Shown: piece after piece, positions 1-64,000 of the stretch
Layout of the letters: the number at the start of each line of letters is the position of its first letter
How positions within the stretch are numbered: the first letter of the stretch is position 1
Virus record (IMG/VR): IMGVR_UViG_2974521666_000001
Length of the DNA stretch: 64,000 nt
DNA from: a virus
Reading direction: 5' to 3' (one strand)
Made by a program: the position numbers and the translations under genes
The notes under the pieces: generated by a model
Told to the model about the DNA's origin: nothing
The model's database searches: none
What the model saw: the letters and a program-made list of their open reading frames with translations, nothing else

Positions 1-1
1 G

Positions 2-1807
2 GGCCTGTTTCCCATAGACAAGGTACCGGATAAGCCCCACCCACACTGCCGGTGCTTCGTCACGCCTGAAGAGGCCGATGACGAGATGCTGGAGCACATG
101 TTTAACAGTGGGCAGCTAGATGACTACCTGGACAACTTCATTGAAGGTGGCGACGACGCAGTACCTCTTACTGAGGCAATTGGTTCCTTGAAGGGTGGCC
201 CAGAGCCGTTCGACATGATTCCGTCGCCGCCCGAACCAGCCACCACTAAGGCCGCGCAGCCCAAGGGCTGGACTGGACCTCTGGTGGCTAAGGCTGCTGC
301 GAATGAAACCGTTAGGGCGACAACCAATTCCATCTGGAAGGCTAATGTTGCCCGGCTTGCCTTCCTGAACAAGGCCCGTGAGGGCTCCAGAATCGTTGAG
401 ACCAAAGGCTATAGGGGCGGCCTGTCTTCAGCCGGCAAGAAAGCCATGCTGGGACATGATCTTGAGGTTGATGCCCCTGACTCCATGGCCTTGGACGTTG
501 GCCGTGAGCTAACGGCTCGCATTGCGTACTCTGAAGGTACAACCCAAGAGCTATTCCACGCTATCAATCTCGAGGGCGCTGATATTGACCGGCTGATTTC
601 TGGCTCGGCCGACATCAGCATCCCTTTGACGCAGGTATCCACTACTGCTGCAGATGCTTTCGAGGCTGCTGCTGCGTTGAAGAACACGGAAACCCGTGTG
701 CTGCTACGGTTTAAAGAGGGCACCAAGGCAGCAGAGATTGACCCCACCCGGCAAGTCACCATGGGGTGGCTTAAGGTCAACGGTGGCGTAAAACGTAGTG
801 AGCCATCGGGAGGCCACTACTACATTCTGGATGTGGAACAACGCGACGTCCGCGAATTCGAGGCCTTTACTCCTGAGGGACAAACGATTCCGGACTTTGA
901 GCTAATTCAGGAAAACAAGCTTGTCAGCGCCGCTACGAAGGTAGACCCTAGCGACACTAAGAAAGTCGCCGGCTCCCCTGTCGTTGAACCTGAGCCAGAG
1001 TTCAAGACTGTGCGGCAACGTATCTCTGAGTCCAAGGACATCTTCGAGATTCGCACAATCCTCAAGGAAGAGTACTATTTTCAACTTAACAACTGGGACG
1101 ATCAGCACCTTGATCTTGCGTCCGCCAAGGAAATTGCTCTTGGCCTAGAGAAGAACATTTCCAAGTACCCAGAGGCCCTGGACACACTGACTCACGTTGA
1201 GATATGGCCCAACGATGCTATGGACGGGGCCTATGCTCACGTACAACCGGAGTGGGACGGTTCATCGAAGTTGCGTCTCAACGTCAAGTTCGCCAACAAC
1301 TATGCTCAAATGGAGAAGAGCAAGAAGAGTGGTGAGACAAGGCGTTGGACCACCACTGGAGCAGGCACCAACCCGTGGGATGCCACCATCACGCACGAGT
1401 TTGGCCATGTGTTGGATTGGCGTTACACGCGTATGGATTCATGGAAAGATCTGAACGCCATTATGGAGAGTGAGTACGCCAAGGCCAATCCAGCGTACAA
1501 GAAGGATAACCACACCCTTGCTGGCCGTAAGAAATTGGTATCCAGGTGGCTCGGCGAACGAGATGTGATCGAGGACTACCACCCTGAAACAGGGGAGAAG
1601 AAAGCATTCTACCGGCACATTGGCGGTGCCCCCAGCGGCTACTCGGTGAGTAAACCTAATGACTGGGGATTCAACCCGGCTGAGCTAGTGGCAGAATCAT
1701 TTACGGACGTGGAGCGTAACGGGGACGGGGCCAAGCCAACATCTAAGGCAGTCCACAAGTGGCTCATGAGGAAACGTAAGAAGTTACAACAGGAAGGCGT
1801 GATGTGA
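2..1807 (+). CDS. MuF-like (phage head morphogenesis, SPP1 gp7 family) protein, 3' portion only (5' end lies outside the window), fused to a ~540-aa C-terminal extension with a HExxH zinc-metallopeptidase-like motif
   Basis: The ORF is open to the window edge in frame 2. The first residues (..DKPHPHCRCF..) match the conserved C-terminal end of the MuF domain. The extension contains ITHEFGHVLDW (HExxH). Confidence 0.55.
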   Translation, partial: GLFPIDKVPDKPHPHCRCFVTPEEADDEMLEHMFNSGQLDDYLDNFIEGGDDAVPLTEAIGSLKGGPEPFDMIPSPPEPATTKAAQPKGWTGPLVAKAAANETVRATTNSIWKANVARLAFLNKAREGSRIVETKGYRGGLSSAGKKAMLGHDLEVDAPDSMALDVGRELTARIAYSEGTTQELFHAINLEGADIDRLISGSADISIPLTQVSTTAADAFEAAAALKNTETRVLLRFKEGTKAAEIDPTRQVTMGWLKVNGGVKRSEPSGGHYYILDVEQRDVREFEAFTPEGQTIPDFELIQENKLVSAATKVDPSDTKKVAGSPVVEPEPEFKTVRQRISESKDIFEIRTILKEEYYFQLNNWDDQHLDLASAKEIALGLEKNISKYPEALDTLTHVEIWPNDAMDGAYAHVQPEWDGSSKLRLNVKFANNYAQMEKSKKSGETRRWTTTGAGTNPWDATITHEFGHVLDWRYTRMDSWKDLNAIMESEYAKANPAYKKDNHTLAGRKKLVSRWLGERDVIEDYHPETGEKKAFYRHIGGAPSGYSVSKPNDWGFNPAELVAESFTDVERNGDGAKPTSKAVHKWLMRKRKKLQQEGVM

Positions 1808-2028
1808 TCCCGGACAATTTCGACAGCAGGCCCGCATTTAACCGAGCACTTACTAACGCTAAAGAACACGGCCGCATGTGCCCCTTTGGCATAGGGTTGT
1901 CTACGGATACTATGCAGGCCATCAACGCGGTGGCTAAGGCGTACCCGAGCGCAACGGACGACCTAGTGGCACAGGCGCAGAACGCATTTCAGCGTGAAGT
2001 GGAACAGGAAGCCCTAGGACTGCAATAG
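1804..2028 (+). CDS. Hypothetical 74-aa protein translationally coupled to the MuF-HExxH gene; possible immunity or chaperone partner
   Basis: GTG start at 1804 overlaps the upstream TGA stop (GTGATGTGA), and the ORF sits in the structural operon. Confidence 0.4.
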   Translation: MIPDNFDSRPAFNRALTNAKEHGRMCPFGIGLSTDTMQAINAVAKAYPSATDDLVAQAQNAFQREVEQEALGLQ

Positions 2029-2131
2029 TTTCCGGCGATTTCGTTTGCGTGCCAACCCCCAGGCGCGGCCGACCGTGGGGTATCATCGCCTTCAAGCGAG
2101 CCTGCCGACCACTGAAAAGGTTAGAGACGCA

Positions 2132-2905
2132 ATGAAATCCTCCGAAGCTTTCGCCCTGTGGCCCATCCCGCCGTTTGGCGGTGAGACAGATGATGATACG
2201 TCTGGCGACGGCGCTGGTTCTGGCGATGGCGCAGCCGGTGGCGCTACGGGTACCGGTGGCACCCAAGGCAATACAGGCAAGGCTGACACCTCCAGTTCGT
2301 CTACTGGTGACGACACCGACGACGATGACGACGAATTCGCCGGCTTGACTCCTACGGAGATTAAGGCTTTGGCGAAGAAGAAGGCCCAGGAAGCCAAGGC
2401 GGCTGAAAAGGCCCGTAAAGAGGCACAGGCCAAGATCGACGCTGAAGAGCGGAAGAAGAACGACGAGGTCACCAATCTCCGCAAGGACGTTGAGGATCGC
2501 GACAACACCATTGCAACTCTACGTGCTACAGTTGCCAAGCAGGCCATTGAGGCTGCCATTCGTGACGATGGCCGCTGGTCATGGCACGACGTGGAGATGG
2601 TGGCTACCGTTGCAGCTCAAATCAATCCGGACATTGCCGTGAATGACGAGGGCAAGGTTGAGGGGTTGAAGGCAGCCCTTCCAAAGGTTGCCAAGCAGCA
2701 CCCGTTCCTGGTCAAGGAAGACAAGTCTTCTGTAGACAATGGGAACCAGGGTGGTAACGCCGGTGGCCGTCAGCAGCAGGCTGGTGGAAACGGCGGCGTT
2801 ACAGGCTTTCAGCCCGGTCAGGGCGGGACCAGTGGGGGTGCCGGGAACGAAACCGACACTAAGGCACTGGCAGAAAACTACCCGGCGCTCGCTGGCCGTA
2901 TCTGA
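2132..2905 (+). CDS. Scaffolding protein
   Basis: Acidic Gly/Asp-rich N-terminus, then a long Lys/Glu/Ala-rich predicted coiled coil (KKKAQEAKAAEKARKEAQAKIDAEERKK). It lies directly upstream of the capsid genes. ATG at 2132 follows an AAAGG motif. Confidence 0.55.
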   Translation: MKSSEAFALWPIPPFGGETDDDTSGDGAGSGDGAAGGATGTGGTQGNTGKADTSSSSTGDDTDDDDDEFAGLTPTEIKALAKKKAQEAKAAEKARKEAQAKIDAEERKKNDEVTNLRKDVEDRDNTIATLRATVAKQAIEAAIRDDGRWSWHDVEMVATVAAQINPDIAVNDEGKVEGLKAALPKVAKQHPFLVKEDKSSVDNGNQGGNAGGRQQQAGGNGGVTGFQPGQGGTSGGAGNETDTKALAENYPALAGRI

Positions 2906-2951
2906 TAGCGGCGCTAGGTAATCTGTTCCTACCGAGACTGAAAGGGATACA

Positions 2952-3620
2952 GTGAGTAGGTACGACAAGTACGATCCGAAGAATGGAGGATACCGGGCTC
3001 CCCTGGCATCCGACTTCTCGGCATCGAATCGTGAACGCTTGCTTGGCGTTGGGCATGACGCCCAGGGCCGAGTGGTCATTGGCGCTGGTGTCTCTGGCAT
3101 CACGGGCGTGCTCGTTTTGACCAAGGCACGCAAGGCCGGTGAAATCATCGACGTTATGACCAGCGGTGAGATCGTGGAATTCGGTCCTACGCTTGGTGTT
3201 CCGGGCGTGGATTTCGGTGAGCCTGGTACCGTATATTTCTCGGACGACTTGGGCAATGTCAGCTCGGGTAACGAAGAGGTGCAGACGGTTACTGTCACCA
3301 ACGACGAGAACCCCTTCACCCTCAGCTGGGACGGCGCTGGCCCGACGGCAAGCATTCCCGGGAACGCCACTGCTGCAGCGGTTCAGACGGCTCTGGAAGG
3401 CCTGAGCAACATCGATCCTGGTGACGTTGTGGTGACCGGTGAAGCCGGTGGCCCCTACGCAGTCAAGTTCACCGGACGGTACAACGACACCGACGTTCCG
3501 CAGATGACCGGTAGCAACGCTACCGTTTCCACCACGACCGCCGGAGGTTCAACCACTGGCCTTACCCGCGTAGGCCATACGGTGTCCGGTCAGCGCCTGA
3601 TTGTGAGGGTTGAGCACTGA
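2952..3620 (+). CDS. Head-module structural protein (222 aa, Thr/Val-rich beta-type C-terminus); function not assigned
   Basis: GTG start at 2952 after AAAGGGATACA; its stop overlaps the capsid gene start (TGATG); it lies between the scaffold and capsid genes. Confidence 0.4.
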   Translation: MSRYDKYDPKNGGYRAPLASDFSASNRERLLGVGHDAQGRVVIGAGVSGITGVLVLTKARKAGEIIDVMTSGEIVEFGPTLGVPGVDFGEPGTVYFSDDLGNVSSGNEEVQTVTVTNDENPFTLSWDGAGPTASIPGNATAAAVQTALEGLSNIDPGDVVVTGEAGGPYAVKFTGRYNDTDVPQMTGSNATVSTTTAGGSTTGLTRVGHTVSGQRLIVRVEH

Positions 3621-4849
3621 TGAACACTGCACTGCTTGAGAGTGACCTGAAGATGTTGCGGGACAACCCCTCTCTTCGCTCACTCCTGACGCGACTTCCG
3701 TTCGGCGGAGAAGACACTGCAGGCGGTTACGGCACTGAGGGCGATATCGTCTACACGACGAACGACAACGTCGACCTCAACGCGCTGTGGGCTGAAGCGC
3801 AGCAGGCTCTTACGATCTGGAACCAGGGCCGGAACAAACTGGTTTCTCTACTGACCTACCAGGTTACAAAGGAAATCGAGGAAGTGCCTCAGGTCGGCGA
3901 AGCTACCTTCGAGGAAGCGTCGGAATTCGGTGAGCCTGAAGGCGAACGGCTGAAGCTTGGCTACTTCCAGCTTGGTTTCGACTTCAAGGACTACGACCGG
4001 GCCACCCGCTTCACCTGGAAGGCGTTGCGAGACATGGACGCCCGTCAGGTGCGTGCGGTCAACAACGCCATGCTGCAGGCCGACGAGCGTCTCGTGTTCC
4101 GGAAGGTCATGGAGGCCATCTTCGACAACCGCAATCGCGAGACGGACATTCGGAACAACCCGTATCCGGTGTACCCACTCTACAACGGTGATGGCACCGT
4201 GCCGCCGTCCTACGGAGACAACACCTTCGACGGCACACACGACCACTACCTCGTGAGCGGCAATACCCTCATCGACAGCGGTGACCTGGAAGATGCGTAC
4301 GAGCATCTGTTCCATCACGGTTACAGCATCGAAAACGGTACGCAGATCATCTGTCTGATGAACCGTCGCCAGATCAAGGAAGTCCGGAAGTTCCGGATGG
4401 GCCAGGTCAACAACAACGGCGTTGAGGCCAATTACGATTTCGTGCCCTCTCGCAACCAGCCTGCCCAGTTCCTCGATGGGCCGTTGGGACTCATCGGCAC
4501 TCTTCCGCCCGACTGGTGGCAAGGTCTGCGGGTGAGCGGCAGCTACGATGACATCCTGATCATCGAGCAGCCGTTCATTCCTGACGGGTACTTCCTGATG
4601 TTCGGCGCTGGTGGAGCCGGCAATCTGCAGAACCTCGTAGGCTTCCGGGAGCACAAGAACCCGGTGTACCGTGGCCTGCGCATTCTGCCGGGCCGTGACG
4701 CTGGCTACCCGCTGATCGAGTCCTACTACACTAGGGCTTTCGGTACCGGTATCCGCCAGCGCGGTGGTGCCGTGGTCGTCCAGATCAAGGAGGACGGCGC
4801 TTACGAACCTCCCGAGCAGTACACCCGTGGTCTGGATCTGATTGCCTAG
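3620..4849 (+). CDS. Major capsid protein
   Basis: 409 aa, immediately after the scaffold and small head protein, followed by a strong stem-loop. Size and position are typical of HK97-fold capsid proteins of actinophages. Confidence 0.6.
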   Translation: MNTALLESDLKMLRDNPSLRSLLTRLPFGGEDTAGGYGTEGDIVYTTNDNVDLNALWAEAQQALTIWNQGRNKLVSLLTYQVTKEIEEVPQVGEATFEEASEFGEPEGERLKLGYFQLGFDFKDYDRATRFTWKALRDMDARQVRAVNNAMLQADERLVFRKVMEAIFDNRNRETDIRNNPYPVYPLYNGDGTVPPSYGDNTFDGTHDHYLVSGNTLIDSGDLEDAYEHLFHHGYSIENGTQIICLMNRRQIKEVRKFRMGQVNNNGVEANYDFVPSRNQPAQFLDGPLGLIGTLPPDWWQGLRVSGSYDDILIIEQPFIPDGYFLMFGAGGAGNLQNLVGFREHKNPVYRGLRILPGRDAGYPLIESYYTRAFGTGIRQRGGAVVVQIKEDGAYEPPEQYTRGLDLIA

Positions 4850-4863
4850 CAATCGGTTCCACT

Positions 4864-4900
4864 GAGGAGGGCCAGTGGCTTCTGGTCACTGGCCTTCCTC
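4864..4900 (+). terminator. 14-bp stem-loop immediately downstream of the major capsid gene (putative terminator or mRNA stabiliser)
   Basis: GAGGAGGGCCAGTG / CACTGGCCTTCCTC form an inverted repeat with a 9-nt loop, starting 15 nt after the capsid stop codon. Confidence 0.45.
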
Positions 4901-4925
4901 AGACCAAATATCGAAGGGGGACAAC

Positions 4926-5264
4926 ATGTCTCGAGTGATTCGAAACGACCACCTGTGGACTGATGAAGAGGTGGCCTACAAGCTGGCCCGGTGCCTGGGG
5001 CACGAGGTTGCAGCGAACCGTAAGATGTTCGGTCCCGGTGGTCCTCGTGAGGGGCAGGCCCCTGAGCCTGAGGACGACGAGGACGACGGCGTTACGCTGA
5101 GCCTGGATCAGGACATCTACGAGCACGTTCTCAACCTGAAGGTGGAAGACCTGAAGGCAGAACTGAAGCAGCACAGCCTTTCTACTCGTGGCAACGAGCA
5201 AGAGCTGCGGTCCACGCTGGCCCAGTACCTCCAGGATACAAGGGATGCCAACGACAACGAGTGA
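4926..5264 (+). CDS. SAP-domain protein (112 aa)
   Basis: ATG at 4926 follows GAAGGGGGA. The C-terminal segment LNLKVEDLKAELKQHSLSTRGNEQELRSTLAQYL fits the SAP helix-loop-helix DNA-binding motif. An acidic DEDDEDD linker is present. Confidence 0.45.
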   Translation: MSRVIRNDHLWTDEEVAYKLARCLGHEVAANRKMFGPGGPREGQAPEPEDDEDDGVTLSLDQDIYEHVLNLKVEDLKAELKQHSLSTRGNEQELRSTLAQYLQDTRDANDNE

Positions 5265-5613
5265 GCTTGTAGCTCTAGTCAACCGTCACCTTCCGACAGA
5301 CGCCAAACTGTCGGAAGATGATGGTGGCTATGGCTGGACAGACCAGTACGTAGAGGAGTTGCTCTCTACGGGTTTGAAGCCAGCTCAAGTCGTGAGGTTC
5401 TTTTGGTATCAGCGTACACAGGAAACTGCTGAGTACCTAGACCTTTCAAAGCCGTTGTCCCAGATCCATAGGCAGGCTAAGGAAATGCTTGCCTACTGGG
5501 ATACGGTGATACAGACCAACCCTGACGGCATGGAGCCGCTGGATCCCAGTGCTAACCAAAACCGTCACAAGAACATCACTTTCGGAAGCATTGAGAGGCC
5601 GTGGTCGAAATGA
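5245..5613 (+). CDS. Head-to-tail adaptor (connector) protein, putative
   Basis: ~120 aa, positioned after the capsid gene; ATG at 5245. Confidence 0.4.
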   Translation: MPTTTSELVALVNRHLPTDAKLSEDDGGYGWTDQYVEELLSTGLKPAQVVRFFWYQRTQETAEYLDLSKPLSQIHRQAKEMLAYWDTVIQTNPDGMEPLDPSANQNRHKNITFGSIERPWSK

Positions 5614-5987
5614 AGGCTAGCCTGCTCAATGCACTCCGTAAAGGCACCAATATTAGCCTCAAGATCGATAGCCACACTATCGTTCTCGTACCGCACGAGA
5701 AGACCCACAAGGGTGGTGGCGTGTACGACAATGAGGCCCAAACCCCTAGGCCTCCTCAGCAATTCTCCGTTGAGCAACCATCAGGTGGACTCCGGACGGC
5801 CGAGGGAGCCCTTCTGCACCAATGGGATTATGAGCTTGTCGGCGCATACAACGCCGCAATCGCCATCGGGGACACCTGGACTCACAACGGAATGGTGTAC
5901 CGGGTGACAACGATCATGCCTGACAACGGGTATGAGAAGCGCGCTGCCATAGTGGCCGTAGGTAAGGACCCGGCATATGGCACGTAG
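5610..5987 (+). CDS. Head closure or head-tail joining protein, putative
   Basis: ATG at 5610 overlaps the upstream TGA stop (ATGA); size and position fit a connector-module gene. Confidence 0.4.
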   Translation: MKASLLNALRKGTNISLKIDSHTIVLVPHEKTHKGGGVYDNEAQTPRPPQQFSVEQPSGGLRTAEGALLHQWDYELVGAYNAAIAIGDTWTHNGMVYRVTTIMPDNGYEKRAAIVAVGKDPAYGT

Positions 5988-6372
5988 TAGCGCTCAGATC
6001 CAGATCACAGGCATTGACCAGATGGCCCGTGCCATGAAAGAGCATGACCAGAAGGTCAAGCGTGCCATGGCTTTTGAGTTCAAGCGAGCTGAGCCGTTAG
6101 CCACTAGTTACGCTAAGAAGAACGCGCCGTGGACAGACCGTAGTGGCAACGCTCGTGCTGGGCTACACGCCAAGGCCCGGTCAATCGACGCAGGCAACGC
6201 GTTTGATTTGACCATGGCACACAGTGTGTTCTACGGCATCTTTCTTGAGACCCGGTGGTCCGGCAAGTACGCAATCCTGTTGCCTACCATCAACTATATT
6301 GGCAAGATTCTGATGCAACGCATTGAGTCTCGCCTAGGGAGGCTTGGGGATACGGGGGTGCCTCGTGAGTAG
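5977..6372 (+). CDS. HK97 gp10-like tail-component protein, putative
   Basis: 131 aa with a PW.TG..R.GL-type segment (KKNAPWTDRSGNARAGLHAK); position in the connector module. Confidence 0.45.
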   Translation: MARSSAQIQITGIDQMARAMKEHDQKVKRAMAFEFKRAEPLATSYAKKNAPWTDRSGNARAGLHAKARSIDAGNAFDLTMAHSVFYGIFLETRWSGKYAILLPTINYIGKILMQRIESRLGRLGDTGVPRE

Positions 6373-6793
6373 AGCTGCCTTGTTCAACGCTCTCATTGCC
6401 GACGCCACCCTGAACGGCTATGGAATCAATTCTAATACGGTGTTCCACAACTGGTCCAAGGAAGAGCGCCCTACTAACGGTACGGCTTTCGCTATCTTGC
6501 GCTGGGAGGACGAGGCGAAGCCCCTGTGGGGTAGTGAACCCGAGCGCGGGCCTCGCAACCTTACTGCGTGGGTACACTACCCAATTGAGCTGAGTAACGA
6601 CTTCAATAAGGTCACTAGGGTTTTAGACCGCATGGATGACGTTCTCAGAGGGCTCAGAGACGTTGCAGGGAATGATGGTTACAAGCTGTCGTTCGTGCAA
6701 CTTGGCGGCAGGTCACCCGACCTGGTGGATGATGGCTTCAACACCATCACGCGACACGCCAGCTACCAAATCTACTCAGTCCCATCGATTTAG
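6365..6793 (+). CDS. Tail terminator or tail completion protein, putative
   Basis: GTG at 6365 after a GGGGG motif; ~142 aa; last gene before the tail-tube region. Confidence 0.35.
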   Translation: MSRAALFNALIADATLNGYGINSNTVFHNWSKEERPTNGTAFAILRWEDEAKPLWGSEPERGPRNLTAWVHYPIELSNDFNKVTRVLDRMDDVLRGLRDVAGNDGYKLSFVQLGGRSPDLVDDGFNTITRHASYQIYSVPSI

Positions 6794-6801
6794 GAGAAGA
6801 C

Positions 6802-7203
6802 GTGGCAGAGGACAAGCCGGTGCTCAACCCGCCGACCAAACTTGACGTGGATCTCAGCACCAAAGCTGACGACAAGGCCGCTAAGACGGATGACCCTCGT
6901 CAGGGGTTGCCGACAACCGTACGGTTGCAGGAAAATCAGCCGGCGTACGACTACAGCAAGACGACCAAGGGCACTGATCCTCGGGGCAAGTACGTGCGGT
7001 ACAACGGTGTTGGCACCGTACGGGTCATGGGTCCCAAGGAGTGGAAGGCCGCTGGTGTCAAGTCGGACGACTACTTCGAGTGGAACGTCCTCAACAAGAA
7101 ACGAATCCCGTTGAGTTCGTTCAGCGATGAACAGCTGCAGTATCTGCTGCGTGTGGACGGCCGATTCGAGCTTGTTGAGGACAAGCCGGAAACCAAAGGC
7201 TGA
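6802..7203 (+). CDS. Hypothetical protein
   Basis: GTG start after AGGAGAAGAC; 133 aa. Confidence 0.35.
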   Translation: MAEDKPVLNPPTKLDVDLSTKADDKAAKTDDPRQGLPTTVRLQENQPAYDYSKTTKGTDPRGKYVRYNGVGTVRVMGPKEWKAAGVKSDDYFEWNVLNKKRIPLSSFSDEQLQYLLRVDGRFELVEDKPETKG

Positions 7204-7207
7204 CAAC

Positions 7208-7465
7208 ATGACTGTCGCTGTGTCCAGGGTCGAATACCGTTGCAAGGGTAAAGTGCACGGTGTTCGAAAGGTGTATCCCGACGGCAAGGTGTACGTTGAG
7301 ATTCGCTGCAAAGACCACTGGTGCACCGACAGGGAGCCGGGAGTTGTAGTGTTCCACTACTTCGATCCGGAAACTGGGGAACTGCACCACACGCAGAAGT
7401 ACTCCAGTGCAAAACCAACAAAGTCAGAGCGGGTACAGCTCGAATCAGATTGCAACGAAAGGTGA
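7208..7465 (+). CDS. Hypothetical small protein (85 aa) with paired Cys/His residues
   Basis: ATG at 7208 after AAAGG; contains RCKGK..RCKDHWC. Confidence 0.35.
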   Translation: MTVAVSRVEYRCKGKVHGVRKVYPDGKVYVEIRCKDHWCTDREPGVVVFHYFDPETGELHHTQKYSSAKPTKSERVQLESDCNER

Positions 7466-7472
7466 TTCAGCA

Positions 7473-8330
7473 ATGACTTCCGCATTGGCTACGCAGGCCA
7501 AGTACCCCTTTGGTCTGCGAGATGTGAAGCTGTACCCCTTCATGGACAGTGAGGGCACCCAGCTCGCTGAAGAAGGTTTCGATCTCCCTGCGGCGCAGAC
7601 CTTTTCGTTCGCCGACAGTGAGGACTTCACTGACCTTCGAGGCGACGACGTTCTGTTGGCCAGCCACGGCAATGGCGCACAGGTCAACTGGACCATCGAG
7701 GCCGGTGGTATCAGCCTGCAGGCATGGGCCATTCTCACCGGTGGACAGATCATCGAGGAGGGGGTGGCCCCGAACCGGACCATTACTCTCCGTAAGTGCT
7801 CCGATGACGCACGCCCGTACTTCCAGGTGCGTGGCTTGGCCATGAACGACAACGGCGGCGACACCGTCGGTATCGTGTACCGCGCCAAGTGCAACGGTGA
7901 TGTGTCCGGCACGTTCGGTGACGGCCAGTTCTTCGTCACTAGCGCTGATGGCATTGGTCTTCCTATGCCTGGCACCAAGCTGCTGTACGACTTTGTGCAG
8001 CATGAGAGCCAGACGTTCCTTTCCTTGGAGCCTGAGCCCTTGCCCATCCTGCCGCCGAAGAACGTTGTGGTGGTTGTTCTTTCGCCCACCACTGGCAAGG
8101 CAATTTGGGAGCCGGTTACCGGGTACACCAAGTACTCTTACCAGCTGTCCACCGACGCCGGGGTTACCTGGGGTGCTGCCACTGAAGTCACAGCCAATGA
8201 AGCGTCTCTTACGCTTACGGCTGATACGGATTACCTCATCCGTGTGACTGGCGTTGTTGGCACTGATGTGGGCAACTACGGTACCCCGGTGGCATTCAGC
8301 ACCCCGGCAGAGCCAGGCGGCGGGGACTAA
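7473..8330 (+). CDS. Major tail protein
   Basis: 285 aa, immediately upstream of the chaperone and tape-measure genes; the C-terminus has an Ig/FN3-like Thr-rich segment; ATG after AAAGGTGA. Confidence 0.6.
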   Translation: MTSALATQAKYPFGLRDVKLYPFMDSEGTQLAEEGFDLPAAQTFSFADSEDFTDLRGDDVLLASHGNGAQVNWTIEAGGISLQAWAILTGGQIIEEGVAPNRTITLRKCSDDARPYFQVRGLAMNDNGGDTVGIVYRAKCNGDVSGTFGDGQFFVTSADGIGLPMPGTKLLYDFVQHESQTFLSLEPEPLPILPPKNVVVVVLSPTTGKAIWEPVTGYTKYSYQLSTDAGVTWGAATEVTANEASLTLTADTDYLIRVTGVVGTDVGNYGTPVAFSTPAEPGGGD

Positions 8331-8375
8331 GCCCTACCCTCTAGCAAGACAAGACATTCCGAGAAAGGAAGACCA

Positions 8376-9152
8376 ATGTCCTACCCTGGTGTAGACCCCA
8401 CTGATACCATCACGAAGGAACCTGTTGGGACACAGGAGGTTTCAGTGGGGGAAACCCCTACTCCTGCTGCTCTTTTGGCATCTGCAGCCGGCGACCAAGC
8501 ACCGCAAGATGTTGATGAGGCCGTAAAGGCCGCAGTCAAAGACCTCTTTGCGGTTAACGAAAAAGCCTGGAAGCCTAAGCGGGTCGTCAAGTTCGTTGTC
8601 GATTGCCCGTCGGGGCAGGTGGCGCTGGTGAAGCACCTAGACACACTTGACCTGATCGAACACGATCTGGTTGAGGAACTGGACTTCTTCACCCGCAAGC
8701 TCTTTCCGGCAGACATCGACGCCAGCGGCAATCCTGTAGAGGTGCAAGCCAAGGTGGAGGACAACATCTGGCAGGCCTTGCGTGACCCTGAGAAACGCCG
8801 TCGCTTTCTAGAGGTTACGGGCCGTCTGATGCAAGCAGCGTCGATCAAGCCCAAGATTATTCACGATGGTGTCGTGTTGGTTGAGGACAAGGACAGCGCT
8901 GAAACGGGTAGAAAGACAACCAAGTTCGGCTATGAGCTTGACATGGCAGAACAGCTGGAGCACTTCAAGAGGCCCATCCCACCTCTCAAAGACGGGGAAG
9001 TGTACTCTGGCTATGTCGATTTCGCAGACAGGATGGCCTTCTTCCAAGAGCTGAACAAGCCTTTGGGGATGATCGAACCGTTTCGCGAAGAACAAGCTGC
9101 AGTGCTACAAGATATGGCACGAGGCGAAGGACATGGGGGTGAGACCCAGTGA
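8376..9152 (+). CDS. Tail assembly chaperone (gpG-like)
   Basis: Acidic ~258-aa protein directly upstream of the tape-measure gene, overlapped at its 3' end by a second ORF in another frame. Confidence 0.55.
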   Translation: MSYPGVDPTDTITKEPVGTQEVSVGETPTPAALLASAAGDQAPQDVDEAVKAAVKDLFAVNEKAWKPKRVVKFVVDCPSGQVALVKHLDTLDLIEHDLVEELDFFTRKLFPADIDASGNPVEVQAKVEDNIWQALRDPEKRRRFLEVTGRLMQAASIKPKIIHDGVVLVEDKDSAETGRKTTKFGYELDMAEQLEHFKRPIPPLKDGEVYSGYVDFADRMAFFQELNKPLGMIEPFREEQAAVLQDMARGEGHGGETQ

Positions 9153-9483
9153 GCTATGGGGCATCTCATGGCCGCTGGCAGCCTTCTACTTTGACCGTGC
9201 CCTAAGGAACTGGGCCACATTCGTTGACCGTCGCGTGGAGGAAGCAGAGATGACAGTGCGGATGCAGATGAAAAACCGTAAAGGCACAGACGGTTTCGCA
9301 TTGCAAGCTCGACACGTGGCGTTCAACAAGCTTATGGGCCTAGATGTTTCGAGCGCGTATGCACCTCCACCTGTAGCACCCAATGCCGCTGGCGCGGGCA
9401 AACGCAATTTGCGAGACGTTAGTGCTCCTAAGGTTCTCAGTGCCGAGGGGCATAAGATCGACCTCAGTAAGTTCAACGGATGA
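9133..9483 (+). CDS. Tail assembly chaperone, frameshift-extension ORF (gpGT-like product, presumably made by a translational frameshift from 8376..9152)
   Basis: It overlaps the end of the upstream chaperone ORF by 20 nt in the +1 (equivalently -2) frame, next to a G5 run (CATGGGGGTGAG). It ends by overlapping the tape-measure start codon. Confidence 0.45.
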   Translation: MGVRPSELWGISWPLAAFYFDRALRNWATFVDRRVEEAEMTVRMQMKNRKGTDGFALQARHVAFNKLMGLDVSSAYAPPPVAPNAAGAGKRNLRDVSAPKVLSAEGHKIDLSKFNG

Positions 9484-12400
9484 CCAGCCCGGCAGGCGGT
9501 GGAGCCGCCAATCTCGGTACCGTAACTGGTAAAGTCCGTATCACTTACGAGTCGAGTAACGTTCGCAGCGCTGTCAAAGACATTGAGGGCCTACAGGCTA
9601 CGCTGTCCGACGTAGGCCGGAGCGCGCAAAACGCTGCGTCGGACGTAGACCGCGCCGGTGGCGTTGTGTCCCAGTTTGGTCGAATGATCGATCGGCTGGG
9701 GCAGAAGGTCATTCCCAACCCTGCTGAGGGCCTTGGCACCAGGGTTGAGAACGAAACCACTAGGGCCACTAAAGCTGTAGCGAACCTGCAAAAGCAGGCC
9801 GGTAAGGCGAACGTCAAAACCTCTGTCACAGTATCGCCAACAGAGGTTCGCCTAGATCGGCGTGCGCTTGAGAATTCTCTTGAGCAACAGCAATTTCGCC
9901 GGCTGACTCTTAGAGCCCCTATTCAATTGGCTCCAAGCAGCTTGGAGCTGGATCGCCGGGCATTTGAGAGGGTTGTAGAGCAGCAACGGCTTACGCCACT
10001 GACACTGCGTGCCCCTGTACGTGTGGTGCCTACGCGCGTTGACGTTGACCAACCGCAAGGTGGCGCTAACAATGTCGGCGGTGGAGGCTCCAGTGGCATA
10101 GCAGGCGTACTGCCTATGCTGGGCCGTGTCACTGCTGCTGCTGCCGGTGCTACTGCTGCGGTGGCCGGTGTTGGGTTTGTCCTCACCAAAGGCTTTGGAC
10201 GCCTAACGGCTATCGAGGATGCAACAACCAAGTTGCATGCCATGGGGGTTCAGGCCAAGGACATCGAGCGAATCTCAAAGGCTTCCTTGCAGTCTGTTGA
10301 GGGCACGGCCTTTGGCCTGGAAGAGGCGTTCAACACTGCAGCCGATGCAATTAACGCAGGCATCAGGGTTGGCGATGACCTCAACAAGTACCTAAACGCC
10401 ACGGCCAACACGGCGTCCCTTGCTGGTGTTGGAATGCAAGACCTTGGTAGTGCTTTCAGCCAAGCAGCTATCCAGGGCAAGTTGACTGGTGACGTGCTGC
10501 AGCTGCTTGTGTCTCGTCAGGTGCCTGTGCTCAAGTTGCTGGCTGAAGAGTATGACGTAACCCAAACCAAGGCACAGGAAATGGTGTCGAATGGAGAGGT
10601 CAGTTTTGACCGCTTCATCAACGCTATGAGCAAGACCGGTGGCGCAGCAAAGGCCATGGGCAACACCATCGGTGGCAGCTGGCGTAACCTAGGCGCTGCT
10701 GTATCCCGTTTGGGTGCAAACCTTCTCGCTCCACTGTTCGGTAAGCAGGATGCCGGTGACGCTGGCGTTATCGCCACGGCTATTCAAAAGATCACGTCTG
10801 CCGTAGATGCCCTAGGTAAGAAGGTTAAAGAGCACCAGGGCACCATCATTAGCTTCTTCGAGGGAGTTGCTAAGGTAGGCATTGCCACTGGCAAAGTGTT
10901 TATCGGCCTGGTGACTGTAGTGTCGGATGCCGTGGTGAAGATCACGGAAATCGTTGGTGACCTAACAGGTTGGGTCTCACAGGCCTTTGCCGCTATAGCG
11001 GATACGTTTGGGGCCGACGGCGTTGCGGCCAACGCTCGCCAGTTCGCAGACTCCATGCATGACCTTGGCACTGGCATTCGAGAGATACGAGATGCCAACA
11101 TAGGCAAAGTAAACCGTGCCATGGATCAGGCATGGGCCACGGTTGAGAAGTGGGCCGCTGAGGCGCGGGCTGCCGCCAATGCCAATAAGGACCTAGGGGA
11201 TTCTACAGATCGACTCGCTCCAAAGTTCGTTACTCTCAAGGAAGCTCTCGAGAAGCTTGAGATTAAGGCTAAGTCGGCTGAGGCTGCCCTCATGGGCACC
11301 AACGCCCAGTTCAAGGAATTCCTCGAAGAGATCGAGGAAAAGGGTGGCACGCAGGAACTCATTGATACGCTAACGCGTATCCGCGAGCAGTTTGTCAACG
11401 GTGGCCGTCAGATCAAGAACTATGCGGATGCCATTGACAACCTAAAGGATTCGACGCAAAGCGCAGCAGACAGGGCTAACAGCCTAATTGACGCGCTACA
11501 GGGCCTGGGCCTGCTCCCCGGTGGAGATGCGTTGAGTTCCTACAACGAGGCATTTGAACAAATGACCTCGTACATGTCCAACATCATTGACCTTGCAGAC
11601 ACCACCGGTGATGCACTGGCCAATATGGATGGAACACTAAACCTCAACAGCAAGAACGGCCGAGCACTCCTCGAGAACATCGAGAAGATTCGTCGCGAGA
11701 TGGTGCAGCTCGTCGTTCAGGGCGAGGCTGATCCCGACGAGGCTTACGCGAGAACCGTACAGGGTCTACAGGATTTGCTGCAGCGTCAGGCTGGCATCAG
11801 CCCTGATGTGGCTCAACGGATCATCGATGCATACCTGCCCAAAGACGCGATCCTCGAGTCGCTCAAGGCGCAGAACCCAAGGGACGCTATCGAGTCCATC
11901 TGGGAAGGTGACCCGGCCAAGATCCAAAGCGAACTGGACCTGCTCACTACCACGCAGGACATTCTCGCGAAGATCGTTGGGCCTGATGGAAAGCTGCATG
12001 TTCCTACGGTTTTGGATACACCGGGAACCAATGCCGGTGACGAGACCAACCCGGCCCCAGCACTGCAGGGTCCACCTCACCCCGAAACCGGTACTGTTGC
12101 AGCACCGGACAATACACCCAAGCCGCCAACACCTGAGTTCAGCGGCCCTATCCCCCAGGGGCCTCCAGCCGGCAAGACTGTAGCACCGGAAAGCCTAGGG
12201 GGACTACTTGGTGGACCGGACTACGAGGCTCTGCAAAACCAGATACAGAACGACACTGAATTCCGTAAGAAGTTCTTGGATCTGGCGTCTAACAAGGAAG
12301 CCTTGGATAAGGCTCTCAAGGACAACCCAGAAATTGCCTCCCAGCTGGACGAGCTGGTTAAGCGTGCCCAGGCACAGGGCCAGAATCTTAGCGTTGCATT

Positions 12401-15035
12401 CGCAGAGGGCTTGATTGAAGGCACGCCTGAGGTGCGGCAAGCACTGCTTGAGCTGGCCGGTCTTGCCGGTGACTACCTAGGCAATTCGCCAGCAAAGTAC
12501 GGGCCTTTGTCCGGCAAGGGCTGGACACTGTTCCGTGGCAAGACGTTTACGTCAGACTGGGCCAAGGGTATAGCAAGCGAAAAGGCCACTGCCGCAGGCG
12601 TTACCAGTGATGTGGCGGGTGCAGCTGCAGACGGTCTAAGTGCTAGGGGCGCAACGCCTTTGAACACTCAGATTGAGGGCCTTTTACGTGACTTGCAAGC
12701 GTTCTCGGACATTGGCAAGCACCTGCTTGAGTTCGGTAACCAGATCTCAGACATTGCCTTTAGCGTTGCTAAGTTTGCCAACGACATGTCGGGTGGCAGG
12801 CTGTTCCCCAAGAGCTATATCAAGGACACTACAGCCAAGCAGGGTGGTAGCGCTCTAGGGCCTTGGAACCCAGGCGGTTCCGTGTGGGCCGGTGGTGCCC
12901 GTGGTAGCGGTGGCGCTACTGGTAGCGGCAGCCGCATGGCTGGGGCAGGCAGACGTGGTGGCGCACCAGGGAAGCTGGGACCCAACCCCTCCCAGCAAGA
13001 CATTGCTAACTACATCTACAACAAGGCTCTGTCAGAAGGGTATACGCCAGAGCAGGCCCGCGATTTTGTGGTGCAGGCGTATGGCGAAAGCCATTTGTCC
13101 CCTACGGCTTCCAACCCCGCTGGCTGGGAAGGCATCTTCCAGTTCGATAAGCCCACTTGGCAAAGTGCCGGTGGTGGCAACATGTACGATGCTGCCCAGA
13201 ACGTAGACAACTACTTCCGTCTCGCCCGCCAGCGCGGCCTAACACCTGAAAACTTTACTGCTGGTAGCCAACTGGGCACACAGGTTAGCATTGGTGGGCC
13301 TTGGCATCCGGAGAATGCAGCTAAGGGCCACCTTGATGCAGCGCTCAAGGGAGCCAAGCCTTTCCTTGATGCCATCGGCAGCACGCCGACAGTTACTCCG
13401 CAAACCACTACTGCCACTAAGGCAGCCACGCCCCCGGCCGCCAAGGGTGGCATGGTGGATGTGATCACTCCTGGTGGCCCGATTAAAGCCAAGGCAGACA
13501 TTGCCGAACGCATGGTTGGCAATGGTGCTTGGCAGTATGCAAGCCAAACCGCTACTGTCAGTAAGCAAAGCGGTGACATCACGCCGCCACCTGGACTGCC
13601 GGCTGGTGGTTCTCAAAACACTAACAGCGCATTGGGTTACCTTGAGCAGATTGCAAGCCAGTTCGGCTTGAAGCTGACATCAGGGAAACGTAGCAACGCT
13701 ATGACAGCCAGCGGCAAGAGCTGGCATCTGTCTGGTGAGGCTGGGGACTTTGCCATACCGGGCGTACAGGTCCCAACGGAGAACAAGCGCAAGTTTGCCG
13801 AGTACGTTAGGGACACATTCGCACCCTATATCCAAGAGCTGATCTACAGTGATGATCAGGGTGGCGTCAATCTCTTCCAAGGCAAGCCACACCAGTACAG
13901 CGCCGGAACGCTGTCAGAGCACCGTAATCACGTGCATGTGGCAGTCCGAAATGAGATGTTGGACGCTTTCGCGCAGGCCGCAGCACCAGGGTCCATCCCG
14001 CCAGCGTTCGCCCGTGACACGGGCCAGCAGGGCACGCCTGTGACCCTCACAGGGCAATCCGCAGCGGCCTTGCGGGGCATCTGGGGCAACACAAACGGCC
14101 TGCCTAGCATGCCCGGCAAGCTTGCTGATCTTGTAGAGACAGACCCGGTCTTGCGTGACGCAATGCGCAACCAGTCCCAGTTGACTAGCGACACAGTGGT
14201 TCCCGTGCTGCAGCACCTGGACGGCTTGATTGCTGATCAAGACAAGCTGGGTACACCTGAGTCCAAGGCCCTATCGGAAGCTCTGGGAGGCTACAAGTCC
14301 CAGTTGCAGAACCAGTTTGGCCTGCAAGAAGGCCCATCGGCTTTGGACCAGGCACAGACGATTGCTAGCGGTATTTCGTCTATTGCCACAGACATTTTCG
14401 GTGTGGTCGACCAAGGCCTGAAGGTTGTGGCAGCTACGCAGGATATGGCAAACACCTTTGTGCGGGGCATCGAGAACACGAAAGACGTTAACCGTCTAAT
14501 CGATAACGCGCAGGAATGGATCACCCTGTTCCAAAAGGGCTTCCAAACCGCTAGCAACATTACTGGTTTCGCAGCACAAATCGCTGCAATGGGTGGAGCT
14601 GATCCTACTGGTGGCGGCAGCGCGGCCCAGGGAGGCTTGGCCGCAGCAAGTGCTATCACTGGCATCATTGCTCAGGGCCTTGCAGCAGTGAACACAGCCA
14701 TTGACATTGGCCAAGAAGCCTATGGCATAGCTACCAAGTATGTTGGCCGTTTCATCCAGAGCTGGACCGGCCTCACTGGCTCCAGTGACGTACGGTACCT
14801 ACTGGATGAGGTTAGCGGCAAGGTTCAGGCGTACAGCAGCGACAACCCACAGAACAAGACTGAATTCAATACGCTTGGTAGGCAATTGGGTGCTAGAGGT
14901 TACAGTGACCGGCCAACCGTGATCAACAACAACACTGTGTACCAAGGGCCTGGGCAAGACCCACGAGACACGATGGATGACATGATGTTCACCATTCGAG
15001 CATCTGGACAAGGGGCGTTCGGTTATGCCATCTAA
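9480..15035 (+). CDS. Tape measure protein (1851 aa)
   Basis: Very large Ala/Gly-rich coiled-coil protein after the chaperone pair. It has an internal transglycosylase-like motif (ESHLSPTASNPAGWEGIFQFDKPTW) and a metallopeptidase-like motif (SWHLSGEAGDFAIPG ... HRNHVHVAV). Confidence 0.9.
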   Translation: MTSPAGGGAANLGTVTGKVRITYESSNVRSAVKDIEGLQATLSDVGRSAQNAASDVDRAGGVVSQFGRMIDRLGQKVIPNPAEGLGTRVENETTRATKAVANLQKQAGKANVKTSVTVSPTEVRLDRRALENSLEQQQFRRLTLRAPIQLAPSSLELDRRAFERVVEQQRLTPLTLRAPVRVVPTRVDVDQPQGGANNVGGGGSSGIAGVLPMLGRVTAAAAGATAAVAGVGFVLTKGFGRLTAIEDATTKLHAMGVQAKDIERISKASLQSVEGTAFGLEEAFNTAADAINAGIRVGDDLNKYLNATANTASLAGVGMQDLGSAFSQAAIQGKLTGDVLQLLVSRQVPVLKLLAEEYDVTQTKAQEMVSNGEVSFDRFINAMSKTGGAAKAMGNTIGGSWRNLGAAVSRLGANLLAPLFGKQDAGDAGVIATAIQKITSAVDALGKKVKEHQGTIISFFEGVAKVGIATGKVFIGLVTVVSDAVVKITEIVGDLTGWVSQAFAAIADTFGADGVAANARQFADSMHDLGTGIREIRDANIGKVNRAMDQAWATVEKWAAEARAAANANKDLGDSTDRLAPKFVTLKEALEKLEIKAKSAEAALMGTNAQFKEFLEEIEEKGGTQELIDTLTRIREQFVNGGRQIKNYADAIDNLKDSTQSAADRANSLIDALQGLGLLPGGDALSSYNEAFEQMTSYMSNIIDLADTTGDALANMDGTLNLNSKNGRALLENIEKIRREMVQLVVQGEADPDEAYARTVQGLQDLLQRQAGISPDVAQRIIDAYLPKDAILESLKAQNPRDAIESIWEGDPAKIQSELDLLTTTQDILAKIVGPDGKLHVPTVLDTPGTNAGDETNPAPALQGPPHPETGTVAAPDNTPKPPTPEFSGPIPQGPPAGKTVAPESLGGLLGGPDYEALQNQIQNDTEFRKKFLDLASNKEALDKALKDNPEIASQLDELVKRAQAQGQNLSVAFAEGLIEGTPEVRQALLELAGLAGDYLGNSPAKYGPLSGKGWTLFRGKTFTSDWAKGIASEKATAAGVTSDVAGAAADGLSARGATPLNTQIEGLLRDLQAFSDIGKHLLEFGNQISDIAFSVAKFANDMSGGRLFPKSYIKDTTAKQGGSALGPWNPGGSVWAGGARGSGGATGSGSRMAGAGRRGGAPGKLGPNPSQQDIANYIYNKALSEGYTPEQARDFVVQAYGESHLSPTASNPAGWEGIFQFDKPTWQSAGGGNMYDAAQNVDNYFRLARQRGLTPENFTAGSQLGTQVSIGGPWHPENAAKGHLDAALKGAKPFLDAIGSTPTVTPQTTTATKAATPPAAKGGMVDVITPGGPIKAKADIAERMVGNGAWQYASQTATVSKQSGDITPPPGLPAGGSQNTNSALGYLEQIASQFGLKLTSGKRSNAMTASGKSWHLSGEAGDFAIPGVQVPTENKRKFAEYVRDTFAPYIQELIYSDDQGGVNLFQGKPHQYSAGTLSEHRNHVHVAVRNEMLDAFAQAAAPGSIPPAFARDTGQQGTPVTLTGQSAAALRGIWGNTNGLPSMPGKLADLVETDPVLRDAMRNQSQLTSDTVVPVLQHLDGLIADQDKLGTPESKALSEALGGYKSQLQNQFGLQEGPSALDQAQTIASGISSIATDIFGVVDQGLKVVAATQDMANTFVRGIENTKDVNRLIDNAQEWITLFQKGFQTASNITGFAAQIAAMGGADPTGGGSAAQGGLAAASAITGIIAQGLAAVNTAIDIGQEAYGIATKYVGRFIQSWTGLTGSSDVRYLLDEVSGKVQAYSSDNPQNKTEFNTLGRQLGARGYSDRPTVINNNTVYQGPGQDPRDTMDDMMFTIRASGQGAFGYAI

Positions 15036-15897
15036 GAACCTGGAGCCGGGCCAGTTCCAAATTGGTAATCTGGTTATGGGTTACTACACCATGTACAGCA
15101 TCGAGCGCTTTGACATTGGCAATTACGATGTAAACGTACAGGACTCACAGGCTCAGGCTAGCAACTTTATTCGGTTTGGCCAGGATACGCTGAAGCCCGC
15201 GCCGGTGCAGTTGACCATCAACTTCCGTAAGAATCGCCAGATGGCCAATGTTTCTGCACTGCTAAAGGATCCAGTGGTCCTGAACTTCGACAATGACCCG
15301 GGGCTTGGGGACCTCCAACGTGAGTGGAGGGCTGAGGACGTTATGCTGGAGTGGGGTGCCACCAAGCCACTGTACTTCTGTGGCTCAGATGGCATTACGC
15401 GTATGTTCTTTGGCCGTCCAGGCAAGTTGGCCTATCAGCTGCAGAGGGTCGTAGACTCCCTATACTATCAGTGCCAGGCAGAGTTTCGCCGGCTGGATAC
15501 GTTTGCTTACAGTGAGACTGAGTGGTACCATCGCTTTGAGCTGAATGAGCCTGAGACTCTAACGCTTACTCGTGGCAATGCTCCGAGCTGGGTGCGGTTC
15601 TTGATCCAAGGACCGGCCAAGCACCCCATCATCAACTTTGGATACCATCAGCTGGAGCTAGACTACGATATTCCAGAGGGTGAGATTGTCGAAATCAGTA
15701 GCTATCCATGGTCTCGTCGTGCAGTGACCAGCGCGGGCAATAGCGTGGCGGCGTACTTGATCGGCGAAGACCCATATCTGGAACACGTACGCTTTAATGA
15801 CCATGAGGCCAAGGAGATTTCATGGAACGCTACCGACACTAACGAAAACACCTCAATGGTCTTGCTGTGGCACGACGCATACCAAATCCTGGAGTGA
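15025..15897 (+). CDS. Distal tail protein (Dit-like minor tail protein)
   Basis: 290 aa, immediately after the tape-measure gene with overlapping start; conserved position in siphoviruses. Confidence 0.5.
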   Translation: MPSKNLEPGQFQIGNLVMGYYTMYSIERFDIGNYDVNVQDSQAQASNFIRFGQDTLKPAPVQLTINFRKNRQMANVSALLKDPVVLNFDNDPGLGDLQREWRAEDVMLEWGATKPLYFCGSDGITRMFFGRPGKLAYQLQRVVDSLYYQCQAEFRRLDTFAYSETEWYHRFELNEPETLTLTRGNAPSWVRFLIQGPAKHPIINFGYHQLELDYDIPEGEIVEISSYPWSRRAVTSAGNSVAAYLIGEDPYLEHVRFNDHEAKEISWNATDTNENTSMVLLWHDAYQILE

Positions 15898-15901
15898 GGC
15901 A

Positions 15902-17089
15902 ATGAGTTACTACGACCGGTTCCACTTCATGGTGGAGGACATTCACGGCAATATCATTGCTCGTGACGTTGTCCCTATGGAACCCATAGTGACTCGTATG
16001 CTGTCTGGCCCGTGCGGCATTGAGTTTAAGGTCCACCCCAAAGACCCGAGCGTACAGCTCCCCAATAGCCAAGGGCCAATACAGTTCAAGCCATGGGGCC
16101 ACTGGATTCATGCGCTGAAGGAGGACCTTTCTGGCAACGAGAAGATATGGGCCTCAGCGCTGGTGCAACCCAGTGATGTTGACCCGCAGACCGGAATTCT
16201 GAGCCTCAGAGCTGAGGGGTTTGCCAACTACCCCAAGGGTATTCCGTGGCTGCAGAATTGGAACCCAATCGCAGTGGACCCCTTCGAGATTGTGACCAGA
16301 ATATGGACTCACATTCAGTCGTATGCCAATGGGAACCTAGGGGTTAAGGTCACCAACAAGAACGGGACAATGCCTGCTTTGTCAGGCACGCAAATGCTGC
16401 CCGGCTTCAGCTTCGAAAACGAAGAGTTCGTACAAGATTTCTTCGCGATTTTCATACGGGCAGTAGATCGTAACGACTGTGGGGAATACATCAACAGGCT
16501 GGCCCGTGACATTCCGTTCGACTACTGGGAGGCCACTACCTGGGAGGGTGGGCAGGCCCCGATTGAGAAGTTCATTAGGCTTGCATACCCTTCCGGTGGC
16601 GTAGACCAGGCAAGCTTGATCTTCCGCATGGGTGAAAACGTTATAGCCGCTACGCCAAAGCAAGAGACACAGGTCGAGTGGTTTTCAGACATCACGATCA
16701 ACGGCTACTTTCCTGGGAAGGTATACAGCTCTACGCTATCCAACGCAGACCCAGACCGCTACCGGCGTGTGATGGATGAGGTTGACCTCAGCATTAACTC
16801 GAATGAGCGTGCGGCCGCGTGGGCGAAGCGTAAACTAAGCCGCAGGCAGTACCCCGCAGCACAGTTCCAAAGCCTAGTGATTGATCCCTATCACCCAAAC
16901 GCGCCGCACGGCAGTTTTGATGTGGGAGATATCATTAGGATTCAGGGGCCGGTGCCGTGGGCAGGGGACATCAACGTGAAGCACAAGGTGTTGAGCCACA
17001 CATGGGATGAGCAGAAAGGCGTAGTCCAGCTAGGTGTCATGGCAGAGGGTGCGTTCAACTACGACCCGATTGAGTACGTGGAGCCATAA
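15902..17089 (+). CDS. Tail-associated lysin-like (Tal-like) minor tail protein (baseplate hub-like)
   Basis: 395 aa after Dit; ATG at 15902 after GGAGTGAGG. Confidence 0.45.
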   Translation: MSYYDRFHFMVEDIHGNIIARDVVPMEPIVTRMLSGPCGIEFKVHPKDPSVQLPNSQGPIQFKPWGHWIHALKEDLSGNEKIWASALVQPSDVDPQTGILSLRAEGFANYPKGIPWLQNWNPIAVDPFEIVTRIWTHIQSYANGNLGVKVTNKNGTMPALSGTQMLPGFSFENEEFVQDFFAIFIRAVDRNDCGEYINRLARDIPFDYWEATTWEGGQAPIEKFIRLAYPSGGVDQASLIFRMGENVIAATPKQETQVEWFSDITINGYFPGKVYSSTLSNADPDRYRRVMDEVDLSINSNERAAAWAKRKLSRRQYPAAQFQSLVIDPYHPNAPHGSFDVGDIIRIQGPVPWAGDINVKHKVLSHTWDEQKGVVQLGVMAEGAFNYDPIEYVEP

Positions 17090-20000
17090 GTGACAAGCTT
17101 TTTGACGGGCGGTATGGCCGGTATCGGCAGCGGTGGCACAGGGTCAGCCGCTTCTAAAGCCCTGCGAGAGATTGACTCTCAGAAGATTAGTTACGCTAAC
17201 AAAGACTTTGTCAAGAACATTGCGTGGCTGAACCAAAGCGTAGACACGCTAAGCTCTTACACCCAGAAGCTTGAGGCCGGTGTCACACAGGCCAACATGA
17301 ATGCCCTAGAGCAGCTACAGGGTATCTGGGGAGACCTGTTTATTCTCTTTGCCGGTGGTGAGCCGACCGGTATTGAGTTGGGAGACATTAAGTATGTCAT
17401 CCAGGGCATCGGGGCGTTCTTTGGCATCAACCCCGACACGCCGTTCCCGCTGAACCTCGTTGAGGCAGCAACCCACATGCTCACCACGTATATCATTCCG
17501 TTGCCTCAATTTACGGACGTGATATTCGACTCAATCCTGCTGTGGGCAGAGGACTTTGGGCTGTCAGAAGACTTCATTGAGGCAGTCACTAACTTCCGGG
17601 ATGCCATAGAGGGACTAGGCACTAGCTTTGAAGGCTTCTTTGACGCAATCGGTGAGCTGCTCGGGGCGTTTGGCCTTTTGGAGTGGACCAGCACAAGCGG
17701 CATCGGTGAGTTGTGGGATGCACTGGTAGACTTCATCGGTGGCATCGGCAACCTTGAGTTGCTCAAACCCGTACTGCAGCTACTGGCTAATCTTGGCGTG
17801 CCGTTTATCAACGCCCTCACTGCAATCGTCAACGGTGGCAGCACCTTCCTCGGCTTCATCAGTGGCAGTCAGATTCGCTCTCTAGGCGATAACGTTGCAC
17901 CCGCCGCCAGCGCGGACACGACAGTGTGGAGCGTGGGTGGCAGTGCAACAACAGGCTGGACATTCGACGGTACCGTCAACGCCACCGGCACAGCACCGGG
18001 CAGCCTTACCACCATCGGTAATGGCATCGCGAAACGAGTATGGACACAGACGATCTACAAAGCCACCCCAGGCACCAAGTTCGTCATTGGCGGCAAGCTC
18101 CGCTGGCTTGGTATTCCGTTGGCTTCCAACGATATACAGCTGCAGCTGGTTTGGTTCAATGGTGAAACTGAAGTTAGCACTAGCCATGTCAGCATACCAG
18201 CCGGCCACGGTACTACTGGTGGATTTGTTACTGTCACATCAGAAGACATTGTCGTTCCGAACAACGTTGATGGCTTCAGAATCGCTGCGTGGGTAGGCAC
18301 TAGCATCAACACCGGCCAAGTGTGGGTTGACGACATCACCGTACAGCGTAGCGGTGGTATTGATGTCAACCTGATCGACGGCCTGATTGACTTCATCAAG
18401 CAGATTCCAATTAACGCAGCCAAGCTGATTGGTCTCATACCGTCACATCTGTTCGGTGGCGTACCCATATCAACACTAATTGATACGCCGCAAAACGTGT
18501 GGGCCTTAGGGGCATTCCCTCCAGAATCGGTTGAGGGACAAAGTATCTGGCACCTGGACACTGGCATTACCAAGAGCGCAGACGGCACTGGCAGTGTGCG
18601 CACCACTGCTGACGGCAGCCCGAAAGCCTTGCGGGGCATTGAGACTCCTGTTCACCCCCGGCAACGTCTGGAAATGACTGCCCAGGTGCAGTGGCAGAAC
18701 TTTGAGGGCACAGGCGAACCCATTCAGTTGCACTTGGTGCTGTACAAGCGTACGGGCACAGACGAATTCGGTGCCCCGGTATACACCGAAACCGGCTACC
18801 ACGAGGTGGCCAAGTTTGCCCCGTTCAGTGAAACGGGTGGCTGGACTGAAATCACTGGAACATATGAAGTTCCGAATGAAAACGTGGACATGGTTCGCCC
18901 TCGGCTGTATGTCGACGGTAGTGCCACAGCAGGTTTGGTGCGATTCGATGATGTCAAAGGATTCCTGCGCAACAAGATTCTTCCAGAGTGGGTTGAGGGC
19001 CTGCTTGAAGAGTTTCAAGAGATGCTCGCCCGGTGGCACCTGCTGAAGGACTCAATCTTTAACGCTCTCACCGGCAGTAGTGCATTCCTGGTAGAAATTG
19101 CCGATCTTGTAGAGTCACTACTCAACATTCCACAGATTAACATTATCGGATGGGGTGGGCCAGGCAACCTACTAGAGGCCCTAGAGGCTTTCGCTAATGC
19201 CATCGTTGGCGGTGCCGTAGGCGTTGTCGACGGCGTCGGAGCTGGGCTGGCAGACATCATTAACGTTCTGAACCTAGTGAGCCAACGTGCAAGCCAGGGC
19301 CAGAATGCATGGGAAGTGCTCGGAATCCGTAACAACACATCTATTCTCAGTGGTCTGCTAAAGACGAGCAGGGCCAACAGGAACCTGGACAAGGTCACCG
19401 GCAACGCCAGCGCCGTCTACTTTGCCGCAACACAGTCTAATACGGCCGTTATTAGTGACCGTGTGGAAGTGTCTCAGCCTCTAGGCGTTATCCGATGGAT
19501 AGGATACCCAGGCACCGGAATTACTGAGCTGTATATCAATATCTGGAAGGTCGAGGCCGACGCGTCCAAAACCCTAGTCCACCACTCTCCTAACATTGTT
19601 GGGGCTATCGACCCGACAGCCACATCTGGCAATCCGAAGTACATGCACTATGAGATTGAGGACAAGCTGGCACAGGTGGCCGGTGAGGAGTACTTCGTGC
19701 AGTGGGTGCCTGTTGGTGGCACTCTGTACCTGTTGGCAGACCAAGAAGGTAGCTACACACCAGTTGACACGGCAGCCACCATCGAGGCGTTCGCGTTTAC
19801 CCGTAGTGAGACTACGCCAAACGCGCCGGCTAGTGCCCTGGACAGAGAAGACTTCACTCCGGTTCATACAATCCCTTACGGAGAGTTCGCAATTGACCTT
19901 GGAGACTATTCTGGTCACCATGAACCTCTGGACCTGTACGTCACGGAAGAGGGCAGCCGCGTTGTTCCAGATTGGGTGAATCACGTTGACTACGTAATCG

Positions 20001-20584
20001 TTCCTGCAGCTGGTGGAGGCCGCGCGGGAGCCACTGGTGGTTTCTATGGCGAAAGCGGTGAGGCAGGCCCATTTGTTGCTGGAACTTGGCACAGAGGTAG
20101 CGATTTCAGCGGTAGCGGCGTGATCGTTGACATTGAGAAGCTGGGCCGTGGCGGTAACGGTGGCACACTACTTGATCCGTTTGGCAAACCTGGTACTGAG
20201 ACAATAATTTCTATCCCCACAGCTAGTGTCACCGTACCGGGCTGTGCCGGTGGCGTTGACCTACGCTTTGGTCTGGCTAGTGTTGGTAAGAGTCCTGGCA
20301 CGTATGAGTACAAGGGGATGAAATGCAAGGCCGGTGGGCAACAAAAGGTGTTCGGTGGCGATGGCGCATTCCCTGGAGGTGCAGGTAACGGCGGCAACTT
20401 TGCTTTGTTCCAAAGTGGAGGTAAGGGTGCCGGAGCTGCTGTGTGGCTACGGTTTAGGCAGGACGCCTTGGACGATGAAGTGTCAGAGGAAGATAACCAG
20501 CCGCCCACTCCACCTACTCTCATCAGCGTAGTCGAAAAGGGCTCGAGCTTCATTACCGTTGAGGCAGAGGGAGGTACGGACTAA
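17090..20584 (+). CDS. Large minor tail protein with a glycine-rich C-terminal region
   Basis: 1164 aa with a GTG start. The C-terminus has GGGRAGATGG..GNGG..GGAGNGGN repeats, typical of receptor-binding minor tail proteins of actinophages. Confidence 0.55.
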   Translation: MTSFLTGGMAGIGSGGTGSAASKALREIDSQKISYANKDFVKNIAWLNQSVDTLSSYTQKLEAGVTQANMNALEQLQGIWGDLFILFAGGEPTGIELGDIKYVIQGIGAFFGINPDTPFPLNLVEAATHMLTTYIIPLPQFTDVIFDSILLWAEDFGLSEDFIEAVTNFRDAIEGLGTSFEGFFDAIGELLGAFGLLEWTSTSGIGELWDALVDFIGGIGNLELLKPVLQLLANLGVPFINALTAIVNGGSTFLGFISGSQIRSLGDNVAPAASADTTVWSVGGSATTGWTFDGTVNATGTAPGSLTTIGNGIAKRVWTQTIYKATPGTKFVIGGKLRWLGIPLASNDIQLQLVWFNGETEVSTSHVSIPAGHGTTGGFVTVTSEDIVVPNNVDGFRIAAWVGTSINTGQVWVDDITVQRSGGIDVNLIDGLIDFIKQIPINAAKLIGLIPSHLFGGVPISTLIDTPQNVWALGAFPPESVEGQSIWHLDTGITKSADGTGSVRTTADGSPKALRGIETPVHPRQRLEMTAQVQWQNFEGTGEPIQLHLVLYKRTGTDEFGAPVYTETGYHEVAKFAPFSETGGWTEITGTYEVPNENVDMVRPRLYVDGSATAGLVRFDDVKGFLRNKILPEWVEGLLEEFQEMLARWHLLKDSIFNALTGSSAFLVEIADLVESLLNIPQINIIGWGGPGNLLEALEAFANAIVGGAVGVVDGVGAGLADIINVLNLVSQRASQGQNAWEVLGIRNNTSILSGLLKTSRANRNLDKVTGNASAVYFAATQSNTAVISDRVEVSQPLGVIRWIGYPGTGITELYINIWKVEADASKTLVHHSPNIVGAIDPTATSGNPKYMHYEIEDKLAQVAGEEYFVQWVPVGGTLYLLADQEGSYTPVDTAATIEAFAFTRSETTPNAPASALDREDFTPVHTIPYGEFAIDLGDYSGHHEPLDLYVTEEGSRVVPDWVNHVDYVIVPAAGGGRAGATGGFYGESGEAGPFVAGTWHRGSDFSGSGVIVDIEKLGRGGNGGTLLDPFGKPGTETIISIPTASVTVPGCAGGVDLRFGLASVGKSPGTYEYKGMKCKAGGQQKVFGGDGAFPGGAGNGGNFALFQSGGKGAGAAVWLRFRQDALDDEVSEEDNQPPTPPTLISVVEKGSSFITVEAEGGTD

Positions 20585-22539
20585 TGGCATTGGCCGGGCG
20601 TAACTTCTACATTTCCACTGATCTTGAGGAGTGGACCAAAGGCAACCCTGATGTCTTGCCATTGAATGGGAGCCACACCTTTACGGGTTTGCCTAGCGCC
20701 ACAGAGCACTACATTGCGGCTACCAACATTGACGGCGCAGGTCTGGAAAGTGAACTGTCAGATCCAATCTCAGTGGAGACTAACGTGTATGTGCCTGGCA
20801 TGGACCCATTGCCACTTGCAATTCGCAACAATATAGATGCGTTATGCGAAGACTGCCTGTCTAAGGGAATGGGGCCTGGAATAGCCATTGCCGTAGAGTC
20901 TGATTTGGGCTGGTACCGTAAGGCCTACGGCCTGGCCACTTATGGTGGCCGGGCATTGACATTGGATGACCACTTCAGAATCGGTAGTCTTACAAAGACT
21001 TTCACTGCAACAGCAGTACTCAAGTGCATTGAAGATGGCTTACTGTCCCTGGAAGATAAGCTGGCCGATTTCGATACGGATGAGTACGTATTGAGTACAG
21101 TCCCTAATGCAAACAAGATCACAGTGCGGCATATGCTAATGATGCGCTCTGGCATTGCGAGTGAGCAGGCAGACTGGGGCCTTCTGCTCAACCTGCTGTT
21201 GTTCCCCGGCAATGCTGTTAGTGAGGCTACGCGTCTCAACATTATTCGTGGCGGCACTCCAATGTTTGAACCTGGGACACAGTTCTTTTACACCAACGGC
21301 AACTACCTGCTACTCGGGTTGATCGTGAGAGCCATTCGGGGCAGGCCGATTCGTAATGTGGTGCTAGAAGACATCATTCAGCCACTTGGATTGACTGAAA
21401 CAAGTTGGCCTACTACGGCAAGCATGCCATCCCCGTACGCAGCTGGTCACGGTGGCCTCACAGGTGGCCGTACACAGAACACCACTGGCGTTCACCCAAG
21501 CTTTGCCGGTGCTGCCGGGGCCATCGTTTCCAACATCTCTGACATGCTTGAGTGGGCAAAGCATATGCGAGACTATGCAATCCTGAGCGAGCAAACCACT
21601 GAGCTGTGGGAAAGCGTGTTCTGCCCTATTCCTTTGGGTGGATCAGCGCCACCGGAATGTGGATACGGCTTAGGGACATATGACGTTGGTGACTTCAATA
21701 GCCACCCTGGTAGTTGGACTGGCTATGAGTGCTTTTCGATGTACAACCGCTCTACCGGCACTGTCATAGCTGGCTTTGAGAACTCACAGACTACAGAACC
21801 TGATCTTCCTGGTGTGCCTATATTCACTAAGGTTTTCGCCGAAATCGCGTCGATGGTAGACCCTGGCAGCATGGACCCTGTACCGTACGTAGCTTGTACT
21901 GTGCCAACAGACCCGTACGTCGGAGCACCAGCTCCTATCAATCTTGGCTGGGGTGGCATTTCAAACCTGATGTACAGCAATGGCACTGGCACTGGCACAT
22001 TCACTGCCCCTGAGGGAGCTGACGTGTACATGTGCCTTTGTTGGGACCGGACTGGTAGTGTCACTCTGGCAGAGTATGCCGGTGAAAATATGGAGCTGGT
22101 AGCAGGCCCTGTACTGAACAATAATACTGCCGGCTATGGTGGACAAGCTATTTATCGTGCGGCCGGTGCTGGCACTGGAGAAGCAGAAACAGTGCGTTTC
22201 AGTGGTTCTGGTGGCTGGCATACCTGCTTTTGCCTAGCCTTCGAGGGCGTGACTGATGTCGGTACTCCTATGACTAACTACGGGGTTGGCACCACACAGA
22301 CCCAAGATGTGACAGTAGGAGAGAACGAGCAGATTCTCCAGGTGTTTGCCGCAGGCGCGGGCGGTGGCCCAATCTACATCCCTAGTACCATTACTGGGGC
22401 CAAGAACCGCAAGAAGGGTGCTGGCACCTATCCCATGATCTGCATCAGCACAACTCGAAGCACAGGCACGATCACAGCTACCTCCAGCGGCACAAATCGT
22501 TGGAGCTCTATTGCTCTGCCATTGGAGATTGACCTATGA
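20584..22539 (+). CDS. Minor tail protein with a serine beta-lactamase / D-Ala-D-Ala carboxypeptidase-like domain
   Basis: Has the SxxK active-site motif (FRIGSLTKTFTA) inside a beta-lactamase-fold-like region, and a Gly-rich C-terminus. Confidence 0.5.
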   Translation: MALAGRNFYISTDLEEWTKGNPDVLPLNGSHTFTGLPSATEHYIAATNIDGAGLESELSDPISVETNVYVPGMDPLPLAIRNNIDALCEDCLSKGMGPGIAIAVESDLGWYRKAYGLATYGGRALTLDDHFRIGSLTKTFTATAVLKCIEDGLLSLEDKLADFDTDEYVLSTVPNANKITVRHMLMMRSGIASEQADWGLLLNLLLFPGNAVSEATRLNIIRGGTPMFEPGTQFFYTNGNYLLLGLIVRAIRGRPIRNVVLEDIIQPLGLTETSWPTTASMPSPYAAGHGGLTGGRTQNTTGVHPSFAGAAGAIVSNISDMLEWAKHMRDYAILSEQTTELWESVFCPIPLGGSAPPECGYGLGTYDVGDFNSHPGSWTGYECFSMYNRSTGTVIAGFENSQTTEPDLPGVPIFTKVFAEIASMVDPGSMDPVPYVACTVPTDPYVGAPAPINLGWGGISNLMYSNGTGTGTFTAPEGADVYMCLCWDRTGSVTLAEYAGENMELVAGPVLNNNTAGYGGQAIYRAAGAGTGEAETVRFSGSGGWHTCFCLAFEGVTDVGTPMTNYGVGTTQTQDVTVGENEQILQVFAAGAGGGPIYIPSTITGAKNRKKGAGTYPMICISTTRSTGTITATSSGTNRWSSIALPLEIDL

Positions 22540-24317
22540 CCGTTGGTTGGTGGGCCGAAAACTTCTCTGCCGTGGAGGCAGAGCTCAAACCGGCGTCAGC
22601 ATCTCTTTCGGCCGAGCAGCCACACGAGGGAGACCTAGAGTCACAGGTATTGCCAGCCACAGCGGATATGGTCGGCAACCAACCCTTTACTGCCACTATC
22701 GAATCAGAAGCGCAACCTGCTGAAGCCACCTTCGCTGGTGCTTTGCAGCCTGAAGGCAACCTGGAGTCCGCTCTGGGGCGTGCGTACTTTGGTGCAACAG
22801 CTGAAGTTCGGGCTGAGGCAGCAATGGAAGTGCGCCTAATCGTGGCGGGCATGGTGGCACAGGGCGAAGTGCGGCAGCAAGGTAGTGTTGCAGCACAATT
22901 GGCCCCATTGGTGGCTGGCTTTGCCGGAGAACAACCTTACGATGGTGACCTGGAGTCTTCTGCGAAGAAAGCCGTTGCCTCTCTATCGGGTTGGATGGCT
23001 CCAGAGGGTTCGCTTGGTGCACAGACAAAGTTGCACAAGGCCTCATTCAGTGGTGGTGTGGCACAGGAAGGCTCACTTACTCCGCAAGTGCGTGCCACCA
23101 GCTTTGTGTCAACGGCTATCGTAGCCAACGAGGTAACGTTTGCCGCAGCCAGTGCAGGCACCAATGTGGTGACGGCCAACCCTCTTGCGTTCACCATCAC
23201 CCCGTCATCTGCTGGGGAAGACGTTGTTGTCTGGTTTGCCTGTGACCGTAGTGCCACTATCGGTGCGGTAACCATTGGCGGTAACCCATTGCGACGCATG
23301 TCAATTCAGCGGCTCACCAGCACACAGAGCAGCAATGCGTTCCTATGCTGCTACGTTGGCAAGTCTACATCCAATGGTTCACACAGTATCTCGGTGGCCC
23401 TCAGCGGCTCTCGTTGGGCAGTGGCAACTGCTGTGTCTTACAAGGACGCACAGGCCCTGCACCCCATAATGTCTACCTCTGGGCGTGTGAGCGCTACTGT
23501 AGCACAGTCAGTTACGTGCCCACCCAGCGGCATGGTCAGCTGGGGCCTGTGCATCGGCGGCGGCTCCACCTTCAGCAGCGTCAATAGCGGTAGCACAGAG
23601 CGCTTCTGGAAAACAGGATCCAGTTTCGCAATGATGGTGCGAGATGCCAACGCGAACACCACTTTTGGTGGCATACTTCCAAGCACCACGTACTGGGCTG
23701 CACAAGCTCTGCGCCTGAGCCCCATAGCAATACAAGGGCCAAGGTACAACAATTACGGGGAGATGACGTCCCCGTCACTTGGAAACTCTAGCGCCAGCTT
23801 TACGGTGTTGGCTGATGCTGGTGATGACATCATCGTTGGTTTCTGCGTGGACCGTGGTACGGACCAAAGCATCACAGTCACATGTGCTGGCAACAACATG
23901 ACACTGCTTGGCACTCAGCTGTGGACTGGTGCCGGGGCCAACGCGCGAGTGCAGCTATACCGCTATGCGAACGTGCCGTCGGCCAACCCCACAATCCAAG
24001 TGACACTAGCAAGTAACTCTGGTTGGTATATCGCCGGTGGCATCTCTGTTAAGGGAATGACCTCTGCCGGTACAACTTCCGGCACAAACGGAAACTCTAC
24101 TAACGCAGCACAATCGGTGACATGTGGGGCAAATCAACTGATCGTGCAATGCTTTGCCTTTAATGGAACATTCGGGCAAGTCGATGGTGGTGCTACACTA
24201 GTGGATACGTCTAGCGGCAACCTAGTGACACTGGCCCTCAGCATTTCTGACGTATCAACAACGTTCACACACTATGTGAACAACAACTGGGGCAGCATCG
24301 CAGTGGTGCTGAGTTAG
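22536..24317 (+). CDS. Minor tail protein with N-terminal EG(D/N/S)LES-type repeats
   Basis: 593 aa; five repeats (PHEGDLESQ, QPEGNLESA, YDGDLESS, APEGSLGAQ, AQEGSLTPQ) at ~18-64-residue spacing, followed by a Thr/Ser/Gly-rich beta region. Confidence 0.45.
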   Translation: MTVGWWAENFSAVEAELKPASASLSAEQPHEGDLESQVLPATADMVGNQPFTATIESEAQPAEATFAGALQPEGNLESALGRAYFGATAEVRAEAAMEVRLIVAGMVAQGEVRQQGSVAAQLAPLVAGFAGEQPYDGDLESSAKKAVASLSGWMAPEGSLGAQTKLHKASFSGGVAQEGSLTPQVRATSFVSTAIVANEVTFAAASAGTNVVTANPLAFTITPSSAGEDVVVWFACDRSATIGAVTIGGNPLRRMSIQRLTSTQSSNAFLCCYVGKSTSNGSHSISVALSGSRWAVATAVSYKDAQALHPIMSTSGRVSATVAQSVTCPPSGMVSWGLCIGGGSTFSSVNSGSTERFWKTGSSFAMMVRDANANTTFGGILPSTTYWAAQALRLSPIAIQGPRYNNYGEMTSPSLGNSSASFTVLADAGDDIIVGFCVDRGTDQSITVTCAGNNMTLLGTQLWTGAGANARVQLYRYANVPSANPTIQVTLASNSGWYIAGGISVKGMTSAGTTSGTNGNSTNAAQSVTCGANQLIVQCFAFNGTFGQVDGGATLVDTSSGNLVTLALSISDVSTTFTHYVNNNWGSIAVVLS

Positions 24318-24329
24318 AAAGGAACACTA

Positions 24330-24614
24330 ATGGATAGCCAATTGGAGGCAATCCGGGATGCTGCATCTCCCGGGCCAGGCCGCAATCTGGAGCAGGCAAG
24401 AGACCTTGCCGATGCTTTCGTTGCGGCTCACCCTGAGCTGTATCCCGGTTGGGAGGACAAGACGGTCCACGAGGCCGTCAATGCCGTAGAGATCCTACGG
24501 GCTGCTGGCCTGGAGGAAGAGGCATGGCGCGCAGAGGCGTGGATCCTTCACCGCTGGGAACCTCAGAACATCGGTGGCCCGGCACAGGCAACGATTCGGG
24601 TGGTGGCTGAGTAG
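24330..24614 (+). CDS. Hypothetical protein (94 aa)
   Basis: ATG after AGAAAGGAAC. Confidence 0.35.
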   Translation: MDSQLEAIRDAASPGPGRNLEQARDLADAFVAAHPELYPGWEDKTVHEAVNAVEILRAAGLEEEAWRAEAWILHRWEPQNIGGPAQATIRVVAE

Positions 24615-24615
24615 C

Positions 24616-25044
24616 ATGGCAAAACAGTTCTTTCTCACCCAGGCCGTGGTGGCCGGAATGCTCAACTCTACGGGTTTGGCTGAGGCCCTAGGCGCTTCAC
24701 CCAAAATCCGGCTGTACAGCGGCACGGTGCCGAGCAATGCGGATGCAGCACTGTCCAGTAACACTCAGCTGGCTGAACTGACATGTGCTTCATCGCCTTT
24801 CGCCAGCTACTCCGACACTGGCAGCGCAGCGCGGGCTGTATTCGGTACTATCACAGCGGATTCCTCGGCTGATGCCACAGGTACGGCAACGTTCTTCCGT
24901 ATCCTGAACTCAGCCGGCGACACGGTGAAAGCTCAAGGGACAGTAGGCACTACTGATGCTGACCTGATCCTCAACACCACGAGTATCACGCTCGGCTCTA
25001 CTGTCGCTATCACTTCCGCATACATCGAGCTGCCAGAGGGCTAA
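24616..25044 (+). CDS. Hypothetical protein, possibly a minor tail protein (142 aa, Thr/Ser/Ala-rich)
   Basis: ATG 1 nt after the upstream stop; composition resembles fibre-like proteins. Confidence 0.3.
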   Translation: MAKQFFLTQAVVAGMLNSTGLAEALGASPKIRLYSGTVPSNADAALSSNTQLAELTCASSPFASYSDTGSAARAVFGTITADSSADATGTATFFRILNSAGDTVKAQGTVGTTDADLILNTTSITLGSTVAITSAYIELPEG

Positions 25045-25046
25045 AC

Positions 25047-26516
25047 ATGATCACGGAAAACGGTTGGCCCGATTGTGGGCCAAATGACTTAGATCGCAAG
25101 CCGATTCCCGGCACGGACGTAGTCATTCCACTTCAAAAGGGCCAACCGTCCTTGATCCTGAAAGCCTTTGCGGCTGATCTCAACTGGTATGTCGAGAGCG
25201 TCTACAACAGCCGTGGCGGCACGGACGAGGGCGGATGGACCGGTACAAACAAAGTGCCAACCAGTAACCACCTGGGAGGCACTGCCTTTGATTATAACTG
25301 GAGTGACCACCCACTCGGTTATGCAGCACCAGATCCAAGAGCCGGCTGGAATGGTTCATCTATAATCAAGGGTGACCAAACCCCATATGTCCGAGAGCTT
25401 TTGGACTACTACGAGGGTATGGTCTACTGGGGCAACGATTGGCGTAGTCCAAAAGATTCCATGCATTTCCAGATGGGATACAACACGTATGGGCCTGCTG
25501 GCTCTACTACGTGGAAGCGTGTGGAAGACTTCATTGCTCGCAAGATTGACATCACGACAGGTTTCAGTCGGTTCAAGGAGCATAAGGGCACTACTGGGGT
25601 CAACTTCACGGCTTTATTGTCTGAGGCCATGCTTGACGTGAGTGGTGTTGACTACGAGTACTACGTACCGTTGGTTGCCCGCACGCTGCGTGACTGCGAG
25701 TGCACCACTGAAGCGCGAATCGCTATGTGGTGCACACAGGTTGGGCATGAGTCACTGAGCCTGAAGTACATGGAAGAGATTGCCGACGGCAGCAAGTACG
25801 AAGGCCGTACTGACCTGGGTAATACACAGCCCGGTGATGGAAAGCGCTTCAAAGGCCGTGGCCCCATACAAGTTACAGGCCGGTACAACTACACCAAGTT
25901 CTCTGAGTGGGCACACTCCAAAGGCATAGTGTCTACTCCAGATTACTTTGTGATGAACCCTAGTGAACTGTCCAAGCCGGAGTACGGTTTTCATGCCGTG
26001 ACCTGGTACTGGACTGTTCAGAGGCCGATGAACCAAGCAGCAGACGCCAGAAACCTAGAGCAAGCTACAAAGTACGTCAATGGCGGGCTGAATGGCTTGC
26101 CAGACCGTAAAATGAGGTACGATCGCACCACAGCTATGGGTCCGCGACTCCTCAATTTACTACTTGGAGAGGAAGATTGGATGAGCGATCCAACAATCGT
26201 CAAGATGATTAAGGAAATCCACGGCTGCCTGTTCAATCAGATTGGCTCTCAGAGCCGTTACCGCGCTGACGGTGAAGGCGACATCTGGAAGTTGCACGAG
26301 CTGATCAAGAACGACGACGGCATGGTACACGAGGCCCACATCGAACGCCTTGCAGTACTAGGTGATCCGAGCAGCATTGCGCTGGTGGCCCGTAACAGCG
26401 AGCGCGGTGACAAGCTCGCTCAGGCAGTGCTGATTCGCATTGAGGACAAGTACCTCACCGAAACTCAACAGCACCTCAAGAACACCATTGTCGTACAACG
26501 GTTCCCGGAAGGATAG
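25047..26516 (+). CDS. lysA: Endolysin LysA (M15-type peptidase N-terminal domain plus glycoside hydrolase family 19 domain)
   Basis: SNHLGGTAFD ... DSMHFQ (VanY/M15-like zinc-peptidase motifs) and KRFKGRGPIQVTGRYNY (GH19 signature). Confidence 0.85.
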   Translation: MITENGWPDCGPNDLDRKPIPGTDVVIPLQKGQPSLILKAFAADLNWYVESVYNSRGGTDEGGWTGTNKVPTSNHLGGTAFDYNWSDHPLGYAAPDPRAGWNGSSIIKGDQTPYVRELLDYYEGMVYWGNDWRSPKDSMHFQMGYNTYGPAGSTTWKRVEDFIARKIDITTGFSRFKEHKGTTGVNFTALLSEAMLDVSGVDYEYYVPLVARTLRDCECTTEARIAMWCTQVGHESLSLKYMEEIADGSKYEGRTDLGNTQPGDGKRFKGRGPIQVTGRYNYTKFSEWAHSKGIVSTPDYFVMNPSELSKPEYGFHAVTWYWTVQRPMNQAADARNLEQATKYVNGGLNGLPDRKMRYDRTTAMGPRLLNLLLGEEDWMSDPTIVKMIKEIHGCLFNQIGSQSRYRADGEGDIWKLHELIKNDDGMVHEAHIERLAVLGDPSSIALVARNSERGDKLAQAVLIRIEDKYLTETQQHLKNTIVVQRFPEG

Positions 26517-26520
26517 TCCC

Positions 26521-26886
26521 ATGGCAGAGCCACTACCACCGGACATGACCGGTGACTCGCCCGCGCCAGTCAAGATTCGCATTGAGCCACTACCGAATCA
26601 GGTTGTGGTTCAAGACCAAACCGGTACTGAGCCAGAAGTTTTGCCGGCTGAGGTCAAGGTGCTGGCTGAGAAGCCAGGGGCCGTGAACTGGCTGGACAAG
26701 GCAAAGGCGTACTACCACACCATCATCACACTCATTGGTGCTCTGGTTGTGATGCTCAACGAGCTTACGCCTCTGTCGAACTTCATGGACGACACCACCC
26801 AACGAATCTTTAGCATTGCAGTGGTTTTCTTCACTGCAGCGCTGAACTTCCTCAAGTCCAATGAGGTTTGGGTCAATAAGCTGTGA
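26521..26886 (+). CDS. Holin-like small membrane protein
   Basis: 121 aa with two C-terminal hydrophobic helices, immediately after lysA. Confidence 0.4.
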   Translation: MAEPLPPDMTGDSPAPVKIRIEPLPNQVVVQDQTGTEPEVLPAEVKVLAEKPGAVNWLDKAKAYYHTIITLIGALVVMLNELTPLSNFMDDTTQRIFSIAVVFFTAALNFLKSNEVWVNKL

Positions 26887-27401
26887 CTGCTCCAGAGCCG
26901 AAAGACCTAGCGGCTCAGATCAAAAAGCTTCACGGTGATGTGACATTTGAGCTGCAGCTACGCGAACGCCCTGACAGGCACCCATACCAAACGGGTTGTC
27001 TGTCAGGGCTTCTCGTGGTATCGATCGCCCAGATGATCTTAGGGCTGCCTCCAGAATCAGCACTGTATAAGACAGTAGGGTATGCAACGGTAGTTACTCT
27101 CAACATACCGTTCGTGGTTGGTAGTGCCATGGCATTGGCCGGTGCTGCACTCAACCGTGAGCGGTGGTTTGAACTCAGCCTGAGGCTTGGCATCTTTGGC
27201 CACCTCTCGCTTTTCGTTGCGGCCCTATGTTATACGCTCTTTGTGATGGTTGCCACGCATGGCCCTGGTGACAAGCCCTATTGGATAGCAGTAACTTCCG
27301 TGGGGTTGAGTGTCGGCATCGCCTACGCCTCAGTACAACGTTTCCGTCAAATGCGAAAGCTGTTGGCAGAGTACCGGCGCAGGGAGCGGGAACGGAATTG
27401 A
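26883..27401 (+). CDS. Membrane protein with four predicted transmembrane helices (holin-like, lysis cassette)
   Basis: Four hydrophobic segments and a basic C-terminus (RRRERERN); GTG overlaps the upstream stop. Confidence 0.4.
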   Translation: MTAPEPKDLAAQIKKLHGDVTFELQLRERPDRHPYQTGCLSGLLVVSIAQMILGLPPESALYKTVGYATVVTLNIPFVVGSAMALAGAALNRERWFELSLRLGIFGHLSLFVAALCYTLFVMVATHGPGDKPYWIAVTSVGLSVGIAYASVQRFRQMRKLLAEYRRRERERN

Positions 27402-27403
27402 AG

Positions 27404-27802
27404 GTGTTAGAGTCCCTCATCACCCAAGCTGCGCTAGTCACGGTGGCTGCCATTTCTGCTGTAGGAGGCATCTACTCTACCTATGCCAATCGCAAGCAGA
27501 ACAGCGCCACCGCGGACAAGACGAAGAAAGAGGGTGAGCAGGTAGGTGATCAGACATGGATCAGACGCCTAGAAGCTCTAAGTCAAGACTTCGAGAAGCT
27601 GCAAAAGCTGTCCGATGAGCGCTTTGAACGCCTCGTTGAAATCGAGATGCTTATAACTGAACATGTTTCGTGGGACTTCCGCATCATGCGGTTGCTCCGG
27701 GAGCACGGTATTGAGGCCGAGACTCCACCGTCGCTGGTGTACGTGCGCCACAAACTTAAAGAGGCACAGGAGCAAGAGAAGAGCCTGGGGGAAACAGGAT
27801 GA
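27404..27802 (+). CDS. Membrane-anchored coiled-coil protein (lysis cassette; spanin- or LysA-release-type)
   Basis: N-terminal transmembrane helix (AALVTVAAISAVGGIY) and C-terminal coiled coil; stop overlaps the lysB start. The start (GTG 27404 or TTG 27398) is uncertain. Confidence 0.3.
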   Translation: MLESLITQAALVTVAAISAVGGIYSTYANRKQNSATADKTKKEGEQVGDQTWIRRLEALSQDFEKLQKLSDERFERLVEIEMLITEHVSWDFRIMRLLREHGIEAETPPSLVYVRHKLKEAQEQEKSLGETG

Positions 27803-28848
27803 GAGTCAACGGCGTTTGGGTTGGTTGGGGTGTAGGGGACCACTCCGTAATTGATGATACGGTTCGCCGTGCCAAGGCGTACATGCGCGCAATGTACCGT
27901 AGCTACGCAGGGCATTTGGCTGATACAAACGAGTTTGACCGCGAGATGGAAGCTGCTGTTATCGAAATGCAGCAGCGTCTGGTCTTGCAGGGCCGGCTAG
28001 AGTTGGGTACCTACATAACTGGTGTGCTTGACTTGCCGACTCAAATTGCCATGGGGTTCAAGAAGGCACCAAACCCCGTGCGCCCCATCATCATTACTGT
28101 AGAGGGACACCTGAGCAGCATGTACGTTGGCCCTTGCGCGTACGTTGCCTCTAAGCTGGAAAGCGAAGGTGTATGTTGGTGGCAACCTATTGGTTACGAC
28201 AACACGAGCTTGCCGTTCCGTAACCAAACTGGTATCAGCGCAGTTCTAAACGTGCTGAGGCAGACGGTTCTGTTGGACGGCAACGGGCAGCCGACCAGAC
28301 CGTTTCCACTTGGAACACCATGGGGCATCGAGGGATTCAGCCAAGGGGCCATCATTGTCAACCGTATCCTTATGCTACTCAGGGATACCACAGACCCAAT
28401 GCTGCAGCAAAGGTACGCCGACCTCACACGGGGCCTCACTTTCGGTGACCCATACCGCGAGAAAGATGTAGTGGCAGAGTGGGTTACTGATCCACCCAAG
28501 CCGGGAACACAAGGCATCAGTGATGTGCGCCTAACGAATACGCCGAGCTGGTGGAAAGTAGTCAGCCGCCGTGGTGACCTGTATTCCGAGAATCCTGACA
28601 ACGAGGTCGGCCTAAACCGTAGTGCTATCTACAAGATTGCGGCCGAAAACAGCTGGGCCGGTGGGCCGGCTGGTTTGCTGCAGAGAATCGGTGACTTCCT
28701 AATGGATCCATTGGATGGCACCATCGATATCGGCCTTGCTATCATCGGCGGCGTGATGTTCATGGGCAACATGGAACCCCATGGGGGATATGACCTTAAC
28801 CCGTGTGTGGAGTACATGCGGGGTGTGGGAACAAGGAGAGTAGCATGA
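27799..28848 (+). CDS. lysB: LysB mycolylarabinogalactan esterase (cutinase-like serine esterase with an N-terminal peptidoglycan-binding-like domain)
   Basis: G-x-S-x-G motif (EGFSQGA) in an alpha/beta-hydrolase-like region, with the N-terminal helical domain common in LysB proteins. Confidence 0.7.
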   Translation: MRVNGVWVGWGVGDHSVIDDTVRRAKAYMRAMYRSYAGHLADTNEFDREMEAAVIEMQQRLVLQGRLELGTYITGVLDLPTQIAMGFKKAPNPVRPIIITVEGHLSSMYVGPCAYVASKLESEGVCWWQPIGYDNTSLPFRNQTGISAVLNVLRQTVLLDGNGQPTRPFPLGTPWGIEGFSQGAIIVNRILMLLRDTTDPMLQQRYADLTRGLTFGDPYREKDVVAEWVTDPPKPGTQGISDVRLTNTPSWWKVVSRRGDLYSENPDNEVGLNRSAIYKIAAENSWAGGPAGLLQRIGDFLMDPLDGTIDIGLAIIGGVMFMGNMEPHGGYDLNPCVEYMRGVGTRRVA

Positions 28849-29090
28849 GTGGTAGCAAGGCACGTGTGTACGGACGGCCTGGTTGTGTGCAGTGTGAACA
28901 TACCAAGAAGGTAATGGACAAAGAGGGTATCCCCTACGAGTACATCGACATTGACACCAACGAGGTTGCGCACCAAGAGGTCAAGGCCCTGGCGACAGGT
29001 ACAGCGCTTCCATTGGTGGTGGCCAAGGGCAAACAGTGGCAGGGCTTTTCTCCGGACAAGATCAAGGGCTTGAAACGTGAGCAATCCTGA
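28845..29090 (+). CDS. NrdH-like glutaredoxin
   Basis: VYGRPGCVQCEHTKK carries a CxxC redox motif in the thioredoxin-fold pattern; the start overlaps the lysB stop (ATGA) after AAGGAGAG. Confidence 0.6.
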   Translation: MSGSKARVYGRPGCVQCEHTKKVMDKEGIPYEYIDIDTNEVAHQEVKALATGTALPLVVAKGKQWQGFSPDKIKGLKREQS

Positions 29091-29442
29091 TGACATTGCG
29101 TACACGGTGGTACTGGAGACACTAGTGGCCTCGCTGGCCCTCAAGCTCGGCGCGGACCCAAACGAGCTGGTACCGAACGTGTTACGCGAAGTTGCAGAAG
29201 CTGAGGGCATGGAAAGCCTAGAGACAGATAGGCTTATCGAACAACGCTGGACTGGCCGGCAAATGCCGCTAGCGGCCCAAAGTGCCCTGTTGCCCCAGGT
29301 GAACGCTGCGGCTACCTGGGCAAACCGTGGGAAACGGGGCCTCAGAAGCCCTGAGACGGCCGAAAAGCCTGACCTTAGGGCCAGACTAGCCGACTACAAA
29401 CAACGCCTGTCTGAGGCTGTCTCTGAGGGCGGCCCTATTTAA
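29077..29442 (+). CDS. Hypothetical protein (121 aa)
   Basis: GTG start overlaps the preceding gene; last gene before the large non-coding region. Confidence 0.4.
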   Translation: MSNPDDIAYTVVLETLVASLALKLGADPNELVPNVLREVAEAEGMESLETDRLIEQRWTGRQMPLAAQSALLPQVNAAATWANRGKRGLRSPETAEKPDLRARLADYKQRLSEAVSEGGPI

Positions 29443-29474
29443 AGCCCGTAAGCTGTAGTGTCCCTAGGGCACTG

Positions 29475-29535
29475 AGAGGCCCGTAGCTGCATAGCAGTAC
29501 GCTTGTACTGAGTGTCCGCCAGCTGCGGGCCTCTC
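29475..29535 (+). terminator. Long branched stem-loop (16-bp stem) at the end of the structural-lysis operon; putative terminator
   Basis: GAGAGGCCCGTAGCTG ... CAGCTGCGGGCCTCTC form an inverted repeat enclosing an inner CAGTAC/GTACTG hairpin. No clear U-tract follows. Confidence 0.4.
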
Positions 29536-29601
29536 GCATTTCCTATGGTCAGGTTGCCGGCTGATGCCCTGACCAGCTCATATGTCCAGTGATACAGATA
29601 T

Positions 29602-29623
29602 CGGTTTGGTCACGGTTTGGTCA
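29602..29623 (+). repeat. Perfect tandem duplication of an 11-bp unit (CGGTTTGGTCA x2)
   Basis: Seen directly in the non-coding region. Confidence 0.6.
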
Positions 29624-30208
29624 AGATTCGGAAAAGATTCCCTGGTGGCGTTGCCGAAAAGTAGCAAGTCAGGCCCGTTTCTGGTACTCTTTTGCCTGGG
29701 GCGGCCCATGCCACCCCACCACAACCCAGCCGCCCGCACGGGCGGACGCGAGCACACCCTTGGCGAAACGACTACCAGCTCTTCGCCCGACGCGTGAAAA
29801 AGGCTCCACCCCACTGGGACATAAACGTAAGACCTAGAGGGTCTACACCATTCGTGTAAACGGTGGAGCTGTGACATGGAGCAGCGCTGTGGATCCTGGG
29901 ACGGGCTGTTTAGTGCAACATTAGGCCGAAGGCGCTCTTGCCCAAGAGTACCTAGGGAATTCAACCAGCGATAACGGATCGTCGTGAGACAGTACCGGAG
30001 TCACCCTACGGGGTGCCCGCTGAAGCCGGACACGGTGTGACCTGACTGAACCTAGGGAGTGTAGGGAATTGAGCCCGATGAGGCTGAAATACGTTGTGAC
30101 GGTACACCTTCATGCAGCAAGAGCAGGCACCACCCAAGCCCCTCACGCGGGGCCGGAGCACCTGCCGCTACAGGTCAATGTGTTACAACGTTTTCCATCC
30201 ATCCTCGG

Positions 30209-30280
30209 CACAGCGAGTTCAAACTCGTTGTGCCATTAGGGCACTCAAGCAAACTCAATCAGTTTGAGTGCTCCAATGGC
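30209..30280 (+). promoter_or_regulatory. Two adjacent large imperfect palindromes just upstream of the first gene of the small-gene array (operator- or terminator-like)
   Basis: CACAGCGAGTT-CAA-AACTCGTTGTG (30209-30232), then GCCATTAGGGCACTCAAGCAAACT / AGTTTGAGTGCTCCAATGGC (30232-30280). Confidence 0.4.
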
Positions 30281-30323
30281 ACAATGAGTCCGGTTGAGCC
30301 ACAAAAGTTTACGGACAAAGAGG

Positions 30324-30617
30324 ATGGTAACCATGTTCGTCGAAACCCGCACCACTGCTGACGAAGTCAAGGCCGAGATGCTCCACGAAGTGGAGTGCTT
30401 GGCCAATCACTTGCTGAGTCAACCGCAAACGGTTGCATGGCATCCCAGTTACACCACCATCTCGAGCCTCCAAGAGGACCGGGCACGGTTTTCTGGGGCC
30501 GTGCGGCTGGTGCGACGGGTGTACGGAGACAAGTTCCCTGATGAGCTGGAGGCCAAAATCGTTCTTGCCATAGAGGCTAACGAACAGGCCATCCAGATCA
30601 AGCGCAGGAAGCGTTGA
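30324..30617 (+). CDS. Hypothetical protein (first gene of the small-gene array)
   Basis: AAAGAGGATGG box. ATG at 30324 or 30333 are in-frame starts. Confidence 0.45.
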   Translation: MVTMFVETRTTADEVKAEMLHEVECLANHLLSQPQTVAWHPSYTTISSLQEDRARFSGAVRLVRRVYGDKFPDELEAKIVLAIEANEQAIQIKRRKR

Positions 30618-30797
30618 TGCCCACGCCTAGGCCCAACGTTAGTTGGGTAGACGGACACGGCCACCGGCTGTTCGGCACCTTCGTGTGTTGGGACCCTAAG
30701 GATTCCGACTACGCGATTTGCCGGACGGCCGTTGGCCGGTTCAAGGCACGCATCCATAAGTCAAACCTCACCTATGAATGCGGTTAGGAGAAAGACG

Positions 30798-31040
30798 ATG
30801 GCACTCACCAATGTTCAAAAGGCTGATTTGGCACATGCCTTGCTGATCCAGGCAGGAAACCTTGTCGAGTACAGGGACCACTACGTGGATCAGTTGCACT
30901 CCAGCCTTCAGAATGCGACTACGGAAGACATTGCGACACAGCTCACTATCTGGCTGCAGCGTCTTCCTGGTGAATGGTGGGACTCAAGGCTTCCGAAGCC
31001 AGACGCTCTTCGAGACGGGCGAAAAGGTTACGGAAGCTAA
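30798..31040 (+). CDS. Hypothetical protein (80 aa)
   Basis: ATG after TAGGAGAAAGACG. Confidence 0.45.
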   Translation: MALTNVQKADLAHALLIQAGNLVEYRDHYVDQLHSSLQNATTEDIATQLTIWLQRLPGEWWDSRLPKPDALRDGRKGYGS

Positions 31041-31049
31041 GAGTCCAAC

Positions 31050-31091
31050 GCGCTACTGGCAGACACCCTGGTTCGAGTCCAGGGAGCGCAC
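31050..31091 (+). ncRNA. tRNA-like minihelix element 1
   Basis: Stem GCGCT/AGCGC, linker ACTGGCAGACA, T-arm CCCTGG-TTCGAGT-CCAGGG, then AC; starts 10 nt after the upstream stop. Confidence 0.55.
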
Positions 31092-31132
31092 AAAGCTGTA
31101 GCGCCGCTACGGCACAACAGAGAGGATGGGAC

Positions 31133-31390
31133 ATGAGCAACTTCGAGTACCAGGCCGTTGATCCTGCTGCCGCTGCAGTCGGGTTTGGCAAGCCGTTGCT
31201 GAACAACCCCAGGTGGGCCGAGGAAAACTGTGCTGACACACTGCTTTCCGTAAAGGCCGGTGGGGCCGGTGATCTGTACCTCACAGATCAGCAGGGCAAC
31301 GTGTTCGTCAAGTTCGATTCGGGGCATCCGGATCAGGTCCACGCCGCAGCACGGTGGTTGTCGGTGTTCATACAGTCCATCGAGAGCTAA
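31133..31390 (+). CDS. Hypothetical protein (85 aa)
   Basis: AGAGAGGATGGGAC box then ATG; follows element 1 and a short hairpin. Confidence 0.45.
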   Translation: MSNFEYQAVDPAAAAVGFGKPLLNNPRWAEENCADTLLSVKAGGAGDLYLTDQQGNVFVKFDSGHPDQVHAAARWLSVFIQSIES

Positions 31391-31399
31391 AGGCTCTCA

Positions 31400-31441
31400 G
31401 CCGCACTGGCAGACATCAAGGTTCGAGTCCTTGAGCGGCAC
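31400..31441 (+). ncRNA. tRNA-like minihelix element 2
   Basis: GCCGC-ACTGGCAGACAT-CAAGG-TTCGAGT-CCTTG-A-GCGGC-AC; identical to element 6. Confidence 0.6.
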
Positions 31442-31484
31442 AAAGCCATACAGTCCGTATGGCCCTTACGAGAGGATGGAAGCA

Positions 31485-31739
31485 ATGATCTGCGCACACA
31501 TTCACTACGGTCCTTTCAATTACGGACACAAGAAGTTTGACAACGTCAAGCAGGCCATGGACTACTTCGAGAACGAGGTTGCCGGTGTCGACTTTGGCAC
31601 TGGCACTTCCGAGCAGAACATGGATTTGTATGAGTCCGAATGGGATTGCCCGTGCAACGACCACATGAACTTCCATGATTACCCCATGGAGCGATTCGTG
31701 GTTGCGGCCGACGGCACTCCTGTGGCGGTGGCCATCTGA
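31485..31739 (+). CDS. Hypothetical protein (84 aa; C..C and H-rich)
   Basis: GAGAGGATGGAAGCAATG start context. Confidence 0.45.
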   Translation: MICAHIHYGPFNYGHKKFDNVKQAMDYFENEVAGVDFGTGTSEQNMDLYESEWDCPCNDHMNFHDYPMERFVVAADGTPVAVAI

Positions 31740-31930
31740 TGGCCGCTGAAGAGTCTGATCTTCAAACTGTGTACGACTGCTACTCAACAATGTTGGAGGC
31801 AGCAGGGGTGCCGGGTGACGAAATCGCCTGGTACCAAGAGTACATGGCCAACATCTTGGATAACGTTGGCACACAAGAAGATCTGCAAGAGGTAGTCAAA
31901 GCCATGGTGTACCTGAAAGGGAGACAGTAA
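31739..31930 (+). CDS. Hypothetical protein (63 aa)
   Basis: ATG overlaps the upstream TGA stop. Confidence 0.4.
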   Translation: MAAEESDLQTVYDCYSTMLEAAGVPGDEIAWYQEYMANILDNVGTQEDLQEVVKAMVYLKGRQ

Positions 31931-31938
31931 GCTAAATC

Positions 31939-31980
31939 GGGGCAACGGTTTTCGGGGAGGTTCGATTCCTCCCGTCCCAC
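31939..31980 (+). ncRNA. tRNA-like minihelix element 3
   Basis: GGGGC-AACGGTTTTCG-GGGAGG-TTCGATT-CCTCCC-GTCCC-AC. Confidence 0.5.
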
Positions 31981-32017
31981 TAGGCAACCAAAGTGGTTGC
32001 TAGAGAGGATGGGAACA

Positions 32018-32311
32018 ATGGCTACAATCAAGGCGCGCAACTTTCTCTGCCGCAACTGCCACGTGGACGTTAACGTCACCGAGTGTGGCTGCAACGCAGG
32101 CTCTTACTCAATCACCTCTTGGGATTGTGCTCAGTGCGGCATTGAGGTTGTGTCCAGCGGTGGTCGAGACGTTGACTGCTCCAAGTGCGGGGCCTGCTAC
32201 AACGGCTCCGGCCAGCGTCTTCGCAGCGATTGGCGTAGCAATCCATCGGTTTACGACGACAACGTCGGTGACCTGGAGGGCTACGAACTGCAGCACGCCA
32301 ACGACTGGTGA
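32018..32311 (+). CDS. Cys-rich zinc-ribbon-like protein (97 aa)
   Basis: Multiple CxxC pairs (CRNC, CGC, CAQC, CSKCGAC); TAGAGAGGATGGGAACAATG start context. Confidence 0.45.
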   Translation: MATIKARNFLCRNCHVDVNVTECGCNAGSYSITSWDCAQCGIEVVSSGGRDVDCSKCGACYNGSGQRLRSDWRSNPSVYDDNVGDLEGYELQHANDW

Positions 32312-32324
32312 CGTAATCACCGGA

Positions 32325-32366
32325 GGGCCAACGGTTTTCGTAGGGGTTCGATTCCCCTAGGCCCGC
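32325..32366 (+). ncRNA. tRNA-like minihelix element 4
   Basis: GGGCC-AACGGTTTTCG-TAGGGG-TTCGATT-CCCCTA-GGCCC-GC, then hairpin 32368-32390. Confidence 0.5.
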
Positions 32367-32406
32367 TAGGTCGTTCGTACGGGACGACCTCACAGAAAGG
32401 ATGGAA

Positions 32407-32745
32407 ATGGCAGCACGAAAGATGAAGGTTGTCAAGTCGATTCAGGTCGAGAAGCCGACGAGGTTTGCCCGCGTTCGGAAGGGCAAGGGGCAGAACAGCA
32501 CTCGAGAGCTTCAGGCCCGGTCACTGAAGGCGGCGGCAAACCACGGTCAGCCGTGGAGCGACGACGAGGTGGCCCGAATCGTGGCCGGAATACAGAGAGA
32601 CGAAACGTCTTTCGAACTTGCGCTGGCTGTAGGACGAAGCTACTACAGCACCATGAGCGCCAGGTCACATGTGGCGTTTGCTATGCGCCACGCCAACGCC
32701 TTGGAGTTGGCCGTCAAGCAGGCAGCGCGGGCCAAGCACCACTGA
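32407..32745 (+). CDS. Helix-turn-helix DNA-binding protein, putative (sigma-70 region 4 / LuxR-like)
   Basis: PWSDDEVARIVAGIQRDETSFELALAVGRS; AGAAAGGATGGAAATG start context. Confidence 0.4.
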   Translation: MAARKMKVVKSIQVEKPTRFARVRKGKGQNSTRELQARSLKAAANHGQPWSDDEVARIVAGIQRDETSFELALAVGRSYYSTMSARSHVAFAMRHANALELAVKQAARAKHH

Positions 32746-32760
32746 CAACCCAATCGTGTA

Positions 32761-32803
32761 GCCCTGGTAAGGCGTACTGAGGTTCGATTCCTCAGCAGGG
32801 CAC
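32761..32803 (+). ncRNA. tRNA-like minihelix element 5
   Basis: GCCCTG-GTAAGGCGTA-CTGAGG-TTCGATT-CCTCAG-CAGGGC-AC, then hairpin 32809-32824. Confidence 0.55.
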
Positions 32804-32844
32804 TTTGCCCGGCAAACCAGCCGGCAATTAGAGAGGATGGGAAA

Positions 32845-33012
32845 ATGGTGAATGTGTACAAGATTGACGGTTTGCAGCTGCAGGCGATCAGGGGTTATCT
32901 CAAGAACCCTGATACTCATACCCTTCGGATCATGGTTGATGAGGAGGGTGTGAAGGTCAAGTTCAATCAAGGGCCTTGGTCCCCACCACTCGGGGAACTT
33001 GAAAGGAACTGA
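32845..33012 (+). CDS. Hypothetical small protein (55 aa)
   Basis: TAGAGAGGATGGGAAAATG start context; not in the ORF track because it is under 60 aa. Confidence 0.4.
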   Translation: MVNVYKIDGLQLQAIRGYLKNPDTHTLRIMVDEEGVKVKFNQGPWSPPLGELERN

Positions 33013-33013
33013 A

Positions 33014-33238
33014 ATGGCCGATATCCTATTGGCACATGGTGAAAGCACTTCAGGCACCAAACACACCCTGGAGATCGATCCAATCTACGGAAGTCATGAC
33101 TCAATTGATTGGCTGAAGTGGACTATCATGGGTCCCAACGGGAAACGGCACGCAAGTGTCAAGCTGACCTTGGCTGATGCCGAGGGCATTGCAAACCACC
33201 TGTTGGACATCGTAGAAGAGGCCCGTCGTAACGCATGA
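33014..33238 (+). CDS. Hypothetical protein (74 aa)
   Basis: ATG 1 nt after the upstream stop, after AAAGGAA. Confidence 0.4.
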   Translation: MADILLAHGESTSGTKHTLEIDPIYGSHDSIDWLKWTIMGPNGKRHASVKLTLADAEGIANHLLDIVEEARRNA

Positions 33239-33246
33239 CAGGGCGA

Positions 33247-33288
33247 GCCGCACTGGCAGACATCAAGGTTCGAGTCCTTGAGCGGCAC
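33247..33288 (+). ncRNA. tRNA-like minihelix element 6 (exact 42-nt copy of element 2)
   Basis: GCCGCACTGGCAGACATCAAGGTTCGAGTCCTTGAGCGGCAC, then hairpin 33294-33312. Confidence 0.6.
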
Positions 33289-33327
33289 TAGGACAGTGGC
33301 ACGGGGCCACTGCCTTAACGAAAGAGG

Positions 33328-34263
33328 ATGGAAATGACCACCATTGAGAACAGTGTGAATGCAGTTGAGCTGATCGATCTGTCGGCAGCTTGCGAGAAGG
33401 CTGGAATCGGTGGGACAGTTCGCAATACGGAAGTTGGCACCGGTACGCTGTACGTGGTGGCCAAGCTTCCTGACGGGAACTGGGCTTTGGACTACGAAAC
33501 TGATGTGATCGACATTGCTGCTTTTCAGCAGGAGGGTTGGCTCGTTGTGTCCACGGCCACAGACGGCGAGGAGACAGAGCAGGATACCAAACCTGCTACG
33601 TACCAAGACTTCTTCGAAGGTTTGCCCACCTGGTCATACTTCTGGGACGGCCGAAACATTGACTGCCAGTACATCTTTACTGGCTGGAAGCAAAACAAGT
33701 ACGGCGACAACGTTCCTGCGTATGTCCACCACCGGTACATGACAACCAGCTTGATGTCCATCTTGGACCTGGATCACGAATGCCAGTGGGAGGCATTCAC
33801 AGTCAACGGTACGCCCAAGGAGGCCAGTCGCGATTTGCGGCAGGCAATCCGGACGATGTACTCGGCCTTGAAAGAGGCAGAGTCGTACAAGCAACTGCAT
33901 AAGGAAGAAGGTGAGCGGCTGGAGGCAGTCAAGCGTGATTTCCGAAAGCTGAACGAACACATCAATTCCTACGCTGAAGAAACCCACATGTGCGGCGACT
34001 ATGAGCGCCGTATCTACGGCTGGAACGAGACCTTCGAGGTCATGGAGCTCGAGGGCCGTGTTCGCGATTACAATGTGCCCGTACGGGTCCCTGGAGTGTT
34101 CGGGGACACTGAGGTCTGGGTTTCGGGTATCAAGGCCCGTACTCCAGAAGAGGCACGGGAACAGGTGCAGCGCATGACCGCTCAGGAAGTGCTGAACAAC
34201 CTGTATCAATCCGGTTACAGCATGCCGGAGTGGACCGTCGGCGATAGTACTCCGAGGGCCTAG
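33328..34263 (+). CDS. Hypothetical protein (311 aa)
   Basis: AAAGAGGATGGAAATG start context. Confidence 0.45.
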   Translation: MEMTTIENSVNAVELIDLSAACEKAGIGGTVRNTEVGTGTLYVVAKLPDGNWALDYETDVIDIAAFQQEGWLVVSTATDGEETEQDTKPATYQDFFEGLPTWSYFWDGRNIDCQYIFTGWKQNKYGDNVPAYVHHRYMTTSLMSILDLDHECQWEAFTVNGTPKEASRDLRQAIRTMYSALKEAESYKQLHKEEGERLEAVKRDFRKLNEHINSYAEETHMCGDYERRIYGWNETFEVMELEGRVRDYNVPVRVPGVFGDTEVWVSGIKARTPEEAREQVQRMTAQEVLNNLYQSGYSMPEWTVGDSTPRA

Positions 34264-34278
34264 CCCCAAAGCAGGGCA

Positions 34279-34320
34279 GGGTGACTGGCAGACATCAGGG
34301 TTCGAGTCCCTGACACCCAC
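34279..34320 (+). ncRNA. tRNA-like minihelix element 7
   Basis: GGGTG-ACTGGCAGACAT-CAGGG-TTCGAGT-CCCTG-A-CACCC-AC, then hairpin 34324-34342. Confidence 0.6.
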
Positions 34321-34363
34321 AAAGCCGTAGGCGTTCTACGGCCTAGCAAGAGAGGATGGAACA

Positions 34364-34597
34364 ATGCCGCTACCAAGGGGGTTCAAGTTCATACGCTGCC
34401 CCGAATGCAAACGCAAAGGTGTGTCATGTAGATTCAGCGGGCGAACCGGGGAGGACTACTGGCAATGCCGCTACTGCAGCTGGTACTGCTATGCAGGAGG
34501 GGAGGACCGGATTGACGTTGAGCGTCGACGAGCACTTGCTGCAGCCAATCCCGGTGAGCCTATATGGGTTACAGCACTGGACGATGACACACTGTAA
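34364..34597 (+). CDS. Zinc-ribbon-like small protein (77 aa)
   Basis: CPEC ... CRYCSWYC; AGAGAGGATGGAACAATG start context. Confidence 0.45.
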   Translation: MPLPRGFKFIRCPECKRKGVSCRFSGRTGEDYWQCRYCSWYCYAGGEDRIDVERRRALAAANPGEPIWVTALDDDTL

Positions 34598-34603
34598 CGG
34601 CAA

Positions 34604-34645
34604 GCCTGACTGGAAGGCACCGACGTTCAAGCCGTCGGCTGGCGC
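34604..34645 (+). ncRNA. Degenerate member of the minihelix family (T-arm-like hairpin CCGACG-TTCAAGC-CGTCGG preceded by a GACTGGAAGGCA linker)
   Basis: The linker resembles GACTGGCAGACA of the other elements, but no acceptor-like pairing is found. Confidence 0.25.
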
Positions 34646-34685
34646 GGGGTGAGCCACTATGGCTTACTACAAGAAAGGGGATGGA

Positions 34686-35051
34686 ATGAAGCACGTTATC
34701 GCTATTTCAGGCAATGACCTTGCGTACCTTCGCAAGGCAGCCTTGTCGGCGTTTCAAGAGGCCGGTCAGATTGGCGTACTACGCATTTACATTACCGATG
34801 ACGGTAAGCTCATGTTTGGAGCACGGGGTCACGTAACCAAAGTGATTGGTAGGCCCATTAAGGCTTCCGATGAAGAGCGCGAAATGGGTTTGAGTGCCCC
34901 AAGCGGAAATCCGTACGCCAACATTGACGACGATGAAGATGCGCAAGATGCTGCTGAGGCAGTAGGCCTCTCGCTTGAAGAACGTGTTGCACACCTGGAG
35001 GAACTGGTCAAGGGCGAGAACATCGTTGTGATCAACCTCTCAAAGTCCTAG
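34686..35051 (+). CDS. Hypothetical protein (121 aa)
   Basis: AAAGGGGATGGAATG start context. Confidence 0.4.
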   Translation: MKHVIAISGNDLAYLRKAALSAFQEAGQIGVLRIYITDDGKLMFGARGHVTKVIGRPIKASDEEREMGLSAPSGNPYANIDDDEDAQDAAEAVGLSLEERVAHLEELVKGENIVVINLSKS

Positions 35052-35063
35052 CAGCGCTAGGCA

Positions 35064-35108
35064 GCCGGCCACGGTTGGTTAATAGTGGTTCGAGTCCACT
35101 ACCGGCAC
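35064..35108 (+). ncRNA. tRNA-like minihelix element 8
   Basis: GCCGG-CCACGGTTGGTTAA-TAGTGG-TTCGAGT-CCACTA-CCGGC-AC, then hairpin 35111-35129. Confidence 0.55.
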
Positions 35109-35153
35109 GAAGGCAACAACCCGTTGCCTTACATCAAGATTCGAGGATGGAAC

Positions 35154-35555
35154 ATGAAACGTAATGTGAAAGAAGTCGTGGTTGCATTTCTTGTGACCAT
35201 GGGCCTGTTCTTCGCTCTCGCAGCAATCCACAACGCCGCCGTAACCAATGTGGCCAAGGCAGATCCAGGCGTTGGCTGCGAGACAATTCGTTGGGGTTTC
35301 CTAGGAAGCCAAAGGCGCACCATCTGCGACGGGCCGCGCAGGCCTGACGGCAGCTGGGAGCGTTTGCGTCTGATCTGGACGCCAGCGGGTTACGTGCCAC
35401 GCTACACCTACTGCGGTAGCTACTCATGCTCTTCCAGCGGTGGCTACTACCGGGAGGAGACGCTTCAGGGCAAGGAAACGTATGTGGTGTTTGACCACAA
35501 CGTGCTGCCCGATGAGCCGGGTTGGCTGCCACCGGGAACGGACATTATCCGATGA
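35154..35555 (+). CDS. Secreted or exported protein with an N-terminal signal/transmembrane segment and several Cys (133 aa)
   Basis: MKRNVKEVVVAFLVTMGLFFALAAIHNAAVTNVAKADPGVG; TCGAGGATGGAACATG start context. Confidence 0.45.
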   Translation: MKRNVKEVVVAFLVTMGLFFALAAIHNAAVTNVAKADPGVGCETIRWGFLGSQRRTICDGPRRPDGSWERLRLIWTPAGYVPRYTYCGSYSCSSSGGYYREETLQGKETYVVFDHNVLPDEPGWLPPGTDIIR

Positions 35556-35734
35556 GAGACTGCAGCGAGCATGGAACCAATAGCAACGTATGCGATTTCG
35601 CCGGCTGCTTTGGCCCGGCAAAACCGTACCGTTGCATCTGCGGTGACTTCAAAACGGATTCCCCGAGAGTGCTAGACGTGCATATCCTCTGGGCGAATAA
35701 GTTCAGAGCCAATGTGGAGCACGGCTGGCCGTAG
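35552..35734 (+). CDS. Cys-rich small protein (60 aa)
   Basis: ATG overlaps the upstream stop (ATGA). Confidence 0.35.
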   Translation: MRDCSEHGTNSNVCDFAGCFGPAKPYRCICGDFKTDSPRVLDVHILWANKFRANVEHGWP

Positions 35735-35742
35735 CCACAAGA

Positions 35743-35784
35743 GCCGCAATGGCATACACCCAGGTTCGAGTCCTGGGGCGGCAC
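35743..35784 (+). ncRNA. tRNA-like minihelix element 9
   Basis: GCCGC-AATGGCATACA-CCCAGG-TTCGAGT-CCTGGG-GCGGC-AC. Confidence 0.55.
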
Positions 35785-35828
35785 GAGTCCTGAGCAATCG
35801 GCTTGGGGCACTATGAAAGAGGATGGAA

Positions 35829-36050
35829 ATGCGAGTAGCAGATGCAGTGAGGAAGACCTCTGGCATTCATCGGCTCAAGGTGGGCGAGATGTTCACCGAC
35901 GCAGATGGTGATTGGGAGGTGACCAGAGAGCCTGTGGTTGATGGCGATTGGGTCGTCGTGTACCTGAGGCCCGTGCCCTTTCACGAGGGCCAGCGCGCTA
36001 GGGCCTACCGATATCCCTTGTCAACTCAGGTGAAGATGCTGCGTAAGTAA
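35829..36050 (+). CDS. Hypothetical protein (73 aa)
   Basis: AAAGAGGATGGAAATG start context. Confidence 0.45.
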   Translation: MRVADAVRKTSGIHRLKVGEMFTDADGDWEVTREPVVDGDWVVVYLRPVPFHEGQRARAYRYPLSTQVKMLRK

Positions 36051-36094
36051 AGCACTCTGCTGTGGCTACGGGGATTGTGCCAAGTAGAGAGATA

Positions 36095-36161
36095 CCCTGC
36101 AACGGTTTTGGCGTGTTCGAGGGTTACACACCAACAGAGGTTCGATTCCTCTGGCAGGGAC
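36095..36161 (+). ncRNA. tRNA-like minihelix element 10 (long linker)
   Basis: CCCTGC, then a 34-nt linker beginning AACGGTTTTGG, then CAGAGG-TTCGATT-CCTCTG-GCAGGG-AC. Confidence 0.45.
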
Positions 36162-36202
36162 GACGGTGGGCCACCAGGTCTACCGAACGAAAGGGGATGG
36201 AA

Positions 36203-36619
36203 ATGCGTACGTTTACCTTTGGGACCCAGTATGTCCCAGAGACAAAGGCAGTCCTGAAGTGGGGCAAGTACGCCGACGGCAGCACTGCACTACGTGTTGT
36301 GTCGGAGTACGGTGAGCCTCTGGCTACGGCCACAGTCTGCCTGCGCAACTACAACCTTCAGCCGGGTAAAGGCAATGTCTTCATCTACGGGGACTACAGC
36401 GAACATGTCGGAGTGTTCGAGGCCCTGCGGAAGGCCGGGATTGTCGGTGACCCTGTGAACCGAATTCCCATGGGAGGCTTTGGCGCTTTCGCGTACGAGG
36501 CTCCCCTGCTGTGGAGCGAGCACGAGCCAACCTGTGAGGGTATGGCAGACGTGGACTACCACACCCAAGTTGATGCCATGCTCGAACGAGTGGCACAGCA
36601 AGACAACAAGTCCCAGTAG
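36203..36619 (+). CDS. Hypothetical protein (138 aa)
   Basis: AAAGGGGATGGAAATG start context. Confidence 0.45.
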   Translation: MRTFTFGTQYVPETKAVLKWGKYADGSTALRVVSEYGEPLATATVCLRNYNLQPGKGNVFIYGDYSEHVGVFEALRKAGIVGDPVNRIPMGGFGAFAYEAPLLWSEHEPTCEGMADVDYHTQVDAMLERVAQQDNKSQ

Positions 36620-36627
36620 ACTGGGCA

Positions 36628-36669
36628 GCCCGAAAGGCATACACGCTGGTTCGAGTCCAGCGCGGGCAC
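36628..36669 (+). ncRNA. tRNA-like minihelix element 11
   Basis: GCCCG-AAAGGCATACA-CGCTGG-TTCGAGT-CCAGCG-CGGGC-AC, then hairpin 36673-36685. Confidence 0.55.
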
Positions 36670-36709
36670 GAGCGCCATAGTGGCGTATCAAGAAAGGGGA
36701 TGGACTGAG

Positions 36710-36916
36710 TTGCATAGAGAAACGGAATTCGTGCTCGCCCGCGAGCTCAGCGATGGCAGCCTACCTCACATGCCACCGGCAGATGAGCTGCCACATCGTG
36801 GCCGAATCACAAGGATTCTCAACGACTCTGGGGTGTTGACAATCGAGTGTGAGGACGGTATGCTCAGCCGAGGGATGAACGCCCCGGTTGAACGGTACAA
36901 GAGGGAGGCTCAGTGA
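36710..36916 (+). CDS. Hypothetical protein (68 aa)
   Basis: AAAGGGGATGGACTGAGTTG start context (TTG start). Confidence 0.35.
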   Translation: MHRETEFVLARELSDGSLPHMPPADELPHRGRITRILNDSGVLTIECEDGMLSRGMNAPVERYKREAQ

Positions 36917-37050
36917 ACAAACTGCGGAAGTTGTTGCGAGCCTACAGAGTTTCGCAGCACAGACGCCGGCTGAATGACGAAGCCCATATCGCTTGGGCCA
37001 GATCACTACTGGCAGAACGTGAACGACCGGTAGACTAGTACAGCACAGGA

Positions 37051-37092
37051 GTCCGACTGGCAGACATCAGGGTTCGAGTCCCTGACGGACAC
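37051..37092 (+). ncRNA. tRNA-like minihelix element 12
   Basis: GTCCG-ACTGGCAGACAT-CAGGG-TTCGAGT-CCCTG-A-CGGAC-AC, then 7-bp hairpin 37095-37120. Confidence 0.6.
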
Positions 37093-37148
37093 GACTTGGA
37101 GCCACGAGGGAGACTCCAAGCACCACAACAGAAAGAGGATGGGAAACA

Positions 37149-38345
37149 ATGGGCGCAGAAACCATGGAGTGGTACAACAACTTCTGCCTGATCGGGCACA
37201 CCAATCAGCGTGGAAAGAGTTGGCACTATATGGAGTCCATGCAGGGAGAGGAGCCGAATCATTACCCCGAGGGCATCCCGTATGACGATGTTGTACGGCG
37301 GCTATTCAATTGGAAGCCAATGCTTACCCGTACGGCAAACATGATTCCATGTGAGTTGCTACGGGATGAGGCAGGACAGCCCTTGACCGACGACCAGGGA
37401 CGCCGTCGCTACGAACCTGAGCCGTCAGTATGGGTTCAGCGTGTGGACAGCAACGGCAACCCAGTGTTCCACGAGGGCCGTCCGGTCAACGTTCCCATGA
37501 AACTGGTAGAGGTCCATGACAAACGGGGCCTGGTCCGTAGCGACAACTACCTGGAGCTGGGGCACCCCGGCAAGAACTACAAGATCCACGACTACGAGGA
37601 GTGGCTCTTGCAGTTGCTATCCAACGTGATTGGGGACACTCTCGACATTTGGTCAGCAATCCTGTTGCGCAATGGCGCTCAGGCCTGTGTCCAGGTGGCT
37701 CTTCCTGAGACGGCTCACGACAGCACAACTGGAATGGACTTTGTTCCATACGTCCACTGCTATACGAGCCTAGACAGTAGTCTGGCTACCACTTTCGCTG
37801 GCCAAACGCTGTTGATCGTGTGCGACAACACGATGACTGCGGCCAACGCAAGAGCAGCCAAGGCAGGGCGGCAGTACAAGGCACGTCACACGTCCGGAAG
37901 CCTTGAGACCCACAAGATCTCTGAGGTCCGGCAAGCCCTGTCGATTATTCACCAAACCGCAGACAGCTCTATGGAATTCTTCCACAAGCTGGCTGCCATT
38001 GAAGTGCCCAACAAGAAGTGGATTGAGGTGCTAGACATCATCATTCCACCGGGTGATCCCAACAAGGACAGCACCAGGACCGTTCGTGGTCGTGAGTCCA
38101 AGAGGGAACACCTGAACAGCGTGTACCAAAGTGACCCTATGGCGAATACCTGGAAAGGTACTGGCCTTGGGGTGGTACAGGCAATCAACACCTACGCAAC
38201 CCACTACGCGCCACTGCGCGGCCGCTCCCGTGTTCAGGGCAACGCTGCCAAGCTGGTGGACGGTGAGTTTGCCAAGGTGGACAGCAAGAGCGTGCAGGCC
38301 CTTGCTCAAGTGATGGATATGCCAGAGTTGTTGACTACCAACTAG
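37149..38345 (+). CDS. Conserved phage/plasmid protein (398 aa), possibly DUF932-like
   Basis: GAAAGAGGATGGGAAACAATG start context. The DUF932 assignment is from recall only. Confidence 0.4.
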   Translation: MGAETMEWYNNFCLIGHTNQRGKSWHYMESMQGEEPNHYPEGIPYDDVVRRLFNWKPMLTRTANMIPCELLRDEAGQPLTDDQGRRRYEPEPSVWVQRVDSNGNPVFHEGRPVNVPMKLVEVHDKRGLVRSDNYLELGHPGKNYKIHDYEEWLLQLLSNVIGDTLDIWSAILLRNGAQACVQVALPETAHDSTTGMDFVPYVHCYTSLDSSLATTFAGQTLLIVCDNTMTAANARAAKAGRQYKARHTSGSLETHKISEVRQALSIIHQTADSSMEFFHKLAAIEVPNKKWIEVLDIIIPPGDPNKDSTRTVRGRESKREHLNSVYQSDPMANTWKGTGLGVVQAINTYATHYAPLRGRSRVQGNAAKLVDGEFAKVDSKSVQALAQVMDMPELLTTN

Positions 38346-38353
38346 TCTGGTGC

Positions 38354-38395
38354 GGGTGACTGGCAGCCACCGGGGTTCAAGGCCCCGGCACCCAC
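38354..38395 (+). ncRNA. tRNA-like minihelix element 13
   Basis: GGGTG-ACTGGCAGCCA-CCGGGG-TTCAAGG-CCCCGG-CACCC-AC. Confidence 0.5.
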
Positions 38396-38470
38396 TTACT
38401 CGTGATGGATAACAGCCTGGGTTACTAGCCTGAGCATCTCAGTGTTAGTCCTACGGCTATCTCATTTTTC

Positions 38471-38499
38471 GTGCCAAGCAGGCTCTCGTGTGTTATGAT
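38471..38499 (+). promoter_or_regulatory. Candidate sigma-A-type promoter with an extended -10 (TGT-TATGAT) and a weak -35 (GTGCCA, 17-bp spacer)
   Basis: Only a motif match, located in the 170-bp gap upstream of gene 38566. Confidence 0.3.
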
Positions 38500-38565
38500 C
38501 CGGGGCAGGGTTAGGGCCTAGGCCCGACGCCCTAGACTCCCTACGGAACACACAGAGGATGGCCC

Positions 38566-39144
38566 ATGGCATTACCAGCCGAGGAACCAGTTGTTAAGGC
38601 AATGAAGATTGCCGTTGCAGCGAAACGCAATGACTGGCATGGCAATATCGAGGCCCCGTTGGTGGACGGGATTCGCCACACAACAGTGATAGCAACCAGA
38701 AACGATGAGAGGCTGGAGGTTTCATACAAAGGCAACGCATATGAAGCTGGAGAGTACCGGATCTTTGACCGTCGTCAAAACCTACACTGTGCCAGCGTAG
38801 CTTTAGAGAAGGTTGAGGGGTGGCCGGACATCCTGGACTTGTTCAAGGCGTTCCCCAACAAGAACAAACCCAATCTAGTAGAAACATATCGCCGGCTGCC
38901 ATTCGATGAACATACGGACACACCGGAATTCATCATGGAGCAGATGATCGGCCGTCAGCTGTTCTGGTTCTCGCACGAGTACAACAGGCTGGACTTTGAC
39001 GTAGTCCTGCAACCTCGCAAGAGCAACTCGAAGAACTTTCGCATAGCGCCAGTAGGCCATCGGAAGATCTTTCACTTCATGGGAGCCAAGGCAGGCTTCC
39101 GTTCTGTCATTCTCGACACAATCATCAAGGTAGGCAACGCATGA
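38566..39144 (+). CDS. Hypothetical protein (192 aa)
   Basis: CAGAGGATGGCCCATG start context after a GC hairpin (38512-38535). Confidence 0.45.
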   Translation: MALPAEEPVVKAMKIAVAAKRNDWHGNIEAPLVDGIRHTTVIATRNDERLEVSYKGNAYEAGEYRIFDRRQNLHCASVALEKVEGWPDILDLFKAFPNKNKPNLVETYRRLPFDEHTDTPEFIMEQMIGRQLFWFSHEYNRLDFDVVLQPRKSNSKNFRIAPVGHRKIFHFMGAKAGFRSVILDTIIKVGNA

Positions 39145-39785
39145 CCGCAGTGTATCCCAACGACGTAGACGCTGTACTGGATCAGTGCATCCGGGAAGAC
39201 AAGGCCCTTAAAGAGGCCCGGGAGTACGCCTCTGACATGGAGCTTCCGGACATTGCTGTATCCGTGCAGCAAGCGAAGTTCCTTGAGCTGTTAGTTCGTA
39301 CAGCCAAGGCCAAGAACGTCCTAGAGATCGGCACACTGGCAGGCTACAGCACCATTGCCCTAGCCCGCGCCGTCGGGGAGGACGGGTACGTGACCACCGT
39401 GGAGTATGAGCCACGGCACGCCAAGGTTGCACATGTGAACCTGTATCACGCTGGAATCCACCACAGAACCAGTGTGTTGGTAGGGGATGCACACGACATC
39501 TTGCCCAAGCTGGAGCCAAACTCGTTTGACTTCATCTTCATTGACGCCGACAAGGAGTCCAACGAGGCTTACTTCAAGTACGCGTACGGCCTTGGCACAG
39601 AAGACGTTACCGTGGTGGTGGACAACGTGATTCGCGACGGCAGGGTGCTGGACCCTAGCAGGCCGGACAAGCGGGAATTCATAGAGTTCCTCGGCCGTCA
39701 GCCTGCATTTGACGTATCCGTTATCCAGACAACGGGTTCCAAGGGCTGGGACGGGTTCGTGCTGGCCAAGCGAAAGGTGATGTGA
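39141..39785 (+). CDS. SAM-dependent O-methyltransferase (class I, catechol/caffeoyl-CoA O-methyltransferase-like)
   Basis: Motif I VLEIGTLAGYSTIALA and FDFIFIDADKE acidic motif. Confidence 0.65.
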   Translation: MTAVYPNDVDAVLDQCIREDKALKEAREYASDMELPDIAVSVQQAKFLELLVRTAKAKNVLEIGTLAGYSTIALARAVGEDGYVTTVEYEPRHAKVAHVNLYHAGIHHRTSVLVGDAHDILPKLEPNSFDFIFIDADKESNEAYFKYAYGLGTEDVTVVVDNVIRDGRVLDPSRPDKREFIEFLGRQPAFDVSVIQTTGSKGWDGFVLAKRKVM

Positions 39786-39976
39786 TGGCTCGTCTGTTAA
39801 CCATCCACATTCAGACTCAACGTAGGGACCGTACTGTTGTCGCCAAGATGACACGGTGCCAGTGCCTCAAGGCTGCTTGTATCATGGTCTGGGCTGCGCT
39901 CACTGGAGATTCGGAGAACCACGAGTGAACACAGTGGAGTTCAGGCTCGCAGCCGGCGCGAAAGGCGTAGTGGTAT

Positions 39977-40306
39977 ATGATTATTGAGTCAACACGTGAA
40001 TTCATGATTTCGTGCGATTCGTTTAGGATCGAATGCAACCAATGTGGTGATTGGTCAAATGGCTTGTCCCGCAACGATCTTGATGAGTTCAAAGCCAAGC
40101 ATGAGCACAAGAACGAACGCTTCTATGTCCAATGCAATTCAGAGGGCGAAGATTTGGCCGTAGTGAAAATGACCTACGATCAACAGGCCGTAATCGAAAA
40201 GTTTGAACGAGATTCGGCGCGAAAACGTCAGTGGCGCAAAGAGAATGAGGGCAAATTTGCCACTCATGAGGAAATGATGGAGGCGTACAAAAAGGAATTT
40301 GGTTGA
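39977..40306 (+). CDS. Hypothetical protein encoded in a distinctly AT-rich segment (109 aa)
   Basis: Local GC visibly far below the genome background; Lys/Glu-rich with CxxC (ECNQCGDW). Confidence 0.45.
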   Translation: MIIESTREFMISCDSFRIECNQCGDWSNGLSRNDLDEFKAKHEHKNERFYVQCNSEGEDLAVVKMTYDQQAVIEKFERDSARKRQWRKENEGKFATHEEMMEAYKKEFG

Positions 40307-40391
40307 TGAATCTTAGCAGGGCCACCCGTGTGGACTGCACCAACATCATCACCGCTCTTACTGCGGCTCTAGAAGATAGGTAGGTTTTAGG

Positions 40392-42152
40392 GTGCCACAA
40401 TCAGACCTCGGAGTTGCCCTTCACAGTAGGCCGTTCCAGCTAGCAGGCGCACGGTTTGCCATGCGACATAAGAACGTACTGATTGCCGATGAACCTGGAC
40501 TCGGTAAGACCATCCAGGCCATTGCAGCTGTAACAGGTAACAAGACTACGGGTTCCGTGCTGATTGTGGCACCCAAAACCGCTGCGTACGTAACATGGCC
40601 AGCTGAGCTACGGCGCTGGTTACACGATCTTGCACCAGATGACCCTGTGCGTATCATCACCGGCAATGCAGACAAGCGTACTCGCATAGCGTTGCTACGA
40701 GATACGGTCAAGTGGGAGACCTCCAGCCAGCGCGCGGGCCAACGCCAGTGGGTTATCGTATCTCCTAACTACTTACGCTTCAAGATTGAGTGCGATGACA
40801 AGGGGCGCTACGTCCATGACGACAAGGGCAACAAGATCATCACCCCGGTACGTGAGGCCCTGAAGCCTCTGCTGTACATACAGTGGGCTGCCGTGATTGT
40901 TGACGAGGCCCACGAAACCCTAGCTGGTGCTACGGGAAACTTGAAGAAGCAAAGTGCTCAGAGCAGAGGCCTACGTCTGCTTGACATTCGTGAAGACGGA
41001 ATGCGACTTGCGTTGTCTGGCACGCCCTTTCGTGGTAAGCACGAGAACATCTGGGGCATCCTCAACTGGATTGACCCTGTGGAGTACAACGCCAATGGTG
41101 GCCCTAACTCTTACTGGAAGTGGGTCTACAGGTACTTCCAGGTCTACCACGACGACGTATTCGATACGGACGTTATCGGAAAGCTGCGCAGTGAACGCGA
41201 CTTGCGAGCTGCATTAAAGCCGTACATGATTCGGCGCACCAAGAAGAAAGTGCTACCGGAGCTACCGGATAAGCAATACGGTGGCACACCGCTGTACCCA
41301 AAGAAGAAGCCTCCCAAAGAGCTACTGGACGCCGTAGCCCGCGCTGCGGAGGAGCAGAAGGCCAATCCCAAGGCAAGGCTAGGTTACCGGAAGGCACAAG
41401 CCAAGCTGGCTGGGTGGTACGACAAGAACAACCCCGTTGCAGTATGGCTTCCGATGGACGGCAAGCAACGTACAGCCTACAACCAGATGAAGACCCAGGC
41501 CATGGCCAACATCGAAGGTGGTACGCTGCTAGCCAATTCGTTGTTGGCTGAGATGACAAGGCTTAAGCAGTTTGCGAATAGCTATGGGAGACTAGACGAA
41601 CAGGGCAATTACCACCCTGATATGCCCTCGAACAAATTCGACTGGATACTCCAGTTCCTTAATGAGAGAGGCATTTACGGCCCAGAACCAAGCGGCAACA
41701 GGATCATCATTGCATCCCAGTTCACTAAGCACATCAACCTGTTTGCGCAAGTCTTGTTAGAACAGTACAAGATACCGAATTACAAGATCACCGGTGCCAC
41801 CAGTGCAGATGAGAGACTACGGATTCAAGAGGAATTCCAGTCTGGGCAGACGCCGGCTGGTAAGCCGAGTCCGGAAGTGTTGCTACTGAATACGAAAGCT
41901 GGTGGCGTGGGCATCACCCTGGATGCTGCCGACGACATGATCGTGGTGGACAGTACCCACAACGTGGATGATCAAGTGCAACTAGAAGATCGGATTCACC
42001 GCATCTCCAGGATACATAGCGTTACTATCTGGAACCTTGTTACCAAGGGTACTATCGACGAGAAGATCTTACGAGCCACCCGTAAGACGGGCCGTAGTCT
42101 TAAGCGTATCTTGGACACACCAGAGGCAGCTAAGGACTTATTGGAGAGCTGA
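40392..42152 (+). CDS. SNF2/RAD54-family helicase (DEAD/DEAH box plus helicase C-terminal domain)
   Basis: LIADEPGLGKTIQAIA (motif I), VIVDEAHETL (motif II, DEAH), and C-terminal helicase motifs. Confidence 0.7.
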   Translation: MPQSDLGVALHSRPFQLAGARFAMRHKNVLIADEPGLGKTIQAIAAVTGNKTTGSVLIVAPKTAAYVTWPAELRRWLHDLAPDDPVRIITGNADKRTRIALLRDTVKWETSSQRAGQRQWVIVSPNYLRFKIECDDKGRYVHDDKGNKIITPVREALKPLLYIQWAAVIVDEAHETLAGATGNLKKQSAQSRGLRLLDIREDGMRLALSGTPFRGKHENIWGILNWIDPVEYNANGGPNSYWKWVYRYFQVYHDDVFDTDVIGKLRSERDLRAALKPYMIRRTKKKVLPELPDKQYGGTPLYPKKKPPKELLDAVARAAEEQKANPKARLGYRKAQAKLAGWYDKNNPVAVWLPMDGKQRTAYNQMKTQAMANIEGGTLLANSLLAEMTRLKQFANSYGRLDEQGNYHPDMPSNKFDWILQFLNERGIYGPEPSGNRIIIASQFTKHINLFAQVLLEQYKIPNYKITGATSADERLRIQEEFQSGQTPAGKPSPEVLLLNTKAGGVGITLDAADDMIVVDSTHNVDDQVQLEDRIHRISRIHSVTIWNLVTKGTIDEKILRATRKTGRSLKRILDTPEAAKDLLES

Positions 42153-42154
42153 GC

Positions 42155-42457
42155 ATGACGTGCTTCTTACTTACAGTAGGTTCTGGCCTCTTGGGCATCG
42201 TCGCAGGTAGTTGGGTCACGTGGCGTGTGAACGAGCGGCTCTTTAATCGTCTGCAGGCCCGTCGGGCCACCCTGGAGCTGATCAGGGAACTGGAAAACCG
42301 TAGAGTCGCAACGGAATCCGACCGTGAGCACCTTGTGCGGGCCAGGGCCGGAGCACCAGCGCGTGTCAACGACGGGATGACTACTAAGCCAGGCACGCTC
42401 GCCCGGTACCTGCGTGATACAGCTGCTGCTAACAAATTCGCCCCGAAACGGGGTTGA
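42155..42457 (+). CDS. Hypothetical protein with an N-terminal transmembrane helix (100 aa)
   Basis: ATG overlaps the upstream stop. Confidence 0.35.
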   Translation: MTCFLLTVGSGLLGIVAGSWVTWRVNERLFNRLQARRATLELIRELENRRVATESDREHLVRARAGAPARVNDGMTTKPGTLARYLRDTAAANKFAPKRG

Positions 42458-42538
42458 CAGGCCGCTGGCGGTGGTGTATCGTTGTCGTCGTCAGGCCACC
42501 GGGGCATCCCGGAAGAACGAAAAGGGAAGAGACACAAC

Positions 42539-42988
42539 ATGACTGTTGAGACGACCGAAAAGACGGGCCGTGGCGGCGCTCGTGGACCTCGTGTGTTCAA
42601 GGACACGCCGACTCCCCGCGACCGGGTGATCAGTGAGTCGTTGGCCGACAAGGTCAAAGAGCTCACCGGCAAGACCATTTCGCCGGAGGACTGCCGCGCC
42701 GTCAAGTTCAGTCTCTCTCGGTGGTACGAAGACCCTGCCACCAAGGAACTGCTGAACGACATGGACGCTCAGCTCAAGAAGGCCAAGGCCAAGGAGAAGG
42801 CCGAGAAGGCCCGCAAGCTCCTGGAAGAGGCCCAGCGGGAGCTGGAAGACGCTGAGGAAGACGACGATTCGGACGACGCGTCGGACGAGGACACCCAGGC
42901 CGCTGCTGCGGACGAGGACGACGAGGACGACGAGGACTCGTTGTTCGACGACGAGGACGAGGACGACAAGGTCAGCGCGACCTTCTGA
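42539..42988 (+). CDS. Hypothetical protein with a highly acidic C-terminal tail (149 aa)
   Basis: AAAGGGAAGAGACACAACATG start context; DEDDEDDEDSLFDDEDEDD tail. Confidence 0.35.
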   Translation: MTVETTEKTGRGGARGPRVFKDTPTPRDRVISESLADKVKELTGKTISPEDCRAVKFSLSRWYEDPATKELLNDMDAQLKKAKAKEKAEKARKLLEEAQRELEDAEEDDDSDDASDEDTQAAAADEDDEDDEDSLFDDEDEDDKVSATF

Positions 42989-44151
42989 TCCGGTCCTCTA
43001 GGGCAGCTACCGAATTGGGGATTAAGTAGCCCCACTACCATCCTCTGGTGAAGAAGATTGCACGGCCTCCCCGTACAGCCACGCAATGTCTCCCCAGTTC
43101 GGTAGCTCTAAAGGGTAGAGAGACATCGACACTCAGCACGTATTGAGTAGCCCCTCGGCAAGCTGAAAACGTCTGTCTCTCTACTCCTTAGGGCAGGACC
43201 TGCCCTCCAGTGACCGGGGTACGCACCAGCGAAGAGTCAAGTACAGTCCCTCCAAGCCTGGAAGACCCAGTAGCACAGAGCCTCTGCCCCGGTACACGGG
43301 AATTGTTCTTACACAGTTGAATATACTTCGAGCCTGATCGATAGGCAGTAGCAATGCTGCTGAAAGGCCGGTTGATCCCCGGTCGCCTAGTAATCCTAGG
43401 TAACTCAGGCAATCCAGTACCTTCGCCCATCTGAACGGTGGTGGGACGCAGGCAAGCAGAGCGGGCCAGGCCGATACGGTGAGGCCAGTCGTGTACGCAG
43501 CGACTCAAACGCTATAAGCTGCAAGCCTGATGGTTGGTACATGGGAGGGATACATAGTGCGAGTAGGCATACAAGTGCGGTATCCATGGAGGCCCCAAGG
43601 CGTGGTTGGCGAATCACGTAGGAGCTGAAGAGCACAAGTAGCGGGCACGTGAAAGTGCGATGGCGTGGTGCATTCTGTGGCTCAAAAGGCGACGGAACAC
43701 CTGGGGCAGCACGTCGTCAGATCGTATGGCCTGGTCTCCCTAAGGGACCACCAAAGCGCTCAGGCAAGAGCACTACCATTGGGAGGTAGCAACGGTGTAA
43801 AAGCCGTTTCCGGTTCGACTCCGGCAAAGCAAAAGTCTGTCCCCGCTAGCAACGAAAGTACCCTAATCCCTAGGGCTTACGCCAACTAGGGCACCGGAAG
43901 GCTCGCAAGGCCGACTGGTGTTGCTAGACAAAGTAGTGCAGGTAGGGGGAGGCCACCCCTGACCGAATCGAAACGTCAGCGAGTAGTTCGCTAGTGTAGG
44001 TAGTGGTTCCGCCAATCAAACGGGACCGGGTACGGTGGCTGCAAGTGGGAGCTTGCGGACAAGGAACTAACACATAAGGTTCTGAAAGGCCACTGGGATT
44101 AGGGTCAAGTCTACGCCCTTTCCACCCCTAACAACAAGAGGATGGTAACTC
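42989..44151 (+). other. 1.16-kb non-coding, lower-GC, highly structured region (candidate large structured non-coding RNA or replication/packaging element)
   Basis: No plausible ORF on either strand; many local hairpins (GGGCAGGACCTGCCC, CCTAGTAATCCTAGG, GGTCTCCCTAAGGGACC and others). Confidence 0.4.
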
Positions 44152-45321
44152 ATGGATAACGTTCCGTTGCTACGCAACTCAGAACGGCACGACTTCAAGC
44201 GATGCCCCTTGCGCTGGTGGTGGCGCTATGGCGAGCACCTCGTGCCTGTCAACTTCTCTACTGGCCCACTGGTTTTCGGAAGCCTTGGCCACCTTGCCCT
44301 AGCAGAGCACTACATTCCAGGCCGCAAGCGTGGAATCGACCCACGCGAGACCTGGGACAAGATTACCCAAGAGCTATGGGACTCAGTCAAAGTCGAAAAG
44401 TTCGTCGACGACGAGATTGAGGGTACTTGGGAGGACGCCCGCGTGCTGGGCCACGAAATGCTCGGGCACTACCTGGAACACTACGGCAATGACGAGCACT
44501 GGGAAGTCCTGTGGACAGAAGACCAGTTCCACCAACGTATTCCACACCCTGATGACCTACGCAAGCAGGCCAAGAGACCTCGCCCCATTGTGGAATACGT
44601 AGGGACCATAGACCTGATCGTTCGGAATCACATCACAGGTCTGATCGAGTACGTGGACCACAAGTTCATGAAAACCATAGAGGTAGATCACCTTTACATT
44701 GATGACCAGAACGGTGGTTACCTTGCCATCGGCACACACGAGCTGCGAAAAAGGGGGCTGATTGGGCCTCGAGAGTCAGTTCGTGTGCTGGTCTACAACT
44801 TCCTGCGCAAGGCTAAGCCGGACCAAAGGCCCCGTAACGCTGATGGCAAGTACACCAACCTTCCTACCAAGGAAGACTACGTCAAAGCCATTCAGGCATA
44901 CCTAGACCAGCGTGGCAAAGGCGATATCGGAGACTACATCTCCTCGAGGGCCAAGAAAGAAGAATACGAATCCCTTGCTAGGGGATTGAATTTGGTTGTG
45001 CTGGGCGAGGTCTCTAAGAGTCAGCCTGCCCCGTACTTCCACCGGGAGCGCATTGAGCGCACCAATGCCGAACGCAACGTACAGATCAAGCGCATCGGCC
45101 AAGAGGCTTTGGTTATGGAGCAGTTCAGGTCTCGCCGGCTGCCCATCTACAAGACACCAACACGTGACTGCAAATGGGACTGTAGCTTTTTCGACCTCTG
45201 CCAGATCCACGAAAGCGGTGGAGACGTAGAGTTTGCCAAGAGCCACATGTTCCGCAAAGAAGACCCGTACCAAGAGTACTACTCTGGTGCAGAGTCACCG
45301 AAACTGTTGCGCGACAGGTAG
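44152..45321 (+). CDS. RecB/Cas4-family PD-(D/E)xK exonuclease with a 4-Cys cluster
   Basis: IDLIVRN ... IEYVDHKF (D ... E-x-K), an N-terminal Cys, and C-terminal CKWDCSFFDLC; AAGAGGATGGTAACTCATG start context. Confidence 0.55.
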   Translation: MDNVPLLRNSERHDFKRCPLRWWWRYGEHLVPVNFSTGPLVFGSLGHLALAEHYIPGRKRGIDPRETWDKITQELWDSVKVEKFVDDEIEGTWEDARVLGHEMLGHYLEHYGNDEHWEVLWTEDQFHQRIPHPDDLRKQAKRPRPIVEYVGTIDLIVRNHITGLIEYVDHKFMKTIEVDHLYIDDQNGGYLAIGTHELRKRGLIGPRESVRVLVYNFLRKAKPDQRPRNADGKYTNLPTKEDYVKAIQAYLDQRGKGDIGDYISSRAKKEEYESLARGLNLVVLGEVSKSQPAPYFHRERIERTNAERNVQIKRIGQEALVMEQFRSRRLPIYKTPTRDCKWDCSFFDLCQIHESGGDVEFAKSHMFRKEDPYQEYYSGAESPKLLRDR

Positions 45322-45418
45322 ATTCGTGGTACACTGTGGCCACGCTCGAGGACGTACGAGTAACTCTTAGTAGCACATCACAATTCGCCTCACGAGTAAC
45401 TGAGTAAGGGAGACTATT

Positions 45419-46249
45419 ATGCCGACATGGGATGAAGCTGTACAGGATCCAGATATCGTTGCGTTGGATGCCATTTCGCCGCACCCAAACTTTATGGTCT
45501 ACGGGGCCTCTGGCTGTGGTAAGACGGTGCTGGGAGGCAGCGACGACAAGGTGCTGTTCCTCACGTGTGAGCCAGAGGGTTGCATCAGTGCAAAGCGCAT
45601 GGGCAGCAATGCAAGACAGGTGATCATCCATCATTGGGACCAGCTGGAAGAGTGGTACGACAAGCTATCCGAGTGGGCCGAGGACGGCACCGGCATCCCG
45701 TTCAACTGGATCGTGATCGATACCATTAGTGACGCACAGGGATTGTTGTTCGACAAGCTGCTGGATGAGAAGGGCCTGGACGTAGAGGACTGGCCCACCT
45801 ACCGCAAGAACCAGAAGATACTGCTACGCTACGTCAAGAAGATGAACCAGCTGCCGGTCAACCTGCTCTGGTTGGCATGGGACCGTAAGGAAACCGACGC
45901 CGACGGTGAGGACTTCTTCTGCCCTGAGATTCACGGCAAGGGCTACTCCATTGCAATGCAAGTGGCAGCACAGATGACCTCGTACGGTTACATGCAGGTT
46001 CGCACCGAGCGCAAGCAGGTGATGAAAGACGGTAAGGCAGTAGTCAATCCGAAGACTAAGAAGCCACGCACAACACTAGAGACACATCGCTATATATACT
46101 GGCAGGACATTCAAAGCTTGAGAGGCAAGGACCGAACGATGGCGCTGGCCCCGTTCACAAAGGACTTGACTCTCAGAGACATTCGCCTGAAGGTTGAAAA
46201 GGCCTTTGCCGGCGAAGCTGAGAAAACCGATGAGAAAGTAGGGAACTGA
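45419..46249 (+). CDS. RecA-like AAA ATPase (Sak4-type recombination/annealing ATPase)
   Basis: Walker A VYGASGCGKT and Walker B-like WIVIDTISD. Confidence 0.55.
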   Translation: MPTWDEAVQDPDIVALDAISPHPNFMVYGASGCGKTVLGGSDDKVLFLTCEPEGCISAKRMGSNARQVIIHHWDQLEEWYDKLSEWAEDGTGIPFNWIVIDTISDAQGLLFDKLLDEKGLDVEDWPTYRKNQKILLRYVKKMNQLPVNLLWLAWDRKETDADGEDFFCPEIHGKGYSIAMQVAAQMTSYGYMQVRTERKQVMKDGKAVVNPKTKKPRTTLETHRYIYWQDIQSLRGKDRTMALAPFTKDLTLRDIRLKVEKAFAGEAEKTDEKVGN

Positions 46250-46950
46250 TGCCCAAGGTGATGAAGCCGCCCACCGATTACGATGACTCGGCGACCAACA
46301 CAGGCGGTGATTGGTACGATGGCCCACCGCCAAAGCCGGGCCTGTACAAGGGCGTTGTGAAGAAGATGCTGCTGTCCAAGGTCACCCAAGGGGAGAAGAA
46401 GGGCGAGCAGCGAATCATGGTGATCTGTGAGATCTCTGAGGGCAAGTTCAAGGGAGCCGGTGTCTCCAAGTGGCTTCAGCTCACCCAGCAAGGCAGCCCG
46501 TGGGTCAACCAGTTCCTCCATGCCCTCACCGACGGCAGCGAAACCCAGAAGGCCGCAATCCGCAAGGCTTTCAAGGAGATTGGCTTTGCCGTCGACGATG
46601 CAGATGCCAAGAAGCGCTACCCGATTGTCCGTATCGGCAAGAAGACCAACCCGATTGGCCGCCCAATTAGCTTCGTGACGAAAATGCGTACGGACGACCA
46701 GGGAGTCGAACGGGCCGAAATCAGCCGCTTCGTCACGCCTCGTGCTGCGGATGACGATGAGGACGAGGACGATTCGGACGACATCTTGACGGCCGACGAC
46801 GACACCACAGAGGACGACGGCGACGAGGGCAACGCCGACGACACGTTCGGTGACATGGACTCGGACGACGATGCAACCGATGGCGATTCGGAAGACGAAG
46901 AGTTGCCGGCTGATGACTCAGACGACGAGGGTGAGCCCTGGGAAGTCTGA
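46249..46950 (+). CDS. Hypothetical protein with a long acidic C-terminal tail; possibly an SSB-like partner of the ATPase
   Basis: Position after a Sak4-like gene; ~80-residue D/E-rich tail; no motif recognised. Confidence 0.3.
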   Translation: MPKVMKPPTDYDDSATNTGGDWYDGPPPKPGLYKGVVKKMLLSKVTQGEKKGEQRIMVICEISEGKFKGAGVSKWLQLTQQGSPWVNQFLHALTDGSETQKAAIRKAFKEIGFAVDDADAKKRYPIVRIGKKTNPIGRPISFVTKMRTDDQGVERAEISRFVTPRAADDDEDEDDSDDILTADDDTTEDDGDEGNADDTFGDMDSDDDATDGDSEDEELPADDSDDEGEPWEV

Positions 46951-47024
46951 TCCCATGCGGCGCTAGGGGAGTCGGGGCGGTAACTGACTCGTGGTAACTC
47001 GGCTCCCCTAGTGCCCCAATCCAA

Positions 47025-47978
47025 TTGAACAAGGAATACAACGTGATTTGGGTTAGCCTGCATACACATTCGACCTTTTCGTACGGGGACGGGTACGGGC
47101 CGGTGGGCGTTCACGTTGACAGAGTTGCAGACCTTGGCATGACCGCGTTGGCGCTCACAGAGCACGGTAACTGCTCCAGCTGGGTCCAGCTCGAAAAGCA
47201 TTGTAAGCGTAGGGAAATCAAGCCAATCTTTGGCCTGGAGGCCTACGTTGCCTCAGAGAACCAGCCACGCAAGTTCCACATGATCCTTCTCGCGAAAGAC
47301 GATGAGGGACTACACAATCTGAACTGCATCATTACTGAGAGCTGGAAGACACTCGGGACTACTAGCAAATCTAAGTTTCCCACCGTTCACGCACCAGTAC
47401 TGAGGAAGTACAATCGTGGCATCATTGCTCTGTCGGGCTGCGCGGACGGCCCCATCTCTTGCATCCTGTTGGGTGGAAAGTCATTGGGTGACAAACGATT
47501 GGAACCCAGAGACGGGGACATTCAACGAGCCAGGCGTGCAATTGAAAGGTTCCAGGCGATATTTGGCGACAGGTATTACCTTGAGACCCAGCGATTTTCT
47601 GGTCTCGCTCGCACTCGTGCTCTCAACCCGTGTTTCGAGGAACTTAGCAACACAACGGGAGCACGAATGGCTGCTACTGCTGACGTGCATTATCCCTACC
47701 CGAATGACAATGAGATGCAGCGCATCTTGCACGCGGCTCACCGTCAGAGCACTGTTGAAGTTACTGACGCTAACTGGGAGTACGACATACTGCTCACGTA
47801 CCCTGAAACCGATAGAGAGGTATACAGAGACCTTGTGGGCACGGGACTCAGCACTGCGGGAGCCAAGGCCGCTGTTGAGGCCACGGCGCACATTGCAGAC
47901 CAATGCAATGTAGAGCTGCCCAAAGCGCCGCCACCGAAATATGTACCGGGGGAAAGAGATTGGGAGCCATGGACGTAG
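47025..47978 (+). CDS. dnaE: DNA polymerase III alpha subunit (DnaE), N-terminal PHP-domain fragment of a split gene
   Basis: PHP-domain motifs (LHTHSTFSYGDG ... ALTEHGN). The start is TTG 47025 or, more likely, GTG 47043 after AAGGAA. Confidence 0.65.
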   Translation: MNKEYNVIWVSLHTHSTFSYGDGYGPVGVHVDRVADLGMTALALTEHGNCSSWVQLEKHCKRREIKPIFGLEAYVASENQPRKFHMILLAKDDEGLHNLNCIITESWKTLGTTSKSKFPTVHAPVLRKYNRGIIALSGCADGPISCILLGGKSLGDKRLEPRDGDIQRARRAIERFQAIFGDRYYLETQRFSGLARTRALNPCFEELSNTTGARMAATADVHYPYPNDNEMQRILHAAHRQSTVEVTDANWEYDILLTYPETDREVYRDLVGTGLSTAGAKAAVEATAHIADQCNVELPKAPPPKYVPGERDWEPWT

Positions 47979-48355
47979 AGCGTGTGGACGCACACGAGGA
48001 GCTAGTTGAGAAAGTTAAACGGCTCCTAAGGCGTAGGGGCTGGGACATCCTAGTCATTGCGAGACTAGGCGGTTGGGTGGAGGCAGTGGACTTCTTTGCC
48101 TTCAAGCCAGATCGGGGCGTGGCAGGCATCATCTGCCACGTCAAAGAGGGGCAGGACTACTGTCTGCGGGCCGCACAGGCTGAACGCTGTGTAGACTGGG
48201 ACAGCCCGGCATACGTGGTCTATAGCAACGGGGCCACGATACCGGCCAAAGACCTAGCAGCACATGGGCGCAAAGAGCAGTACGCAGGCCACCACCCGTT
48301 CTACAGGTACATCAGGACCAATAGGGTGTACACGTTCAACGAGGTGTTCCGGTGA
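47969..48355 (+). CDS. Free-standing small nuclease-like protein inserted between the two dnaE fragments (putative PD-(D/E)xK/Hjc-like homing-type endonuclease)
   Basis: ATG overlaps the stop of dnaE part 1 and its TGA overlaps the GTG of dnaE part 2. WDILVIARLGGWVEAVDFFAFKPDRGVAGIICHVKEG resembles a restriction-endonuclease-fold core. Confidence 0.4.
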   Translation: MDVERVDAHEELVEKVKRLLRRRGWDILVIARLGGWVEAVDFFAFKPDRGVAGIICHVKEGQDYCLRAAQAERCVDWDSPAYVVYSNGATIPAKDLAAHGRKEQYAGHHPFYRYIRTNRVYTFNEVFR

Positions 48356-50664
48356 CGAAACCTGTACTGTCAGAGCAGGAGACTGAGAAACTCTTCAAGT
48401 TCTGGCTTGCCGAGGGGTTCAAGTTCCGTAGGCGCACTAGCAAAGAGATGCAGGCCGAACCTAAGAAGTACCAAGAGCGCCTGCGCATGGAATTCGGCGT
48501 AATCCGTAGCGTACCAGGGTATATCGACTACTTTCTCATGGTGAGCGACTTGGTGCGTTGGGCCAAAGACAATGGCATTCTAGTGGGTCCAGGCCGTGGT
48601 AGTGCAGCCGGCAGTCTGTGTTGCTGGCTTTTGCGTATCACCGAGATTGACCCACTGCTGTACCCCATGCTCTTTGAGCGGTTCCTGGACCCTACGCGTA
48701 CAGACCCTCCAGATATCGATATCGACTTTGAGGACGAGAGGCGTTGGGAGGTTATTCAATACGCCCAGGAAAAGTACGGATACGATAGGGTTGCTAACAT
48801 TCTGACGTTCACCCGGTACAAGGGCAAGAACAGCCTGGATGACGTAGCGCGCGTATACGAAATCCCAGAGTGGAAGATTGAGAACATCAAGGGTAAGCTG
48901 GTGGAGCGGCAAGACGGCCACCCACGGTTCTCCATGACACTGCTTGACACCTTCGATAGCTACGACGACGTTGCCGAAACAGTTAGGCGTACACCTGAAT
49001 TGCAGTACGCGCCACGGCTGGAGGGCATCAACGGGCAGTCCAACTACCGTACGGCCGGTATCCACCCCGCTGGCATTGTGATCAGTGGCGTACCGTTGAC
49101 TCAGATTACAGCCACCTACGAAAAGCAGAGTGGTGCCCAGCGCGGAAGCGGCGTTGCGTACGACAAGAAAGACAGTGAGTACCTAGGTCTTCTGAAGGTT
49201 GACTTCCTTAGCCTAACTACGCTTACCGGCATCCGAGCGACACTAGAACACCTACAGTGGGTGCGTGACCGAATCGGCATGACTATCGAGGAGTTCTACC
49301 AGATACCACTAGATGACCCTAAGGTTTTCGAGGCGTTTCGCGCTGGTGACGTATTGGGCATATTCCAGTTTGAGGGTGTGGCAACACGGCGCGTGCTCAA
49401 AGGCGTACAGCCAGATAAGTTTATGGACCTGGTAGACGTAAACGCACTGAGCCGCCCTGGTGGCGACGATACGGCGTACATCAAGGCCAAGAGCACAGGC
49501 CAGCTGCCAGAGCCGGTCCACCCCACAGTTGATGACCACATCCAATGGACCTGGGGCACTATCGTTTACCAGGAACAGATTCTTCTAATCCTTAGGGACT
49601 TTGGAGGATTCGCGCCGGCTGAGGTCAACCGCATTAGGAAGATCATCTCGGCCAAGGAAGACTCAAGTGTCTTCAACGAGTTCCTCGAAAGGTTCGTGGA
49701 AGGTGCTGCGTCTCACGGCGTTTCACGCGAGAAGGCCGTGGGTGTGTGGCAGAAGATGGTCAACGCTACAGGGTACGCGTTCAACATCAGTCACGCTGTG
49801 TGTTATAGCGATACGGCCTACCGTCAGATGTGGCTTAAGGTGTACTACCCTGAGTTCTACCTAGGGCAGCTACTCAAGTGTCCCGACACAGCAGAAGGCT
49901 TGGAGCGCCGTAGGAAGTTGATCGTGGAGGCCGAACGCAAGGGTATTAAGGTCAATAGCCTGGATCTGCATGAGTCACAGGCAGGCTGGAGCTTGCGCGG
50001 CGGCAGCCTGTACGCTGGCTTTACAGCCGTGAAGGGCATTGGCCTCAAGACCGCTGAGAAGATTGTCCAGTGGCGTGATGAACACAAAACAGAGGCTCTT
50101 GAGTGGTCTAGCCTTACAGCCGTTTCTGGCATTGGTGACGGCAGAGTAAAAGTGATGCGCCAGTTCGCAGAAGACGATGACCCGTTTGGCGTGCTGGCCA
50201 CCAAACGCCTACTTGATAGCATACGTAGGGAATTTGAGGCAGGCAAATTTCCTGGTGTTCCAGAGCCGACGCACGTCAGCATCGACATTGTGGAAGAAGA
50301 TGAGTACGTAGTCTTTATGGGCGTGCTGCGCAAGAAGACCTACAAAGACACTGTGCAGCAGCGTCTTAAGTACGGGGGAGACGGCCTCACCCGAGAGAAA
50401 ATCCTAGAGGAGCTAGATGAACCGCACCTACTGAAGTACGCAACCCTGGACGTTGACGACGAGTACGACGAGCCAATACGCTTGCGGGTGAGCCGGAAGA
50501 AGTACCCACAGTACGCCGGTCTGATTGCCAACGCCCGCGCTGGTGTGGACGTAATCCTGGTGACAGGCTACGTGACTCACTTTGGAGGCTTGGCCATTCA
50601 GGTCAAGGAACTAATCGTAATCAATCCGGAAGAGGATGAAACACAGGATGACTTATCGTTCTGA
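48352..50664 (+). CDS. dnaE: DNA polymerase III alpha subunit (DnaE), polymerase-core fragment of the split gene
   Basis: YFLMVSDLVRWAKDNGILVGPGRGSAAGSLCCWLLRITEIDPL (Pol III alpha palm signature), followed by finger and HhH regions. Confidence 0.8.
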   Translation: MTKPVLSEQETEKLFKFWLAEGFKFRRRTSKEMQAEPKKYQERLRMEFGVIRSVPGYIDYFLMVSDLVRWAKDNGILVGPGRGSAAGSLCCWLLRITEIDPLLYPMLFERFLDPTRTDPPDIDIDFEDERRWEVIQYAQEKYGYDRVANILTFTRYKGKNSLDDVARVYEIPEWKIENIKGKLVERQDGHPRFSMTLLDTFDSYDDVAETVRRTPELQYAPRLEGINGQSNYRTAGIHPAGIVISGVPLTQITATYEKQSGAQRGSGVAYDKKDSEYLGLLKVDFLSLTTLTGIRATLEHLQWVRDRIGMTIEEFYQIPLDDPKVFEAFRAGDVLGIFQFEGVATRRVLKGVQPDKFMDLVDVNALSRPGGDDTAYIKAKSTGQLPEPVHPTVDDHIQWTWGTIVYQEQILLILRDFGGFAPAEVNRIRKIISAKEDSSVFNEFLERFVEGAASHGVSREKAVGVWQKMVNATGYAFNISHAVCYSDTAYRQMWLKVYYPEFYLGQLLKCPDTAEGLERRRKLIVEAERKGIKVNSLDLHESQAGWSLRGGSLYAGFTAVKGIGLKTAEKIVQWRDEHKTEALEWSSLTAVSGIGDGRVKVMRQFAEDDDPFGVLATKRLLDSIRREFEAGKFPGVPEPTHVSIDIVEEDEYVVFMGVLRKKTYKDTVQQRLKYGGDGLTREKILEELDEPHLLKYATLDVDDEYDEPIRLRVSRKKYPQYAGLIANARAGVDVILVTGYVTHFGGLAIQVKELIVINPEEDETQDDLSF

Positions 50665-51163
50665 AGTAGTAGACAAGGCATTTCAGAAGGCCCTTGAGAC
50701 ACTACGCGGCTGGGAGAACGTTCACAGCGCCGTTGTGGACTTTGGCCTGGGGGACAGTGCCTCTCGAGAGCTGCCCCACGACAAGGTAGTGACAGATAAC
50801 GTACCGCTTGACGACGGGGCAAACGCTATCGGCAGCTACGTTGTTGGCACGGCACCGGTCCATGAGATCGTTCACCCCTTTGACGACCGGATACAGGGTG
50901 CTCGTATCTACAAGAGCGAAGGGAAGCATAGGGTCCTATTGGATCTGGACTGCCCACACGTGTACGTTCCCAGCAGCACACCGGGCCACGGGCACTTGAT
51001 CATTGATGTGCCACAGGACTGGAACACCTACAAGCGCTTGCTGCAGCTGTTGGGAGACATGGGGATTCTTCAGTACGGCTACGTGGACGCCAGCTTCAAG
51101 CGGGAGGAAACGTGGCTCCGAGCACCTGGAGTGCCCAAGAGCCAAGGAGGTATGGGCCTGTGA
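50648..51163 (+). CDS. Hypothetical protein (171 aa)
   Basis: GAGGATGAAACACAGGATG start context overlapping the dnaE end. Confidence 0.35.
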   Translation: MTYRSEVVDKAFQKALETLRGWENVHSAVVDFGLGDSASRELPHDKVVTDNVPLDDGANAIGSYVVGTAPVHEIVHPFDDRIQGARIYKSEGKHRVLLDLDCPHVYVPSSTPGHGHLIIDVPQDWNTYKRLLQLLGDMGILQYGYVDASFKREETWLRAPGVPKSQGGMGL

Positions 51164-52164
51164 ACGACGCAGACACACTCATCAGCACGACCTTGACACA
51201 CGTCATGAACCAAGGCATGTACATTGCAACCGAGAAGGATTCGTCTTGGGAGCTATGCGACTACCAAACAATTCCCATGACAGACATCAGGTCTCGTATC
51301 TTCACCAACCCTAACAGGCCATTGAACATCGTGACGGCCGTAGCTCGCTTCACCTGGTTGATGGCGGGCAACAATCGTGTTGAGGACATAGCGTTTTACG
51401 AGCCGAAAGTCCGCAACTTCAGTGACGACAAGCTCACCGTTCCTGGAAGTGATTACGGCCTTAGGATCTTCCAGCCACGACCGGGCCTGAACCAGATCGA
51501 GGGAGTCGTTGAGCGGCTACGCCATTCACCGTACTCCAGACAGGCAGCTGCGGTTGTGTGGCAACCGGAAGACGCTGTGCGCCAAAGTGGGGATATCCCT
51601 TGCACATTCGGTATGTTCTTCAGGCTCAGGCCCTGCCCTGACGGGGAGCACGCCTACGCGTTGCACATGACCACAGTCATGAGGTCCAATAACGCTTTCC
51701 GTATCCTGCCTTTCAACGTGTTTGAGTTCACGATGCTGCACGAGCTGGTGGCTGCTGAACTTGGTGTGGGCCTAGGGAGCTACAAGGTGTGGGCTGCCTC
51801 GATGCACGCGTACGACAACCCACGCGAAACGCCTGCCACGAGGGCTATTGCGGATGGTGAAGTGTTCAAGAGCATTAGGATGGACCCTATGCCTCAGCGA
51901 GATGGTTCACCCCTTGGCACAGACCCGTTGGTGTGCGCACGGCACTTGGCCATACTGGAGGCTAGCCTACGGCACGCCTGTGACGAAGACGAATACGGCA
52001 GTATCGTTTTGGAGGCCTTCAATGTGCTGCCCAATTACTGGCTTGACCTGTTTGGCGTGCTTGCAGCCTGGGGTGCGGCCAAGCGTAACTGGGGACCACA
52101 GTACAGCATGATTAGCAACAGCGAACTACGGGACCTAACGGCAGCTGTCTGCCAGAAAGTGTAA
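51160..52164 (+). CDS. Thymidylate-synthase-family (ThyA-like) pyrimidine C5-modifying enzyme, divergent
   Basis: Alignable to ThyA: SPYSRQAAAVVWQ (DSRRIIVSAWN region), catalytic-Cys segment DIPCTFGMFF, VMRSNNAF..LPFNVFEF (RSxD..PFNIASY region; Asn retained, Asp replaced by Asn), SMHAYDN (DTHLY). GTG start after AAGGAGG. Confidence 0.6.
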   Translation: MNDADTLISTTLTHVMNQGMYIATEKDSSWELCDYQTIPMTDIRSRIFTNPNRPLNIVTAVARFTWLMAGNNRVEDIAFYEPKVRNFSDDKLTVPGSDYGLRIFQPRPGLNQIEGVVERLRHSPYSRQAAAVVWQPEDAVRQSGDIPCTFGMFFRLRPCPDGEHAYALHMTTVMRSNNAFRILPFNVFEFTMLHELVAAELGVGLGSYKVWAASMHAYDNPRETPATRAIADGEVFKSIRMDPMPQRDGSPLGTDPLVCARHLAILEASLRHACDEDEYGSIVLEAFNVLPNYWLDLFGVLAAWGAAKRNWGPQYSMISNSELRDLTAAVCQKV

Positions 52165-52168
52165 AGCC

Positions 52169-52747
52169 ATGGGACGCAAGACCAAAAAGCAAAAGCAGAG
52201 GGCGAAAGCCAAAGCAACGCAGGCACAAACGCCGGCTGCTAAGCCAAAGGCGAAATCGCAAATGCCTAGCGGCGCTAAGAAACCGTTACGGGTGGTGAAC
52301 GGGCCGTCGACGCCCCAGGAAGATGCTGCGGCCAAACTGCAGAAGTTGGCAGAGACTTTGCGTAGTGCCGGTACAACTTTGGGTGACCCACGGCGAAGGC
52401 CTAGTCAGATGCCTCAACAACAACTGAGGCCAGAAGTGGGGAAGTTCAAGAAGGCCAAGCCTTCTGAGTACCAGCAGGAGCAAGCTGTGTTGCGACTGCA
52501 GGCCCTGCAGAACTTCCTGCACGCCAAGCCCAAGCCTATCCTGAATCAGCTTGAAGAGCTAGGTGTTCGGATTGTGCCCTTTCAGGCATCGTTCGGGCCG
52601 GACGGTATTGAGCAGGCCATGCTGATCCCAATGCGAGATATTGCGCGTGCGGATGCCGAAATCGCTAGCAGAGGTACGCTTTACGATCAACTGTACAGAG
52701 GGGAGGACCCAAGCAAGATCACACTGCCAGAACCCAAGAAACCCTAA
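52169..52747 (+). CDS. Hypothetical basic protein (192 aa, Lys/Ala/Pro-rich N-terminus)
   Basis: Histone-like or low-complexity basic N-terminus. Confidence 0.35.
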   Translation: MGRKTKKQKQRAKAKATQAQTPAAKPKAKSQMPSGAKKPLRVVNGPSTPQEDAAAKLQKLAETLRSAGTTLGDPRRRPSQMPQQQLRPEVGKFKKAKPSEYQQEQAVLRLQALQNFLHAKPKPILNQLEELGVRIVPFQASFGPDGIEQAMLIPMRDIARADAEIASRGTLYDQLYRGEDPSKITLPEPKKP

Positions 52748-52776
52748 GCAACACAGAAAAGGTTGGTGAAAACCAG

Positions 52777-53739
52777 ATGTGGGCAACTCTTTGGTTGGCC
52801 TTCGTCCTGCTCGTGACGATTGGCTTTGCCGTATGGTTCCTGTTCTTCCCGATCACCAAAGAACGGGAAGTGTCCTACGGACGCTATGAGAAACGTACGT
52901 TCCGTAACCCAGCAGCTCTGATTGGCCTTGGCACCTCAGCTTTGGTGTTCCTGATCAGTTTGGTGTTGGCTTGCACCACGATTGTGGGCACGCGACAGGT
53001 TGGCATTGTGACACAGTGGAATCGGCCGACAGGCGAAACCCTTAGCAACGGATTGCATTTCATTCTGCCGTGGACCTCAGTGCATGAGATGGACGCCGCC
53101 ATTCAGAACGACGTGTACAACGGCGACCACAGAATCCAAGTGCGCCTAGGGAACAACAGCACTGCCATGGCAGACGTGAATGTGCGCTGGGAAATCAAGC
53201 CGGATCAGGCCGACGAGCTGTTCCAGCAGTACAAGACGTTCGACAACGTGCGGTCCAATCTTGTAGAGCGCAATCTGCGTACTGTGCTCAACGAGGCGTT
53301 CATGGCGTTCGACCCTCTGGCTGGTGATCCCAAGCCACCTGTTGGGCCGGACGGCAAGCCCACGGGGCCTGCTCCAAAGCCAGTGACACTCAGCTCGGTG
53401 ACGGCAGATGCTCTTGCACAGTTGCAAGCCAAGAGTGATCAGGTCACCATCCTGGACCTGAGCGTGCCGGTGATCGACTACGACGACAACACAGAGCAGA
53501 AGATCAACGCCATCAACGCTGCTCGTGCCGACACCACCAGGGCCGAGCAAGAGGCCAAGACGGCAGAGCAGAAACGTCTTGCGGCAGAGGAATTGGCCAA
53601 ACAGCCAATCCCAGACCTACGCATTGCCATTGCCGCGTGTGTCAACAAGATGGCTGAGACAGGCCAGACGCTCAACTGTTTCCCGTTGGGTAACAACGTT
53701 GTACCAACACTGCAGGTTCCAAACCCGGCTGCTCCGTAA
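52777..53739 (+). CDS. Band-7 (SPFH / stomatin-prohibitin-HflKC) domain membrane protein
   Basis: Two N-terminal transmembrane helices, then GIVTQWNRPTGETLSNGLHFILPW (start of an SPFH domain) and a coiled-coil C-terminus. Confidence 0.5.
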   Translation: MWATLWLAFVLLVTIGFAVWFLFFPITKEREVSYGRYEKRTFRNPAALIGLGTSALVFLISLVLACTTIVGTRQVGIVTQWNRPTGETLSNGLHFILPWTSVHEMDAAIQNDVYNGDHRIQVRLGNNSTAMADVNVRWEIKPDQADELFQQYKTFDNVRSNLVERNLRTVLNEAFMAFDPLAGDPKPPVGPDGKPTGPAPKPVTLSSVTADALAQLQAKSDQVTILDLSVPVIDYDDNTEQKINAINAARADTTRAEQEAKTAEQKRLAAEELAKQPIPDLRIAIAACVNKMAETGQTLNCFPLGNNVVPTLQVPNPAAP

Positions 53740-53746
53740 GCCGGTG

Positions 53747-53788
53747 GGGTGAGCGGCACACACCAAGGTTCGAGTCCTTGGCACCCAC
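53747..53788 (+). ncRNA. tRNA-like minihelix element 14 (in the replication module)
   Basis: GGGTG-AGCGGCACACA-CCAAGG-TTCGAGT-CCTTGG-CACCC-AC; 8 nt after the upstream stop. Confidence 0.5.
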
Positions 53789-53820
53789 GGTTCAACAACC
53801 AAGTAACCCTAGGAGATACA

Positions 53821-54282
53821 GTGGCAAATCAGGGGATGTTTCCCACTCCGCACGTCTACGTTGCTTCGAGCTGGCGAAACCAATTCCAACCCAATGTCGT
53901 TCAGGCCCTAAGGGCTGCCGGCTACGCTGTGTACGACTTCAAGAACCCCAACGGTGAGAAGGGGTTTGCGTGGTCGGACATTGTAGACGACAACCACGAC
54001 AGTGTGTCCACAACTGAGTACCTGGACATCATCGCTCACCCCTTGGCAGACAAGGGCTTCCAGCGAGACATGAACGCTCTGTTCGCCTCTGACATTGTGG
54101 TGCTGGTGCTGCCGTGCGAACGTGACGCTCACCTGGAGTTGGGGTGGGCCGTCGGCGCGGGCAAGCAGACACACATTTTGCTTGACAACCCTTGTAAGGC
54201 TAGCCTGATGTACAAGATGGTGGACTTCATCCACCCGACGCTGGAGGACCTGCTTGTCACCCTAGGGGATGCTGATGCCTGA
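53821..54282 (+). CDS. Nucleoside 2-deoxyribosyltransferase-like (or dNMP N-hydrolase-like) protein
   Basis: HVYVASSW and ERDAHLELGWAVGAGKQTHILLD resemble the YxAGPxF and D.G...E.G.A.A.GKP motifs of that fold. GTG start after TAGGAGA. Confidence 0.4.
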   Translation: MANQGMFPTPHVYVASSWRNQFQPNVVQALRAAGYAVYDFKNPNGEKGFAWSDIVDDNHDSVSTTEYLDIIAHPLADKGFQRDMNALFASDIVVLVLPCERDAHLELGWAVGAGKQTHILLDNPCKASLMYKMVDFIHPTLEDLLVTLGDADA

Positions 54283-54691
54283 GCAGGAGAAGACCGCCGA
54301 ACAGCTGGAGGCTGAGGCCGCTGAGATGCTGGCCAAGGTGGCGGCGCTGAAGGCAAAGAAGAGGGCCAAGACAGGTAAAGCCCCTGTGCGAGAGGGCGAT
54401 ACGCTACGCCGCATCCAGCAGGACCAGACGGTCAAAAGCGCTACTCTGGCTAAGAGTTTCGGTGGCTACGGTGGCCGCACACTAATCAACAAGATCGAAG
54501 AGCAGATGGACCAGCGCCGAAAAGTTATGGAGTCCATCGTGGTCAAAACCGGCGAAACTAGTAGCAACGCTAACTGGTTGAAAAACAAGCACCGTCGGGA
54601 AGGCATGGCAGCAGCGCTGGCAATCCTTCGCAGTTCCAGTGTGGCGCATGAACTTCAGCGCAGCGACGAAAGGTTGGGCATCGATGGCTAA
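54275..54691 (+). CDS. Hypothetical protein (138 aa) Confidence 0.3.
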   Translation: MPEQEKTAEQLEAEAAEMLAKVAALKAKKRAKTGKAPVREGDTLRRIQQDQTVKSATLAKSFGGYGGRTLINKIEEQMDQRRKVMESIVVKTGETSSNANWLKNKHRREGMAAALAILRSSSVAHELQRSDERLGIDG

Positions 54692-54896
54692 GAAGGGCCA
54701 AAAGACAACGGTAACGTGTGTAGGTGGACCAAAGCACATGCGTACCTTCACATACGGCAAGCCCTATCCAAAGGAGTTGCTGTTCAACGACTTCCAGAAA
54801 GGCATCCAAGAGGTGTACTACCGGAAGCCAGACAGTACAACGTACCTGTACCAGGGAGCCAAGCCCGCGCAGCGAGTGGAGGTTGGAAATGCCTGA
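54684..54896 (+). CDS. Hypothetical small protein (70 aa)
   Basis: ATG overlaps the upstream stop. Confidence 0.3.
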   Translation: MAKKGQKTTVTCVGGPKHMRTFTYGKPYPKELLFNDFQKGIQEVYYRKPDSTTYLYQGAKPAQRVEVGNA

Positions 54897-55143
54897 CATT
54901 CACGGCCGAAAGCTGGTGAGCGAGACCCACTTTCACGGCATCCAAGAGACGCGGTTGGTGATCAGCCTGGAACTGAAGGTGGACAAGGACGTTCTGGAAG
55001 AGCTGCCCAGCTACAAGCGCAAAGCCATTGCGTGGCTACGGGATACCATCGAAGAGGTGAAGACACCGCAGGGTGTGCTGGCAGCAATCGAAGAGGCTGA
55101 CGGTGTTTACGTGGTAGACACCACGATTCAGGCCGCAGGCTGA
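54889..55143 (+). CDS. Hypothetical small protein (84 aa)
   Basis: GGAGG RBS; ATG overlaps the upstream stop. Confidence 0.3.
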   Translation: MPDIHGRKLVSETHFHGIQETRLVISLELKVDKDVLEELPSYKRKAIAWLRDTIEEVKTPQGVLAAIEEADGVYVVDTTIQAAG

Positions 55144-55159
55144 AAGGGGTAGGAAGACT

Positions 55160-55867
55160 ATGTCATACAGGCAGTCCACGGTTGAGCGTCCGGCCGGATA
55201 CTACGGCCCAATGCGCCGTGATCTGCGAATCCACTACCCTGACAGGCCCAAGGCAAGGCCGTTGGCAGGCGTAAACCTTACTCGGGTACCGATTCTGGCG
55301 TTTGACCCAGGCGGTACCACGGGCTGGAGCTTGCTTGTGTTGCCACGGCAGATCAGGGGCCGTGACGTGTTCAGCTACGATCCAGCGACCATACTACGCA
55401 ACGCCGTTATTTGGGAGCATGGGGAGATGGTCACCACTGGCGACGAGGACGCAGCCAGCTTCCAGCTGTTCAAGATGTGCCAGGCGTGGCCAGGGGCCGC
55501 AATCGTGGTGGAAGACTTCATCTTACGTGTAGAACGAAAGGAGAAGAGCCGAGAGCTGTTGTCCCCGGTGCGCATCACCGCCAAACTTGAGGCGTACCTA
55601 TGGCGTAACACCGACAGGTGCATGTTCAAGCAGGATCCATCACAGGCCAAGCGGGTAACGGACGACCGACTGAAAGCGTTGGGAGCCATTGCAGAAGACG
55701 GCCTGCCGGACCACGCAAGAGACGCTGACCGCCACGCGGTGATGTTCATGCGCCGGTGCATTGGCCCGCAGGGTGTCGGCCTGAAGCGTGTGGCTTGGCC
55801 AGAGCTGTACGGTGTCATTGGGGATGAGCCGGTGGATGAGGAAGAGCTGGAGGATGCCAGCGCATGA
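55160..55867 (+). CDS. RuvC-like Holliday junction resolvase
   Basis: ILAFDPGGTTGWSLL (RNase-H-fold first Asp motif) and C-terminal HARDADRHAVMF. Confidence 0.6.
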   Translation: MSYRQSTVERPAGYYGPMRRDLRIHYPDRPKARPLAGVNLTRVPILAFDPGGTTGWSLLVLPRQIRGRDVFSYDPATILRNAVIWEHGEMVTTGDEDAASFQLFKMCQAWPGAAIVVEDFILRVERKEKSRELLSPVRITAKLEAYLWRNTDRCMFKQDPSQAKRVTDDRLKALGAIAEDGLPDHARDADRHAVMFMRRCIGPQGVGLKRVAWPELYGVIGDEPVDEEELEDASA

Positions 55868-55999
55868 GCGAAATCGTAAAGGTGGCTGCCGCTACGCTTT
55901 CCGTAGTGGTGATCACAGTGGTGGGCATTATGGCCATTGTGTTCGCGGACAACGTAGGGCAGCAACCAGATTACCTTCGATGTGAAATGAGCAATAGCA

Positions 56000-56284
56000 G
56001 TGAGTGACATCCAGATTATCATCCCGCTGAGCGTATTGGGCACGGCCTCAAGCCTCACCCCTGAAGAGATCAGTCGCACGCTCAACAATGCCACAGCGTA
56101 CCAGCAGGCAGCCGAGCGCTACCGGGAGCTGGTCAACGTCATGGTCGTCCAGTTCCAAAGTGCCGCTAGGGATTTGCTGCGCATACTGGACGAGGTGGAT
56201 GACCCCTGGCACAAGGTTCAGGCGTTGCGACAGCTGGCAACCGACATGCAAGAGGCAGCCCAAAACACTAGGGAGATACCATGA
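56000..56284 (+). CDS. Hypothetical protein (94 aa) Confidence 0.3.
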   Translation: MSDIQIIIPLSVLGTASSLTPEEISRTLNNATAYQQAAERYRELVNVMVVQFQSAARDLLRILDEVDDPWHKVQALRQLATDMQEAAQNTREIP

Positions 56285-56484
56285 GTAACCGAATCACTCG
56301 GGACCACAGCTACAAGTTCACGGTGTACGGATATCCGAGCGTTGACGAACTAGTGGCAGAGTTGCAAAGGGCCAAAGAATCAGTGTCTCCCAACGGAGAG
56401 CAGAGCACCGTAGATATCCAAAGCCACAATGCAATAGACCAGCGTGAACGGTCGTACGTTACCATAACCGTTAGGAGAGGCTAG
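56281..56484 (+). CDS. Hypothetical small protein (67 aa) Confidence 0.3.
   Translation: MSNRITRDHSYKFTVYGYPSVDELVAELQRAKESVSPNGEQSTVDIQSHNAIDQRERSYVTITVRRG

Positions 56485-64000: not shown

What the first reader, a model, noticed from the sequence alone, without database searches (positions are those of the whole stretch)
31050..38395. Family of at least 14 tRNA-like minihelix elements (acceptor-like stem plus T-arm, no D or anticodon arm) punctuating an array of small genes
Each element is about 42 nt. It has a 5-6 bp stem whose 5' strand is followed by a short linker, then a canonical tRNA T-arm (5-6 bp stem with a 7-nt loop TTCGAGT, TTCGATT or TTCAAGG, giving GGTTCGAGTCC-like strings), then the 3' strand of the first stem, then a conserved AC. 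That is a tRNA 'top half' (coaxial acceptor and T stems), the minimal substrate geometry recognised by RNase P, RNase Z and the CCA-adding enzyme. Each starts 8-16 nt after the stop codon of the upstream gene, except element 10 at 45 nt. Stems differ between copies but always stay complementary. Elements 7 and 12 share 30 identical internal nucleotides, yet have fully different stems (GGGTG/CACCC versus GTCCG/CGGAC), which is five compensatory base pairs. The other stems are GCGCT/AGCGC, GCCGC/GCGGC, GGGGC/GTCCC, GGGCC/GGCCC, GCCCTG/CAGGGC, GCCGG/CCGGC, GCCCG/CGGGC and CCCTGC/GCAGGG. This covariation indicates selection for the folded RNA (or single-stranded DNA) structure rather than for sequence. 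Linker subfamilies (ACTGGCAGACAT x5, AACGGTTTTCG x3, A(A/T)GGCATACA x2) point to repeated duplication. A 15th copy sits at 53747 in the replication module, and a degenerate one at about 34604. I do not know of a described phage system like this. The closest analogy is the tRNA-like 't-elements' of plant mitochondria and the mitochondrial tRNA-punctuation model, in which tRNA-shaped structures direct endonucleolytic processing of polycistronic mRNA.
Basis: seen in the sequence. Interest (0 to 1): 0.92.

Follow-up and report, generated by a model that had tools for sequence, protein, structure and literature searches.

The report
tRNA-like minihelices punctuating phage early genes
A 42-nucleotide RNA element that imitates the top half and elbow of a tRNA sits between nearly all the small early genes of this mycobacteriophage and recurs in hundreds of other phages; it is in no RNA database I could search, and it most likely makes the host's tRNA-trimming enzymes cut long phage transcripts into pieces.

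Summary
The window is Mycobacterium phage Send513 (cluster R). It holds 15 same-strand copies: 14 at 31050-38395 and one at 53747.

Each copy has a 5-bp acceptor-like stem, an 11-nt linker, a 6-bp T stem with a canonical T loop, the 3' strand, then R-C. ARAGORN and Rfam 15 do not recognise them.

A covariance model built on 11 copies finds over 260 further copies. These are in Streptomyces (R4-like), Mycobacterium, Gordonia and Microbacterium phages, and in IMG/VR contigs that include low-GC Mu-like phages.

All 11 helix pairs covary. Two more Watson-Crick pairs also covary: one closes an NGGCA mini D-loop, and one joins the linker to T-loop nucleotide 7. So the element mimics the tRNA elbow, not only a minihelix.

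The ends mimic local tRNA genes. Position -1 almost never pairs with the discriminator, C74 is invariant, and C75 is avoided.

Hairpins abut both sides. Copies follow stop codons by about 10 nt, follow gene orientation, and also form non-coding tandem arrays.

Best explanation (inferred, untested): host RNase P, a 3' tRNA-end nuclease and the CCA-adding enzyme excise them, punctuating early polycistronic RNA. I found no prior description.

The parts
31050..31091 (+). minihelix 1 (GCGCU/AGCGC; linker ACUGGCAGACA; T loop UUCGAGU; tail AC), 9 nt after the gp45 stop
   Evidence: (62.1 bits)
31400..31441 (+). minihelix 2 (GCCGC/GCGGC), 9 nt after the gp46 stop
   Evidence: (63.8 bits)
31939..31980 (+). 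minihelix 3 (GGGGC/GUCCC, one G.U; AACGGUUUUCG/UUCGAUU subfamily), 8 nt after the gp48 stop. In phage Rope the G.U is A-U.
32325..32366 (+). minihelix 4 (GGGCC/GGCCC; tail GC), 13 nt after the gp49 stop
32761..32803 (+). minihelix 5, 6+6 bp variant (GCCCUG/CAGGGC; 10-nt linker), 15 nt after the gp50 stop
   Evidence: (20.3 bits, not in the training set)
33247..33288 (+). minihelix 6 (identical to minihelix 2), 8 nt after the gp52 stop
34279..34320 (+). minihelix 7 (GGGUG/CACCC), 15 nt after the gp53 stop. Weiss13 carries a compensatory G-C to A-U change at 34298/34310.
34604..34645 (+). minihelix 8 (GCCUG/CUGGC with one U.U; both tertiary pairs kept), 6 nt after the stop of ORF 34364-34597. 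The relatives have a perfect stem.
   Evidence: (33.5 bits, E = 1e-5, not in the training set)
35064..35108 (+). minihelix 9 (GCCGG/CCGGC; 14-nt linker), 12 nt after the gp55 stop. It overlaps the annotated start of gp56.
   Evidence: (23.4 bits, not in the training set)
35743..35784 (+). minihelix 10 (GCCGC/GCGGC; AAUGGCAUACA), 8 nt after the gp57 stop
Phage Rope has a different hairpin in the same place.
   Evidence: T arm only; z = -3.5
36628..36669 (+). minihelix 12 (GCCCG/CGGGC), 8 nt after the gp59 stop
37051..37092 (+). minihelix 13 (GUCCG/CGGAC; its internal 30 nt are identical to minihelix 7), 12 nt after the stop of ORF 36913-37038
38354..38395 (+). minihelix 14 (GGGUG/CACCC; linker ...GCCA with T loop UUCAAGG keeps the linker-to-loop pair as C-G), 8 nt after the gp61 stop. 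It is the last of the array.
53747..53788 (+). minihelix 15, isolated copy 7-8 nt after the gp78 stop. It overlaps the annotated start of gp79.
   Evidence: (60.6 bits)
31095..31113 (+). downstream hairpin of unit 1 (starts 3 nt after C74), followed by the GAGAGGAUGG Shine-Dalgarno sequence and ATG at 31133
31445..31463 (+). downstream hairpin of unit 2
31983..32001 (+). downstream hairpin of unit 3
32368..32390 (+). downstream hairpin of unit 4
32805..32827 (+). downstream hairpin of unit 5
33290..33315 (+). downstream hairpin of unit 6
34324..34342 (+). downstream hairpin of unit 7
34648..34668 (+). downstream hairpin of unit 8
35110..35130 (+). downstream hairpin of unit 9
35787..35809 (+). 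downstream hairpin of unit 10
36164..36185 (+). downstream hairpin of unit 11. Phage Rope has a different sequence here but still a hairpin.
36670..36689 (+). downstream hairpin of unit 12
37093..37121 (+). downstream hairpin of unit 13
31382..31398 (+). upstream hairpin of unit 2. It encloses the gp46 stop codon and ends 1 nt before G1.
32305..32323 (+). upstream hairpin of unit 4 (encloses the gp49 stop)
33221..33244 (+). upstream hairpin of unit 6 (encloses the gp52 stop)
35045..35062 (+). upstream hairpin of unit 9 (encloses the gp55 stop)
36610..36626 (+). upstream hairpin of unit 12 (encloses the gp59 stop)
53725..53744 (+). upstream hairpin of unit 15 (encloses the gp78 stop)
38404..38469 (+). 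long hairpin plus a run of five T after the last minihelix; probable terminator closing the array (approximate limits)
   Evidence: (fold of 38313-38469)

Best explanation
**What it is.** Each element is a transcribed RNA module that folds into a miniature tRNA 'top half with elbow'.
- A 5-bp acceptor-like stem stacks on a 6-bp T stem, giving 11 layers (12 in a few copies).
- The T loop is canonical (U54 U55 C56 R57 A58).
- The 11-nt linker replaces the D and anticodon arms. One Watson-Crick pair closes an NGGCA loop, whose GG matches tRNA G18-G19. The next linker base pairs with T-loop nucleotide 7.
- The 3' end is R73-C74 followed by a non-C, as in local tRNA genes.

**Proposed mechanism (inferred, not shown).**
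1. Early phage genes are transcribed as long polycistronic RNAs.
2. Host tRNA-maturation enzymes treat every module as a pre-tRNA. RNase P cuts at its 5' edge.
3. A 3' tRNA-end nuclease cuts after the discriminator or after C74, and the CCA-adding enzyme completes the end.
4. The transcript is thereby cut into mono- or dicistronic mRNAs. Their new 3' ends carry the hairpin that encloses the upstream stop codon. Their new 5' ends carry the hairpin that starts 0-3 nt after C74.
5. A roughly 42-nt minihelix RNA is released at each site.

**What is shown and what is inferred.**
- Shown: the fold (by covariation), the tRNA-end mimicry, the positions, the orientation, the flanking hairpins and the wide distribution.
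- Inferred: cleavage, the enzymes involved and the consequences for mRNA stability.
For: **Fold.**
- All 11 helix pairs covary in three nested sets: window copies, 70 distinct copies and an independent IMG/VR set of 122 distinct copies (99.4% of cells paired, 441 double-change cells against 121 +/- 8 in shuffles).
- Two extra pairs were found by mutual information and confirmed. Linker nucleotides 2 and 8 give CG 70, AU 27, GC 20, UA 4. Linker nucleotide 9 with T-loop nucleotide 7 gives AU 84, GC 21, CG 8, UA 7.
- GG and the T-loop invariants are conserved at 97-100%.

**Strand and level.**
- There are 27 G.U cells against 9 non-standard cells.
- All copies in a locus share one strand.
- In Gordonia phage Aleemily, copies on both strands follow their divergent gene blocks.

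**tRNA-end mimicry.**
- Position -1 and the discriminator form a standard pair in only 7 of 216 copies. T at -1 occurs 4 times, against about 35 expected from flank composition.
- C74 is invariant. Position 75 is C in 11 of 216 copies, against 28% C in the flanks.
- All 26 bona fide tRNA genes of mycobacteriophage Dandelion encode C74, and only 3 encode full CCA. The phiC31 tRNA-Thr gene is the same.

**Precedent in the same host.** The tRNA-like module of M. smegmatis YrlA is cut by RNase P in vivo and in vitro, and has CA added to an encoded C (PMC4201824).

**Enzyme logic.** RNase P, RNase Z and the CCA-adding enzyme all read the T-arm/acceptor stack from the elbow (PMC4919913).

**Position.**
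- The median distance from stop codon to element is 10 nt and the minimum is 5. The start codon lies about 30-50 nt downstream.
- Every intergenic gap of 80 nt or more in the 30.3-38.4 kb array holds one copy.

**Flanking hairpins.**
- A downstream hairpin is present in 81% of 216 units and starts 0-3 nt after C74 in 75%.
- An upstream hairpin ends 0-3 nt before G1 in 44%.
- Both are more stable than shuffles (p = 5e-25 and 3e-9).

**Not tied to translation.** The same module separates non-coding units in tandem arrays.

**Host-machinery dependence.**
- The family occurs in unrelated phages of four actinobacterial genera and in low-GC Mu-like phages.
- No phage RNA enzyme is encoded in the array.
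Against: - No transcript-end, cleavage or expression data exist for any phage that carries the element. I found none in the literature library.
- Most copies stack 11 bp, not the 12 bp of tRNA. A rigid RNase P ruler would then cut one nucleotide upstream of G1.
- Position -1 is A or C and almost never U, although U(-1) is the nucleotide bacterial RNase P is generally said to prefer (from memory).
- The upstream hairpin leaves only 0-3 unpaired leader nucleotides, which is short for RNase P protein contacts.
- An invariant C74 is not what B. subtilis-type RNase Z prefers (from memory).
- Elements are not strictly co-inherited with orthologous genes between Send513 and MrMiyagi. Their presence at any one junction is therefore dispensable.
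- Non-coding tandem arrays could equally mean that the released minihelix, not the cut, is the selected product.
Confidence: 0.55

Rival explanations
1. **The released minihelix is itself the product.** The modules are excised as above, but what is selected is the resulting pool of CCA-tailed acceptor/elbow mimics. There would be 14 per early transcript, and more from non-coding arrays. These act as decoys or competitive inhibitors. Possible targets are host tRNA-directed enzymes or tRNA-end-targeting defence toxins, such as MenT/AbiEii-type nucleotidyltransferases, CapRel/PhRel-type pyrophosphokinases, the CCA-adding enzyme, or RNase P itself for host shut-off.
For: - Tandem arrays of 4-7 minihelices with no ORFs between them occur in several IMG/VR contigs.
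- Elbow and acceptor-end features are conserved more tightly than a mere cleavage signal might need.
- The copies sit in the earliest transcribed region and in high copy number.
- Element presence is uncoupled from particular genes.
Against: - No target is identified.
- In the arrays the conserved (GGCNN)n spacers could be the cargo and the minihelices only the punctuation.
- Acceptor stems vary freely, so no aminoacyl-tRNA-synthetase-like or toxin-specific identity set is conserved beyond G1-C72, R73 and C74.
- This is compatible with, not exclusive of, the processing model.
Confidence: 0.15
2. **A cis-acting structural element that works without being cut.** It would be a compact, nuclease-resistant fold. 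It could protect the downstream cistron's 5' UTR or the upstream cistron's 3' end from exonucleases. It could block Rho loading on untranslated spacers. Or it could enhance initiation on the next gene, for example by docking the tRNA-like elbow on the ribosome.
For: - The position upstream of start codons is constant: about 30-50 nt in actinophages and 17-26 nt upstream of the transposase gene in low-GC Mu-like phages.
- The whole 95-nt spacer is structured.
- A minimum gap of 5-6 nt after stop codons keeps the fold clear of the terminating ribosome.
Against: - Any stable hairpin would serve as a barrier. That does not explain selection for T-loop invariants, GG, the tertiary pair, the unpaired -1/73 and the C74/not-C75 rule.
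- The element also occurs where there is no downstream ORF.
Confidence: 0.15
3. **Factor-independent terminators or attenuators without U-tracts.** The minihelix, the neighbouring hairpins, or both would be 'I-shaped' actinobacterial terminators that grade transcription along the early operon.
For: - GC-rich hairpins lie directly after stop codons.
- U-tract-less terminators have been claimed for actinobacteria and for the phiC31 early region (from memory).
Against: - The consensus scan calls no terminator at any element.
- phiC31 has no copy of the element.
- tRNA-specific features are unexplained.
- Fourteen terminators in series would silence the distal genes. A conventional hairpin plus five T follows only the last copy.
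Confidence: 0.05
4. **A DNA-level element.** Possibilities are protein-binding sites, recombination or cassette boundaries (attC-like single-stranded folds, mosaic 'linker' sequences), or decayed tRNA genes and att-site remnants.
For: - The layout is an array of small genes each followed by a structured repeat, which resembles integron cassettes.
- Some Send513/Rope replacement boundaries abut elements.
- T-arm sequences are common att cores (one search lists only such papers).
Against: - The covarying tertiary pair and the tRNA-type T loop with GG are RNA-fold features.
- G.U is tolerated but A.C is not.
- Orientation tracks transcription in divergent operons.
- The uniform 42-nt architecture in over 260 copies is not decay.
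- No integrase or integron features lie next to the arrays.
- The R4 stoperator is a different motif.
- None is found in 72,556 plasmids.
Confidence: 0.03

Closest known systems
Plant mitochondrial t-elements and the animal mitochondrial tRNA-punctuation model (from memory: Forner et al. 2007; Ojala et al. 1981)
   Same: tRNA-shaped structures embedded in polycistronic transcripts, next to the ends of coding regions. They are proposed or shown to define mRNA ends through RNase P and RNase Z.
   Different: - Here the host is a bacterium and the genome a phage.
- The structure is a uniform 42-nt module without an anticodon arm, not a full tRNA or an idiosyncratic t-element.
- Cleavage is untested.
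mascRNA/menRNA from MALAT1 and NEAT1, and gammaherpesvirus-68 tRNA-miRNA (TMER) transcripts (from memory)
   Same: A tRNA-like module inside a longer transcript is excised by RNase P and RNase Z and receives CCA. This creates the mature end of the flanking RNA. Rfam's mascRNA model is the only one that weakly aligns end to end with the phage elements.
   Different: - mascRNA is a full cloverleaf and eukaryotic.
- The score is far below the family threshold (20.5 against 42.5 bits).
- There is no homology.
tRNA-like module of bacterial Y RNA YrlA, including M. smegmatis YrlA (PMC4201824)
   Same: - It is a non-tRNA with a T arm, a D-arm mimic and an acceptor-like stem.
- In the host species of Send513 it is cut by RNase P.
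- An encoded C is extended with CA.
   Different: - YrlA is a stand-alone non-coding RNA with a Ro60/Rsr-binding stem, encoded next to rsr.
- The phage element has no such module and no Rfam match.
- The phage element is repeated within mRNAs.
tmRNA tRNA-like domain
   Same: Acceptor stem plus T arm, with a D-loop analogue and no anticodon arm.
   Different: - The tmRNA domain is formed by the 5' and 3' ends of a 350-nt RNA.
- It has a 7-bp acceptor stem with G3:U70 and encoded alanine identity.
- ARAGORN finds no tmRNA here.
RNase III processing sites between phage T7 early genes (from memory)
   Same: - The logic is the same: host endonuclease sites between early cistrons.
- Processed mRNAs end in protective hairpins.
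   Different: - The enzyme and the structure differ. T7 uses long irregular duplexes for RNase III; here the structure is a tRNA mimic.
- The copy number here is much higher.
RNase P-dependent maturation of the P1/P7 C4 and P4 CI antisense RNAs, and RNase P cuts in E. coli operon mRNAs (from memory)
   Same: Bacterial RNase P acts on non-tRNA phage or operon RNAs.
   Different: Those are single, idiosyncratic sites with weak tRNA resemblance. They are not a conserved repeated family.
Actinophage intergenic repeats: stoperators (L5, R4) and the cluster K start-associated sequences
   Same: Short conserved repeats in the small intergenic gaps of actinophage early regions. R4-type stoperator-like motifs lie next to minihelices in phiScoe10.
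   Different: Those are 13-17 bp DNA sequence motifs bound by repressor or tied to start codons (R4 motif TGTGCAAGTGTNGC). They do not covary structurally.

Membership tests
canonical tRNA gene | Cloverleaf with a D arm and an anticodon arm; detectable by a tRNA finder | tested here: not met
   - ARAGORN finds 0 genes in the window and none at the CM hits in other loci.
- Only 10-14 nt lie between the acceptor 5' strand and the T stem.
canonical tRNA gene | T arm: G53-C61 closing pair and loop U54 U55 C56 R57 A58 N N | tested here: met
   - Column counts on 150 copies: G 149, T 150, T 149, C 150, G 145/A 5, A 147, C61 150.
- The locus-seeding pattern fixed some of these columns for one copy per locus.
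- The window set and alignment A3 show the same.
canonical tRNA gene | 7-bp acceptor stem stacked on a 5-bp T stem (12 layers) | tested here: not met
   5+6 = 11 bp in most copies; 6+6 = 12 bp in a minority.
canonical tRNA gene | D-loop G18-G19 available to contact T-loop 55/56 (the elbow) | tested here: inconclusive
   - An invariant GG sits in a 5-nt loop closed by a covarying pair. The next base pairs with T-loop nucleotide 7.
- The GG-to-T-loop contact itself cannot be seen from sequence.
canonical tRNA gene | Gene 3' end as in local tRNA genes: N73-C74, usually without C75-A76; position -1 not paired with 73 | tested here: met
   - Elements: C74 in 216 of 216, C75 in 11 of 216, a -1/73 standard pair in 7 of 216.
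- Dandelion tRNA genes: C74 in 26 of 26, full CCA in 3.
- phiC31 tRNA-Thr is the same.
tRNA-like RNA-processing elements (t-elements, mascRNA type) | tRNA-like fold embedded in a longer transcript next to the ends of functional RNA units | tested here: met
   Positions relative to stops and starts, co-orientation with genes, and use between non-coding units. Transcription itself is inferred.
tRNA-like RNA-processing elements (t-elements, mascRNA type) | Endonucleolytic cleavage at its borders by RNase P and RNase Z, and CCA addition | not testable with these tools
   Needs end-mapping or in vitro assays. The only precedent is M. smegmatis YrlA.
Rfam mascRNA-menRNA (RF01684) | Score at or above the gathering threshold | tested here: not met
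   20.5 and 18.0 bits against a threshold of 42.5.
tmRNA / YrlA | Tag reading frame and pseudoknots (tmRNA), or a Rsr-binding stem next to rsr (YrlA); a match to the Rfam or ARAGORN model | tested here: not met
   - No tmRNA is found by ARAGORN.
- Only a 17-nt T-arm match to beta_tmRNA, at 13.7 bits.
- No YrlA hit.
intrinsic terminator | GC-rich hairpin followed by a U-tract | tested here: not met
   - No terminator-like site is called at any element.
- The tails are AC followed by A, G or T, with U depleted two positions later (8 of 216).
actinophage stoperator | A 13-17 bp asymmetric conserved DNA sequence (R4: TGTGCAAGTGTNGC; L5: GGTGGCTGTCAAG) | tested here: not met
   - The motifs differ.
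- Conservation of the element is structural, with covariation.
integron attC-type cassette site | An imperfect palindrome folded as single-stranded DNA with a conserved core, served by an integron integrase | tested here: not met
   - No integrase is annotated beside the arrays.
- The folded strand is always the sense strand of the flanking genes, even in divergent blocks.
- The tRNA-type tertiary covariation points to an RNA fold.

The most novel reading that the evidence does not exclude
Phages make the minihelices as effectors, not only as punctuation. From the first transcripts they release many CCA-tailed acceptor/elbow mimics, and in some phages dedicated non-coding arrays with (GGCNN)n spacers. 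These would titrate host factors that read the tRNA top half. Candidate targets are RNase P or the CCA-adding enzyme (host shut-off), or defence toxins that modify tRNA 3' ends (MenT/AbiEii nucleotidyltransferases, CapRel/PhRel-type pyrophosphokinases). That would be an RNA-decoy anti-defence strategy spread across actinophages and low-GC transposable phages.
Probability: 0.13. Interest if true: 0.92.

Novelty: new variant of a known kind. Interest (0 to 1): 0.82.

Why it matters
- **A new way for phages to organise gene expression.** If the inferred mechanism holds, many phages of Actinobacteria, and apparently Mu-like phages of low-GC hosts, use the mitochondrial solution of tRNA punctuation to organise early gene expression. 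They do it with a purpose-built 42-nt mimic rather than real tRNAs. That would be a new post-transcriptional layer in phage biology and a natural minimal substrate for RNase P, RNase Z and CCA-adding enzymes.
- **A compact modular RNA part.** It could be used to split synthetic operons in Mycobacterium and Streptomyces.
- **A well-supported new structured-RNA family, whatever the mechanism.**
  - It has more than 260 copies and 13 covarying pairs, including a tertiary contact.
  - It is absent from Rfam.
  - It would be a good target for structure determination.
- **Better annotation.** It corrects gene starts in cluster R genomes and could improve actinophage annotation.
- **A possible decoy.** The non-coding tandem arrays leave open that the released minihelix is a decoy aimed at tRNA-directed host enzymes or defence toxins.

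Tried and rejected
- **Rfam.** The gathering and E-value scans find no family at the elements. The only matches are sub-threshold mascRNA alignments and a T-arm fragment of tmRNA.
- **ARAGORN.** No tRNA or tmRNA.
- **Mycobacterial RNase E site idea** (cut 5' of C, with U two positions later). Rejected: U is depleted at that position, 8 of 216.
- **Link to the GOLLD RNA in the same window.** No GOLLD is found in the element-bearing loci of Lika, Konstantine, MrMiyagi, phiScoe10 or four IMG/VR contigs.
- **A phage-encoded RNA enzyme in the array.** The array proteins are DUF932, a CDGP domain, an HTH protein and unknowns.
- **phiC31**, whose early region is said to have U-tract-less terminators: no copies.
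- **Plasmids.** No blastn match.
- **Genome-contig scan.**
The matches were not minihelices. I take most to be real tRNA T arms, although ARAGORN found tRNAs in only 2 of the 15 actinobacterial loci I checked.
  - Only 2 of the first 100 loci held true elements.
  - Presence in host chromosomes or prophages therefore remains unmeasured.
- **First viral pattern.** It had the wrong spacing (5 N instead of 4). It found only 43-nt variants, which still led to the family.
- **Orthology test against MrMiyagi.** Orthologous genes do not carry the same element subfamily, so compensatory change at strictly orthologous sites could only be shown within cluster R.
- **Literature.**
  - Smith et al. 2013 on R4-like phages is not held.
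  - The supplements of the 10,006-candidate viral RNA survey are not held either, so the motif could be an unnamed entry there.

Full report
**Source.** The window is Mycobacterium phage Send513 (cluster R, genus Papyrusvirus). Window position equals record position minus 7547. The flagged region lies just after the lysis genes and a 585-nt gap. It is a run of small rightward genes of unknown function that ends before the replication genes. The GenBank record annotates nothing but coding sequences there.

**Observation.**
- The common layout is a 5-bp stem, an 11-nt linker, a 6-bp stem closed by G-C, the 7-nt loop TTCGAGT, TTCGATT or TTCAAGG, the 3' strand of the first stem with no spacer, then AC (GC in two copies).
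- I count 13 regular copies between 31050 and 38395, plus the copy at 34604 and one at 53747.
- The 34604 copy differs from a regular one by a single T.T mismatch. The three cluster R relatives I aligned have a perfect pair there.
- Variants are 32761 (6+6 bp), 35064 (14-nt linker) and 36095 (an extra hairpin of about 25 nt between linker and T arm). Phage Rope has a different hairpin at that last position.
- 14 of the 15 copies fold as proposed. Single-sequence z-scores are modest, so folding energy is not the argument.
- One correction: elements 7 and 12 share their internal 30 nt but differ at three stem pairs, not five.

**More than chance.**
- On the window copies alone, all cells pair and 8 of 11 pairs change on both sides. 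Shuffled and register-shifted controls fall to 35-54% paired.
- A covariance model built from 11 copies was run over the whole window with filters off. It returns the 11, then the four untrained copies, then nothing better than 14 bits. All hits are on the + strand.
- ARAGORN finds no tRNA. Rfam 15 finds only a GOLLD RNA elsewhere in the window. With permissive thresholds the elements get only sub-threshold mascRNA alignments.

**A large family.**
- The model finds the same 42-43 nt module in many phages:

| Phage | Copies found |
|---|---|
| Streptomyces phage phiScoe10 | at least 10 in 5.3 kb |
| Streptomyces phage Lika | 8 |
| Mycobacterium phage MrMiyagi (Fowlmouthvirus) | 9-10 |
| Mycobacterium phage Konstantine (cluster H) | at least 7 |
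| Gordonia phage Aleemily | 10 |
| Microbacterium phage Lupine | 1 |

- A 42-nt consensus matches 142 isolate phage records over at least 80% of its length, mostly R4-like Streptomyces phages.
- Two pattern scans of IMG/VR gave 82 and 189 model hits. There are up to 15 per locus, always on one strand within a locus.
- phiC31 has none, and 72,556 plasmids have no blastn match.
- The family is not limited to high-GC phages. Contigs of 29-45% GC carry good copies with a U1-A72 first pair. These sit 17-26 nt upstream of a Mu-like transposase gene.

**Structure.**
- On 70 distinct copies, and on an independent set of 122 distinct IMG/VR copies, all helix pairs covary and 98.6-99.4% of cells pair.
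- A mutual-information scan revealed two further Watson-Crick pairs, neither fixed by my search patterns.
  - Linker nucleotides 2 and 8 close a 5-nt loop NGGCA (CG 70, AU 27, GC 20, UA 4).
  - Linker nucleotide 9 pairs with the seventh T-loop nucleotide (AU 84, GC 21, CG 8, UA 7). Only the GGUUUUCG/GAUU subfamily has U.U there.
- The loop GG is invariant, and the T loop keeps the tRNA invariants.
- So the linker is a D-loop surrogate, and the element mimics the tRNA elbow as well as the acceptor/T stack.
- G.U is tolerated 27 times, against 9 non-standard cells. The folded strand is therefore the sense strand.
- In Aleemily, copies on both strands follow their divergent gene blocks. This points to RNA, not DNA.

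**Ends.**
- In 216 distinct copies the base before G1 is A or C. It forms a standard pair with the discriminator in only 7 cases.
- The discriminator is A or G, the next base is always C, and the base after that is C in only 11 cases.
- Real tRNA genes in this host range look the same. All 26 tRNA genes of mycobacteriophage Dandelion encode C74, and only 3 encode CCA. The phiC31 tRNA-Thr gene also ends N73-C74-A.
- In M. smegmatis, the tRNA-like module of YrlA is cut by RNase P. Its encoded C is extended by CA in vivo (PMC4201824).

**Context.**
- Elements start a median of 10 nt (minimum 5) after a same-strand stop codon. They end about 30-50 nt before the next start.
- In Send513 every gap of 80 nt or more between 30.3 and 38.4 kb holds exactly one copy. 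Overlapping or tightly coupled gene pairs have none.
- Hairpins abut both sides.
  - One starts 0-3 nt after C74 in 75% of units.
  - One ends 0-3 nt before G1 in 44% of units, often enclosing the stop codon.
  - Both are more stable than shuffles (p = 5e-25 and 3e-9).
- After the downstream hairpin comes a strong Shine-Dalgarno sequence.
- The last copy of the array is followed by a long hairpin with a run of five T.
- In Lika and Konstantine the copies lie in the equivalent early regions.
- In several IMG/VR contigs the module recurs every 110-150 nt with no ORFs between. The spacers there are made of GGCNN pentamer repeats. The module is therefore not tied to translation.

**Mechanism.**
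- The simplest account is that host tRNA-maturation enzymes treat each module as a pre-tRNA. These enzymes read the acceptor/T stack from the elbow (PMC4919913).
- Excision would cut early polycistronic RNA into units whose new ends carry the flanking hairpins, and would release a minihelix. This step is inferred.
- Points against:
  - the stack is 11 bp, not 12;
  - U is absent at -1;
  - the leader is very short;
  - there are no transcript data at all.
- The main rival is that the released minihelices are themselves effectors, for example decoys. The non-coding arrays favour this. It can coexist with processing.
- A purely structural cis role, terminators, and DNA-level roles each explain less (see rival explanations).

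**Comparison and novelty.**
- The closest functional analogues are mitochondrial tRNA punctuation and plant t-elements, mascRNA, and T7 RNase III sites.
- The closest structural analogues are the tmRNA tRNA-like domain and YrlA.
- The element fails the defining tests for each of these families (see membership tests). It is absent from Rfam.
- Ten literature searches found no description. Two relevant sources were not readable.
- I rate it a new variant of a known kind: tRNA mimicry used as RNA punctuation, new in form and in setting.

**Caveats.**
- The alignments were fitted to the model, which favours its helices. The two extra pairs and the flank statistics were not part of the model.
- The IMG/VR loci were seeded with patterns that fix GGCA, CA and GGTTCGAG in at least one copy per locus.
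- Host assignments for the IMG/VR contigs are unknown.
- E-values from the shortened calibration are rough.

Noticed in passing
window 43658-44118 (+), inside the 1.16-kb non-coding gap 42989-44151 between gp68 and gp69: A GOLLD RNA (Rfam RF02032) scores 180 bits against a threshold of 150, with a full-length model match. It contains its own T-arm-like CCGGTTCGACTCCGG at 43810-43824. Send513 encodes no tRNA. No GOLLD was found in the element-bearing loci of Lika, Konstantine, MrMiyagi or phiScoe10.
   Followed up: partly
window 34491-34652 (gp54), 34659 (gp55), 35085 (gp56), 35823 (gp58), 36062 (gp59), 53749 (gp79): - Several annotated Send513 gene starts, and one whole ORF, overlap a minihelix or its downstream hairpin.
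- Starts placed after the conserved GGATGG Shine-Dalgarno motif fit better: ORF 34364-34597, then starts at 34686, 35154, 35829, 36203 and GTG 53821.
- Rope and Nilo already annotate some of these positions.
   Followed up: partly
L256 1600-2990 (-), L235 10000-11370 (-), L027 5100-5890 (-), L023 12410-12750 (+), L164 6610-7010 (-): IMG/VR contigs carry tandem non-coding arrays of minihelices every 110-150 nt. The spacers consist of 10-17 GGCNN pentamer repeats, for example ggcatggcaaggcgaggcagggctaggc. This periodicity recalls binding sites for ring-shaped RNA-binding proteins such as TRAP. No such repeats occur in the window.
   Followed up: partly
L251 870-911 and 6116-6157; L026 6064-6106 and 6914-6955; L257 1723-1764; L236; L220; L184; L166; L250; L183: - Good copies of the element (45-58 bits) occur in viral contigs of only 29-45% GC.
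- They have a U1-A72 first pair (TCCCG...CGGGA-AC) and A-rich flanks.
- In five of these contigs (L251, L026, L236, L257, L220) the copy sits 17-26 nt upstream of a 670-730 aa ORF. The three I scanned (L257, L251, L026) match phrog_310, a Mu-like transposase.
- The family therefore reaches beyond actinophages.
   Followed up: partly
window 36095-36161; L034 (Rope) orthologous site; L031 (MrMiyagi) about 8740-8820: A long variant has an extra hairpin between the GG linker and the T arm, like a variable or anticodon arm. The hairpin sequence is replaced wholesale between Send513 and Rope, but it stays a hairpin. MrMiyagi has a similar variant.
   Followed up: partly
window: 8-20 nt upstream of the start codons at 31133, 31485, 32018, 32407, 32845, 33334, 34364, 34686, 35154, 35829, 36203, 36710 and 37149; also L031: A conserved purine-rich motif, (A/G)A(A/G)AGGATGG(A/G)A, precedes the start codons of the array genes in both Send513 and the unrelated MrMiyagi. 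It is longer than a plain Shine-Dalgarno sequence and contains an ATG that has misled some start calls.
   Followed up: no
window 38404-38499: After the last minihelix there is a long hairpin followed by TTTTT (38465-38469). Then comes a promoter-like site with an extended -10 (38471-38499) ahead of gp62. This probably marks the boundary between two transcription units.
   Followed up: no
L111 448-489 and 1427-1468 (contig JBKECH010000048.1, binned as Bacteroidales); L081 1871-1912 (Actinomycetota MAG): These were the only true elements among the first 100 of the 120 genome contigs pattern hits I scanned. The 6-kb 'Bacteroidales' contig has 45% GC and two U1/C1-type copies, so it may be a phage contig.
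   Followed up: no
L032 (phiScoe10) 769-5200: In the R4-like Streptomyces phage, stoperator-like motifs (TGTGACAGTGTGAGTA and relatives) lie directly before or after several minihelices. They sometimes take the place of the flanking hairpin.
   Followed up: no

What the first reader, a model, noticed from the sequence alone, without database searches (positions are those of the whole stretch)
31097..38568. Stereotyped intergenic architecture: minihelix, then a short GC hairpin, then an invariant extended Shine-Dalgarno box AGAGGATGGRAA, then the start codon
Downstream of nearly every minihelix is a 5-7 bp hairpin. Examples are 31445-31463, 31984-32000, 32368-32390, 32809-32824, 33294-33312, 34324-34342, 35111-35129, 36673-36685 and 37095-37120. 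About 5-12 nt later comes a nearly invariant box (consensus A-G-A-G-A-G-G-A-T-G-G-R-A-A), with the start codon 8-10 nt after the GAGG. The same box precedes the exonuclease (44152), primase (57719), the 38566 gene and, in weaker form, 50648 and 60902. The box contains an ATG of its own that is sometimes in frame and sometimes terminates immediately (ATGGGAAAATGGTGA at 32837). It therefore seems to act as a ribosome-binding and start-associated motif rather than as the start codon. The arrangement resembles the 'start-associated sequences' of Cluster K mycobacteriophages, but here it is coupled to tRNA-like structures. A processed mRNA would begin with a 5' stem-loop followed by a strong SD, a configuration known to stabilise bacterial mRNAs.
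Basis: partly seen in the sequence, partly recalled or inferred. Interest (0 to 1): 0.7.

Follow-up and report, generated by a model that had tools for sequence, protein, structure and literature searches.

The report
Private ribosome-binding box behind tRNA-like punctuation
A lytic mycobacteriophage, Send513, and at least three related phage genera put the same cassette in front of about 17 early genes (a tRNA-like minihelix, a hairpin and an invariant Shine-Dalgarno-like box, ARGGATGG). The exact complement of the box sits in conserved RNA loops elsewhere in these genomes, which hints at an undescribed way of switching a whole gene class on or off at translation.

Summary
The window is Mycobacterium phage Send513 (Cluster R).

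- **Box and gene starts.** All 17 plus-strand RRGGATGG sites in the whole genome lie 1-6 nt upstream of a start codon of a real ORF. All 17 are in the non-structural arm, behind intergenic gaps of 87 nt or more.
- **Upstream structures.** Twelve of these sites follow a tRNA-like minihelix (5-bp acceptor stem, 6-bp T stem, GGTTCGAnTCC loop). A 7-10 bp hairpin starts 0-3 nt after the discriminator base.
- **Conservation.** Across genomes the hairpins and stems covary, while the box never changes: 0 of 132 columns vary within Cluster R. The same cassette occurs in Cuke, Fowlmouth, Indlulamithi and uncultured viral contigs.
- **Pairing with 16S rRNA.** The box pairs with the 3'-terminal 10 nt of 16S rRNA, but only with a bulged U. 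It is therefore a Shine-Dalgarno (SD) site plus something more.
- **Anti-box.** The exact complement, CCAUCCUC, is the only 8-mer shared by four genera in one syntenic gap, where it sits in a stem-loop. It also lies in a conserved candidate ncRNA of about 285 nt.

It works like the Cluster K start-associated sequences (SAS) but is not a member of that sequence family. RNA processing and anti-box regulation are inferred, not shown.

The parts
31050..31135 (+). Unit 1 (gp46): minihelix 31050-31093, hairpin 31095-31113, box AGAGAGGATGG 31119-31129, ATG 31133
31400..31487 (+). Unit 2 (gp47): minihelix 31400-31443, hairpin 31445-31463, box 31469-31479, ATG 31485
31939..32020 (+). Unit 3 (gp49): minihelix 31939-31982, hairpin 31983-32001, box 32002-32012, ATG 32018
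   Evidence: Papyrus and Rope carry an extra gene inserted just upstream of this minihelix.
32325..32409 (+). Unit 4 (gp50, HTH protein): minihelix 32325-32368, hairpin 32368-32390, box AGAAAGGATGG 32394-32404, ATG 32407
32761..32847 (+). Unit 5 (gp51): minihelix 32761-32804, hairpin 32805-32827, box 32830-32840, ATG 32845
33247..33336 (+). Unit 6 (gp53): minihelix 33247-33290, hairpin 33290-33315, box 33321-33331, ATG 33334
34279..34366 (+). Unit 7 (77-aa zinc-ribbon-like ORF 34364-34597, annotated differently as gp54 in Send513): minihelix 34279-34322, hairpin 34324-34342, box 34349-34359, ATG 34364
   Evidence: The ORF matches phrog_23077 over its full length, 1-77 of 77. Weiss13 has a compensatory G-C to A-T change in the T stem at 34298/34310.
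34620..34688 (+). Degenerate unit (gp55): T-arm-like 34620-34638 (loop TTCAAGC), hairpin 34649-34667, box AAAGGGGATGG 34674-34684, ATG 34686
35064..35156 (+). Unit 8 (gp56, CDGP domain): minihelix 35064-35110 (longer linker), hairpin 35110-35130, box 35140-35150, ATG 35154
35743..35831 (+). Unit 9 (gp58): minihelix 35743-35786, hairpin 35787-35809, box 35816-35826, ATG 35829
36095..36205 (+). Unit 10 (gp59): minihelix with an extra arm 36095-36162, hairpin 36164-36185, box AAAGGGGATGG 36190-36200, ATG 36203
   Evidence: In Rope the extra arm and the hairpin are rewritten with compensatory changes while the box is unchanged.
36628..36712 (+). Unit 11 (gp60): minihelix 36628-36671, hairpin 36670-36689, box 36693-36703, TTG 36710
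37051..37151 (+). Unit 12 (gp61, DUF932): minihelix 37051-37094, hairpin 37093-37121, box 37132-37142, ATG 37149
30317..30335 (+). Box without a minihelix, first gene of the array (gp43): AAAGAGGATGG, then ATG 30333. The annotated start 30324 is the ATG inside the box and is in frame.
38552..38568 (+). Box ACAGAGGATGG before gp62, ATG 38566
44135..44154 (+). Box CAAGAGGATGG before exonuclease gp69, ATG 44152, 20 nt after the end of the GOLLD RNA
57686..57721 (+). Hairpin CGCGACGGCGCG followed by box AAAGAGGATGG before primase gp89, TTG 57719 (no minihelix)
50632..50650 (+). Weak variant GAGGATGA before gp75 (ATG 50648)
60886..60904 (+). SD-rich relative AGAGAGGGATCG before gp91 (ATG 60902). 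It is not the box itself.
53747..53790 (+). Minihelix without a box. It is followed by a canonical AGGAG and a GTG near 53811, and it overlaps the annotated gp79 start.
38349..38397 (+). tRNA-like element (T loop GGTTCAAGGCC) directly after the gp61 stop codon, without an adjacent hairpin or box
29951..30234 (+). Candidate conserved ncRNA of about 285 nt. It ends in TTCCATCCATCCTCGG (30193-30208; anti-box CCATCCTC 30199-30206) followed by a terminal hairpin at 30207-30234.
   Evidence: No Rfam match.
43003..43110 (+). Stem-loop carrying anti-box CCATCCTC (43038-43045), 50 nt after the stop codon of methyltransferase gp68
60738..60806 (+). Third anti-box CCATCCTC (60767-60774) inside a stem-closed loop. 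It is specific to Send513; no counterpart was seen in the other genera.

Best explanation
The repeated intergenic cassette acts at the RNA level on the rightward early or non-structural transcript. It has three modules.

1. **Box.** The box (A-R-A-R-R-GGAUGG-R-A-A) is the ribosome-binding site of a private class of about 17 genes. Its ARGGA..GG part can pair with the last 10 nt of 16S rRNA (CCUCCUUUCU-3') if the invariant U bulges out. This places the 30S subunit 1-6 nt upstream of the true start codon.
2. **Minihelix.** It mimics the acceptor/T-arm half and the elbow of a tRNA. It most likely recruits host tRNA-processing enzymes (RNase P at its 5' side, RNase Z or another 3' activity after the discriminator). 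These would cut the polycistronic RNA into gene-sized messages.
3. **Hairpin.** It starts 0-3 nt after that predicted cut, so it would become a 5'-terminal stem-loop that shields the new message from 5'-end-dependent decay.

The best candidate is phage RNA carrying the exact complement CCAUCCUC, which could mask all box sites together.

**Shown:** the anatomy, its specificity for gene starts, covariation of the structures, invariance of the box, its SD complementarity, and the conservation of the anti-box.

**Inferred:** ribosome use, cleavage, stabilisation, and box:anti-box pairing.
For: **Box at gene starts.**
- 17 of 17 plus-strand RRGGATGG sites in the genome precede a start codon by 1-6 nt, against a random rate of 0.186 for a comparable criterion. 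All lie in the right arm behind gaps of 87 nt or more.
- PHROG profiles support the box-predicted ORFs, for example 34364-34597, which matches phrog_23077 over its full length.

**SD function.**
- In duplexfold against GAUCACCUCCUUUCU, the box forms 8 bp, a bulged U, then 2 bp.
- Mean predicted energy is -11.3 kcal/mol for box genes, -8.9 for other genes and -5.4 for random windows.
- The 16S tail sequence was confirmed in Mycolicibacterium and Mycobacterium rRNA operons.

**Purifying selection on the box sequence.**
- 0 of 132 box columns vary among Send513, Weiss13, Papyrus and Rope. The rates are 8.8% for coding sequence and 11.8% for other intergenic sequence.
- GGATGG is identical in Cuke, Fowlmouth, Indlulamithi and IMG/VR contigs whose G+C ranges from 39% to 56%.

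**Structures.**
- In the minihelix alignment of 36 sequences, the T stem is 100% paired and the 5-bp acceptor stem about 97% paired. The covariation score is 0.80 against 0.16 in shuffles (0 of 500 shuffles reach it), and slid controls give 0.10-0.19.
- A hairpin is present in 55 of 58 units. It starts 0-3 nt after the discriminator in 52 of those 55, while its distance to the box floats between 3 and 19 nt.
- Rope rewrites a hairpin with compensatory changes.

**Anti-box.**
- CCATCCTC is the only 8-mer shared by the methyltransferase-to-exonuclease gaps of four genera. It sits in the apical part of a long stem.
- The block TTCCATCCATCCTCGG plus a covarying hairpin ends a conserved element of about 285 nt that has invariant G.U pairs on the plus strand.
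- Predicted energies: box with anti-box -15.5 kcal/mol, canonical SD with anti-box -7.5 kcal/mol.
Against: - No expression, end-mapping or ribosome data were available. Every functional step is inferred from sequence.
- Predicted accessibility of the box is only moderate: mean unpaired probability about 0.5, against about 0.37 for the upstream flank.
- ARAGORN and the Rfam tRNA model do not call the minihelices, so recognition by RNase P or RNase Z is an extrapolation from what is known of minimal substrates.
- The box and the anti-box are both invariant, so no covariation can test their pairing. In Cuke most boxes are AAGGATGG, which gives only 7 of 8 pairs with CCAUCCUC.
- Modules can occur separately: there are boxes without a minihelix (30320, 38555, 44138, 57705) and a minihelix without a box (53747). 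The three functions are therefore not obligatorily linked.
- The low-G+C contig L053 lacks the hairpin.
Confidence: 0.6

Rival explanations
1. The box is just a good Shine-Dalgarno site. Its uniformity reflects recent copying of one cassette, with no extra reader or regulation.
For: The box contains ARGGA..GG, pairs with the 16S rRNA tail, and sits at SD distance from the start codon. The minihelices fall into sequence subfamilies, which suggests duplication.
Against: The hairpins and spacers next to the box have diverged completely while the box has not. No box column varies within Cluster R (0 of 132), and the box is identical in four genera that share no alignable DNA. Other genes in the same genome use canonical GGAGG, but box genes never do. 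The bulged U makes the box a weaker 16S partner than a perfect SD (-13.4 against -18.2 kcal/mol). The exact complement is conserved elsewhere.
Confidence: 0.12
2. The conserved non-SD positions are the binding or cleavage site of a phage or host protein that acts on RNA. This could be a translational repressor like T4 RegA, or an SD-directed endoribonuclease like T4 RegB. No antisense RNA would be involved.
For: The motif is invariant and asymmetric, lies on the mRNA strand at early-gene ribosome-binding sites, and conserves positions that 16S rRNA cannot read. The T4 precedents are from my own knowledge.
Against: No candidate protein was identified. The box-gene products scanned are DUF932, a CDGP domain, an HTH protein and unknowns. 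This reading does not explain why the exact complement is conserved in RNA loops.
Confidence: 0.15
3. The motif is read on DNA by a sequence-specific DNA-binding protein, in the manner of a stoperator or operator. This would regulate transcription through the early region in either orientation.
For: The 8-mer occurs in both orientations in non-coding DNA, 17 times on the plus strand and 3 times on the minus strand. Cluster A stoperators are similarly short, asymmetric and intergenic (cited).
Against: The motif is tightly tied to start codons (1-6 nt) and has SD content. The orientation bias is strong. Cluster R phages are reported as lytic. The reverse-orientation copies sit in loops of plus-strand RNA structures that have G.U pairs allowed only on the plus strand.
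Confidence: 0.08
4. The cassette is mainly an evolutionary device: a portable regulatory junction that lets new small genes be shuffled in by recombination between repeats, like the promoter-stem-loop (PeSL) cassettes of T4-type phages.
For: Different, mostly unrelated small genes are flanked by the same cassette in four genera. Papyrus and Rope have an extra gene inserted exactly at a cassette border. PeSL is recalled from my own knowledge.
Against: This reading is compatible with, and does not replace, a role in expression. Recombination would need only sequence identity, but the hairpins share no sequence and are kept as structures.
Confidence: 0.2
5. The ATG inside the box is the real initiation codon (leaderless or SD-less initiation).
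For: Mycobacteria translate leaderless mRNAs (my own knowledge). Some GenBank annotations start at the internal ATG, namely gp43 and gp58.
Against: The internal ATG is in frame in only 7 of 17 sites in Send513 and 22 of 58 across genomes, which is chance. In the out-of-frame cases it opens ORFs of 2 to 98 codons with no pattern. In Cuke the usual 4-nt spacer puts it out of frame.
Confidence: 0.03

Closest known systems
[quoted passage not shown] 2011, PMC3203893)
   Same: A short asymmetric motif of 11-19 copies per genome, in one orientation and only in the non-structural arm. It lies a few nt upstream of start codons (mostly ATG) of genes that follow gaps of more than 50 bp. It contains an SD core plus conserved positions that cannot pair with 16S rRNA. 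About half of the SAS have an upstream inverted repeat. The function of the SAS is still untested.
   Different: The sequence differs (ARGGATGG against GGGATAGGAGCCC) and so do the phage lineages (Clusters R and relatives, which are lytic). In Cluster K the inverted repeats are conserved in sequence and were judged not to be RNA hairpins. Here the hairpins share no sequence and covary. No tRNA-like element and no complementary 'anti' motif were reported for Cluster K.
Canonical Shine-Dalgarno : anti-Shine-Dalgarno pairing
   Same: A purine-rich ARGGA..GG element 5-10 nt upstream of the start codon, complementary to CCUCCUUUCU-3' of 16S rRNA.
   Different: An invariant U interrupts the duplex. 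The sequence is fixed rather than degenerate. It is confined to one gene class, while other genes of the same phage use GGAGG, GAAAGG and similar.
tRNA punctuation and tRNA-like processing signals (mitochondrial polycistrons; RNase P cleavage of bacterial operon mRNAs; MALAT1/mascRNA) - from my own knowledge
   Same: tRNA-shaped elements between coding units that could be cut by RNase P and RNase Z. The elements here keep the acceptor/T-arm coaxial helix, the T loop and a GG that could form the elbow. One element gives a weak mascRNA-menRNA hit.
   Different: They are half-size minihelices, not full tRNAs (no D or anticodon arm, no CCA, an A.A at position 1-72). They sit in a phage early operon, each followed by a fixed hairpin and a private ribosome-binding site. 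Cleavage has not been shown.
5'-terminal stem-loop mRNA stabilisers (e.g. E. coli ompA leader) - from my own knowledge
   Same: The hairpin would lie within 0-3 nt of the new 5' end if cleavage occurs after the discriminator. That is the geometry known to protect against 5'-end-dependent RNases.
   Different: Here the 5' end would be made by processing, not by transcription initiation. No half-life data exist.
C4 antisense RNA of phages P1/P7 (immI) - from my own knowledge
   Same: A phage-encoded structured RNA whose loop sequences pair with ribosome-binding regions of phage mRNAs. Its precursor is processed by RNase P.
   Different: C4 controls one operon in a temperate phage. Here one 8-nt anti-box could address about 17 ribosome-binding sites genome-wide in lytic phages. 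Pairing is only predicted.
Stoperators of Cluster A mycobacteriophages (cited in PMC3203893)
   Same: Many copies of a short asymmetric intergenic motif with an orientation bias.
   Different: Stoperators bind the repressor on DNA and are not tied to start codons or SD content. The phages here are lytic.

Membership tests
Cluster K SAS | Matches 5'-GGGATAGGAGCCC with at most 2 mismatches | tested here: not met
   The box consensus is ARAGAGGATGGRAA.
Cluster K SAS | About 11-19 copies per genome, one orientation, restricted to the non-structural arm | tested here: met
   17 plus-strand copies, all at record position 37867 or beyond. The 5 minus-strand RRGGATGG copies are not at gene starts.
Cluster K SAS | Lies a few bp (3-7) upstream of start codons, mostly ATG, of genes that follow gaps of more than 50 bp | tested here: met
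   Spacer 1-6 nt, 15 ATG and 2 TTG, all gaps 87 nt or more.
Cluster K SAS | SD core plus conserved positions that cannot pair with 16S rRNA | tested here: met
   In the 16S duplex the box forms AGAGAGGA, a bulged U, then GG. U, G and G are invariant.
Cluster K ESAS | Pair of imperfect 17-bp inverted repeats with a conserved consensus sequence upstream of the SAS | tested here: not met
   The hairpins share no sequence and are conserved only as structure, with compensatory changes.
Shine-Dalgarno site | Complementarity to the 16S rRNA 3' tail at 5-10 nt from the start codon | tested here: met
   The exact mature 3' end of 16S rRNA is taken from established knowledge.
Shine-Dalgarno site | Actually used by ribosomes to initiate | not testable with these tools
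   Needs toeprinting, ribosome profiling or reporter assays.
tRNA gene | Full cloverleaf with an anticodon, detected by tRNA finders | tested here: not met
   ARAGORN finds 0 genes in the window. No Rfam tRNA hit at E of 10 or below.
tRNA-like minihelix (acceptor/T-arm mimic) | Coaxial acceptor and T stems with a GGTTCGAnTCC T loop, supported by covariation | tested here: met
   11 contiguous bp. Covariation score 0.80 against 0.16 in shuffles, 0 of 500 shuffles reaching it.
tRNA-like minihelix (acceptor/T-arm mimic) | Cleaved by RNase P or RNase Z | not testable with these tools
   Needs in vitro cleavage assays or end mapping.
Cluster A stoperator-type DNA operator | Bound by a phage repressor; temperate life cycle | tested here: inconclusive
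   Cluster R is reported as lytic, and no repressor or integrase is annotated in Send513. DNA binding was not tested.
Rfam families (any) | Covariance-model match for the cassette or for the anti-box RNA | tested here: not met
   In 29400-45000 only GOLLD passes its threshold. There is nothing for 29951-30234 or for the units.

The most novel reading that the evidence does not exclude
These phages run a private translation code. About 17 early genes carry a Shine-Dalgarno variant marked by one extra U (GAGGAUGG). Dedicated phage RNAs display the exact complement CCAUCCUC: a conserved ncRNA of about 285 nt upstream of the early array, and a stem-loop downstream of the methyltransferase gene. 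These RNAs would pair with all box sites, but not with canonical GGAGG sites. They would so switch the whole early class off (or protect it) in one step. tRNA-like minihelices would let host RNase P and RNase Z cut the early transcript into individually stabilised messages.
Probability: 0.25. Interest if true: 0.85.

Novelty: new variant of a known kind. Interest (0 to 1): 0.72.

Why it matters
**Open question in the field.** Start-associated sequences have been an unexplained feature of mycobacteriophage genomes since 2011. A second, unrelated-sequence example is now in hand. It has a clear RNA-structural context, covers four genera and has a conserved complementary partner, so it yields concrete hypotheses that can be tested directly with reporters and end mapping.

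**If processing is real.** This would be tRNA punctuation of mRNAs in a bacteriophage.

**If the anti-box pairs with the box.** This would be a genome-wide, phage-private control of translation initiation, built on a single-nucleotide mark inside the SD.

**Practical gains.**
- The box is a reliable start-codon predictor. It exposes several likely mis-annotated starts in Send513.
- It could also provide orthogonal expression parts for mycobacterial genetics.

Tried and rejected
- **Internal ATG as the start codon.** Rejected. It is in frame only at the chance rate.
- **True tRNA genes or a known RNA family for the units.** ARAGORN finds 0. Rfam gives only GOLLD, plus weak mascRNA and tmRNA T-arm fragments.
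- **Hairpins as intrinsic terminators, or units as promoters.** No U tracts follow the hairpins. The consensus scan of 29400-31200 found 0 promoter-like sites and terminator-like sites only at the chance level.
- **Anti-box site 1 as a minus-strand gene start.**
  - It would give only a 7-12 codon ORF of variable length.
  - Its hairpin has G.U pairs only on the plus strand in 3 of 4 lineages.
  - Site 2 has no minus-strand start codon in Cuke.
- **T-box-like pairing of UGGN with the minihelix discriminator plus CCA.** There is no correlation between the discriminator and the base after GGATGG.
- **Box accessibility by partition-function folding.** The signal is weak and was treated as inconclusive.
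- **Prophage or bacterial copies of the architecture.** 0 hits in 185,579 species genomes.
- **Exact 15-mer scan for site 1 in IMG/VR.** The 93 hits are mostly chance. Only the contigs of the same phage family also carry boxes.
- **Literature.** No paper in the held library describes these repeats in Send513, Papyrus, Cuke, Fowlmouth or Indlulamithi. One search was wasted on the ambiguous word 'Cuke'. The 2014 review 'Molecular Genetics of Mycobacteriophages' is not held, so earlier mention there cannot be excluded.
- **The over-represented 8-mer GCGCGGGC.** Its copies are dispersed and it was not pursued.

Full report
**Identity and layout.** The window is Mycobacterium phage Send513 (Cluster R, genus Papyrusvirus), record positions 7548-71547, at 100% identity (annotation). 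All but one annotated gene are on the plus strand. The finding lies just right of the lysis cassette, in an array of small genes separated by gaps of about 90-100 nt. Cluster R phages are reported as lytic and circularly permuted.

**The box.**
- GAGGATGG occurs 16 times in the window against 2.3 expected.
- With RRGGATGG there are 17 plus-strand sites in the whole 71.5-kb genome. Every one is followed after 1-6 nt by ATG (15 sites) or TTG (2 sites) opening an ORF of 55 aa or more. Random positions meet a comparable criterion (0-7 nt, ORF of 35 aa or more) 18.6% of the time.
- All 17 lie in the non-structural arm, behind gaps of 87 nt or more.
- An unbiased 8-mer enrichment ranks AGAGGATG and GAGGATGG among the most over-represented strand-specific words, alongside the T-loop words.
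- The ATG inside the box is in frame with the gene in 7 of 17 cases in Send513 and 22 of 58 across relatives. That is the chance rate, so it is not the start codon.
- PHROG profiles agree with the box-predicted ORFs. For example, 34364-34597 matches a 77-residue family over its full length, whereas GenBank annotates a different frame.

**The structures.**
- Twelve exact GGTTCGAnTCC T loops lie between 31070 and 37071. One more, degenerate, is at 34620.
- Each T loop sits in a minihelix: a 5-bp acceptor-like stem, an 11-nt linker with a near-invariant GG, a 6-bp T stem, a 7-nt loop, an A.A at position 1-72, a discriminator that is mostly C, and no CCA.
- On an alignment of 36 units from seven genomes or contigs, the T stem is 100% paired and the 5-bp acceptor stem about 97% paired. 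There are 159 doubly changed cells. The covariation score is 0.80 against 0.16 in shuffles (0 of 500 shuffles reach it) and 0.10-0.19 in slid controls.
- ARAGORN and Rfam do not call these elements tRNAs.
- A 7-10 bp hairpin follows each Send513 minihelix (z = -1.5 to -4.9).
- Over 58 units in eight genomes or contigs, a hairpin is present in 55. It starts 0-3 nt after the discriminator in 52 of these 55. Its distance to the box ranges from 3 to 19 nt. The hairpin is therefore positioned relative to the minihelix 3' end, not relative to the box.

**Selection.**
- In an alignment of Send513, Weiss13, Papyrus and Rope, the box columns never vary (0 of 132). The rates are 8.8% in coding sequence, 11.8% in other intergenic sequence, 6.1% in hairpins and 4.3% in minihelices.
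- In Rope, the unit before gp59 has its extra arm and its hairpin rewritten by compensatory substitutions while the box is untouched. Weiss13 has a G-C to A-T swap in a T stem. Single-A indels in the spacer between box and start codon are tolerated.
- The hairpin is thus kept as a structure, and the box as a sequence.

**Distribution.**
- Pattern scans of IMG/VR followed by BLAST found the same cassette in Cuke (16 boxes at gene starts, mostly AAAGGATGGAATCATG), Fowlmouth and Indlulamithi (11 boxes). It is also in uncultured contigs with 39-56% G+C (L107/L189, L135, L147, L053, L168).
- These genomes share gene order with Send513 but almost no alignable DNA.
- No bacterial genome among 185,579 species carries the pattern.

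**Relation to 16S rRNA.**
- The 75-nt sequence ending in GGATCACCTCCTTTCT is exact in many Mycolicibacterium and Mycobacterium rRNA operons.
- Against this tail the box forms 8 bp (AGAGAGGA or AGAAAGGA), a bulged U, then GG with CC.
- Mean predicted energy is -11.3 kcal/mol for box genes, -8.9 for the other genes and -5.4 for random windows.
- The box is therefore an SD site. However, the U and the strict absence of GGAGG are not explained by the ribosome, and other genes in the same genome do use GGAGG. This is the same argument that led Pope et al. to set the SAS apart from ordinary ribosome-binding sites.

**The anti-box.**
- The exact complement CCATCCTC occurs three times on the plus strand of Send513 (30199, 43038, 60767). 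All three are in the three largest non-coding gaps, which make up 3.7% of the window. Cuke and Indlulamithi also have exactly three plus-strand copies each.
- Two of these sites are syntenic in Cuke, Fowlmouth and Indlulamithi.
- **Site 2.** In the methyltransferase-to-exonuclease gap, CCATCCTC is the only 8-mer shared by all four genomes. It lies in the apical part of a long covarying stem.
- **Site 1.**
  - It is the block TTCCATCCATCCTCGG followed by a covarying hairpin. It is also present in L168 and L189.
  - The hairpin has G.U pairs on the plus strand in three of four lineages.
  - It ends a conserved element of about 285 nt (29951-30234). RNAalifold gives this element 63 pairs, 18 of them with compensatory changes among four sequences, and several invariant plus-strand G.U pairs. 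It has no Rfam match.
- Predicted duplex energies are -15.5 kcal/mol for box with anti-box and -7.5 for canonical SD with anti-box. Against 16S rRNA they are -13.4 and -18.2 respectively. The U could therefore be what lets a phage RNA tell box genes from all others.
- This pairing is a hypothesis. Both partners are invariant, so covariation cannot test it.

**Mechanism and standing.**
- The best-supported reading is an RNA-level cassette: tRNA-like processing signal, 5' protective hairpin and private ribosome-binding site. A second reader of the box is still to be identified.
- It works like the Cluster K SAS/ESAS and meets every positional criterion of that family. It fails the sequence definition, and its hairpins behave differently. 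I therefore file it as a new variant of a known kind, not as a member.
- I found no description of it in the held literature. One relevant review could not be read.

Noticed in passing
window 43658-44118 (+): A full-length GOLLD RNA (Rfam RF02032, 180 bits, E = 1e-49) fills most of the 1163-nt gap between methyltransferase gp68 and exonuclease gp69. It contains a T-loop-like GGTTCGACTCC at 43812. An anti-box lies upstream of it (43038) and a box downstream (44138). Cuke, Fowlmouth and Indlulamithi have only 224-269 nt in this gap, so they lack it.
   Followed up: partly
window 29951-30234 (+): A conserved candidate ncRNA of about 285 nt lies in the large gap before the early genes. It shares the blocks GCGATAACGGA, ACCGGAGTC and TTCCATCCATCCTCGG at constant spacing in Send513, L168, Cuke, Fowlmouth and Indlulamithi. 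It has no Rfam match. Its ends and promoter are unknown.
   Followed up: partly
window 34364, 34686, 35154, 35829, 36203, 53811: Several GenBank start codons in Send513 look wrong. gp54 is annotated in another frame. gp56 and gp79 start inside a minihelix. gp59 starts upstream of a minihelix. gp58 and gp43 start at the ATG inside the box. The later annotations of Rope and Papyrus already use the box-predicted starts for gp54 and gp55.
   Followed up: partly
window 38349-38565 (+): A tRNA-like element (weak mascRNA-menRNA hit, T loop GGTTCAAGGCC) lies directly after the gp61 stop codon. A strongly structured spacer of about 160 nt follows it, before the gp62 box.
   Followed up: no
L181 (Cuke) units, e.g. 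L103 3880-3926, 4325-4371, 5756-5802, 9014-9060: Five of twelve Cuke unit hairpins share the loop UUGAUCCCCAA (one has UUGACUCCCAA) on covarying stems. This is a conserved loop motif not seen in Send513.
   Followed up: no
L003/L004 (Rope, Papyrus) 1931-2149, aligned to window 31930: Papyrus and Rope carry an extra small gene inserted exactly between the gp48 stop codon and the next minihelix. The cassette borders may therefore be gene-insertion junctions.
   Followed up: no
L181 23215-23241 and L182 24545-24569: Cuke and Indlulamithi share GGGTCGAT...AGAAACAGGTGGT upstream of the exonuclease start codon, in place of the box that Send513 has there.
   Followed up: no
window 57533-57600 (+): A very stable stem-loop with a 16-bp core stem (57544-57581) lies directly after the gp88 stop codon, upstream of the primase hairpin and box. 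It may be a terminator or a processing site.
   Followed up: no

What the first reader, a model, noticed from the sequence alone, without database searches (positions are those of the whole stretch)
42989..44151. 1.16-kb ORF-free, lower-GC, hairpin-dense region between the acidic-tail gene and the Cas4-like nuclease gene
Coding density elsewhere is above 90%, yet this stretch has no credible ORF on either strand. It is visibly less GC-rich and is full of local inverted repeats (GGGCAGGACCTGCCC, CCTAGTAATCCTAGG, GGTCTCCCTAAGGGACC, CCGGTTCGACTCCGG, GGGGATTAAGTAGCCCC). It ends with the AAGAGGATGG box of the next gene. Candidates are a large structured non-coding RNA (the GOLLD- or ROOL-type RNAs are phage-associated and often tRNA-adjacent), a replication origin, or a packaging/recombination site.
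Basis: seen in the sequence. Interest (0 to 1): 0.6.

Follow-up and report, generated by a model that had tools for sequence, protein, structure and literature searches.

The report
GOLLD giant RNA in mycobacteriophage Send513
The gene-free 1.16-kb stretch of this mycobacteriophage encodes a GOLLD RNA, a known giant phage RNA that builds RNA-only nanocages, placed behind an older structured leader; this copy is already in a published alignment, so it is confirmed but not new.

Summary
The window is Mycobacterium phage Send513 (Cluster R); the gap lies between gp68 and the Cas4-like exonuclease gp69.

Rfam finds one hit above the gathering score in the whole window: GOLLD (RF02032) at 43658-44118 (+), 180.4 bits, E 4e-49. 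Of 92 consensus pairs present, 85 are canonical and 36 are compensatory against the consensus.

This copy is already listed in Supplementary File S3 of Kretsch et al. 2025 (Nature), so the core finding is known. GenBank records leave it unannotated.

The gap is composite:
- 42989-43191: a two-stem leader with an invariant CCAUCCUC loop. It is also present, with covariation, in five related phage lineages that lack GOLLD.
- 43192-43657: the probable lineage-specific GOLLD 5' domain. This is inferred.
- 43658-44118: the conserved 3' domain. Its interior linker holds a tRNA-like module without an acceptor stem.
- 44119-44151: spacer and ribosome-binding site.

The gap varies 2.6-fold less than third codon positions. 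All nine indels among 11 genomes fall inside it, and all shift the frame. It is therefore constrained and non-coding.

The "lower GC" claim is wrong (0.561 against 0.559 for the window). The origin, packaging-site and ROOL readings are not supported.

In passing: 13 covarying tRNA-like minihelices, mostly between genes at 31-37 kb, in a phage with no tRNA genes.

The parts
42989..43191 (+). Structured leader upstream of the exonuclease gene. It predates the GOLLD insertion and is not part of GOLLD.
   Evidence: The same two-stem fold is predicted in Send513, IMG/VR L031, MrMiyagi, Fowlmouth, Cuke and Indlulamithi. RNAalifold gives 33 pairs, 10 with two-sided compensatory changes. The five relatives have no GOLLD, three by Rfam and two by gap size. 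Variability is 1.45 per 100 nt against 5.66 at third codon positions, with no indels.
43005..43107 (+). Leader stem 1 (arms 43005-43021 and 43091-43107). It encloses a loop with the invariant CCATCCTC (43038-43045).
   Evidence: A U-G pair fits only the + strand. CCATCCTC is invariant in all six lineages. ACCATCCTCT (43037-43046) is the exact reverse complement of AGAGGATGGT (44137-44146).
43108..43191 (+). Leader stem 2 (arms 43108-43125 and 43174-43191). It starts directly after stem 1 and holds a variable insert.
   Evidence: Compensatory changes are seen between lineages, for example TTGTGGGGC/GTCCCACAA in MrMiyagi against TTGCAGGGC/GTCCTGCAA in Indlulamithi.
43192..43657 (+). Probable GOLLD 5' domain (about 466 nt, specific to this lineage). 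This is inferred.
   Evidence: It is present only where the 3' domain is present; syntenic relatives have gaps of 168-286 nt. Its size fits known 5' domains (420 nt in env-38). Variability of 2.16 per 100 nt equals that of the 3' domain and is below third codon positions (p=0.0013). Frameshifting indels are tolerated. Three of four substitutions at paired positions are C->U opposite G. Against: z is only -1.10, and it has no similarity to any other GOLLD locus.
43658..44118 (+). GOLLD conserved 3' domain (Rfam RF02032, full model 1-416).
   Evidence: 180.4 bits against a gathering score of 150, E 4.4e-49. 85 of 92 consensus pairs are canonical and 36 are two-sided against the consensus; 99 of 131 highly conserved nucleotides match. 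All six Cluster R substitutions at paired sites keep the pair. MFE z is -2.89. It is listed as JF704112.1:51205-51666 in the GOLLD alignment of Kretsch et al. 2025.
43658..43719 (+). First hairpin of the 3' domain (P14), with the A-rich loop UCAAAAG at 43682-43688.
   Evidence: alignment. In env-38 the loop adenines A447 and A448 make inter-subunit bridge B6.
43720..43825 (+). Variable linker (J13/15), which faces the cage interior in solved GOLLD structures. It holds a hairpin (43733-43749) and a tRNA-like module.
   Evidence: This is the insert region of the Rfam alignment.
43758..43824 (+). tRNA-like module without an acceptor stem: D-like arm 43758-43771, anticodon-like arm 43773-43789 (loop AUUGGGA, UGG), long variable-like arm 43791-43808, and T-arm 43810-43824 (loop UUCGACU).
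   Evidence: The four hairpins appear in this order in both the MFE and the centroid fold. ARAGORN does not call it, even relaxed, and the Rfam tRNA model does not hit at E<=10. The T-arm is conserved, with compensatory stem changes, in Cluster M GOLLDs: GAGG/CCTC against CCGG/CCGG. In the same four phages a 1-nt deletion (43807) and a 1-nt insertion (43825) flank the T-arm.
43826..43838 (+). Invariant GOLLD core strand AAAGCAAAAGUCU.
43900..43959 (+). Two hairpin loops that form symmetric inter-subunit kissing contacts in env-38: CGCAA (L21a) in 43900-43912 and GGCCA (L21b) in 43945-43959.
   Evidence: G656-C657 and G675-C676 of env-38 were mapped onto the Rfam consensus. The mapping is approximate because the supplement text is lossy.
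44119..44151 (+). Spacer and ribosome-binding box (GAGGATGG, 44138-44145) of the exonuclease gene, whose ATG is at 44152.
   Evidence: Two 1-nt indels occur here among Cluster R phages.

Best explanation
The gap holds two RNA elements, both read from the + strand as part of the transcript of the replication/recombination gene block.

1. Leader, 42989-43191. Two long adjoining helices with an invariant CCAUCCUC loop. This is an older feature of the junction between the gp68-like gene and the exonuclease gene, and related phages that have no GOLLD also carry it.

2. GOLLD, about 43192-44120 (some 930 nt), inserted between the leader and the exonuclease ribosome-binding site. It has a lineage-specific 5' domain (about 466 nt) and the conserved 3' domain (461 nt).

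By analogy with the solved GOLLD structures, the RNA folds into two domains and assembles without protein into a closed cage of 10-14 copies. The 3' domains form the ring, the 5' domains form the caps and set the copy number, and the J13/15 linker points inwards. In Send513 that linker carries a tRNA-like module that lacks an acceptor stem. It therefore cannot be released and charged as a tRNA. More likely it is a tethered structural or decoy element held inside the cage.

Shown here: family membership of the 3' domain, purifying constraint over the whole gap, absence of coding, the + strand as the functional strand, and the separate ancestry of the leader.

Inferred: that 43192-43657 is the GOLLD 5' domain, that the RNA is expressed and processed, and that it forms a cage.

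Unknown, for this RNA as for the whole family: what the cage does.
For: - Family: the Rfam GOLLD hit is above the gathering score, covers the full model and is on the + strand only.
- Structure: 85 of 92 consensus pairs are canonical, 36 are compensatory against the consensus, and 99 of 131 conserved nucleotides match.
- Published listing: the same coordinates appear in the GOLLD alignment of Kretsch et al. 2025.
- Conservation: the gap is present in all 11 Cluster R genomes at >=98.8% identity.
- Constraint: variability per 100 nt is 1.45 (leader), 2.16 (5' part) and 2.17 (3' domain), against 5.66 at third codon positions (p = 0.007, 0.0013, 0.0013).
- Pair-preserving change: all six substitutions at paired 3'-domain sites keep the pair, including G-C to A-U in Papyrus.
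- Non-coding: all nine indels are frameshifting and confined to 43321-44125. No protein family matches any gap ORF.
- Insertion: syntenic relatives MrMiyagi, Indlulamithi and L031 have gaps of 168-286 nt and no GOLLD.
- Leader: the fold is shared by six lineages, with 10 compensatory pairs.
- Cage contacts: the bridge motifs of the env-38 cage (UCAAAAG, CGCAA, GC-containing loop) are retained.
- Linker: it faces the cage interior and can hold tRNAs. A real tRNA sits in the linker of GOLLD locus L006.
Against: - The 5' domain is assigned indirectly. Alone it does not fold better than shuffles (z -1.10). It has no detectable similarity to any other GOLLD locus. No curated model of GOLLD 5' domains exists. 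The only 5'-3' contact in the solved structure is an A-minor contact, which leaves no covariation to test.
- No promoter or terminator brackets the RNA, so its ends are unknown.
- There are no expression data for any Cluster R phage.
- Cage formation is extrapolated from two other GOLLDs of very different sequence and GC content.
- One consensus hairpin (6 pairs) is deleted and 7 pairs are non-canonical.
- Send513 has no tRNA genes, unlike the usual GOLLD setting.
Confidence: 0.8

Rival explanations
1. Only 43658-44118 is GOLLD. The 466 nt upstream (43192-43657) are a separate element: another unclassified non-coding RNA, a long structured 5' UTR, or sequence carried along with the insertion. 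In that case the phage would make a '3'-domain-only' GOLLD.
For: The segment alone gives no significant folding signal and has no similarity to other GOLLD loci. A GOLLD 3' domain on its own assembles into decamers in vitro, so a 5' domain is not strictly needed. Cluster M phages leave only about 260-330 nt between a tRNA and their 3' domain.
Against: The segment is as constrained as the 3' domain. It is absent wherever the 3' domain is absent. It adjoins the 3' domain with no boundary signal. Its size fits known 5' domains, which are described as variable between GOLLDs.
Confidence: 0.15
2. The region acts at the DNA level, as a replication origin or a packaging/recombination site. These were the first reader's alternatives.
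For: It is a long non-coding stretch inside the replication/recombination gene block, and it is rich in inverted repeats.
Against: - There are no iterons or repeated boxes. The direct repeats found are short two-copy chance matches.
- There is no AT-rich block, and GC equals the window mean.
- Cumulative GC skew rises steadily with no inflection.
- Substitutions keep G-U-compatible pairing only on the + strand. The + strand folds 17 kcal/mol better than the - strand.
- The sequence scores as an RNA family with 36 compensatory pairs.
- Close syntenic relatives replicate without it.
Confidence: 0.03
3. The gap holds small protein genes, as annotated in phage JIND1 (five 'hypothetical proteins').
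For: ORFs of 30-106 aa exist on both strands. One GenBank record annotates five of them.
Against: - No ORF matches Pfam or PHROGs.
- The other listed Cluster R records annotate nothing under the match.
- 1-2 nt indels hit the longest ORFs in otherwise near-identical genomes, and there are none in real genes.
- Substitutions show no third-position excess and instead preserve RNA pairs.
- Several of the ORFs run against the transcription direction of the whole block.
Confidence: 0.02

Closest known systems
GOLLD RNA env-38 (marine metagenome; cryo-EM 14-mer, PDB 9MEE; Kretsch et al. 2025, PMC12286853)
   Same: Same Rfam family. The 3' domain has the same helices, the pseudoknot strand AAAGCAAAAGUCU, the A-rich first-hairpin loop and the CGCAA loop. 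Both have a two-domain layout with an interior variable linker, and similar total length (833 nt against about 930 nt).
   Different: Send513 is GC-rich (0.56-0.57). One consensus hairpin is missing. Its linker is 106 nt and carries a tRNA-like module, where env-38 has a 42-nt disordered loop. Its 5' domain shows no sequence similarity. It is not next to a tRNA gene, whereas env-38 lies downstream of tRNA-Met. Oligomer state is unknown.
Mycobacterial tRNA-array GOLLDs (M. aubagnense, M. abscessus M24 and others; Behra 2019 PMC6582537; Morgado 2020, cited in PMC12990946)
   Same: Actinobacterial, GC-rich GOLLDs with a tRNA or pseudo-tRNA embedded in the linker.
   Different: Those sit inside arrays of 30 or more tRNA genes on bacterial chromosomes or plasmids, and the insert is reported as tRNA-Phe or a pseudo-tRNA. 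Send513's GOLLD sits in a lytic phage with no tRNA genes, between replication genes, and its insert has a UGG loop and no acceptor stem. I could not read Morgado 2020, so the overlap with its phage data is unknown.
Cluster M mycobacteriophage GOLLD (PegLeg, LilhomieP; IMG/VR L039, L043)
   Same: Same host genus and the same family (206-216 bits). The T-loop hairpin (UUCGACU) is fused in the same way to the AAAGCAAAAG core, with compensatory stem changes.
   Different: The Cluster M copy lies inside a tRNA/tmRNA array, has a shorter linker (only a remnant anticodon-like hairpin plus the T-arm) and has at most about 260-330 nt for a 5' domain. There is no similarity outside the conserved 3' core.
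Streptococcus agalactiae GOLLD (cryo-EM; 3' domain decamer 9LMF, full-length dodecamer 9L0R; summarised in PMC12990946)
   Same: It shows that the 3' domain alone can assemble and that the 5' domain caps the cage and fixes the copy number. That is the basis for the roles proposed here.
   Different: It is 700 nt and lacks several helices, including P21b. It is Firmicute and AT-rich.
ROOL RNA (RF03087-type phage nanocage RNA)
   Same: A large ornate phage-associated RNA that also forms cages and is often near tRNAs.
   Different: It is an unrelated fold. There is no Rfam hit in the gap, even at E<=10.
RNase III processing sites between phage T7 early genes (from my own knowledge, not tested)
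   Same: The leader has two long, near-perfect, adjoining helices between cistrons of one transcript, which resembles double-stranded processing signals.
   Different: There is no cleavage evidence here, and the invariant CCAUCCUC loop has no counterpart in those sites. This is a lead only.

Membership tests
GOLLD RNA (Rfam RF02032) | Covariance-model score at or above the curated gathering score (150 bits), over the full model | tested here: met
   180.4 bits, E 4.4e-49, model positions 1-416 of 416, + strand, not truncated.
GOLLD RNA (Rfam RF02032) | Conserved 3'-domain secondary structure, including the long-range pseudoknot helix | tested here: met
   Of 98 consensus pairs, 6 are deleted (one hairpin). 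85 of the remaining 92 are canonical; 41 are identical to the consensus, 8 are one-sided and 36 are two-sided changes. Cluster R substitutions at six paired sites all keep the pair.
GOLLD RNA (Rfam RF02032) | Highly conserved single-stranded and loop nucleotides (AAAGCAAAAGUCU, GAAAG, CUAAU, CGCAA, GAGUAG, UCAAAAG) | tested here: met
   99 of 131 upper-case consensus positions match. All the named motifs were located.
GOLLD RNA (Rfam RF02032) | A variable 5' domain of several hundred nt adjoining the 3' domain | tested here: inconclusive
   466 nt are available, are as constrained as the 3' domain and were co-inserted with it. However, z is -1.10, there is no homology to other 5' domains and no curated model exists.
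GOLLD RNA (Rfam RF02032) | A variable linker after the first 3'-domain hairpin, sometimes holding a tRNA | tested here: met
   A 106-nt insert lies at the model's linker position, with tRNA-like arms. For comparison, there is a real tRNA in the linker of L006.
GOLLD RNA (Rfam RF02032) | Phage or prophage setting, commonly next to tRNA genes (typical, not strictly defining) | tested here: inconclusive
   Phage setting: yes. tRNA genes: none in the window, and none reported for Cluster R phage Candle. An array of tRNA-like minihelices lies 6-12 kb upstream.
GOLLD RNA (Rfam RF02032) | Protein-free assembly into a closed cage of many copies | not testable with these tools
   Only indirect evidence: loops that make inter-subunit bridges B6, B8 and B9 in env-38 are retained.
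GOLLD RNA (Rfam RF02032) | Expression as a stable RNA during lytic growth | not testable with these tools
   No transcript data for Cluster R phages were found. Expression in other GOLLD hosts is reported.
tRNA gene (for the linker insert 43758-43824) | A 7-bp acceptor stem closing the cloverleaf, with detection by tRNA finders | tested here: not met
   No complementary 5' strand exists; the T-arm runs straight into the GOLLD core. ARAGORN finds nothing, by default or relaxed. The Rfam tRNA model finds nothing at E<=10.
tRNA gene (for the linker insert 43758-43824) | T-arm with a GTTCRANYC loop, a 7-nt anticodon loop with U33, and a D-arm with GG | tested here: met
   CCGG-UUCGACU-CCGG; CUACC-AUUGGGA-GGUAG; GCUC-AGGCAA-GAGC. 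All are predicted in both the MFE and the centroid fold. It works like part of a tRNA but is not a tRNA gene.
   No hit in 42800-44300 even at E<=10. No hit in the whole window at the gathering score.
Replication origin or packaging site | Iterons or repeated protein-binding boxes, an AT-rich unwinding block, a strand-skew inflection | tested here: not met
   Only short two-copy chance repeats. GC equals the window mean. Cumulative skew is monotonic.

The most novel reading that the evidence does not exclude
Cluster R phages may run a system based on tRNA mimicry. In this reading the GOLLD cage holds 10-14 tethered copies of an acceptor-less tRNA(Pro-UGG)-like module. These could act as a decoy or sponge for a host factor that recognises tRNA, such as an anticodon nuclease, a modification enzyme or the ribosome. 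The same genome uses 13 covarying acceptor/T-arm minihelices as RNase P/Z-type processing marks in front of genes that carry the GAGGAUGG box. The ancient leader's invariant CCAUCCUC loop could pair with those boxes. Together these would give GOLLD, whose function is unknown, a concrete role in a phage that can be engineered.
Probability: 0.08. Interest if true: 0.8.

Novelty: already known. Interest (0 to 1): 0.33.

Why it matters
GOLLD is one of the largest structured bacterial and phage RNAs. It has been known since 2009, and since 2025 it is known to build RNA-only nanocages, but its function is still unknown.

The Send513 copy adds no new kind of RNA. Its value is practical:
- It sits in a lytic, sequenced, easily grown Mycobacterium smegmatis phage, a group for which genome engineering (BRED) is routine (from my own knowledge).
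- Ten sequenced phage isolates, plus one metagenomic contig, keep it under constraint.
- Close syntenic relatives (MrMiyagi, Fowlmouth, Cuke, Indlulamithi) lack it naturally.

That set makes deletion, swap and complementation experiments on GOLLD function straightforward.

The analysis also corrects annotation. GenBank records either leave the RNA unannotated or, in JIND1, cover it with five spurious ORFs. It also separates an older conserved leader from the GOLLD insertion.

Tried and rejected
- **tRNA in the gap.** ARAGORN, by default and relaxed to 70-90% thresholds, gave only noise and never called the linker insert on the + strand.
- **Promoter and terminator scan.** Nothing inside the gap, so the RNA ends stay undefined.
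- **Relatives of the 5' part by sequence.**
  - blastn of the whole gap against phages finds only Cluster R, and against plasmids finds nothing.
  - Sensitive local blastn against 70+ fetched loci finds nothing for 43196-43657.
- **Inter-domain covariation.** I hoped the L20-J13/15 kissing loop linked the 5' and 3' domains. The supplement shows both partners lie in the 3' region (C618-G546), and the only 5'-3' contact is A-minor. The test is not possible.
- **Numbering env-38 residues.** The supplement text loses characters (815 nt instead of 833). Only local mapping was possible, and only three bridge motifs were placed with confidence.
- **T-loop fused to the core as a general GOLLD subtype.**
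  - The pattern GGTTCGANTCC-N(1-6)-AAAGCAAAAG hit 8 viral and 31 metagenomic loci.
  - I scanned 30 of those 39 pattern loci with Rfam. Apart from the Cluster R contig, only the two Cluster M-like loci (L039, L043) carry GOLLD.
  - The rest are about what chance predicts for a 20-nt motif in a collection of that size, by my own rough estimate. The idea is rejected; the fusion is seen only in mycobacteriophage-type GOLLDs.
- **Target-site duplication at the insertion boundaries.** None found.
- **Leader loop as a local anti-RBS.**
  - The complementarity is a perfect 10 nt in Send513 and 7 nt in L031.
  - The exonuclease genes of MrMiyagi and Indlulamithi lack the box while keeping the loop.
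  - Simple local sequestration is therefore not supported.
- **Papers not held.** Morgado 2020 and Weinberg 2009 could not be read.
Full report
**1. Identity of the window.**
The 1163-nt gap is 100% identical to Mycobacterium phage Send513 (JF704112 / NC_042033, Cluster R, genus Papyrusvirus), record positions 50536-51698.
- Nine further Cluster R phages carry it at 98.8-99.5% identity. The GenBank records listed annotate nothing under the match except JIND1, which places five 'hypothetical proteins' on it.
- The flanking genes run on the + strand:

| Gene | Window coordinates | What it is |
|---|---|---|
| gp66 | 40392-42152 | SNF2 helicase |
| gp67 | 42155-42457 | small gene |
| gp68 | 42539-42988 | acidic tail; PHROG label only, no Pfam match |
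| gp69 | 44152-45321 | PD-(D/E)XK Cas4-like nuclease |
| gp70 | 45419-46249 | AAA_24 / Sak4-like protein |

- This is a replication/recombination module.

**2. Checking the observation.**
- *Lack of ORFs: real.* The longest stop-free stretch is 107 aa, against a median of 250 aa for other windows of the same size.
- *'Lower GC': not real.* The gap is 0.5606 GC and the window 0.5593. The gap only looks poorer next to the 0.60-0.63 GC acidic-tail gene.
- *'Hairpin-dense': true only in part* (MFE z-scores against shuffles):

| Segment | z |
|---|---|
| 3' domain, 43658-44118 | -2.89 |
| 42989-43657 | -3.13 |
| 43192-43657 alone | -1.10 (10 of 100 shuffles as good) |

  The -3.13 signal comes from two very stable leader stems.

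**3. What it is.**
- An Rfam scan of the whole window at gathering thresholds returns one hit: GOLLD (RF02032) at 43658-44118, + strand, 180.4 bits (threshold 150), E 4.4e-49, full model.
- A permissive scan of the gap (E<=10) adds only noise. There is no ROOL, HEARO, tmRNA, intron or tRNA.
- I transcribed the alignment into explicit pairs:
  - Of 98 consensus pairs, 6 are deleted (one hairpin) and 85 of the other 92 are canonical.
  - 36 of those differ from the consensus on both sides.
  - 99 of 131 highly conserved nucleotides match.
- Within Cluster R, all six substitutions at paired positions keep the pair. One is a complete G-C to A-U switch in Papyrus at 44064/44082.
- Membership of the 3' domain is therefore secure.

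**4. Novelty.**
- Supplementary File S3 of Kretsch et al. 2025 (Nature 643:1135, PMC12286853) is a GOLLD alignment built by cmsearch over public phage genomes.
- It lists 'JF704112.1:51205-51666 Mycobacterium phage Send513', which is window 43658-44119.
- It also lists Papyrus, Candle, Rope, Nilo, Zenon, Riparian and Weiss13.
- The instance is therefore catalogued, though I saw no discussion of it in the main-text passages I read, and only for the span of the Rfam model.
- GOLLD in mycobacteria and its embedded pseudo-tRNA are also published (PMC6582537; Morgado 2020 as cited in PMC12990946).

**5. The gap is composite.**
- The closest syntenic relatives found through the exonuclease protein are IMG/VR contig L031 (59% identity), MrMiyagi (53%) and Indlulamithi (50%). 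Fowlmouth and Cuke were found through the MrMiyagi intergenic DNA.
- All keep the order helicase, small gene, gp68-like gene, exonuclease. Their gaps at this junction are only 168-286 nt.
- Rfam finds no GOLLD in the three loci scanned. It finds GOLLD at 216 bits in the positive controls PegLeg and LilhomieP.
- The short gaps of the relatives resemble the first ~200 nt of the Send513 gap:
  - All six lineages fold into the same two adjoining long helices. In Send513 these are 43005-43021/43091-43107 and 43108-43125/43174-43191.
  - The first helix encloses an invariant CCATCCTC.
  - RNAalifold recovers 33 pairs on its own, 10 of them with two-sided compensatory changes.
  - G-U pairs fit the + strand.
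- So 42989-43191 is an older leader, and the Cluster R-specific insertion is about 43192-44120 (about 930 nt). No target-site duplication flanks it.

**6. The 466 nt between the leader and the Rfam hit (43192-43657).**
- *Literature.* GOLLDs have a conserved 3' domain and a variable 5' domain: 420 nt in env-38 and about 325 nt in S. agalactiae.
- *For a 5' domain here:*
  - The size fits.
  - The segment occurs only together with the 3' domain.
  - It is as constrained as the 3' domain: 2.16 and 2.17 variable columns per 100 nt, against 5.66 at third codon positions of the flanking genes (Fisher p = 0.0013 each).
  - Three of four substitutions at confidently paired positions are C->U opposite G, which keeps pairing only on the + strand.
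  - The + strand folds 17 kcal/mol better than the - strand.
- *Against:*
  - No significant z-score.
  - No similarity to any other GOLLD locus.
  - No base-paired 5'-3' contact in the solved structure that could be tested by covariation.
- I rate the 5'-domain assignment at about 0.65-0.7.

**7. Coding is excluded.**
- All nine indel events in a 6.2-kb alignment of 11 genomes lie at 43321-44125, and each is 1-2 nt.
- There are none in about 4.8 kb of flanking genes.
- No gap ORF matches Pfam or PHROGs.

**8. The linker and its tRNA-like module.**
- The Rfam alignment places a 106-nt insert (43720-43825) at the variable linker, called J13/15. In both solved cages this faces the interior.
- Both the MFE and the centroid fold predict four hairpins in cloverleaf order:

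| Arm | Sequence | Coordinates |
|---|---|---|
| D-like | GCUC-AGGCAA-GAGC | 43758-43771 |
| Anticodon-like | CUACC-AUUGGGA-GGUAG (UGG) | 43773-43789 |
| Long variable-like | AACGGU-GUAAAA-GCCGUU | 43791-43808 |
| T-arm | CCGG-UUCGACU-CCGG | 43810-43824 |

- There is no acceptor stem. The T-arm runs through one C into the invariant AAAGCAAAAGUCU. Neither ARAGORN nor the Rfam tRNA model detects it.
- The T-arm is a fixed feature of mycobacteriophage GOLLDs. PegLeg and IMG/VR L039 have GAGG-UUCGACU-CCUC at the same place, so the loop is identical and the stem is compensated.
- In IMG/VR L006 a real tRNA-Gln occupies the linker, with its acceptor strand between the T-arm and the core.
- In four Cluster R phages a 1-nt deletion at 43807 and a 1-nt insertion at 43825 flank the T-arm, which keeps the linker length.
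- A search for this T-loop/core fusion in metagenomes gave mostly chance hits without GOLLD.

**9. How it most likely works.**
- *Shown:* a constrained, non-coding, + strand RNA of the GOLLD family, inserted behind an older leader.
- *Inferred from solved homologues:*
  - Two-domain folding and protein-free assembly into a cage of 10-14 copies.
  - The 3' domains form the ring and the 5' domains the caps.
  - The loops that make bridges B6 (UCAAAAG), B8 (CGCAA) and B9 (GC loop) in env-38 are kept in Send513.
- *The linker module:* it would sit inside the cage. Without an acceptor stem it cannot mature into a chargeable tRNA. So the 'stored tRNA' idea proposed for Mycolicibacterium GOLLD does not fit this copy. 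A tethered structural or decoy role fits better.
- *Unknown:* what the cage does, as for the whole family. Published proposals are encapsulation of tRNAs, ribosomes or other cargo.
- *RNA ends:* with no promoter or terminator in the gap, the RNA is probably cut out of the transcript of the gene block. The double-helical leader is a candidate processing signal. That is inference only.

**10. Rivals.** Confidence for each is given in the rival list.
- Origin or packaging site: no iterons, no AT block, no skew inflection, and strand-specific pair conservation.
- Small proteins: see section 7.
- A 3'-domain-only GOLLD plus an unrelated upstream element: this remains possible.

**11. Seen in passing.**
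- GGTTCGANTCC occurs 14 times on the + strand and never on the - strand (0.17 expected).
  - Twelve copies at 31-37 kb and one at 53.8 kb form an outer 4-5-bp stem stacked on a 6-bp T-arm. Eight of 10 pairs are compensated.
  - Nine of them lie about 40-55 nt upstream of a GAGGATGG box and a start codon. The box occurs 13 times on the + strand; on both strands together there are 16 matches against 2.3 expected.
  - No tRNA finder and no Rfam family recognises them.
- I found no description of these minihelices in the literature searches I ran.
- They look like acceptor/T-arm minihelices that could mark RNA processing sites. This is untested.

**12. Verdict.**
- The feature is a known RNA family, and this copy is already in a published alignment.
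- New here: the split into an ancestral leader and a GOLLD insertion, the evidence for constraint and non-coding status, the description of the acceptor-less tRNA-like linker module, and the fact that natural GOLLD-less syntenic relatives exist for experiments.

Noticed in passing
window 31035-37101 (12 copies; GGTTCGANTCC starts at 31070, 31420, 31959, 32345, 32781, 33267, 34299, 35087, 35763, 36139, 36648, 37071) and 53732-53797: Thirteen tRNA-like minihelices, all on the + strand, mostly between small genes. Each has an outer 4-5-bp stem stacked on a 6-bp T-arm, with about 17 nt (often ACUGGCAGACA) between them on the 5' side, usually followed by AC or CAC. Eight of 10 pairs show compensatory changes. 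The motif occurs 14 times against 0.17 expected. ARAGORN and Rfam call none of them as tRNA, and the window has no tRNA gene. They may be RNase P/Z-type processing marks. I found no description of them in the searches I ran.
   Followed up: partly
window, + strand: 30320, 31122, 31472, 32005, 32833, 33324, 34352, 35143, 35819, 37135, 38555, 44138, 57705: GAGGATGG is a fixed 8-nt box 4-9 nt before start codons. It occurs 13 times on the + strand; both strands together give 16 matches against 2.3 expected. It is longer and more uniform than a plain Shine-Dalgarno site. At nine sites a minihelix and a second hairpin precede it.
   Followed up: partly
window 43037-43046 and 44137-44146; relatives L031 2802, L033 3285, L034 3336, L035 436, L036 414: The leader loop ACCATCCTCT is the exact reverse complement of the exonuclease RBS AGAGGATGGT, about 1.1 kb downstream. 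CCATCCTC is invariant in six phage lineages, yet the exonuclease genes of MrMiyagi and Indlulamithi lack the box. The reason for the invariance is unexplained. It could pair in trans with the GAGGAUGG boxes.
   Followed up: partly
window 30199-30330: A second CCATCCTC lies about 120 nt upstream of a GAGGATGG box and a start codon, followed by two hairpins. One hairpin has a T-loop-like GAGTTCAAACTC. This sits at the start of the minihelix block. A third CCATCCTC is at 60767.
   Followed up: no
L077 (JIND1, PV477759) 2560-3619, equivalent to window ~43048-44108: Five 'hypothetical protein' CDS (32-50 aa, on both strands) are annotated on top of the leader and GOLLD. They are very likely spurious: no family match for the corresponding Send513 ORFs, and frameshifting indels occur across this stretch in sister phages.
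   Followed up: yes
L028 (PegLeg NC_021299) 2685-2828; L029 (LilhomieP) 2725-2868: A 47-aa 'hypothetical protein' is annotated just upstream of the Cluster M GOLLD 3' domain (2847-3260), where the GOLLD 5' domain should lie. It is probably not a gene. GOLLD itself is not annotated in these records.
   Followed up: no
window 42539-42988 (gp68): Some records call it 'methyltransferase', but it has no Pfam match. The name seems to come only from one PHROG label. The C-terminal third is a D/E-rich acidic tail encoded by 9-nt repeats (42902-42980).
   Followed up: partly
L033 (MrMiyagi) 3400-3440: The insert inside leader stem 2 of MrMiyagi holds a T-arm-like hairpin, GTGAGTTCGACTCTCAC, with the same UUCGACU loop as the Send513 GOLLD linker. 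MrMiyagi has no GOLLD.
   Followed up: no
window 43807 and 43825: A 1-nt deletion 5' of the linker T-arm and a 1-nt insertion 3' of it occur together in the same four phages (Weiss13, Nilo, Zenon, Riparian). Linker length is kept, which hints at a length constraint.
   Followed up: no
L006 (IMGVR_UViG_3300044699_000008) 6954-7394 (-): A GOLLD (226 bits) with a real tRNA-Gln(CTG) (55 bits) inside its linker. It is a useful comparison for the acceptor-less module of Send513.
   Followed up: partly
window ~29800-31000, ~35200-36400, ~62800-64000: Other 1163-nt windows with unusually short open frames (<=127 aa). The first two overlap the block of small genes and minihelices. The third was not examined.
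   Followed up: no
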